Source: Octopus bimaculoides (lineage: Eukaryota). From it: a stretch of 64,000 bases of DNA. Under the pieces are notes generated by a model that saw only the letters and a program-made list of their open reading frames with translations, did no database searches and was not told the DNA's origin. Each line of letters starts with the position of its first letter. Position 1 is the first letter of the stretch. The stretch lies in the NCBI RefSeq assembly GCF_001194135.2, contig NC_069006.1, positions 164,389-228,388 on the forward strand, given 5' to 3'. Made by a program: the position numbers and the translations under genes. Positions 1 to 64,000 of this stretch are shown here, in pieces.

Positions 1-910
1 CATATCGTAACCATAGTGTTGGTTTTAGTGGTGTTGATCCTAAAGCCAAATTCTCAAAGTATTCCATGTATATATTGGCCATTACCGGTGATAATGGTGA
101 ACCCATAGCTAAACACTCCTCTTGTCGATATACATCAATGTCCATACTGAAGTAGGTAGTTTCTACACAGAAGGTCAAACATTACTATCAAGTTTCTTAT
201 TGGTATACTAGTGCGTTCTTTTAGATGGGTGTCTGTCACTAGTTTATCTTGTATCACCGATAGTGCTTCACCAGACTTATCACATCTAGACTCACCATCT
301 GGTTGGATTCAATGGGGGTATCCTTGATCAATTCTGTGAAATGGGTGGAATTCTTCACGTACGATGTTGACTTTCCTGCTAATGGACTGATTATATCCAC
401 AAGGAAGCAGCTCAGTGGATGACATGCTGAACCTCTACAGCTCCCTATAGGTCTTAATGGAATACCATCCTTGTGAATCTTGGGGAGACCATACATGTGT
501 GGTAGTTTACTGTGGTGTTGAGTCAGTTGTGTGTACTTCATTGGTGTAAAGTGATCCTTGTTCTTGATCAAGATCTGTGACAACTTCCTCTCTGTTTTCA
601 GAGTTGGGTCTTTCTTTTCTTTGCTATAGCTACCATCACTTGCCAGTTTTTCCGAATAGTCAGATTTCTTCATCACCACTGTAGCATTTCCCTTGTCTGC
701 TGGAAGTATTATGATGGAATTGTCACTCTGTAGTCTTGGTTTAGGAAGTTTTGCTTTTTCCAGTACCTGTCTCACTTTCCACCTTAGTTCATCTCCCTGA
801 GCTTTTGGTATCTTTATGGCCATCTCTTCAATAAGGGCTATTATGTCCAAGTATGGAATACACTTGGTGGTTGTTGCAAAGTTGTGATCTTTGTTTAGTA
901 CTGCTTCTTC
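1..910 (-). mobile_element. Penelope-like retroelement reverse transcriptase fragment (frameshifted, runs off the window)
   Basis: ADKGNATVVM, YGLPKIHK..PLRPI and SLDVISL in ORF 254-850. A second frame in 1-200 gives LAMGSPLSPVMANIYMEYFE. These are PLE RT signature motifs. Confidence 0.85.
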
Positions 911-929
911 AGAGCTTTCTAAATGTCAT

Positions 930-1191
930 AATGTGAAGACTTTTAGTCTAAAATACGCTAAATCAGTGAAGGAAAAATACATCACTAAATACAATAATCC
1001 ATCATCTATTACAGTTTAAGCTTACATCGATTCCTCCGTAGTGTTGTTTTGCATTTATAATAAAATAAATATATACAAATTATAGAAAAATAATAAAAAA
1101 AACATACAGTACTGTTTCTATTTTCTAGATTTCCACCTATTGCGGGAGGTTTTGGAACATAACACCCGTGATAATCGAGGGATTACTGTAA
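930..1191. mobile_element. Tigger/pogo-like DNA transposon terminus
   Basis: Ends ...CCCGTGATAATCGAGGGATTACTG|TA, which resembles TcMar-Tigger TIRs; the partner TIR is not found. Confidence 0.4.
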
Positions 1192-2209
1192 TTCTAATAA
1201 AAATAACGAGCATTTTGAAAATTATGTGATAGCATTGATGTGTCATCGTTACCTTGACAACCAACAACTGAATCCACTCTCAAGGCCTTGATCAATCTGT
1301 GGTTATAGTAAAAGACACTTGCCTAAGGTGCTACGCAGTGGAGCAGAACTCAGAACCACGTGGTTGGGAAGCAAGCTTCTTACCACATACCCAGGTAGTT
1401 CTTTTTTTTTTAGATAAAGTATGAGCTTGAAAAAGCTGAGTCAATGGAGAGGACTTTCCAACTCAGGTGAAATCTCTGAGCAGTTTAAAGTTTCTGATAT
1501 CCAAGTGGCTAAAAAGCCACCTTAATAATAATTCTTACTGATTTTGGATAAGAGCAGCAATTTTGATGAGAGGGAATTAGTCAATTACATCAACCCTAAG
1601 TACTTGACTGATCCTTATTTTTAATCCACCCTGACAGTCAACCTCAATAGCATTTGAGCTCAGAATGTAAAGAAGCAGAAAAAAATGCTGCAAAGGAGTT
1701 CTGCCAGCTCAACACCCGAGCACTAATAATAATAATAATAAAAATCCTTTTTACTAAAGGCACAAGGACTGACATTTTGGAGGAGGAGACTAGTCGATTA
1801 CACTGATCGCCAGTATTCAACTGGTACTTAANNNNNNNNNNNNNNNNNNNNNNNNNNNNNNNNNNNNNNNNNNNNNNNNNNNNNNNNNNNNNNNNNNNNN
1901 NNNNNNNNNNNNNNNNNNNNNNNNNNNNNNNNNNNNNNNNNNNNNNNNNNNNNNNNNNNNNNNNNNNNNNNNNNNNNNNNNNNNNNNNNNNNNNNNNNNN
2001 NNNNNNNNNNNNNNNNNNNNNNNNNNNNNNNNNNNNNNNNNNNNNNNNNNNNNNNNNNNNNNNNNNNNNNNNNNNNNNNNNNNNNNNNNNNNNNNNNNNN
2101 NNNNNNNNNNNNNNNNNNNNNNNNNNNNNNNNNNNNNNNNNNNNNNNNNNNNNNNNNNNNNNNNNNNNNNNNNNNNNNNNNNNNNNNNNNNNNNNNNNNN
2201 NNNNNNNAG

Positions 2210-2540
2210 CCATGTGGTGAGAGGAATTCTTTGGGGTTTGAATAATTCACCCTTGGAAACATGGGTGTTTTGCTCAACATCCTTAAACAAACCTTATTTA
2301 GGGAACTTTTGAGCAGGATGGGCTACTCGACCTGAAGAAAATTCTAACTGGGCCCCACCTGCGAGGTCATGTGCTGTTTATCTTGATATGAGATCACCAT
2401 GTCACGCACATATGGTTGTGATGCACGTGCCTGGTGTACCCTTATTAGACGGGTAGTCACGATGGGTATAATGGGCTTCGTATATTTTACCCCAGTGTCA
2501 CTTTGATGGCATGCACTGCTCTCTCACTCAATAATAATAA
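2210..2540 (+). mobile_element. Dispersed SINE-like repeat with (AAT)n tail; inverse copy at ~40985-41225
   Basis: Clear reverse-complement similarity between the two copies. Confidence 0.6.
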
Positions 2541-2769
2541 ACACTTTTGTAAAGTCATTTCATTGATTACATTTTATACAGAATTTGAGCTGTTTCCACA
2601 TCAAACCCACCAATTTTACAAAAGATGGTTAATATTTCTCCACTTAGATTAATTTAGTTTCCTGTTTCACCTGAAGATTAAAAGACAAGGAAACAATAGG
2701 ACTCTTGTTCACTTCAAACAATTAACAAAAATAAAGACATTCTCTGCTTAATAATTAATATCTAATAAT

Positions 2770-3715
2770 GATAATAATAATCTTTCTACTCTAGGCACAA
2801 GACTTGATATTGTGCGGTGGGGGTAAGCTGGATATATTGACCCCAGTGCACGACTGGTACTTATTTCACTGAAAAGATGAAAGCCAAAGTTGACCTCAGC
2901 AGACCTCAGTGTAAAGTGCCACAAGAAATGCTGTTCAGCATCTCGTCCAAGGGTGGTAATGTTCTGCTAAGTTACCATCCTAGTAACAAAAACGACAATA
3001 ATAATAATAATTATCTTTTCTACTGGAAGCACAAGGCTTCAAATTTTTTGGGGAAGGGATTAAGTCGATTGCAATGGCCTCAGTACGCAACTGGTACTTG
3101 ATTTATCAACCCCGAAAGAATGAAAGGCAAAGTAGACCTCGGTGGAATTTGAACTCAGAGCGTAGCAGCAAACGAAATACTGCTAAGCATTTTGCCTGGC
3201 ATGCTAACGATTCTGCCAGCTTACCACCTCTGATGATAAAAATAATAATAATAATGGTTTTAAATTTAGGCATAAGGCCTGCAATTTTGAGGTGGGGAGG
3301 GTCAGTTGATTAGATTGACCCCATTAGTAGATAGGTACTTTGTTTTATCCCAAAATAACATAAAAATAATATCAACTTTGGTGGAATTTAAACTCAGAAC
3401 GTAAAAAGAGCCAGAAGAAATGTCAGTAAACATTTTGTCTGATCTGATGAGGATTCTGCCAGCACAGCTGGTTAATAAGAGTAATAAAGCCTTCCTACTC
3501 TAGGTACATGGCCCCCATTATGTAGAAGGGCTGAGGGTGGGGGGTAGTCAATGGTATCGACCCCTGTCTTCAATTGGTACTTAATTTCATCAACCCCGAA
3601 ATGATGAAAAACAAAGTCAACATTGGCGGAATTTGAACTCAGAACATAGCGGAAGATGAAATGCTACTAAGCATTTCACCCAGCATGCTAATCATTCTGC
3701 CAGCTCCCCACCTTC

Positions 3716-3720
<5 letters not shown>
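2770..3720 (-). mobile_element. Head-to-tail array of four tRNA-derived SINEs (family B, (ATT)n tail)
   Basis: Repeated GAGCTGGCAGAATCGTTAGC...GAGTTCAAATTCC (B box) units separated by (AAT)n. Confidence 0.85.
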
Positions 3721-3771
<51 letters not shown>

Positions 3772-4090
3772 TAATAATAATAATAATAACAATAATAATA
3801 ATAATAATAACAATAATAATAATAATATGCTTGAAATTTTTGTGAAGATATATTATTTCAATATATAATATTTTGATTTTTCTTTTTTTTTAATAAGTAT
3901 TGTAATCTGGGTTAGAGAAATAAATACAGATTCTTGCAGAGATCTTTCTATAAAGTTCCACAAAAGAGATCCCCATCTAGAATGGTGCTTGTCCTTTGAG
4001 AATTCACCACCAATAAGGTTTTGTATTAAGAGTTCACTGAAGACGGCTCTGGTCCTAGGTAGAGGGCTCCCAATAGGGAAGATCCTGTGT

Positions 4091-4128
<38 letters not shown>

Positions 4129-4168
4129 AAGGGGGGGGGAGAAAAATAGAGAACACTTTTAGAGAGAA

Positions 4169-4174
4169 TTTATT
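4169..4174 (-). terminator. Candidate mitofusin polyadenylation signal AATAAA
   Basis: AATAAA on the minus strand ~875 nt after the stop, followed by a GT/T-rich tract; other sites are possible. Confidence 0.4.
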
Positions 4175-5048
4175 TTCCATTTATAAACTTCCTCTGTGTG
4201 TGTATGTGTGTATATATCTATACATACATACATACATATACATACATAAACATAGACACACACATACATTCATATACACATGCATGAGTATATATATATA
4301 TATATATAATTACATGCACACTCATATACACATACATTCATACACACACACACACACACACACAGATCCCATCCATCGGTTTTCAGTTAGCAGGATATTT
4401 GGGTCAATGGAAACAGACACCAGTCCCAGGTGGCACATGGTGGAAATGAACCTGGGACTGCATGGTTGTAAAGTGAATTTCTTAACCATTTGGTCATGTC
4501 TGTGTCAACATATCCACACACACACACACACAGAGATTCATGCAGAAACAAAGATAGTGCATCAACATGGTTTTGGTTGGAATCACTAAAACTTATATGC
4601 ACACACATAGGCTGGTATGTATATGTGTGTGCATATGTATATGTATGTATGTGTGTGTGTGTATGTGTATGCACGTGTGTACATATTTATATACACATGC
4701 ATATAAAGTGTATATGTGGTTTCATCTCCTGCTGATACACATAATATATACACTCTCTGATAGTATAGTCCACAGAATCTTCAAGAAACAGACAGAGGGA
4801 GAGACAGACAGACAGAGAGAGAAGACAAAGCTATAAGGCTGTACTTTTAATATACATAGATGATGGAATCAGCTGACCAACTAATCAGATCAGACTTCAT
4901 GAAACTGTCCCCGCTTTTTACAGTTCTTTGCCAACTGACAGCTCGGTTTGTTGCCAAACAAGCAGAGTTCTGCTTCACTCGGTCACTGTGTCTATCATAG
5001 TGGACAGAAGCAGCTGCATCCATACGTAAAACTAAACTGGACCCTGGT

Positions 5049-5118
5049 TCAAACCTCATGCTGGAGGTATTGGTTGGTGAAGGACTTCAATTCACTGTCT
5101 AACCAATCAGCTTTGTTT
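5049..5118 (-). CDS. MFN2: Mitofusin terminal coding exon 17 ([22 protein letters not shown])
   Basis: ttttttacag| acceptor; NKAxWLDSEL motif; TGA at 5049-5051. Confidence 0.95.
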
Positions 5119-8100
5119 CTGTAAAAAAGAAAGAAAAACGTAAAACAAAATGGCAGAGTGGAAAGCCTTTTGCATTTAGGAACTGGTCAGATCCAGTCAA
5201 AATATTTCTACCTGCTTCAGGTTCAAACTGCTGGAATCCGGCTAAAATATTCTGTTTTATGTTCAAACTGGGCAAATCTAGCTTCTCACACCTACCCTAC
5301 AATGTCATTCTGAAAATAAATAATTACATCATCATCATATGTCTGTTTACCATGCTGGCATGGGTTGGACTGTTTGAGAGGCTTTGGAAAGCTGGAGAGT
5401 TACACCAGGCCCCACTTGTCTGTCCTGACATGGTTTCCACAGCTGGAAGCCTTTCCTAACACCATCCCCTTTACAGAGCATACTAGCTGCTTATTACATG
5501 CTACCAGCACAGGTGCCCTTTACTTGGCACTGGTATAAATGAACCTTATGTTCGACAGAGCTATCTGAATATCAAAATGTTTAAAGATGATGCCAAGAGC
5601 AATACTTATTTGGCTGCTGAGGCCTTCAACACACAGAAAACAACAACAACTACGACTACAATTTCGAATCAATAACAATAAGAGCAAGAATCTCAACTGT
5701 TGAGGGCAGTTGTAAAGGATGTCTTGGGTAACTTTAACCCCTTCATTGAAATACAATGCCTTTATTTCAATTAATTTTGAAAATAACAAAGAGTTTATTA
5801 AAGTCACTGTGTCATTATTAAAGCTAATGTTTGAAGCATGAATTAACACAGAAGTTTGAGGGTTTTCATTTAAATCAGTTCAAACCCTTTTGTTGTCAAA
5901 TCTCTTTCTTGTTTCAGTCATTTGACTGTGGCCATGCTGGAGCACCACCTTAAAGAATTTTCTTTTAGTTGAAGAAATCGACTCCAGGGTTTATTCTTTG
6001 TAAGCCTGGCACTTAGTCTATTGGTGTCTCTTGCTGAACCGCTAAGTTACAGGGATGTAAACACAGTTGTCAAGTGATGGGTGGGAGGAGAAAAACAAAT
6101 ACAGACACAAAGACATGCACATAAACGCACACATATATAAATAAATGATAAGGGCAAACTACTCTATTAATCCATACCTAAAAATCTTTACATGCTAGCT
6201 ACCTGATAAAATCCTATATAGATTTTTATCTTTGATTATAATATATATATACACACACACATATATATATATACATATATATACATACATAACGGGCTTT
6301 CAATTTCCTTCTACCAAATTCTTTCACAAGGCTATAGTAAGAGATACCAGCGCAAGGTGCCACACAGTGAGACTGAGCCTGGAACCATGTGGTTAGGAAG
6401 CAAGCTTCTCACCACAACAACCACACCTGCACCTTTGTTTAACTTAATTTTGAAAATAAAGAGGAATTTAGTAAAATAACTCTACAATTATTAAGCTTGT
6501 GTTTGAAACATGAATCAATACAAAAGTTGAACGTAAGGTTTTCCTCTAAATCACTTTAACCCTTTTGTTACCATATTTCTGTTGAAACACAGATTTTGTT
6601 TCAATTAATTACAAAAGCAAGAATTTAGTAAAATAATTTCATTATTAAGCTGATGCATGAAGAATAAATTAACATGAAATTCTGCAGAATGGTTTTAATT
6701 TAGATCAGTTTAAGACATTAAGTTTGTACCATGGAACGAAGGGTGGTCTCAGTCAGGTTGGTATCAAAAGGGTTAAACTTGGAGCAGCCCAAATATCTCT
6801 CAGTGAATTTCTTCCAGAGAGAAACAAGGAGAGGTGAATCAGACACCAGTCCTTGATTGGTGCTTTATTGTATCAAAGGACAAAGTTGACTTCAGCAGAA
6901 TTTGAGCTCAGAACGTAAACAGTTGGAAGAAATACTGTCTGCCAGATCACTGCCTTAACAACAACAACAACAACGAGGAGGAGGAGGAGGAGAAGAGGTT
7001 GAAGCAGCAATGTCACAAACCTGAGTGTCTTTGACTTGGAAGTGACGTCCTTTAACTGGTCAATGTCCTTCTGGATTTTATTGATTTCATCTTCCAATTG
7101 ACTCTTGGACAGGTCAACTTGGTGGCACACAACGGAGAAGGTGGAGGTCAGCTCCCTGTTGTTGTGGACGGTGTTGGAAAAAGAGAGTGAGTGAGTGAGA
7201 GGGTATGAGAAAGAGAGAGTGGTAGGGGACGTGTGTAGGCATGTTGTTATGAGGTGTGGAAGGGTGGGGTGGGGCGAGTGGATGAGAGACAAGGAAGGAA
7301 GGAAGGAAGGAGAGAGTAGCACATGTGAATGTGGAGTGGAGGCAGAAGTGAGAGGAGAAAGACAAAGAGAACACTGTGTGTGTGTGTGTGTGTGCATGCT
7401 AATAGCAGCATGTGTGTGTAGTAGTAGTAGTATAGCAACAATAATGTATTAATGTATGAACAGGAGTTGTACTGTACCAGTTTATTTTATATTGTTTTTT
7501 TTTTTAAGGTTGGGTTCCAACCTGGGGCTGCAGCAACTAAGTCCACTTTCCACACCTCTGGGTCACTGCCTCGAGGTTCTGGATACACTCCAGGACAGTG
7601 TCCGTGAGCAAGTTGTCAATGTAAGGGTGCCAATGTTTGCCTCTTCCTCCATCACCATAAACTGGGTTCCACAACACTAATTTGGACGGTTCCAGTTCAG
7701 GTGGTGCATGCAATGACCAGAGTTGCCAACGCTGTCTCTTTACCTGATCTTCTCGCTAATTATCACCAGGTCCTCATAAAAGTATTCATTTGTCATCTGT
7801 TGCTGCCATTTCACATTTAGGGCCCTTGTGTAGCCTGTTTGATAATTTCCTTGTCAGTGTCAGTGTCTATGCTTCACTGATTTGACTGTTGGTGTGTGTG
7901 TGTGTGTGTGTGCATTAAAACATCTGTATGCATGCGTGGTAGTGTTTCAGTGAATCTGTGCATGCGTATGTGTGAGATAATTCACTGGCAATAGGTATGA
8001 AGGGTCAATAGTGATGGCGTCCACAATGCTTCACTTGGTGACCACAGCCGGGACCGGACGAGTGTGTGTGTGTGTGTGTGTGTGAGACTGTGGCTAGCAT

Positions 8101-8318
8101 CTTACTCACTGTTTCACCTGGTGACTGCAGTTGGAGCTGGTCAAGTCAACAATCAGACGTAGCTTGCTGCTGGCGTATTCCACGTACTGGCGTTTGAAAG
8201 CTCGTTCCTTGGCCTTGTTGGTCCATGTTAACCGCTCGTAGCAGTAGAGCAGACCATACAGGGCCCCACTCACTGCAATCACCCGCCAACCAGCTGCTTT
8301 AGCAATCTGTAAATCATA

Positions 8319-8362
<44 letters not shown>

Positions 8363-11300
8363 TTTTCTACTACAAGCACAAGGCCTGCAATTTTGTGTGT
8401 GAGTGGGGGGGTGGAGCTAGCCAAGCACACCGACCTCCCCCACCACCACAGTTCTCAACTAGAATCTATTTTGTTGACTCTGAAAGGATGAAAGGCCAAC
8501 CTCAGTAGAGTTTGAACTCAAATTGTAAAGATGGAACAGGTGTTGCTAAGTATTTTTGCCTGGCATGCTAATGATTCTGCCAGCTCGCCCACCTTAATAA
8601 TAATAATAATAATAATAATGGTCTCAAATTTCGGCACAAGGCCAGCAATTTCAGAGGAAGGGCCTCAGTGTTAACCTGATATTTATTTTATCAACCCCAA
8701 AAGGACGAAAGGCAAAGTTGACCTCAACAAAATTTGAACTCAGAACGTACAGATGGATGAAATACTGCTAAGCATTTTGTCAAGTGTGCTAATGATTCTG
8801 CCAGCTCACCACAATAATAATAATAATAATAATAAATAATAATAGTAAAGGTTTCAAATTTTGGTAATAAGGCCAGCAATGTTAAAGGAAGGGAAAGTTG
8901 ATTACATTGACCTCAGGGTTCATCTGGTACTTATTTCATTTCATTTATTTTTAGTGACAGTGGCAATTAAAAATAATAAAAAAAAAGGTTTGTACTTTGA
9001 ACATAAAATGGATTTAAATACCACAATACATTTCATCTGAGTGAAGGAGTATGGCCTAGTGGTTAGGCTGTTGCATTCACAATCACTAGATCATGGGTTC
9101 AATTCCCTGACTGGGCAGTACACTGTGTTTTTGAGCAAAGTACTTCATTTCATATTGCTTCAGTCCCTGCTTTGATCAGGGGAAATGTTGGCCTGCTCAG
9201 CTAGCCAGTGGGATGGTGTCATTCAATTAGCTAAAACAATGCTAAAAGTGCATTGTGACCAGTGATGTGTAACAACATCTGATAGCGTGGTCAGTCACAT
9301 GATCACAATTTCATCTGATGTTCTACAAATCCTCCAAAGAGCCAGCCAATAGCAGGGAATCACTTGGCTGTCACTTCACGAACAAGAATGCATTTCCTTC
9401 ATTTTGAAGGAAACTGAAATTTGATGATGTCTAATATATTTGACTATGGATCAGAAGACTCCAGGTTCTAATGCAGACAAACTCATAAAACAGGGAGCAT
9501 TAGATGCAGGCATGGTTGTGTGACCAAGAAAAACACTTTGGAACCGTGTGATTTCAGGTTCAGTCCCACTGCATGCCACCTCAGGCAAGTGTTTTCTACC
9601 ATGGCTCCAAATCATTGTAAGTGGATTTGGCAGATGGAAACTGTTGACGCCTTTCTCATGCTTGAGAAGACCTGTTGAGTCAAGTAAAACCAAAATTATA
9701 GTTGTGGCACATGAAATTCCATTCCAGTGGCACATGAAATGCATCATCTGAATGTGGCAGATGCTGGGTCTGCCCGACTGGCATGTAAAAAGTGTCATTT
9801 GAATGTGGCTGATGCTGGGTCTGCCCGACAGGCTCCTGTGCTGGTGGCACATAAAAAGCACTATCTGAACATGATCGATGCCGGGGTTGCCTGACTGGCT
9901 CCCGTGCTAGTGGTACATAAAAAGCACTCATTACACTCTAGGAGTGGTTGGTGTTAGGAAGGGCATCCAACTATAGAAACATTGCCAGATCAGATTGGAG
10001 CCTGGTGCAGCTGCTAGCTTTCCAGACCTCAGTCAAACCGTCCAACCCATGCCAGCATAGAAAACGGACATTGAATGATGATGATGGTAAACAGCTAGGT
10101 CAATGTAATACCATAATGGAAAACTTTAATCATCACTAAATTTGACTGATGGTACCAAAGCACCTACATTGCTAGAAATAAGACTTAAAAAACTCTTCTT
10201 AGAGCATTAAGAGTTTTTAACTTATTTCTAGCAATGTAGGTGCTTTGACACCCTCAGTCAAATTCAGTGACGATTATATACATATACATATATACATATA
10301 TATACATTGTTTTATCACGGACTAGATTATTTGACATAGATGGAGAAAGGTAAAATAAGTGGAGTGTAACATACCATTCCTACGAGAACCATGGCACCGA
10401 CTGTGGTGCGAGAGGTGACTGAGGCAAATGTGCTTAACATAGCAACAAGGACTTCACTGGATTGAGATACATCTGTGGCTGCTGGCTGTTGGGATTGTGG
10501 GGTCTGCAAGAGAGGGAGAGAGTGATTAATGGGTAATTAGAGAGAGAGAGAGACGGGGAGAGAGAGAGAGACGGGGAGAGAGAAAACAAGGATAACGAAG
10601 AAAGAGAAAGAGACAAAGAAAAATGAAACAAAGAGGAAGAAAAATGGAGATATTGAAAGAAAGAGAAACAAGAAACATGAAAGAGGGAGAGAGAGAGAGA
10701 GAGAGAAACAATGAAAGAGAGAAAAGAGTATAAGGAAAGAAAGAGAAAGTAAAAGAAAGACAAGAAAGAGAAAAAGACAAAAAAAAAAGGCTGTGTTGAT
10801 ATTTACCGTAATTCCTCCGATTAAATAATTCTGTTTCTTCATTGGCAAGAAAAACCGTTGCATGAGAGCTGTCGGACCAAAAGAGAATCGGAACTCAATG
10901 TCTTCATGGAAGTCAGCACAGAGGTTGCGACAGTCTAACCGATACATAAGCTCAAAGTCCCGGTTTGGGAACGGCAGTTTGTTTTGGATTTTCTCTTTAT
11001 CTTTCAGGAGAGTGGCCATTTGCTCTGTCGGACGTCAACGTGTCAGGTGTCGTGGGATAAGGAACAGCAACGGCAAAATCACAACAAGGATGACGAGGAC
11101 ATGTAGCAGAAAAAAAAAGAAAGATGGGGGGGGGAGAAGATGACAAGATTAAACAAGCTTTTGAGATTTCAATGTGGGAACATCAACGACAGAGGAACAA
11201 ACAAGATAAAACAAATGAGGTGTGTGTGTGTGTGATTCTATCTAAATGGGTGTTGTTTTTCTGTTTAACCCTTTTTGATACCAAAATGCCTGAGACTGCT

Positions 11301-14300
11301 CCAGGCTCTGTGGTACAAACATCTTGTTTTCAAGAGTTCTGAATTAAAATCTTCCATTGAAACTTTGGACAGGTAAAGGCATTGGTCAGCCTGGGGCTAT
11401 AGTAGAAGACACCCATTAATCCTTTAGCATTCAGATCCCTCTCTGTCAAATATAATGCTTAATTATTCACATTATTTTGAATTAATCCTGTATTATCTCA
11501 TAGCTCCGAGATTTCAATGATGTAATTGAGAGAGGCCAGAACTGGCTGGTCGGACCATTAAGATGGTTAGAATATTTGGGTTGGATATGACTGGTTTAAC
11601 CCTTTAGCATTGAGATTACTCTGTCAAATGTATTATTTATCCACCTAGTTTTAATTTAATTATGCATTATCTCATAGCTCCAAGATTTCAATGATGTAAT
11701 TGCTCATTTTTTGAGAGTAACATTGTAAGTTAGATCTGACTGGTCTGATACGGCCAGTTTAAACGTTAAAGCGTTAGATTATCTCCCCTTCTAATTTACA
11801 GCTGGCACCAACTGTCACTAAGTGATTGGTCTATCCTCTCTGGCAGTAGTGAGGATTTCAATTAACCAAGAAGTTACCTTGTATGTTATTTAATATACCT
11901 TTATTTCGATATATAGTTGTTCAAATATATGCCACTGGCCACTCCTCTGAGTTGCTTTGCTTAACTTATTTTTGTTTTGAATATAAAGCTTAGAAGATAA
12001 GGAAGTGTATTTGTATGTAGGTGGAGCCACATTGTAATTATCAATTTTAACAACAATCAAACAGTTAATTACACAAATAGAATAACAATATAATTACTTA
12101 ACCCTTTTGATATCAACCTGCCTAAGACCACTCCTGGTTTTACAATAGAAATCTTCCATTTTAAAGCAATTGAAATCAAAGCCTCTCATCAGTCTTTCAA
12201 AGACTAATTAACAATAACAGTTATTTTACTAATTTCTTCATTATTTTCAAAATTAATTGAAACAAAGGCAGTGTGTTTCAACAGAAATCCGACAACAAAA
12301 GCATTAAATTGGTCAAAATTAAAATCTTCATTCAAGACTTTGAGTCAATTTAGGCTTCAAAGACCAAATTTTGTCACTAAATTTTCTTATTTTTGAAAAT
12401 CAATTTAAACAAAAACATTTTGTTTCAATAGAAATAGATTAACAAAAAAGTAAAATTTAAAACCAGATTAATTGCAATAAAAATGAGTTAAATTAATTAG
12501 AGAAGATGAAAGAAATTTAAAACAGTGGAAGCAAAATAAATCGGGCAAAATTCATAGAAAATATTAATCCAAGGAATACAAGTTTAGACATTCATCTTAA
12601 GCACAAGGTAGGGTTACGTGGTCTACTTTGCAACTACTTCATCTCAGGTTCAATCCCACTGCGTGGCAAATGTTATGTTCTATAGTCTCAAGTTGATTAA
12701 TAACTTGAAGCCTTCCATATATATAAGTGCACACACACAAACATACATTTTATATATATATANNNNNNNNNNNNNNNNNNNNNNNNNNNNNNNNNNNNNN
12801 NNNNNNNNNNNNNNNNNNNNNNNNNNNNNNNNNNNNNNNNNNNNNNNNNNNNNNNNNNNNNNNNNNNNNNNNNNNNNNNNNNNNNNNNNNNNNNNNNNNN
12901 NNNNNNNNNNNNNNNNNNNNNNNNNNNNNNNNNNNNNNNNNNNNNNNNNNNNNNNNNNNNNNNNNNNNNNNNNNNNNNNNNNNNNNNNNNAAATTAAGCA
13001 AAAATGAAAATAACACTGTCATCTCATTTTAATGGATATATTTCCCAAAATTACATAAAAAATATCTTGAAATACTAAAGAGTAAATTTATTCAATAAAA
13101 TCGTCATTGGCTTCAACTATGGTCTCTAGATGACTTTGTAATCTCTTGCAACTCTTCTGGATGGTACCCTTGTTTAAGTTGGTGAATGCTGCCATAATCC
13201 TTGCTTTCTGTTCATCTTTGGTGTTACAAGGAGTTTTGTTGGAGCCTTGCTCAACTGTGACCCACACATAATAATCAAGGGGGTTGCAGTCTGGGGAGTT
13301 AAGTGGCTAGATGTTAGGGGTGATGTGGTTGAAGAAATCGTCTGACAGCCAGGACTGGGTTCTCCTGCTTCTGTGGCATGGTGCAGAGTCCTGTTGCCAG
13401 ACAAAGGGTCTTCCAGCAGCCACCTTCTTGACCCAGGGCAGCACTACCTTCTTCCAGGCCCTTGATGTAGGCCTCTGTGTTGAGTGTGAGGTCGTGTGGG
13501 GTGATGAGTGGACGCATAACGTTGCCATCACTAGTGACCACTCCAAACACCTTTGTAATCACCATTAGACTCCTCCAACTCTTACCAAATCCTCTGAACT
13601 CTCCCCAGACTGACACCCAAATACTCTGAAATGTTCATATTGGAGCTTCTGGCACGAATGCCAAACAGTATAGCATGTCATTTCCAAATTTCTGGCAGAG
13701 CGAATTATATCATGGTGCTGGTTTTCTCACAGACAGTGCCCAACTGACCCTACCATACTGTGTAGTCGACAAAATCAAAAACAATGCGCATGCGCAAAAT
13801 TAAAAGTATAAAATGGGGACAATTTACCCAACCCATCACACACTGTATATATACATATATAAATACATATACCATCATCATTGTTTAACGTCCCTCTTTN
13901 NNNNNNNNNNNNNNNNNNNNNNNNNNNNNNNNNNNNNNNNNNNNNNNNNNNNNNNNNNNNNNNNNNNNNNNNNNNNNNNNNNNNNNNNNNNNNNNNNNNN
14001 NNNNNNNNNNNNNNNNNNNNNNNNNNNNNNNNNNNNNNNNNNNNNNNNNNNNNNNNNNNNNNNNNNNNNNNNNNNNNNNNNNNNNNNNNNNNNNNNNNNN
14101 NNNNNNNNNNNNNNNNNNNNNNNNNNNNNNNNNNNNNNNNNNNNNNNNNNNNNNNNNNNNNNNNNNNNNNNNNNNNNNNNNNNNNNNNNNNNNNNNNNNN
14201 NNNNNNNNNNNNNNNNNNNNNNNNGTCACTAACATCTAACATTGAAGTTGTTGTTGTTTTAGTTGTAGAATTGTACCAAGAACTGCTGTCTGCTTTGGCA

Positions 14301-14487
14301 CCGTTTCTATGGCTGGGATGCCCTTTCTAATGCCAATCACTTTACAGGATGTACTGGGTACCCCCCCCCATTTTTTTTTTTACGTACCACCACAAGTAGC
14401 AGTGAGGTTCCCATGTAACTTACAAGACAAAACCCCCTCAATTGAGCAGGGGAGTAATATCAGGGATTAGAAGAGAAACATAGATGC

Positions 14488-14529
<42 letters not shown>

Positions 14530-17500
14530 TAACCCTTTTGATACCAATCCAGCTGAAACCACCCCTGGCCCTGCAGAACAAATGTCTTGTTTTCACAAGT
14601 TTTGAATTAAAATATTCCACCAAACCTTAGTCACAATTTATGTTCGTAACACTAGCTTAATGATAACGAAGTTACTTTACTAAATTCTTATATTTAAAAT
14701 TAATTAAAAGAAGCACAGAACATCTCAACAGAAATATGGTAACGAAAGGGTTAATAAACATGTACTAAAAAGAATTGAGTGATTCTTCAGTTTAACATTA
14801 AATTGTTTTTATAAATAATTTTACCAGGTTCCAGTCTGATTTGGTACGTCCAGCCATAGTGACCAAACCAAATCAGACTGGAACCTGGTGCAGCTCTCCA
14901 ACTTATCAGCTCCAGTCAAACCTTCTAACCCATGCCAGCATGGAGAATGGATGGTAAATGATGATGATGATCACACACACACAAGTTTCTTTCTGTTCCC
15001 ATCTACCAAATCCATTAACAAGGCTCTGGTCACCTTGCCCAAGATGCCACACAGTGGGATTGAACCTAAGACCACAGTGTTAGGAAGCAAGCTTCTGAAC
15101 CAGACAGCCATGCCTGCGTCTATAGATCAAACATAATAAAGCAACATAAAAAAAAAAGAGAGAGAAAGAGAAGGAAAGAAAACATTAAAGCAAACAAATT
15201 TTCTTTTAGGGTTTCAAATCAGTGCCCTTCTCATCACCNNNNNNNNNNNNNNNNNNNNNNNNNNNNNNNNNNNNNNNNNNNNNNNNNNNNNNNNNNNNNN
15301 NNNNNNNNNNNNNNNNNNNNNNNNNNNNNNNNNNNNNNNNNNNNNNNNNNNNNNNNNNNNNNNNNNNNNNNNNNNNNNNNNNNNNNNNNNNNNNNNNNNN
15401 NNNNNNNNNNNNNNNNNNNNNNNNNNNNNNNNNNNNNNNNNNNNNNNNNNNNNNAAGGAGGTAAGAAGAGTTTTAGTAGAGAGTAGACAGAGTGTTGATG
15501 AGGTGAGGGGGAAGAGGCTGGCTTTTGTTTTTGTTTTTACCTGTGATTTTCTGTCGTGTTTCTACCACTGGTTTGCTCAACACACGAGAGCAACGTCCAT
15601 GCATGTTGCGGCCCAGCATCTCCTCGACGTATGAATACAACTCCTAAAAGGGGGGGAGCAGTGACAGAAACAAAGATTCACGTTACATTCTTGATGTTGA
15701 TGTTGTTGAAGTTATTGTTGTTGAGAAGTCCTGCACTGTTGTTGTTGTTGTTGTTGTTCTAAGTGTTTAGCCCTGGGTTAGATTTGGTCGAGCAAACCCC
15801 AAAATGCTTCTGACGCTCAAACCAGATCAAAAATGTTCAGACCAGCACTGACTGTACCGTTTTTTGATTTAGACATAGTCTATCTAAGACTACACTATCT
15901 AATGCGTCCTCTCTTGTTCAAGCCCTGATCCAGAAGACCTATAATCAAAGGTGTTCCAGTCATGACCATCCCATCATTTATTTAGACATTGTGTATCTTG
16001 GACTACATTATCAAATGTATCCTTCCCTGTAATTAGTCAGTCCTGTGATCAAAGTTGCTCTAACCATGACCGTCCCACCTTTTACATATAAATATAGCAA
16101 GGACCATACAGCATCCAATGTGTCCATCTCCTTATGGTTATTTAGTTCCAGGTCAGCTTTGATACAGCAAAGCTATGATCAAAGACGCTCCAACCATGAC
16201 TATCACATCTTATCCAAAGCATGTTTACTTTTTTTTTTTTTTTTTACGACAGAAAGACAGGGTTTAAGAGAGAGATTTGACTGCTATTTCTAGCAGACCA
16301 TGCAACAACATAAAGATCCCCTCTCTCATCACACACATTGGCTTGATTAACATATCTGAACCTGTGAAATGGATGAACCCCACTTTGGGTCCCTCACCAT
16401 GAAAATATAGCAGTCACTCTACCACAGCTTTGTCAGTAGATTTGGTAGACGGAAACTGAAAGAAGCCCTTTTGTATGTGTGTGTGTGTGTTACTGTCTGC
16501 TTGCTTTGACATTGCTTGATGACTGTAAACGAGTGTCACTGTTGTGCAGGTGGTATCCTTCATGTCCAATCTTCTGTGAAAAGCATTTCTAACATAAGTT
16601 ATTTACATTTGACGGATATTTGTCCTCATCTTGTTTGTTGTTAACACAACGTTTCGGCTGATATACCCTCCAGCCTTCTTCAGGTGTCTTGGGGGAAATT
16701 TCGAACCTGGGTTCTCATTCCTAAGGTATATTTCGATGTTGTTATTATTATTATTATTATTATTCAGGTCACTGCCTGGAATCGAACTCAGAATCTTGGG
16801 GTTAGTAGTCTGTACTCTTAACCACAACACCACAGGCACATGGTGTAGTGGTTAAGAGCACAGGTTGCTAACCCCAAGATTCTGAGTTCGATTCCAAGCA
16901 GTGACCTGAACAATAATAATAATAATAACATTGAAAAATACCTTAGGAATGAGAACCCAGGTTCGAAATTTCCCCAAGACGTCTGATGAAGGCTGGAGGG
17001 TCTATCAGCCGAAACGTTGTGTTAACAAACAAGAGGAGGACAAATATCCGTCAATTGTAAATAATGTACATAATTCCTCATCTCTTAAATATAGAACTGC
17101 ATTTCTAACATGTCTAGTCAAGGAAAAATATTACCTTGCTTGGGAAACAACTGAGGGTTGGTGACAGGAAGGGCATCCCAGTCATACTCTGTCTGACCCA
17201 TGCGAGCATGGAAAAGTGGATGTTAAACTAATTATATACTGGCACTCTGTTGGTAATGATAAGCCCACTCGTGTAATTAACGTGAAAGTGGCCAAGCACT
17301 CCACAGACACGCGTACACTTAATGTAGTTCTCAGGGAGATTTCAGTGTGACAAGACTGGCCCTCTTGAAATACAGGTGACAACTTGTTTTTGCCAGCTGA
17401 GGGGAGTGGAGCAATGTGAAATAAAGTGACTTTCTCAAGGACACACTCAAATCACATCACCACCCCACTGTCTTGAAAAGGAAAGCAATAGAACTGGACA

Positions 17501-20040
17501 AGGTAGCCCTGGTTTGCTAGTGGTCAAGATGGCCAGAGTTAGAAGGTCTTTGATCATTGGTCTGCTTAAGTTAGACCTGACCTCAAGAAGAGCAGGGGCA
17601 AACAGCAGCAGCCCCCCACCACCACATGTAAGGGCCTAAAGTCACTAAGTATGTATTATTCGATAGCCTGTTCCTTTGTTATTGTCATCTCTCAAAGAAA
17701 TGATTTATAAAAGAAAAATAAATAATAAAAATTAGGAAAAATAAAGCATTAAAAAAAAGTGCAACAGCAACAGCAACAACAACAACAGCAACAACAACAA
17801 CAACAGCAACATCATGCAATGTTGAATTATTTTCAAATTAAACAATCCTGCTTCAAAATAACAAAATAATATAAATAATTAAAATAATTAAAATAAAATA
17901 AAGACCAGAACAACAGCAACAACAAGAACTGGTATGTGTACCTAAGTGCACAGGCGCCGGGGATGGCGGGGGGGGCAATAAACAGCAAACAAACAAATAA
18001 AAAAGATGTAGATAAAACANNNNNNNNNNAGTGTGCCATGAACAAACCTTTGACCTCTCTCCTCTTTTCTCCCTCATAAATGGTTACCACTGAATAAGAC
18101 CACTGCCACCAGATGTCTCTGACATATAAAGGTCAAGTCAGGTCAAGTTGGGGTCAAGTAGAGGCAAGTCTGCTTTCAAATTTTAGTGCATTTAGTCAGG
18201 GATGAGATGGGTTTTGTGTATATGGATGAGTGTGTGTGTGTATTTAATGTTGCCTTTTATTCTTTTACTTGTTTCCATCATTTTGACTGAGGCCATGTTG
18301 GAGCACCTTTTAGTTGAAAAAATAAACCCAACGACTTATTCTTTGTCTCTATCAGTCTCTTAGGATGAACCACTAAGTTACAGGGACATAAACAAACCAG
18401 CACAGACATACAAACACACACACACACATATATATATGTATGTATGATAGGCTTCTTTCAGTTTCCGTCTACCAAATCCACTCACAAGGCTTTGGTGAGC
18501 CTGGAGTTATAGTAGAAGACACTCACCCAAGGTGTCACACAGTGTGATTGAACCTGGAACCATGTGATTGGGAAGCAAGCTTCTTACCACACAGCCACAC
18601 CTGCNNNNNNNNNNAATGTGTATATGTCTTTAAAATGTGTGTTTCATGTAAGTGTATTTAAAATGTTTTTAAAGTGATTTTCAGTATAAGTAATGTGCAT
18701 ATTCTTTTAGTCTTTTACTTGGCCATGCTAGAGCACCGCCTTAAAGAGTTTTAGTTGAAGAAATCGATCCCAGGACTTACTCTGTTTTTTTTTTAGTGAG
18801 GTGCTTATCCTATCGGTCTCTTTTGCCGAACTGCTAAATTACAGGGACATAAACACGCCAACATAAATACACACACACATATATAAAGGGCTTCTTTCAG
18901 TTTCTGTCTACCAAATCCACTCACAAGGGATTTTGTCACCCAAAGTCAGAAGGGAAAAAGGGAAAAGGGGATGTTAAACCAAGCGACAAATTATGTCAAG
19001 GAACATTGGTTGGCAGTGGTGATAAAAGTGGCAGGGTGCCAGAGGCATGCGTGTGTGCGCATGTGCATGGGTGCTGCACCAGAGAGCAGTCCAGGTGAGG
19101 GGTCGGAGGTCGGTTGCTTACCTGTCATATACAAATCCATGTTGCCCATCCCTCGAAAGACAGATGCTGTGCAACGGCCAACCATGTTTCGGCAAAGGGT
19201 TGACTCAAGATGGCTGTGAAGGTCCTGGACAGTGGCAATAGTAGGAGTAGTAGTAGTAGTAGTAGTAGTAGTATTGGTGGGAGAGAATAATTGGTTGAGT
19301 TATAGAAGACATCAGAGAAACAGAAAATAGGAGAGGAAGAGAGAAAGAAAGAGAGAGAAGAGTGAATGAGAGGACAATGAGAGAGAGAGAGATGTTATTC
19401 TTTTTTTGCTTTTGTTTCAGTCACTGGACTGTGGCTGTGCGGGAAAACCCACCTTGAAGGGCTCAGTCAAACAAACTGGCCTCAGCACTTCTTTCAGTGC
19501 CTTCTGCTGAACCTCAAAGTTACAAGGACATAAGCAACAAACACTGGTAGTCAAGTGATGAGTGGGTGGACAAGCAAACACACACACACACACACACATA
19601 TATATATGTGTCGAGCTTCCACACAGTTTCTGTCTATGAAATTCACTTACAATGAATTGGTTGGCCCGGGGCTATAATAGAAGACACTTGCCCAAGGTGT
19701 CATGCAGTGGGACTGAACCTGAAACCACATGGTTTGCAAACTAGGCTTCTTAGCCACAAAGCCATGTCTAAGCCTGTACATTATATATATATATATATAT
19801 ATATANNNNNNNNNNNNNNNNNNNNNNNNNNNNNNNNNNNNNNNNNNNNNNNNNNNNNNNNNNNNNNNNNNNNNNNNNNNNNNNNNNNNNNNNNNNNNNN
19901 NNNNNNNNNNNNNNNNNNNNNNNNNNNNNNNNNNNNNNNNNNNNNNNNNNNNNNNNNNNNNNNNNNNNNNNNNNNNNNNNNNNNNNNNNNNNNNGAACAG
20001 GTGCCCCCAGGGCTCGTATATCTGTGGATTCCTATCTATC

Positions 20041-20091
<51 letters not shown>

Positions 20092-20976
20092 TATTAGAGA
20101 GTAAAAGTAGAAAAAATTATATCATAAAAATTAACAGTAGAGATAAGTCCATAATATAAACAATATTAATAAATAAATATATAAAGTATAGCTATGATCA
20201 TTTAAAAAGATTTGAGAGATCTTACGATCGTTCCATGAATATACTAAGCTTTCGAAATGAAATCCAAACTTGATAACCATTCTTAGGAAGTATATCCACT
20301 CATCAGAGAAAAGGATGAATTTCAGTGGAGTCAATTGAATGATAGAAAGGCTATTTAAAATCTTATAATAAAGGTGTTGTTTGTTTATATTGTGGACGTA
20401 TATCTTCTGTGATTTTTTTTTATGTAGCTTTTTCTATTTTTACTCTCTAATATATAATCGCTCTAATTGAATCTCTAAATACCTTTTTAAGGTTTTAGAC
20501 ATTTCTCATATCAAGAGCACATATCTGAAACCTAGTACCCTTTATTTTCAAAGACATATTTGATTAACTCTCTCTCATATATATATATATATATATTGAC
20601 ATTGATAAAACTATCAGGATTGTTAGAATGCTTAGCAACATTTCTTCTGAATTTACATTCTGAGTTCAAATGTAGTTGGGGGTTGACTTTGCCTTTCCTC
20701 CCTCTGAGGTTGATAAAATAAGTATCAACCAAATGCCGAGGGTTGATGAATTGACTTGCACCCCACCATGAAAATTATTGACCCTGTGTCAAAATCTGAA
20801 GCCAGTATATACATATATATGTATATTCATTTATTCTTTTACTTGTTTCAGTGCTGGAGCACTGCCTTTAGTCGAACAAACTGACCCCAGGACTTATTTT
20901 CTGTAAGCCTAGTACTTATTCTATCAGTCTCTTTTGCTGGAGTTACAGGGATGTAAACACACAAATATATACACAC

Positions 20977-21031
<55 letters not shown>

Positions 21032-21188
21032 TGTGACGGGCTTCTTTCAGTTTCCATCTACCAATTCCACTCACAAGGCCTTGGTTGGCCTCAGGCTGTA
21101 GTGAAAGACATTTGCTCTAGGTGCCATACAGTGGAACTGAACGAAGAACCATGTGGTTGGGAAACTAGCTTCTAACCACACAGCCATG

Positions 21189-21257
<69 letters not shown>

Positions 21258-22377
21258 ATTATTGATGGATAAGGCTCAAAGGCTGTATAGAAGGAGTACC
21301 CTTTGTTGAGTGATGTGCCTTAAGCAACTTTTTCTCAAGGACTGGCCGTCACACTCTCACACTCCAAGGTGATCAGTCATGTTCAGGAAAAGATCTGAGC
21401 CGGATTTTGTAGCCAGACCAACCCAGCTAAAACCTGTTCTCACCGATCTGGACACATCTAAGGGTATACCTTGAAAAAATAGCCAAAGTCTCCAGCAACA
21501 CAACAAGCAAATGAAGACCTTTGATTTTAATGGCTGAAATGGTATAAGAGGGCAATTCCAGATGGCCTGGCCACAAGTGTGCAGATCAAGCAACACCTGG
21601 GTTGACGCCAGTTTTGCTGATTGATTTTGTGCATCACATTTAAGTTGTGCTGCAGAGGATGTCTTTGAGACCAGAGTGTGTGGATCACTTCCTGGAGAGA
21701 CTGGATCCAACCTAATCAAAACCATGTCATTGGTATTACTTCATTGATCTGCTCTCATCGAAATATAGTGAAGAAAGGAAACAGAGATGAGGAGAAGGAG
21801 CCGATGAAAGAGTGATACTGAGAGAGAGGGGCAGACAGACTATCGGATGGATACATGGGTAGATGGACAAACAGACAGACTGATAGATTGAAGAAGAAAG
21901 AGATTTGTGAAAAGATGAACAGACATAAGTAGACAGTATGCATCACTTACTTTCTTGTAGATATTCAACATGAGCATATCTGGATGGAAAGGTCGATCAA
22001 ACTCATCAACCACAATAGAAAGCCGATGAATTTCTTCGTTAAGTGCACTGCCCACCTTTATTGGCAGATGGAAGAGAAAAGAAAAAATGCAATTAGTCAT
22101 TAATATCAAGTCAGTCATAAATGCTTAATGAATTACAACAGATTTGGGAAAAGACATAAGCGTACATTTATGGTTGCTGCAAACGGGAGAGTTGAGGGGG
22201 TTGATTTGGTGGGGGTCATTTGATTATTGTTTAGTTGAAAACCTCTCATATCCAGCCCCACTGGAGATGTCTTGGCATTGCACACTTATTTGGCATCAGA
22301 CGATTTAATGTTTCTCTCCCTCTCTCCACCTTCTCACTCCTTATCTGTCTCTCTCTCTCTCTTTTATGTGTATGAGC

Positions 22378-22446
<69 letters not shown>

Positions 22447-24379
22447 GCAAAGCGGGTGAGTTCCTTTTCAGCAGTGTGCCTCACAGAAGCAAAGTGGCTG
22501 ATTTCATTTCCAGTGTTGGGCCCCATGGAGGCAAAGTGGCCAAGTTCCTTTCGAGTGTTGGGCCTCACAGAGGCACCGACCGAGACCTTTGGCATTATGT
22601 CATGCTTGAGAAGAAGACCCACCAAGCAGTTGGGGCAGATACCAATGTCACATGAATAGGTATCTGTGCTGGTGGCATGTAAAAGCACCCATTGGTCTGC
22701 CTGAGTGGTTGGCATTAGGAAGGGCATCCAGCCATAGAAAACCATGCCAAATGAGACTGGAGTCTGGTGCAACTCATACCAGCATAGACAACAGATGATG
22801 ATGATATATATATATGCATAGATACACACACAGATGGGCTTCATCACAGTTTCTGCCTACCAATTCCATTTGTAAGCTTTTGGCCAGCCAACACTATAGT
22901 AGAAGACACTTGCCCAAGGTACCACATAGTGGGACTGAACCTGGAACCATGTGGTTGGAAAGCCATGCCTGCACCTATTCCTATCTCCAGTGTTATCACC
23001 TCCTCCTGTGCATTCCTATTCTCCTTACATTTCTCCTCTAACCATAACTCACCACTGCCCACGCCTTCATTCACACTCCTGCAAACCTTCTTACTCACTC
23101 GGCCATCCTCAATTCTCTCTCTCTCTTTCTCTCCATCACAGAGTCAACTTCCCAGCGTCTGCTGCAACTCATTCACAGCTGAGTGGACTGGGGCAACATG
23201 AAGGGTTTTACTCAAGATCCCCATGGTAACACTTGATTTGGGAATTGAAACTTTGATCTGATGATTGCAACTACAACATCCTAACTGCCGGACCTCACTC
23301 CTTTACATAACGGTTGTGTGTACATCAGTGGTTCTCAAAGTGGGCAGTATTGCCCTCCCCCCAGCAGCAAAAGTTCCAAAGGGGCGTTGAAGAAAAGTGG
23401 GGTGGTGATGGGGTCACGCTTCATATAAAAACAACAAAAATAATGGGTTCATTAGGTGAAATTTATATTGTGAAATAGAGTTGCTTTGAAAGGGGTCTAT
23501 TTTTTTTGTGATGGNNNNNNNNNNTAGAGTTGCTTTGAAAGGGGTCTATTTCTTTTGTGATGGTTAGTTGAGGTAGGGGCCGTAGGTATGTGGCCTGGGT
23601 GTCAAAGGGACGGGTTTGGGAACCACTGGTGTACACCATCATTATCATTTAATGTCTGGGTTCCATGCTGGGTTGGATGACTTGACAGGATCCAATGTGT
23701 CCAAGAACTGCATCAAGCTCCAATGTCGGGGGGGGGGGGAATTGGATGCTTCTTTACATGCCACTTGCACAACTGAGGCCACCGTGTAGTTCACAAAACT
23801 ACGAGCCCTGNNNNNNNNNNNNNNNNNNNNNNNNNNNNNNNNNNNNNNNNNNNNNNNNNNNNNNNNNNNNNNNNNNNNNNNNNNNNNNNNNNNNNNNNNN
23901 NNNNNNNNNNNNNNNNNNNNNNNNNNNNNNNNNNNNNNNNNNNNNNNNNNNNNNNNNNNNNNNNNNNNNNNNNNNNNNNNNNNNNNNNNNNNNNNNNNNN
24001 NNNNNNNNNNNNNNNNNNNNNNNNNNNNNNNNNNNNNNNNNNNNNNNNNNNNNNNNNNNNNNNNNNNNNNNNNNNNNNNNNNNNNNNNNNNNNNNNNNNN
24101 NNNNNNNNNNNNNNNNNNNNNNNNNNNNNNNNNNNNNNNNNNNNNNNNNNNNNNNNNNNNNNNNNTGTATATATATATATATATGCATGTGTGTGTGTGT
24201 GTGTGTGTGTGCATGTATCCCACCACCACTTGACAACTAGTGTTGGTGGGCTTACGTCACTGTAACCTAGCAGCCTGGCAAAAAAAGGGCCTGGCTTGCC
24301 AGCCCCTGTCGAACCATCCAAGCCATGCCAGGGTGGAAAATGGCAAGAAGAAGAAGGAGAAGGAGAAGGAGAAGGAGAA

Positions 24380-24411
<32 letters not shown>

Positions 24412-27400
24412 CGACGACGACGACGACGACGATGACGATGATGATGATGATGAACGACACTGTTTCTATAACAGTGACACCCATTTACAGCTATCATATG
24501 ATGTCAAGAAGACAAAGGGACAACACCACTTCTATACATAGACATACACACAAGACGTGATGGACTTCTTTCTGTTTGTCTACGAAATTCACTTACAAAA
24601 CACTGGTTGGCCAAGGCCTATAGCCGAAGCGCTAGGCCGTGGGACTGCTCTGAAATAATCCCCTGACCTCAGTAAAAAATCCCGTAACCCAAACAAATGA
24701 AATGACAAAGGCTCACCTTCCGTTCCACGTTATCGACCATGTCTTTGATCTTCTCTTTGATGTCTGCAGTGACAATTTTCAGCTGTTTCACCATAAATTC
24801 TAGCTCATTGGTTTTTTCCTCGAGGACCTTTGTCTGATCATCTCTGGAGTCAGCAATGTGGACGCACAGACAAGCGAGCAACGGAGCAGCAGGAAGGAGA
24901 GAGAAACGAAAACAAGAACAAAAACATGAGGACGGAGCCTCAAAGAACTTTCCATAAAACATAGAAAGACGTTTTCTTTAATACAAGACAATCAATAAAC
25001 CAAAACAACTGTTAGAATTCTTACTGCTTGGGGCGAAAGGCTTGGTGCCATTTTGTCTGTTTTTACATTCTAAGTTCAAATGCTGCTGGGGTTGGCTTTA
25101 CCTTTTGGAGTTGATAAAATAAGAACCTGTTGAATATTGGGGGCCAATATAACCAACTTACCCCTCCTTGAAAAATTGCTGACCTTGTGCTAAAATTTGA
25201 AACGATCATTGGGGTTTACTCCGTGGGCTGACCGGCTAGTGGTGATTCTATTTATCATTTTGCTAATTTCTATTATATATCTTCTACATTATTTACTATT
25301 GACGGATATTCATCCTCATCTTGTTTGTCGTTAACACAACGTTTCGGCTGATATACTCTCCAGCCTTCATCACCTGACGAAGGCTGGAGGGGATATATCA
25401 ACCGAAACGTTGTGTTAACAAACAAGATGAGGATGAATATCCGTCAAATGTAAATAATTCCTCATCTCTTAAATATAGAACTGTATATATCCTCTGTTTT
25501 ATCCTTTAATCTGGCAAGATCTCCCTTTCATTGATGTAAACCCCACCTGTTTTGGTTTTTGGTTCGTTTTTGTGTACTGTAACTCATCTTTTGATATTGT
25601 TTTCCATGTCTTAAGCCCTTGTGGCCAATAAAAGAAATTATTACTATTATTATTATTATGAAGGCAGCAGCTAGCAGAACTGTTAATGCACTGGGTGAAG
25701 TGCTTAGCGGAATTTCGTCCGTCCTTATGGTCTGAGTTCAAATTCCGCCGAGATCGAAAGTGCCTTTCATCCTTTCGGGGTTGATTACATAAGTACCAGT
25801 TATGTACAGGGGTCAATGTAATCGACTGGCCTCCTCCCCCACAACTTCAGGCCTTGTGCCTTTAGTAGAAAAGATTATTATTATTAAGGCTGCGAGCCAG
25901 CAAAATTGTCAGCCCACTGGGCAAAATGCTTACCAGCATTTTGTCTGTCTTCATGTTCTGAGCTCAAATTCCACCAAGGTTGACTTTATCTTTCATGCTT
26001 TGGGGATTGATAAAATACCAGTTATGTACAGGGGTCAATGTAATCGACTAACTTCTGCCCTACAAAACTTGTGCCTATCATGGAAAGGATTATTATTATT
26101 AAGATGGCAAAATGGCAGCATTGTTAGAGCATCAGAATAAATGACTTGCAATATTTTCCCCCGACTCTTTACATGCTGAGTTCAAATCCTGCCACGGTCC
26201 AACTTTGCTTTTCATCCTTTCAAAGTCCTCTCGTACTCAAGTGACCCTCACCCCGCACTCTGGTAAATTCCCTCATTGATTTGTTGAGAATAAAGTAATA
26301 ACAGTTGTTGGTTCTAGTAAGGAAGAGACACATACATGGCAACACCAGGAATAAATACTTCAGAACTCCAATTGGAGTTCTGGATTAAAATCTTGTCCAG
26401 GTTCATCAAAATACCAGTCATATGCTGTGGCCACTACAAACTCATTTTTTGTAATTACATTGCAAGTAAAAAAAAAAAAAGGTCGTTAGAAAACTGAAAC
26501 GAATGGCATCCTAATTGACATTATTATCACAACCACCATCATCATCACAATAACCATCACCATCTCAATCACAACAGCCATCACCGTTACAACCATTAAC
26601 ATCTCAACCACCGAGGAGGAGACCTCCTTCGGTCATGGCTGACCAGGGGATTGCACTTAGAAAGTTACCCTCCCAGGCAGAAGTCCGGGCAAGGTTGTTT
26701 ATGGAAGACCAGCAGTTACCCATGCATACCAGCCTCCCCTCTCCGCACCACCGATGTTATCTAAGGGAAAAGGCAAAGGGGCCGATGCAGCTTGGCACCA
26801 GAGATGTTGCAACTCATTTCTACAGCTGAGTGAACTGGAGCAACGTGAAACAAAGTGTCTTGCTCAAGAACACAACACGCAGCCCGGTCCGGGAATCGAA
26901 CTCCCAACCTCAAGATTGTAAGCTTGATGCTGTAACCACTGAGCCATGCGCCTTCACTTCATCTCAACCACCACCACCACCACCACCAACACCACAATAA
27001 ACATTGCTATTGTCACAATGGTAACAACCAACATCACAATCACAACAAATATCATCATCATCATCGCAACAAGCACTGTAATCATAACAAGCAATCATCA
27101 TCACCATCACTACCCTCAACCTCACAACTGTCACCTTTTGTCAGCACCACAACTGCTGTCATCATCACACTCACAACAACCATCATCATCATCAACAATA
27201 CAAATAGAAATAAAATATTCAACAATATATACAGAAGCAAAACTACATATTGCAATGTTAGGGGGGGGGTCCAGGGATTCATTGATGAAGGATGGATTAT
27301 GATGCTATTAGGGAGGAAGACTGATGTCAATACAAGGGGGTAGGGGGTAGGGACACATGCAGCATCACAGAAATATCCGGAAGAAGTTTATTCTGGCATT

Positions 27401-30400
27401 ATTACTACTACTACAACTACTACTACTATTACCATTATTATTATTATTATTATATCACCTTAATATTGATTTCAAATTCTGGCACAAAGCCAGCAATTTT
27501 GGGGGAGGGGTTATGTTGATTATATTGACCCCAGTGTTTGTATCTGATACTTATGTTATTCAATCAACTGTGGAAGGACGAAAGGTAAAGTTGACCTCAG
27601 TGGAGTTTGAACTCAGAATGTGAAAACGGACAAAATGCCACTAAGTCATTTGCCCAGCGTGCTAACGATTCTGCCAGCTCAATGCCTTACAGAATAATAA
27701 TAATAATAATAATAATAATCCTTCACAAGGCCTGAAATTTGGGGGAAAAGGGAATAGTCGATTACATTAACCCCCACTGTTTAACTGGTCCTCATTTTAT
27801 CAACCCTGAAATTATGACAAACAAAGTTGAGCTTGGTGGAATTTGAACTCAAATGAACGAAATGCAACTAACCATTTCACCTGGTATGCTAACGATTCTG
27901 CCAGCTCGTCACCTTAATAATAATAATAATAATAATAATGAAACTAAGAAAAAGAAGCCAGTTCCCCTAAATTAACCAAAATAAAAAGACCAACTGATAT
28001 TTTCTACATATTGTGTAGAATTTACTACTTAAGTTAGAATACTTGTGGGGTTGGAGGATGAGCTATGGCCATGTGGTGGCATTAATGGCAAATGAAATGA
28101 AAATAAAGGCAAACCTGATGAAGAATGCTTTCTGGTCCAGCAAAGAGCTTTGATAAATAATGTCTGTGAGTGTGTGTATACGTGTGTGTGTGTGTGCGCA
28201 ACAGAGCGCTAATGTTTTGAGGGAAAAGTTGGGCATAAGAGGAATTCGATGCAGTAAGAGAAGAGACTGCACTGGTTAGGTCATGTGATCCATATGGCAG
28301 TTGATAGTTGCATCCAGTGGTGCCAATCAAAGTGGCTGGGACTTGTGGAAGAGGGAGACCCAGGAAGACATGGGATGAAATACTGAAGGACAATATCAAG
28401 ACATTGAGCCTTACAAAGGAGATGGTTAAGGACTGAGACATCTGGTGCCCTGCCGTTCTAAAGAAGTCCTGTCCACCATGGAAGAGCAGATACTGGTGCT
28501 GGTGCCAGTTAAAAGCACTCTATGGAGTGGTTGGTGTTAGGAAGGGCATCCAGCTGTAGAAACCATACCAGATCAGACTGGAGCCTGGTGGAGTTTTCCA
28601 GCTTTGGTCACACTGTCGAGTCCATGCCAACATGGACAACAGATGTTAACTGTTGATGATGATGACATATATATGGCCTTCGTGCGGGTGGCACGTAAAA
28701 GCACCCACTACACTCTCTGAGTGGTTGGCGTTAGGAAGGGCATCCAGCTGTAGAAACTCTGCCAAATCAGATTGGAGGCTGGTGTAGCCATCTGGTTTCA
28801 CCAGTCCTCAGTCAAATCGTCCAACCCATGCTAGCATGGAAAGCGGACATTAAACGATGATGATGATATATATATATATATATATATATATTCCTTTGTA
28901 CCTCTGTAATTCAAAGTTCTAGCCATGTTAAATCCTGTGTTGTACTGATTCTGCTTGAGGATTACAGCAAGTATGCGTGTCTATGGAATACTCAGCTACT
29001 TTCAGAGTAAGGTTGCTTGACTGAATGACCAAAACTAACATAGAAACCATTACCATCAAATGGAAGCAGCTAGCAGAATCAGTAGAGCATTGAACAAAAT
29101 ACCTTGTTCTATTTGATTTACCTCCCTTTAAGTTCTATTTATCAAGTTCCGCCGTAATTTGTTGAAACTGACATGAGATGCGTGTGCATGCATGCATGAA
29201 TGTGTGTCCGTCCCTTCCTTGAAGAAATTAGCTGGGGACCAGAACAGCTCCTTCCTACCTTCCATTGGTCAAGCGTTAATCTAGACAAATCTATGCAGAG
29301 AAGGGATGAGTGCACAGCACACAACGTGCATACACTGCACACAACTGAAAGAGAAGAAGAAGAAGAAGTAAGTGCCGACAGTGTAGACCTGCGTTGGAGA
29401 CTTCTTTGATGCACATCTTCCATTACGGTGCGCAAGTTACTGCTGATGTGTTTACCACGTTCTGTGTGTAATTCAAACTTTGTCTTCACAGCAGACTTGG
29501 AGATACATTCCTAAAAGAGAGAGAGAGAAAGAGAGAGTTAGTGAATGGGAGAGGCAGAGAGGGTGCTAATGAGTGGCTGAGAAAGAGGAAGAGAGAGAGT
29601 GAGTGTCTCTTAACAATAACTTATTTATCTATCTTTTGGCAAATATAATTCTCGTCAGCAGTTTTCTGTTCTATGCTGACACTAACTTAGCTACCTGTCT
29701 GTCTATCAACAAATAGAATCCTCGTTAGCCATCTTATATTCTACTGTGTTTTCCCTTTGAATATGATGAATCATAGACTGGGAATCGGAGTGTTCATTTC
29801 AGAATTATTATAAGAGTCCTATTTCATGTACAGTTGCATTTATTTTTTTGCTCTTTTTTTATTTTATTTGTTTTTTTCACTATTAAATATATTTAAGGGT
29901 CTATTACTTAATTGCAAAAATAAACACATTTTTTAGATTTAGCTCAAAAGAGTTTATAATCGTTTTGTTTTCATAGCAATCATGCCAAAGAGAAATCTCG
30001 ATGTCGAGACGGACACAGAAGAAATATTGAACATGAGATCACAATGTTATCCCCTGAACAGGAACACCAACCCATTACAGGGTATACTCATTCAGTCGAG
30101 TGGGGCTTGAGTAATGTGAAATGAAGTGTATTGCTCAAGGAAACAACACAGCCTGGTCAGGGAATTGAACCAGGGTTTTGTGACCACAGGTGCAACAGTT
30201 AAACCACTGGGTTAGTATCAATGCTAAGTAAAAAGACAAAAAAAAAGGGAAATAAAAAAGTAGAAAAGGGGCAATGTATTGACCGTACCTCAAATGTTCG
30301 TTCAAAGTTTGCAAATTCAAATAAACGAACTTGAAAACCTTCCTGTAAGGCACCAACTAAAAACAGAAAAAACGAAAAAAGAAAAAGAAAAAAAGTGAGA

Positions 30401-30601
30401 GAGAAAAGAGTTTAGATTTTATGATTACATTTTGGATTTATGAGGAAAACAAACATTTGCAAATCAGGGCAGGTATAGCAACTATGTCGTTATGAGTTCA
30501 ATCCCAATGCAGGACATCTTGGGTAAATGTCTTCTACTATAACACAGGGCCAACCAATGCCTTGAGGGAATTTGGTGGATGGAAACTGCGAGGAAGCCTA
30601 T

Positions 30602-30639
<38 letters not shown>

Positions 30640-33600
30640 CCCATATCAGCTTCACACATGCAAGTGTGCTAGGTCAGTGTTGTCTCCGTTGCCACCAAGC
30701 CCTCCAGCCAAGAAAGGGCATCCAAACACAGAAACTCTAACTGAAACAAATCCCAACGCCACCATTGACGGGGGTGGTGTTGGGGAATTACAAAGATGCA
30801 ATGTTTGTGGCTTGAATATCTTCGATCATAGGCTTGTTTAATAAGGGGCTGAGCTGGCGGGGTTAGGGTTAGGGTTAGGGTTAGGGTTAGGATTAGGGTT
30901 CAGCAAGAGTAACAGAAAATATCTGCTGCAAAGACATTCGTTCAGACCGTTTGGATTTATTTCATGAAAAGACAACAGAACTACTTTCCTACCTGTTGTT
31001 CTGGAACCATAGATAATCATCGGTGTCATTATGCTTGTGTGGGGGGCTTAATGAGATTTGTTGAATTAGAATGTCTGTGGTTGGATGCCCTTCCTGTCAT
31101 CAACCCCCACTTGTCTGGCCATGCAGAAATGTGTTGCTTGGAGACATGTTTTTCATGGTAAACCGTAAATGAAGGACGTTGCTTGTATGACAGTGACACT
31201 CATTTACAACTGTCAAACAACACCTGGTATCCAATCGTTAGGGACAGGTAGTTGACATAAAGGTTATCAAAGCCCCCCACCCCTATCCACTAGGCATGCC
31301 ATAGTTATGGAGAGGTAGGCATGGCTAAAGGTGACAATCAAAGAAAGACTTACCTGGTGTTGGCGTTCCTTTATCTTCATGTAACCGGGACATTAAGGCT
31401 TCTCGTGCCGACACAAAGAACACACGGGTTTCAGCGTCTTCTGGTCGCACTACATTCAGTTCCTTACCAAGAAATTGGACATTGCGTTCCATGTGTTGTT
31501 TTCTGACCTGAAACACAAACAGAGAAAAAAAACTGAAACACAAACGAAAAGAAAAAACATTCAATGATTACAACCCAGACATACACATATATTCTTTTAT
31601 TCTTTCATTTGTTTCCATCATTTGACTGTGGCCATGATGGAGCACCGCCTGTAGAATGTGAGATGCTTATAGCACCTAGGTTTCCCAAGCGGTCACTCAT
31701 CTAAGTACTCACTAGGCTCAACATTGCTTAACTTTGATGGTCGGACGAGAACTGGTGCATTCAATGTGATATGTCCATAAGCATATATGCATGCCATTTA
31801 TTTAAAGGCCAACAGCTCACTCACTCATACTTGTATACACACACAATATGTCATTGAATTGTCATCATCATTATCATGTCACCTTTTCTATGCCAGCATG
31901 GGTCAGACGGAATATGTTGAGGCAGATTTTCTACAGCAGGATGCTCTTCCTGTTGTCAACCCTCACAGGTTATTTTTCCATGACCAGACACAGAAGGTTG
32001 GATATGAAGAACACCAACTATCACAGAATATCAAGACAAGGAAACACACACACACACACAACAGGTATCCACAGTTTCTGCCTTCCAGATCCACTCACAA
32101 GGCTTCGGTTAGTCTATAAATTGGTAGAATAAGTAGAAGACTTAAAAAGTAAACGCTGGGGTCAATTTGATTGACACTCACACACACACAAACACACATT
32201 AACATATACACAGGAAGGAGCTTCTATTCTGTTTCCATTTACAACTTCTACTCAGATGACATTAATTGACTTGAAGAAACAGTTAAAGGCATTTGGTAAA
32301 AATGGCATGTAGTGGAACTGACCCCTGCGTGGTTGCATAGCCAATTTCCTGCCAACATAACTATGCTTTAGTCTATGTCAGTCTGTTTGTCACTGTATGT
32401 ATGTATGTATGTATGTATATAAGTATGTATTATGTAAATATGCATATGTGTGTGTGTGTGTATGTATGTAAATAGCTGTATATATATGTGTGCATAATAG
32501 AAGACATTTGCCCAAGGTGCCTTGTAGGAATGAACCTGAAACAATGTGGCTGGGAAGCAAACTTCTTAACCACACAGCCACACTCATGCCTGTCTGTGTG
32601 TGTATTTGTATTTATTTTCATTAAGTGTTTGCTTTTACAAAACTCAAGACATTCACAAGATGTTCTTTATTTCTCCTGTTAATAAGTCACCTGTTCACTT
32701 TTTGCCTTTTGCAGCTGTGTGGAGTAAGAGATCTCTTTCAAACGTATTGACCCCTTTATAGCTTTACAGTAGGAAGTAGGAAAGCTGACAAATCCCAATC
32801 CCCTTCAGGTAGATGGCCCTGCTCGATCTGTAGAAAAGGTGTAGGTAGAAACTTCATACGAAGTACTCAGTGTAAGCTATGGACACATAAAAGGTGCAGC
32901 AATATCAAAGGAAGGTTAACCGGGAAAATAGTTTTTGTGTGTGACATGCACAGGAGCAATAAACATTGAAGATGTACAGAAAACAGATTCCATCACATGC
33001 CAGGGGAAGAAACTAGAAGTAATTAATAGCCTCTACTACCTAAGCGACCAAGTCTGTAGTGGGGATGGTTGCTCTGAGAGTGTAGTGGCCAGAATACGAA
33101 TAGCCTGGGTAAAGTTCAGGGAGTTCCTACCTCTGCTAGCAACTAAGGGTGATAGGTAGACTGTATAATGCATGTGTGTGAACTGCCATGCTACATGGCA
33201 GTGAAACATGGGCCATGACTGCTGAGGACATGCGTACGCTTGAAAGAAATGAAGCTAGTATGATCAGCTGGATGTGTAATGTCAGTGTGCACACATGACG
33301 GAGTGTGAATGCCCTGAGAGAAAAGTTGGACATAAGAAGCATCAGATGTGATGTGCAAGAGAGACAACGGTGCTGGTATGGCCATGTGTTACATATGGAT
33401 GAGGACAGCTGTGTGAGGAAGTGCCACTACCTAACTGTGGAGGGAACCTGTGGAAGAGGTAGAGCCAGGAAGACATGGGATGAGGTGGTGAAGCACAACC
33501 TTCAAACATTGGGCTTCAAAGAGGCAATGACAGGAGACCAGGACCTTTGGAAATATGCTGTGATTGAGAAGACCTGACAACTAAAGTGAGATTGCAGCCA

Positions 33601-36600
33601 TGGCTGATGCCAGTGTTGCATGTCCAGCCCATTTAAGAGTACCCTTGATGCGTTGGACAATATGATATGCTTAAGAAGACCTGTTGAGTCAAGTAAAACC
33701 AAAGTCGTAGCTGTGGCCAGTGCCCGCTGACTGGCTCCCGTGTTGGTGGCACGTAAAAGCACCAGCCGAATGTGGTCGATGCCAGGTCTGCATGACTAGC
33801 TCCTGTGCCAGTGGCATGTAAAAACATCATCTGAACATGGCTGATGACAGTGCCTCCTGACTGGCTCCCGTGCCAGTGGCAGTAAAAAGCATTATCTGAA
33901 CGTGCTTGATGCCAGGGCTGCCTGACTGGCTCCCGTGCTGGTGGCACGTAAAAACCACCCACTACACTCTCTGAGTGGTTGGCATTCGAAACAACATCCA
34001 GCTGTAGAAACATTGCCAGATCAGATTGGAACCTGGTGCAGCCTTCTGGCTTTTCAGACCTCAGTCAAACCGTCCAACCCATGCCAGCATAGAACGGACG
34101 TTAAACGATGATGATGAAAGGTGAAATATCCACACAGACGTGCATATATTTCTACACACACACATATATAAAAAACACCTACTGCTTCAATATCTTCTTC
34201 AATAGCCGAAACATCCCATCTGTTTTGTAAGATAAAGATATTTGGTTTAGAGAGTTTAGAGCTGACTTTGTGGAAAAAATTCTTTTCCTGAAATAAAAAT
34301 CAAAAATAAATTTTTTAAAAAATGTCAATTCTTAGAACTGGATGATGATGATGATGATGATGATGATAGAAAGAATGGTAGTGTTGATGATGATGATTAT
34401 AGATTATAAGCGAATGGGATGGCTGTGTGGTTAAGGAGCTCACTTTGCAGTCCTGTATTTTCAGGGCCAGTCCCATTGCTTGGTTCCTTGGGCAAGTATC
34501 TTCAATTATAGCCCTGGGCCAACCAATGCCTTTGTGAGTAAATTTGGTTGAGGGAAGCTGTGTGGAAGTCCATCAAAGTGCAATACATTCATGTTTATGT
34601 GTGTGTGTGTACACACATGCTTTTGTGTTTGTGACTTAGCGGTCAACCAAAAAAACTGATGCGATAAGTACCAGACATGAAGAGTGGGGGTCAATGTATT
34701 CCACTAAGCCCCTTCAAGGTGGTGCCTCAGCATGGTCACAGTCCTACGACTAAAACAAGATAAAATATGATGATGATGATGCTGGTGATGAATGTGATGG
34801 CTATAAGCTATGATGATGATGATGATTACAATGGCAGCGATAGTCATAAGGATGGTGACGATAACGAAAAGTAATAACGAAGATAATAAAAAGGACGACG
34901 ATGACTGAGATGAAAATGATGGAAATAGGTGTAACGTAGAAAGAGTAGCTGATATGAGGGAGGGAGGGAGAGAGTGATAAGTACAAGAATGGTATAAAGA
35001 AGACATAGTAATGGTGTGAGTGTTGAGAGCAGAAGCAGTAGTTTAGCCCCTGGTCTGCCACGATCCAGCTGAGACATGATCAAAGAGGCATTCCAGTGGT
35101 GACATTCCTGTCTTTATGGATATCAGTACATATTGTGTGTGGGTGTGTTGCATCTATAGAAATCCACACCTTACAAGATAGCAATCTGGGAGTCGCACCA
35201 ATAGATTCCTCATGGTCGAAAATGCCCGGAATCGGCCATTTATTATTATTATTTTTTTTTTTTTTTTTCGCTTCCTAAGAGCTGAATTTTTGCATTAAAA
35301 ATCATTTTAAACCATAACTTGTAACAATTTTTAAGTGGGAGAAATACACCAGCATTTGCAAACACGAGTTAAGTCCCCTTCTAGCGACGGTGTAAAGAGA
35401 GAGTGAGAGAGAGATAAAGAGAGTGAGAGAGAGAGAGAGAGAGATAAAGAGAGAGAGAGAGAGAAAGAGAGAGATAAAGTGAGAGAAAGAGAGAACAGAG
35501 AGAGTGAGAGAAAGAGAGAGAGAGAGAACAGATTTTTTAAAATTTCGTCTTTTTTTGGCGAGTGATCAATATAAAACGATTTGCTGAATATCCGTTGCTC
35601 TCCTCATGGCTGGTCGTGCGTGAACATGGGGGACTGTAGACACGCTCCTTCGCAAACGATCAGCCTTTTTTTTGTAAACAATGTTACGAAACTGTCCACG
35701 TTTTTTTTGCAGCGTCCTGCACCCAGATATGCATCTATATATACAGGTAGATGTAGGTATGTACATACATGCACGTATATACGCATAAATGCATGTACGT
35801 ATATACGCATATATTCATATGCTTTCGGTGCAAATGGATTTCTTATACGACGCCGTATTTTACAATCATTTAAATAATAATAATAATGGTATTTTTATAA
35901 ACATTGAAGTTTATGGCGTTCACTGTACAATGACTAACGAAAATAGTCTAATAACGAGGCATATAAGCACTCGGCAGAAAAAAAACAAAGCTTTCCTATC
36001 TGTGTGTGACGGTAACACACTCATGTTAATAAAGGGATGTATGTATGTATATATATATATATATGCATGCTTACTATAGCCTCAGGCTGACCAAAATCTT
36101 GTGAATGGATTTCGTACACGGAAACTGAAAGAAGACTGTCGTATATATGTGTATATTTGTGTATGTGTGTTCCTGTGTCTTGTGTTTGTACCCCCACCAT
36201 TGCTTGACAACTGATGTTGCTGTGTTTACATTCCCGTAACTTAGCGGTTTGGTAAAAGGCACTGACAGAATGGGTACTAGGCTTACAAAGAATAAATCCT
36301 GTGGTTGATTTCTTCGACCAACGACGGTGCTCCACCATGGCCGCAGTCACATGACTGAAACAAGTAAAGCAATAAAAATCTATGCCATTTTAACCCCGAG
36401 CAAGGCCGAGTATCTCTGCTAGTCTTATCTAAGACAACACTGTACAAAGTGTCCAGCTTTTTTTTTTTTTTNNNNNNNNNNNNNNNNNNNNNNNNNNNNN
36501 NNNNNNNNNNNNNNNNNNNNNNNNNNNNNNNNNNGGCTGCTATTTCTAGCAAAGTCAACTGATCACGTAGAGGACCCCTTGATGAGTCTTATGAGAGTAG

Positions 36601-37091
36601 GTGAGGGGGGAGCAGTGGTGACAAGAATCAGGAGTAGCAGGGTGAGATATAAAGTACTGAGCAGTGGTAGGGAGGAGTGGCAGTGTGAGAGAGAGAGAGA
36701 GAAAGCAAAGGGGAGTCAATGGTGAAGAGTAGCGGGATGAGAGATAAGATAGAGAAAAGTGGTAAGGTGGGAAGAGAGACTGGCGAGGAGTATTAGGGTG
36801 AGAGACAAGGTGGGGAGGAGTTGTGGGAGGTGACAAGAAGAATCAGAAGCAGTGGGATGAGAAAGTAGGGAGGAGAGGTAAAGTGGGAGGAGTAACAAAG
36901 TGAAAGAGAAAGCATAGAAGAGTGATAAGGTGGGAGGAGAGAATGATGAGGAGTAATGATTGAGTGAAAGGGAGAGTACTTACAGTTTGCATGAGGGTTG
37001 ATTCAGCATTGGCAACCAGAACGAAGACATCTGCATCCAAACAGTGAGCATCAATCCAGTTGTCAAGATCAGGGGACACATCAATGCCAGG

Positions 37092-37135
<44 letters not shown>

Positions 37136-59150: not shown

Positions 59151-61012
59151 CCCTTTATTTGGCTAATGGGGTATCTATCAAAGTAATTATGTTTCTGCAT
59201 ATAACTTTACCTTGCTCCAGTCTTAACGAAACTGTCCGACGAACAGGAACAAGAAAGTCTGAGTAACAGTTTTTGTGATATTTTTACTGCTTTTTAACAA
59301 AGTATATATATATATGTGTGTGTGTGTGTGGAGAAAGAGAGCGAGAGAATAAGCGACACAGAGAGAGTTAACATGAGAGGTGTGGGATGAGTGCACTTGC
59401 TAGGTATGGTGGCAGGCAATAAGTAAATGAACATCACACACACATAGCGAGAGAGAAAGAATTAGAGAGACACAGAAAGATGAGAAGGAGAAGTAAATGA
59501 GAGGAGTTTTAGAAAGGAGAAATTTGTTATATTTTATTTTATTTGAAGGTGATAGATATTTTAAAAATTAGCCTTCATTTCATCATTTTGTATAAGCACC
59601 AGGAAATTTAATAAGAATTAAATTACAATTAATATATGTGCCACATAAAAAGCACCCAGTAGTCTGTAAACCGATTGTTATTAGGGAGGGCCCGTCGAAG
59701 CAGACAATGGAGTCTGGTACAGCTCTCGGCCTTACCCGGCTGAGGTCAAACCCATACCAGCCAGGAAAACAGATGTTTAATGATGAGGATGATTTTGATG
59801 ATGACGGCAACGATTGTATGTATGTCGTATTTCCTGTTATCCCCCATGGTGGCAAAAATATACTTCCAAAGGTACTCGTCATACGACATGTTCGAATAGA
59901 GCTGATATAGATTTGAATAAAAGATTGGGACAAAGCGAATTATTTCCCTTGAACCATTTCTCTTGGATTATTTCCCTTTGATTATCTCCCTTGAATAATT
60001 TCCTTTCCTTCTAAGCTTCCATACATTCTCTGTGAATGTTTGAAAATACTTCTGACCTTGAAAGGAGGTCACACATTTTGTGTGTGAGAAAGGTCACAGG
60101 TAGGAGAAGAAATAAAACTGCCCCTCCCCCATCCACCACCTTCAACCCGGGGCAGTGGTTTAATACAGAATCTAAGGTTCGTCTGTCTTTACGTTCTGAG
60201 TTCAAATTCTGCCGAGGTCGACTTTACCTTTCATCCTTTCGGGGTCGATAAATTAAGTACCAGTTGTGTACGGGGGTCGATCCAATCGACTGCTCCCCTC
60301 CCCCAACATTTCGGGCCTTGTACCTAGAGTAGAAAAGAAAATAGAATCTAAGGGGTCTTAACTATATACCGCAATATATAAGCGTTACCGTTGTTGCCTT
60401 CTTCTTGTTTAGACCTGATCAGCCAGTAGACGCAAGATCTAATAAAGCGCTCCAGCCGTGACTATCTCACTTTCTTTTGTGATGTACTTTCTATGAAGGG
60501 CGAACTTCATTTTCCAAAGTATGTATGAAGTATGTTGTTCTTGCTGTCGTTGTTTAGCCCCAGGTCAGTCCTGATCCCAAAGTCCTACAGGAAAAGATGC
60601 CCCAAGCTGTTTCTTTTCCCAAGACACAGAAACAAGGAGGATGGGAGGTGGCACTTACACACCTGTACAGCATCCTCTTTGCAGTTCACAAGCATAGGGT
60701 CGTGATTACTTATAGCGTTTTGTCCCAGCCATACCAACCTCGGCCTCTTGGACTTTAGCGTACCCTCCAGTTCGCAATACTAATTTCTATTATATTACAG
60801 GGTTTTTTCCCGAATATAATAAGGCACGATTGAAGAGATATTTGCTTGCTGTTTCAAGCATGAGATCGAGTGACCACCTTAGAAATCCCCGGTGGGGGCC
60901 AGCTGTGACAGCTAGAATGATGTCATCTGCCTTTTATCTTTCATCTTGCACTTGTCGGGTTGAGTTTTGTACGAGAGAGAGAGGGGGGAAGGAGAGAGAA
61001 GGTGAGAGTGTT

Positions 61013-61043
<31 letters not shown>

Positions 61044-61135
61044 GAGAGAGAGAGAGAAGTGGGCAAGAAAGAGAAAACAATTTACTGCATCTGAGTTCTG
61101 ACGAGAGCAGAGAGAGAGAGAGAGAGGGGAGGAGG

Positions 61136-61166
<31 letters not shown>

Positions 61167-61439
61167 TGTATAGTACAGGCTTCCATACAGTTTCTATCTC
61201 CCAAATACTCTCACAAGGCATTAGCAGTCAGCTCGGTACTTTAGTAGAAGACACTTGGCCGAGGTGCCACGCACTGGGACCGAAACCGAAACTATATGGA
61301 TGCACAGCTGAAAAAATTAAAAGAACCACCAAAAATCGGGATGGTCATGACTGGAATGCTGGATCAGAGCTAACGTTGGGTTGAACAACAGCAGTAATGG
61401 CAACGTATGCTGTATTTCGATAAGCGTTACATACATGGA

Positions 61440-61880
61440 AGTAGGTTGTGTGGTCAAGAAGCCCGCACCTAAACCGCATGGCTCCGGGTTCAGTCCCTCT
61501 CCATGGCACCTTGGTTAAGTGTCTTGTTTGACAGCTCCAGGACACCAATCAAATACTTGTGACTGGATTTGGTTTATGGAAACTGAAAGAAACCCGCTTA
61601 GGTGTGTGTATATGTGTGTGTGTATGTACATATGTGTATGTGTATGTGTGTATGCATCTATGTATGTGTGTGTGTGTGTGTGTGTGTGTATATCTTTGTG
61701 TATGTTCTCACACACCACTTGACAATCAATATTGGTTTGTTTACGTCCACGTAGCATATCGCTTCGGCCTAAGAGAACGATCGAAGAAATACCAGTTGTT
61801 AATAGGAAATCACCATTGGGTTTGATTTGTTCGACTTAAACCACGAATGCAGTGCCCCAGGATGGCCGCAGTACAAAGAA
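61440..61880 (+). mobile_element. SINE family A, near full length
   Basis: Head, core and tail all present. Confidence 0.75.
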
Positions 61881-62099
61881 ACGAAAGATGAAAGTGAAGA
61901 TAACTTCATCAGCAAACTATTTTAAACAAGTGAAATGAAAAAAAAAAAAAAACAGTATGAGGAGGGGGGAAAAAACCCCCCTTGAAGCAGCAAGGGAAGT
62001 AACTTTTAAATTTCCAAGGGAAACAACTCGACTATAAACAATTTGATCGAAAAAAAAGCAAAACATTTTTTTCTTTCTCAATGAAAATATTTAAATAAA

Positions 62100-62751
62100 G
62101 AAACAAAAATATAACCCAGAAACGTGTAGGGGCAGCGATTTCGGATTCCTTCTCATTTAGCTCACCTCTCAGCAAGTTGAAATCAGAGTCAAGTGACCAG
62201 GAAAGAATCGGTTTCAGATTATCCGCGAGGAAATCACCGGAAGCGACCCTTATTACAGACACACACACACAAATACATACATACTTATACAACAGGCTTC
62301 TTTCAGTTTCCGTCTACCAAATTCACTCACAAGGCTTTCGTCGACCTAAGGCGATAGCGAAGACACTTACTCAAGGTGCCACTCAGTGGAATTGAACCGA
62401 TGTAAACGACTTGCCCACCTCCCTTTCTCTATATATTGCTGTGTGGGAAGAAGCTTCCTTTCCAACCACATTGGCTGGGAAGCAAGCTTCTTCCCACACA
62501 GCCCCGCGGCGCCGATCATATAATCAACATTTTTTTCTCCATATATCCTGGTGTTGGATAAATAATTTAACGAAGCGGCAGGGAAAGAAGGTGTTGATAC
62601 GACGCACCACGATCACCGTTACACAAAGGCTAAACGCTCTCAGTGAACGGCTCGCAGTGTCCCGCTGACTCCTCGAATGCTCACCATTTTTTATAGCAAC
62701 GTGTCAATCCACTTTTAGTCACTTGGCGGGGGTGGTCGGAAGCCTTCCACA
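62100..62751 (-). promoter_or_regulatory. Second CpG-rich candidate promoter with two possible minus-strand first exons
   Basis: CpG retention, ETS-type CCGGAAG at 62237-62243, donors GAG|GTGAGC (62166) and ATG|GTGAGC (62685). Confidence 0.4.
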
Positions 62752-63312
62752 NNNNNNNNNNNNNNNNNNNNNNNNNNNNNNNNNNNNNNNNNNNNNNNNN
62801 NNNNNNNNNNNNNNNNNNNNNNNNNNNNNNNNNNNNNNNNNNNNNNNNNNNNNNNNNNNNNNNNNNNNNNNNNNNNNNNNNNNNNNNNNNNNNNNNNNNN
62901 NNNNNNNNNNNNNNNNNNNNNNNNNNNNNNNNNNNNNNNNNNNNNNNNNNNNNNNNNNNNNNNNNNNNNNNNNNNNNNNNNNNNNNNNNNNNNNNNNNNN
63001 NNNNNNNNNNNNNNNNNNNNNNNNNNNNNNNNNNNNNNNNNNNNNNNNNNNNNNNNNNNNNNNNNNNNNNNNNNNNNNNNNNNNNNNNNNNNNNNNNNNN
63101 NNNNNNNNNNNNNNNNNNNNNNNNNNNNNNNNNNNNNNNNNNNNNNNNNNNNNNNNNNNNNNNNNNNNNNNNNNNNNNNNNNNNNNNNNNNNNNNNNNNN
63201 NNNNNNNNNNNNNNNNNNNNNNNNNNNNNNNNNNNNNNNNNNNNNNNNNNNNNNNNNNNNNNNNNNNNNNNNNNNNNNNNNNNNNNNNNNNNNNNNNNNN
63301 NNNNNNNNNNNN

Positions 63313-63370
<58 letters not shown>

Positions 63371-63884
63371 ATGTATATGTTGCTTATTTATATGAATATA
63401 CAATTACTGTATATTTACAGGTTATGCAGATACAACATGGATTTTCTTGAGCCTTTCCGGATTACTGACTCTTTTTATTAACCAGGGGTGGTCACCTTGC
63501 TCATCACACTTTAAATAACACAAATGCTAAATTTATTCAATTAATTGAAATACAGGTACCTGTACATTAGTGTAAATAAATACAGCTTATAAGAGATTCC
63601 GGGCCATTACTGTCCAGAAAGTCAGTGTTGTGCCTGTATTTTGAGATCTTGAAATTTATTGACGATTCGATGAGGAAATTTTGTAGACATGGATGTGTGA
63701 TTGCGAAGCTCGCTTCTCAACCACGTGGTTCCAGGATCATTTCAGTAGCACATCACTTTGGGCAAGTGTATTCTACTATAGCCCCCCCCCCTCCCCAGGC
63801 CTATCAGTGTAATGTGAGTAAATTTGACCTACGGAAACTGAATGGAAGTCCGTCGTAAGGCTATATATAAGTGTACCTGAGAAG

Positions 63885-64000
63885 GCGCCGAGCTGGCGGA
63901 ATCGTTAGCAGGCCGGGCGAAATGCTTAGCGGTATTTCGTCTGCCGTTACAGTCTGAGTTCAAATTCCGCCGGGGTCGATTAAATAAGTACCAGTTACGC
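63885..64000 (+). mobile_element. SINE family B head with CpGs intact (similar at 52540-52700, 53395-53520, 60170-60335)
   Basis: GGCGCCGAGCTGGCGGAATCGTTAGC...GAGTTCAAATTCCGCCG. Confidence 0.8.

What the first reader, a model, noticed from the sequence alone, without database searches (positions are those of the whole stretch)
16583..17111. Palindromic, TSD-flanked retroelement joining tRNA-type Pol III heads to Penelope-type minimal hammerhead ribozymes
Seen in sequence: a 466 bp foldback (arms 16599-16832 and 16841-17064, 8 nt loop) flanked by a perfect 13 bp direct repeat, so it inserted as one unit. Each arm, read outward from the centre, has an A box (TGGTGTAGTGG; TGGTGTTGTGG in the left arm), a B box (GTTCGATTCC), an (AAT)n tract, a linker and a complete hammerhead. 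The hammerhead has a CUGA(A/U)GA core, an extra A, a 6 bp stem II, GAA, palindromic ACGU in place of stem III, a GUU cleavage triplet and a 5 bp stem I. Established knowledge: Penelope-like elements carry minimal type I hammerheads with a palindromic tetranucleotide thought to act as dimers, and often have inverted terminal repeats plus a short 3' tail. The Schistosoma Sm-alpha repeat is a tRNA-related, hammerhead-bearing precedent, and an extra nucleotide after A9 is tolerated in the CChMVd hammerhead. Inference: this is a non-autonomous, Pol III-driven, PLE-mobilised SINE/retrozyme hybrid. Its two divergent promoters could make two RNAs that pair through ACGU into an active dimer. I do not know of a description in cephalopods but cannot search.
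Basis: partly seen in the sequence, partly recalled or inferred. Interest (0 to 1): 0.85.

Follow-up and report, generated by a model that had tools for sequence, protein, structure and literature searches.

The report
Penelope-mobilised hammerhead SINE, inverted double insertion
This is one old insertion, in an intron of an octopus mitofusin gene, of a short non-coding retroelement: its back end, including a minimal hammerhead ribozyme, comes from Penelope-like retrotransposons and its front end looks like a tRNA-derived SINE promoter, while the palindrome is a by-product of how Penelope elements integrate rather than a device for making ribozyme dimers.

Summary
There is a 466-bp foldback whose arms are 93% identical, flanked by a target-site duplication (TSD). 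Each arm carries A-box and B-box motifs, an (AAT)n tract and a complete minimal hammerhead.

- The TSD is 12 bp, not 13.
- It does not abut the foldback. 3 nt lie on the left, and a 9-nt duplicated motif plus a 26-nt "tail" lie on the right.

The hammerhead meets every published descriptor feature of Penelope-like-element (PLE) minimal hammerheads.

A second window copy (25274-25495) is an inverted pair of only the hammerhead and terminus, with the same one-sided tail and a 12-bp TSD. An Octopus sinensis locus shows the same 3' module fused to a PLE 5'UTR and reading frame, inside the same inverted, tailed, 12-bp-TSD structure. PLE mobilisation is therefore well supported, and the palindrome is the known PLE integration signature.

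The head is homologous to the abundant octopus tRNA-type SINE head, starting at that SINE's 5' end. A second decayed locus (about 51.0 kb) repeats the head-hammerhead linkage. A Pol III-driven SINE is therefore plausible but not shown.

Covariation is inconclusive. tRNA and hammerhead covariance models do not match. The "divergent promoters make a ribozyme dimer" idea is unsupported. I rate this a new variant of a known kind, of moderate interest.

The parts
16584..16595 (.). Left target-site duplication CATTTCTAACAT (12 bp)
   Evidence: Perfect repeat of 17100-17111. The length is set to 12 bp by comparison with copy 2 and L004.
16596..16598 (-). 3-nt filler (AAG) between the TSD and the tail-less end of the inverted unit
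   Evidence: The tail-less end in all three TSD-flanked insertions is TAAATAA plus 3 nt.
16599..16832 (-). Left arm: the inverted unit, lacking the first 8 nt of the head and lacking the tail
   Evidence: 93.3% identical to the right arm; nhmmer E = 3e-82.
16643..16688 (-). Left-arm minimal hammerhead. GACAC CUGAAGA A GGCUGG-loop-UCAGCC GAA ACGU U GUGUU. Predicted cleavage after 16648.
   Evidence: Descriptor hit. The monomer minimum-free-energy fold equals stems I and II exactly, at -13.0 kcal/mol.
16742..16764 (-). Left-arm (AAT)n tract
16778..16832 (-). Left-arm tRNA-SINE-type head. B box at 16778-16788; A box TGGTGTTGTGG at 16822-16832.
16833..16840 (+). Centre CAGGCACA: the 5' leader of the right (full-length) unit
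   Evidence: It aligns with the 5' start CAGGCGCA of the abundant octopus SINE consensus.
16841..16911 (+). Right-arm tRNA-SINE-type head. A box at 16841-16851; B box at 16885-16895.
   Evidence: Motifs match 10/11 each with tRNA-like spacing. Homology to the SINE-X head scores 43, against shuffles of 17.8 +/- 3.2. No tRNA covariance-model or ARAGORN hit.
16912..16928 (+). Right-arm (AAT)n tract: the 5' boundary of the PLE-derived 3' module
   Evidence: In L004 the same tract joins the module to a PLE reading frame.
16929..16977 (+). Linker with a B-box-like GGTTCGAAATTTCC
   Evidence: Conserved in L004. A homologous AGGATGTAGTTCGAATTTC lies upstream of the hammerhead in PLEs of a distant host.
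16978..17023 (+). Right-arm minimal hammerhead. GACGU CUGAUGA A GGCUGG-loop-UCAGCC GAA ACGU U GUGUU. Predicted cleavage after 17018.
   Evidence: Descriptor hit. Stem I has 3 wobble pairs. The monomer minimum-free-energy fold is a different structure.
17024..17073 (+). 3' terminus ending in TGTAAATAA, plus a tandem second copy TGTACATAA
   Evidence: The family alignment shows 1-2 copies of the 9-mer at the 3' end.
17074..17099 (+). One-sided tail TTCCTCATCTCTTAAATATAGAACTG
   Evidence: Identical tail in copy 2. 96% match in L004, where it also lies directly in front of a PLE 5'UTR.
17100..17111 (.). Right target-site duplication CATTTCTAACAT
25274..25495 (+). Copy 2 of the family. TSD TATATATC(T/C)TCT (11/12 match), ACA filler, inverted arms 25289-25374 and 25375-25457 (hammerhead core to terminus only), and tail 25458-25483.
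59029..59190 (-). Copy 3: a decayed single arm (linker, mutated hammerhead, terminus) with no tail
50952..51040 (-). Copy 4: a decayed unit with the same head lineage (B-box block 20/21) joined by about 20 nt to a hammerhead 5' half that is 23/23 identical to the left arm
51141..51279 (.). Copy 5: a decayed inverted pair of hammerhead and terminus from a diverged subfamily, followed by a PLE-5'UTR-like segment (51137-51095)
20..927 (-). Fragment of an autonomous-type PLE (N-terminal part of the reverse transcriptase, with a DKG motif). It is a candidate partner family, 85% identical to the PLE piece fused to the module in L004.

Best explanation
**What it is.** The locus is a single, old insertion of a non-autonomous retroelement that Penelope-like-element (PLE) machinery integrated.

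**The mobile unit.** It is about 267 nt and reads, 5' to 3':
1. A roughly 78-nt head of the octopus tRNA-type SINE lineage, with A and B boxes.
2. An (AAT)n tract.
3. A roughly 49-nt linker.
4. A PLE-type minimal hammerhead.
5. A roughly 41-nt terminus ending in one or two copies of TGTAAATAA.
6. A 26-nt tail.

Everything from (AAT)n onward is a PLE 3' module.

**Shown:**
- The module is fused to a PLE 5'UTR and reading frame in O. sinensis.
- Homologous hammerheads lie beside PLE reading frames in a distant host.
- Three independent insertions share one anatomy: a 12-bp TSD, one end where the tail abuts the TSD, the other end TAAATAA plus 3 nt, and two copies joined 5'-to-5'.

**Inferred:**
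- A staggered GIY-YIG cut 12 bp apart lets both DNA ends prime reverse transcription on family RNA. One end primes at the tail and the other at the TGTAAATAA repeat.
- The two cDNAs run toward the RNA 5' end and are joined head-to-head, which produces the palindrome.
- In copy 1 the right unit reached the 5' end of the head. This is what I would expect if the template was a Pol III transcript started upstream of the A box. On this reading the element is a SINE whose partner is a PLE rather than a LINE.
- The hammerhead is inherited from the PLE module. By analogy with published PLE min-HHRs it would cleave only weakly, and only as a dimer through ACGU.
- The truncated copies still span the cleavage site. 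They were therefore copied from uncleaved RNA, and cleavage is not what defines copy ends.
- The insertion is roughly 9 million years old. Each arm has diverged 3.3%, scaled with the rate quoted in PMC13282606.
For: **Hammerhead.**
- All min-HHR descriptor features of Cervera & De la Pena 2014 are met.
- The motif has 2 hits in the window against 0 in 300 simulations.

**PLE integration signature.**
- The published signature is an inverted 5'-truncated copy, a 30-40-bp one-sided tail, and 5' truncation.
- It is matched by copy 1, copy 2, copy 5 and L004 9411-10915, which has a perfect 12-bp TSD.

**Link to PLEs.**
- L004 carries a PLE 5'UTR, a start codon and a reading-frame piece joined through (AAT)n to the module, at 85-92% identity to the arms.
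- Hammerhead homologues lie next to PLE reading frames in L001-L003. They include tandem and inverted arrangements, and a C-G / U.G / U-A series at pair 10.4-11.4.

**Head.**
- It is homologous to the abundant SINE head and includes that SINE's 5' start.
- There is no TTTT inside either unit.
- An independent locus, c4, repeats the head-hammerhead linkage: score 70 against shuffles of 26.5 +/- 4.6. The c1-type B-box block is found nowhere else in the window.
Against: - Only two loci carry the head, in about 80 kb of octopus DNA, and one of them is decayed.
- No tRNA covariance-model or ARAGORN hit supports tRNA ancestry beyond the box motifs and homology to another SINE.
- No intact full-length octopus PLE with this 3' end was seen. 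The L004 copy is internally deleted.
- Stem covariation is not above shuffled controls, with a single compensatory pair.
- There are no transcription or cleavage data.
- Repbase and Dfam could not be consulted.
- The GIY-YIG domain of the partner was seen only as a motif (VYSIPC...IYKGETG...EH) and was not confirmed by Pfam, NCBIfam or PDB searches.
Confidence: 0.68

Rival explanations
1. One-off chimera. Only the PLE 3' module, from (AAT)n to the tail, is the mobile non-autonomous unit. During this single integration the reverse transcriptase switched template, at (AAT)n microhomology, onto an unrelated tRNA-SINE RNA and copied it to its 5' end. On this reading the head is a passenger, not the promoter of a propagating family.
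For: - The module is joined at the same (AAT)n tract to two different 5' partners: a PLE reading frame in L004 and the head here.
- (AAT)n tracts attached to other SINEs are common in the window.
- The two arms of copy 1 come from one event, so they count once.
- No further copy of the head was found in L004.
Against: - Copy 4 independently links the same head lineage to the same hammerhead, without the (AAT)n tract.
- No free-standing 'head plus (AAT)n' SINE that could have served as donor was found in 80 kb.
- The head diverges strongly from the abundant SINE-X and is not simply one of its transcripts.
Confidence: 0.22
2. A foldback or MITE-type DNA transposon. The arms are terminal inverted repeats recognised by a transposase, and copy 2 is an internal-deletion derivative.
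For: - A near-perfect palindrome flanked by a TSD.
- Copy 2 keeps both ends and lacks the middle.
Against: - The ends are asymmetric in all three TSD-flanked insertions. One side has a 26-35-nt tail, and the other has 3 nt.
- Single arms occur: copy 3 and L004 10731-10913.
- The arm is colinear with the 3' end of reverse-transcriptase-encoding elements in two hosts.
- The arm ends in a short tandem 9-mer, which is typical of retroelement 3' ends.
Confidence: 0.03
3. The palindrome is itself functional. Either it acts as two divergent Pol III genes whose RNAs form an active trans hammerhead dimer, or it acts as a hairpin-RNA or miRNA-like gene.
For: - Both arms keep intact hammerhead cores and box motifs.
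- The foldback RNA is extremely stable.
- Rfam miRNA models give sub-threshold hits over the centre.
Against: - Headless inverted pairs (copies 2 and 5) show that inversion is produced by integration, independently of any promoter.
- The miRNA hits are far below the gathering scores (57 against 150 bits). I expect hits of that kind from any long palindrome.
- Retention of both cores after 6.7% divergence between the arms is not improbable by chance. My estimate is about 0.4 (inference).
- Published min-HHR dimers cleave poorly.
Confidence: 0.05

Closest known systems
Minimal hammerheads in the pseudo-LTRs of Penelope-like elements (Cervera & De la Pena 2014, PMC4209133; dimer cleavage reported by Lunse et al. 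2016, as cited in PMC6765202)
   Same: - Core CUGANGA...GAAA.
- An unpaired nucleotide between A9 and 10.1.
- A G10.1-C11.1 pair.
- A long helix II (6 bp) and a short helix I (5 bp).
- A palindromic 15.1-16.1 tetranucleotide with no loop 3.
- Location at the 3' end of reverse-transcriptase elements.
- Many dispersed truncated copies. That paper already noted pairs of min-HHRs 100-700 bp apart on opposite strands.
   Different: Here the hammerhead module is preceded by a tRNA-SINE-type head instead of a PLE reading frame. I found no cephalopod example described in the held literature.
PLE insertion architecture (Evgen'ev & Arkhipova 2005; Arkhipova 2006; Craig et al. 2021, PMC8557442)
   Same: 5' truncation, an inverted 5'-truncated copy adjacent at the 5' end, a 30-40-bp tail at one end only, and a TSD.
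   Different: - The carried sequence is a 267-nt non-coding unit.
- The tail is 26-35 nt.
- The TSD is 12 bp in all three cases seen.
Sm-alpha / Sj-alpha SINE-like elements of Schistosoma (Ferbeyre 1998 and Laha 2000, as summarised in PMC2770079 and PMC6765202)
   Same: A tRNA-derived, presumably Pol III-transcribed, high-copy short retroelement that carries a type I hammerhead.
   Different: - Sm-alpha carries a canonical hammerhead that the Rfam model detects and that is active in vitro. It occurs largely in tandem arrays.
- The octopus element has the helix-III-less PLE variant, with no Rfham... no Rfam hit.
- It is dispersed or inverted rather than tandem.
- It carries an explicit PLE terminus and tail.
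Animal non-LTR retrozymes (Cervera & De la Pena 2020, PMC7229834; Li et al. 2026 preprint, 10.64898/2026.07.22.740005)
   Same: Non-autonomous, hammerhead-bearing, and proposed to depend on PLEs. Their sequence is related to PLE pseudo-LTRs.
   Different: - Retrozymes are tandem repeats of about 170-400 bp with one hammerhead per unit. They are expressed as circular RNAs.
- No tandem array is present here.
- A Pol III-type head is present here.
tRNA-derived SINEs with LINE-derived 3' tails, and L1 twin priming
   Same: - The modular build is head, then body, then the 3' region of the autonomous partner.
- Inversion arises through priming from both ends of the target break.
   Different: The partner is a GIY-YIG PLE rather than a LINE with an AP-type or restriction-like endonuclease. 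The inverted copy is a regular feature rather than an occasional one.

Membership tests
PLE minimal hammerhead (min-HHR) | Conserved core C3-U-G-A-N-G-A9 ... G12-A-A14, then A15.1 ... U16.1-H17 | tested here: met
   Both arms: CUGA(U/A)GA, GAA, ACGU, U17.
PLE minimal hammerhead (min-HHR) | An unpaired nucleotide between A9 and 10.1, and a G10.1-C11.1 pair | tested here: met
   An extra A is followed by GGCUGG...UCAGCC. The 10.1-11.1 pair is invariant G-C in 9 of 9 distinct sequences.
PLE minimal hammerhead (min-HHR) | No helix III hairpin; a palindromic 15.1-16.1 tetranucleotide that allows dimer formation | tested here: met
   ACGU in all octopus copies. One distant copy has ACAU.
PLE minimal hammerhead (min-HHR) | Long helix II (6-8 bp) and short helix I (4-5 bp) | tested here: met
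   6 bp and 5 bp respectively. The left-arm monomer minimum-free-energy fold equals these stems.
PLE minimal hammerhead (min-HHR) | Compensatory changes in the stems across family members | tested here: inconclusive
   One compensatory pair (U-A / C-G / U.G). 84% of cells are paired, against 13-55% when the partners are slid. The result is not above shuffled controls with 9 sequences.
PLE minimal hammerhead (min-HHR) | Self-cleavage as a dimer | not testable with these tools
   This needs in vitro transcription of monomer, dimer and core-mutant constructs.
PLE-derived (PLE-mobilised) element | 3' region shared with a reverse-transcriptase- and endonuclease-encoding PLE | tested here: met
   L004 has a PLE 5'UTR and reading-frame piece fused to the module. 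Homologous hammerheads lie just 3' of PLE reading frames in L002 and L003. Caveats: no intact full-length octopus PLE was seen, and the GIY-YIG domain was seen only as a motif.
PLE-derived (PLE-mobilised) element | Insertion anatomy: an inverted 5'-truncated copy, a one-sided 30-40-bp tail, and a TSD | tested here: met
   Copy 1, copy 2 and L004 9411-10915 all show it, each with a 12-bp TSD (definition).
SINE (Pol III, tRNA-derived) | Internal A and B boxes with tRNA-like spacing at the 5' end, and no internal Pol III terminator | tested here: met
   Each box matches 10/11. The boxes start 44 nt apart, as in tRNA positions 8 and 52. There is no TTTT in the 267-nt unit.
SINE (Pol III, tRNA-derived) | Recognisable tRNA ancestry of the head | tested here: inconclusive
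   No ARAGORN or Rfam tRNA hit. There is significant homology to the head of the abundant octopus tRNA-type SINE.
SINE (Pol III, tRNA-derived) | Many independent copies that share the same head-to-tail composite | tested here: inconclusive
   Two independent loci, copy 1 and the decayed copy 4, in about 80 kb. No genome-wide data were available.
SINE (Pol III, tRNA-derived) | Transcription by RNA polymerase III | not testable with these tools
   No expression data were available.
Non-LTR retrozyme | Tandem repeats, each with a hammerhead, that yield circular RNAs | tested here: not met
   Copies are single or inverted pairs, and none is in a tandem array in the window. The circular-RNA aspect is not testable here.
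Sm-alpha-type SINE | A canonical type I hammerhead with a helix III hairpin, detectable by the Rfam Hammerhead_1 model | tested here: not met
   No hammerhead family hit at E<=10, even on a 101-nt slice. Helix III is absent.
MITE / foldback DNA transposon | Symmetrical terminal inverted repeats that directly abut the TSD | tested here: not met
   The ends are asymmetric in the same way in three insertions, and solo arms exist.

The most novel reading that the evidence does not exclude
This would be the first clearly documented SINE class whose autonomous partner is a Penelope-like element rather than a LINE. It has a Pol III tRNA-type head fused to a PLE 3' module (minimal hammerhead, terminus and tail). 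It would be present at very high copy number in octopus genomes and would routinely insert as inverted dimers. Those dimers place long double-stranded RNA hairpins inside introns of a lineage known for heavy RNA editing. It would also provide a natural system for testing trans-mobilisation by PLEs and the role of the minimal hammerhead.
Probability: 0.35. Interest if true: 0.62.

Novelty: new variant of a known kind. Interest (0 to 1): 0.45.

Why it matters
- How PLEs integrate, and what their hammerheads do, is still unknown.
- Short non-autonomous copies with exact ends give unusually clean junctions for inferring the integration mechanism. Those ends here are the tail abutting the TSD, TAAATAA plus 3 nt abutting the TSD, a 12-bp TSD, and a 5'-to-5' joint.
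- If the tRNA-type head does drive transcription, SINE-LINE-style parasitism also exists for PLEs. That would link Sm-alpha-type hammerhead SINEs and animal retrozymes to one helper class.
- Many "unclassified SINE" and "Penelope" annotations in cephalopod genomes may be this composite.
- Its inverted dimers are a ready source of intronic double-stranded RNA.

Tried and rejected
**Searches that found nothing.**
- Rfam at gathering score, and at E<=10 on the region and on 80-101-nt slices: no hammerhead or tRNA hit, only sub-threshold miRNA hits caused by the palindrome.
- ARAGORN: no tRNA.
- Protein-database search with a spurious reading frame that spans the whole arm, hoping to catch other copies: nothing.
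- Two exact-pattern scans of JGI metagenome contigs for the hammerhead: nothing.
- Exact look-up of the window's own PLE reading frame: not on record.
- Supplement search of the PLE paper: no supplementary files held.
- Lunse 2016 and Ferbeyre 1998: not held.

**Searches that missed their aim.**
- Mitofusin exon search, intended to reach orthologous octopus loci for an empty-site test: only short fragments from other taxa came back.
- Extra PLE-homologue loci (L001-L003, L005) came from other hosts and share only the PLE with the window.
- Pfam, NCBIfam and PDB searches did not confirm the reverse-transcriptase or GIY-YIG domains of the PLE reading frames. Domain calls rest on precomputed Pfam hits of homologues and on motifs.

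**Analyses that did not help.**
- RNAcofold did not reproduce the ACGU helix III dimer. I did not expect it to, because nearest-neighbour models do not capture the hammerhead core.

**Ideas rejected.**
- MITE or foldback transposon.
- Functional miRNA or hairpin gene.
- Retrozyme membership.
Full report
**1. The observation**

The repeat finder and BLAST recover inverted arms 16599-16832 and 16841-17064 around an 8-nt centre. A global alignment of the arms gives 209 matches, 9 transitions, 6 transversions and 3 indels, which is 93.3% identity without gaps.

The flanking direct repeat GCATTTCTAACAT is perfect. The A box (TGGTGTAGTGG, and TGGTGTTGTGG in the left arm) and the B box (AGTTCGATTCC) are present. 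Their starts are spaced as in tRNA positions 8 and 52.

Each arm carries CUGA(U/A)GA-A-GGCUGG-loop-UCAGCC-GAA-ACGU-U-GUGUU, preceded by GACAC in the left arm and GACGU in the right arm. A descriptor scan for helix-III-less hammerheads hits only these two sites on both strands of the window. It hit nothing in 300 Markov simulations of 60 kb.

Curated models do not see either part. There is no Rfam hammerhead or tRNA hit even at E<=10 on short slices, and no ARAGORN tRNA.

**2. More copies in the same window change the picture**

BLAST and nhmmer with the arm find four further loci.

- **Copy 2 (25274-25495)** is another head-to-head pair, but only of the last ~84 nt, from the hammerhead core to the terminus. 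It is followed on one side only by TTCCTCATCTCTTAAATATAGAACTG. That same 26 nt lies between the right arm and the right repeat of copy 1. Copy 2 is flanked by TATATATC(T/C)TCT.
- It also shows that the ends are asymmetric. At one end the tail abuts the TSD. The other end is TAAATAA plus 3 nt, then the TSD.
- **Copy 3 (59029-59190, - strand)** is a decayed single arm.
- **Copy 5 (51141-51279)** is a decayed inverted pair.
- **Copy 4 (50952-51040, - strand)** is discussed in section 5.

**3. Link to Penelope-like elements**

The window starts with a reading-frame fragment on the - strand at 20-927. It carries LPADKGNATV and YGLPKIHK..PLRPI. Its homologues carry RVT_1 and DUF8422, and one of them is an Octopus sinensis protein.

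Fetching that O. sinensis locus (L004) was decisive.
- L004 shares many interspersed repeats with the window, so the window comes from Octopus or a close relative.
- At L004 10107-10745 the PLE reading frame is joined directly, through (AAC)2(AAT)n, to the same linker-hammerhead-terminus. Identity to the arms is 85-92%.
- The tail sequence lies at L004 9629-9657, immediately in front of that PLE's 5'UTR.
- An inverted, truncated terminus plus tail lies at 9411-9464.
- The whole complex, 9411-10915, is flanked by a perfect 12-bp repeat AGGGGAAATATA. Its 11-nt core GGGGAAATATA occurs only at these two places in 21 kb.

Three independent insertions therefore share a 12-bp TSD, a tail at one end, TAAATAA plus 3 nt at the other end, and inverted copies. 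One of the three contains PLE coding sequence.

In a more distant host (loci L001-L003, which share only the PLE with the window), homologous hammerheads lie just 3' of PLE reading frames, in tandem, or inverted just upstream of the reading frame. The second reading frame of L002 has a GIY-YIG-like VYSIPCSCVKIYKGETG...EH. Profile searches did not confirm that domain.

**4. Comparison with the literature**

Cervera & De la Pena (2014) define PLE min-HHRs by five features:
- a long helix II;
- a short helix I of 4-5 bp;
- an unpaired nucleotide between A9 and 10.1;
- a conserved G10.1-C11.1 pair;
- palindromic 15.2-16.2 positions without a loop 3.

They report low dimer-dependent activity in vitro. 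They also mention pairs of min-HHRs 100-700 bp apart on opposite strands. All five features are met here.

Craig et al. (2021) describe PLE insertions as highly 5'-truncated. Such insertions often have an inverted 5'-truncated copy adjacent at the 5' end and a 30-40-bp tail at one end only. This is exactly the anatomy found here. The palindrome is therefore the known by-product of PLE integration. Copies 2 and 5 show the same inversion without any head.

**5. The head**

The first ~78 nt of the right unit, including the 8-nt centre CAGGCACA, align colinearly with the consensus of the most abundant SINE in the window. I call this SINE-X; BLAST with one copy finds about 20 further matches in the window, and 15 copies went into the consensus. 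The alignment begins at that SINE's 5' start. It scores 43, against 17.8 +/- 3.2 for shuffles.

The right unit is therefore full length with respect to a Pol III-type SINE head, and the left unit lacks 8 nt. Neither unit contains TTTT.

Is the composite recurrent?
- Copy 4 carries a B-box block that matches 20 of 21 positions of the copy-1 head. No other site in the window or the loci matches that block with 3 or fewer mismatches.
- About 20 nt downstream of that block lies a hammerhead 5' half that is 23/23 identical to the left arm.
- The colinear alignment scores 70, against 26.5 +/- 4.6 for shuffles. It has one ~60-nt gap, which includes (AAT)n.

This second, independent locus argues against a one-off chimera. 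Two loci remain thin evidence.

**6. Structure support for the ribozyme**

On ten hammerheads (six octopus, four from the distant host), 84% of cells pair, against 13-55% when the partners are slid. Only pair 10.4-11.4 shows a compensatory series (U-A, U.G, C-G), and nothing exceeds the shuffled controls.

The left-arm monomer folds exactly into stems I and II. The right-arm monomer prefers another fold. Activity is untested.

Truncated copies extend 5' of the cleavage site. They were therefore copied from uncleaved RNA.

**7. Mechanism (shown and inferred)**

Shown:
- the modular anatomy;
- the PLE origin of the 3' module;
- the shared insertion signature.

Inferred:
- A staggered cut 12 bp apart.
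- Priming of reverse transcription from both DNA ends, at the tail end and at the TGTAAATAA repeat.
- Head-to-head joining of the two cDNAs.
- Pol III transcription of source copies from the A and B boxes.
- Recognition of the module by a PLE reverse transcriptase acting in trans.
- An age of about 9 million years. Each arm has diverged 3.3%, and PMC13282606 equates a Jukes-Cantor distance of 0.09 with 25 million years.

**8. Novelty**

No paper in the held library describes hammerheads or PLE-dependent SINEs in cephalopods. A 2026 O. vulgaris repeat annotation lists 893 recently active "unclassified SINE" families and 31 recently active PLE families, and does not mention ribozymes.

The ingredients are all known:
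- PLE min-HHRs.
- The inverted, tailed PLE insertion anatomy.
- tRNA-derived hammerhead SINEs in schistosomes.
- Retrozymes as PLE dependants.

The explicit combination of a tRNA-SINE head with a PLE terminus and tail is a new variant rather than a new kind. Repbase and Dfam could not be checked.

**9. Verdict**

- PLE mobilisation: about 0.9.
- A true Pol III SINE family: about 0.5-0.6.
- A dimer-generating palindrome: unsupported.

Interest is 0.45.

Noticed in passing
window 6873-7397, 10537-11019, ~31400-31520, 38796-39548, 41259-41657 (all - strand): Reading-frame pieces of a mitofusin gene, including the P-loop [25 protein letters not shown] and a C-terminal coiled-coil piece. The foldback lies in an intron of this gene. 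The pre-mRNA would therefore contain a ~230-bp near-perfect hairpin, a possible ADAR or Dicer substrate.
   Followed up: partly
window 31664-31782 (-): A full-length 5S rRNA match (89.6 bits, model positions 1-120), inside the mitofusin gene. It is followed by SINE-like sequence (..catggccacagtcaaatga..). It is probably a 5S-headed SINE or a dispersed 5S pseudogene rather than a 5S gene array.
   Followed up: partly
window, e.g. 1181-1400(-), 18475-18597, 21066-21186, 38068-38190, 47497-47607, 56171-56287: A very abundant tRNA-type SINE ('SINE-X'), with about 20 BLAST matches in 60 kb. Its head consensus is CAGGCGCAGGCGTGGCTGTGTGGTAAGAAGCTTGCTTCCCAACCACATGGTTCCAGGTTCAGTCCCACTGCGTGGCACCT. The foldback's head is a distant relative of it.
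   Followed up: partly
window 8480-8840 and 27560-27940: Another repeat family (..GTTTGAACTCAGAAT..GCTAACGATTCTGCCAGCTC..) is regularly followed by (AAT)n and occurs in near-tandem pairs. (AAT)n tracts are common junction points in this genome.
   Followed up: no
window 25372-25376 and 51199-51203; L004 9464-9485: Two independent headless inverted pairs (copies 2 and 5) join within about 5 nt of C3, at the 5' edge of the hammerhead core. In L004 the inverted arm ends at GTTAAC, 2 nt after the predicted cleavage site, within a 16-nt perfect palindrome TTGTTGTTAACAACAA. The recurrent junction positions are unexplained.
   Followed up: partly
window 17074-17083 vs 17034-17043; 25458-25467 vs 25417-25426: The first 9-10 nt of the tail (TTCCTCATCT) are the reverse complement of AGATGAGGA in the 3' terminus (8/9 in the right arm of copy 1). 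The RNA 3' end could therefore form a hairpin. The tail's homologue also follows the terminus in PLEs of the distant host (L001 9815-9830, L002 12378-12393).
   Followed up: partly
window 16779-16894: Sub-threshold Rfam miRNA-precursor hits (MIR5380 at 57 bits against a gathering score of 150; mir-885 at 31 against 66) lie over the palindrome centre. They are artefacts of a long inverted repeat.
   Followed up: yes
window 16976-16983: In the right arm, the two substitutions that weaken stem I create an 8-nt perfect palindrome AGACGUCU. RNAcofold uses it for an alternative, non-hammerhead dimer.
   Followed up: no
window: 20 N runs (10 to 919 nt), e.g. 1832-2207, 56376-57294: Many assembly gaps of variable size, often next to microsatellites. 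The window comes from a scaffolded short-read-type assembly, and further repeat copies may be hidden in the gaps.
   Followed up: no
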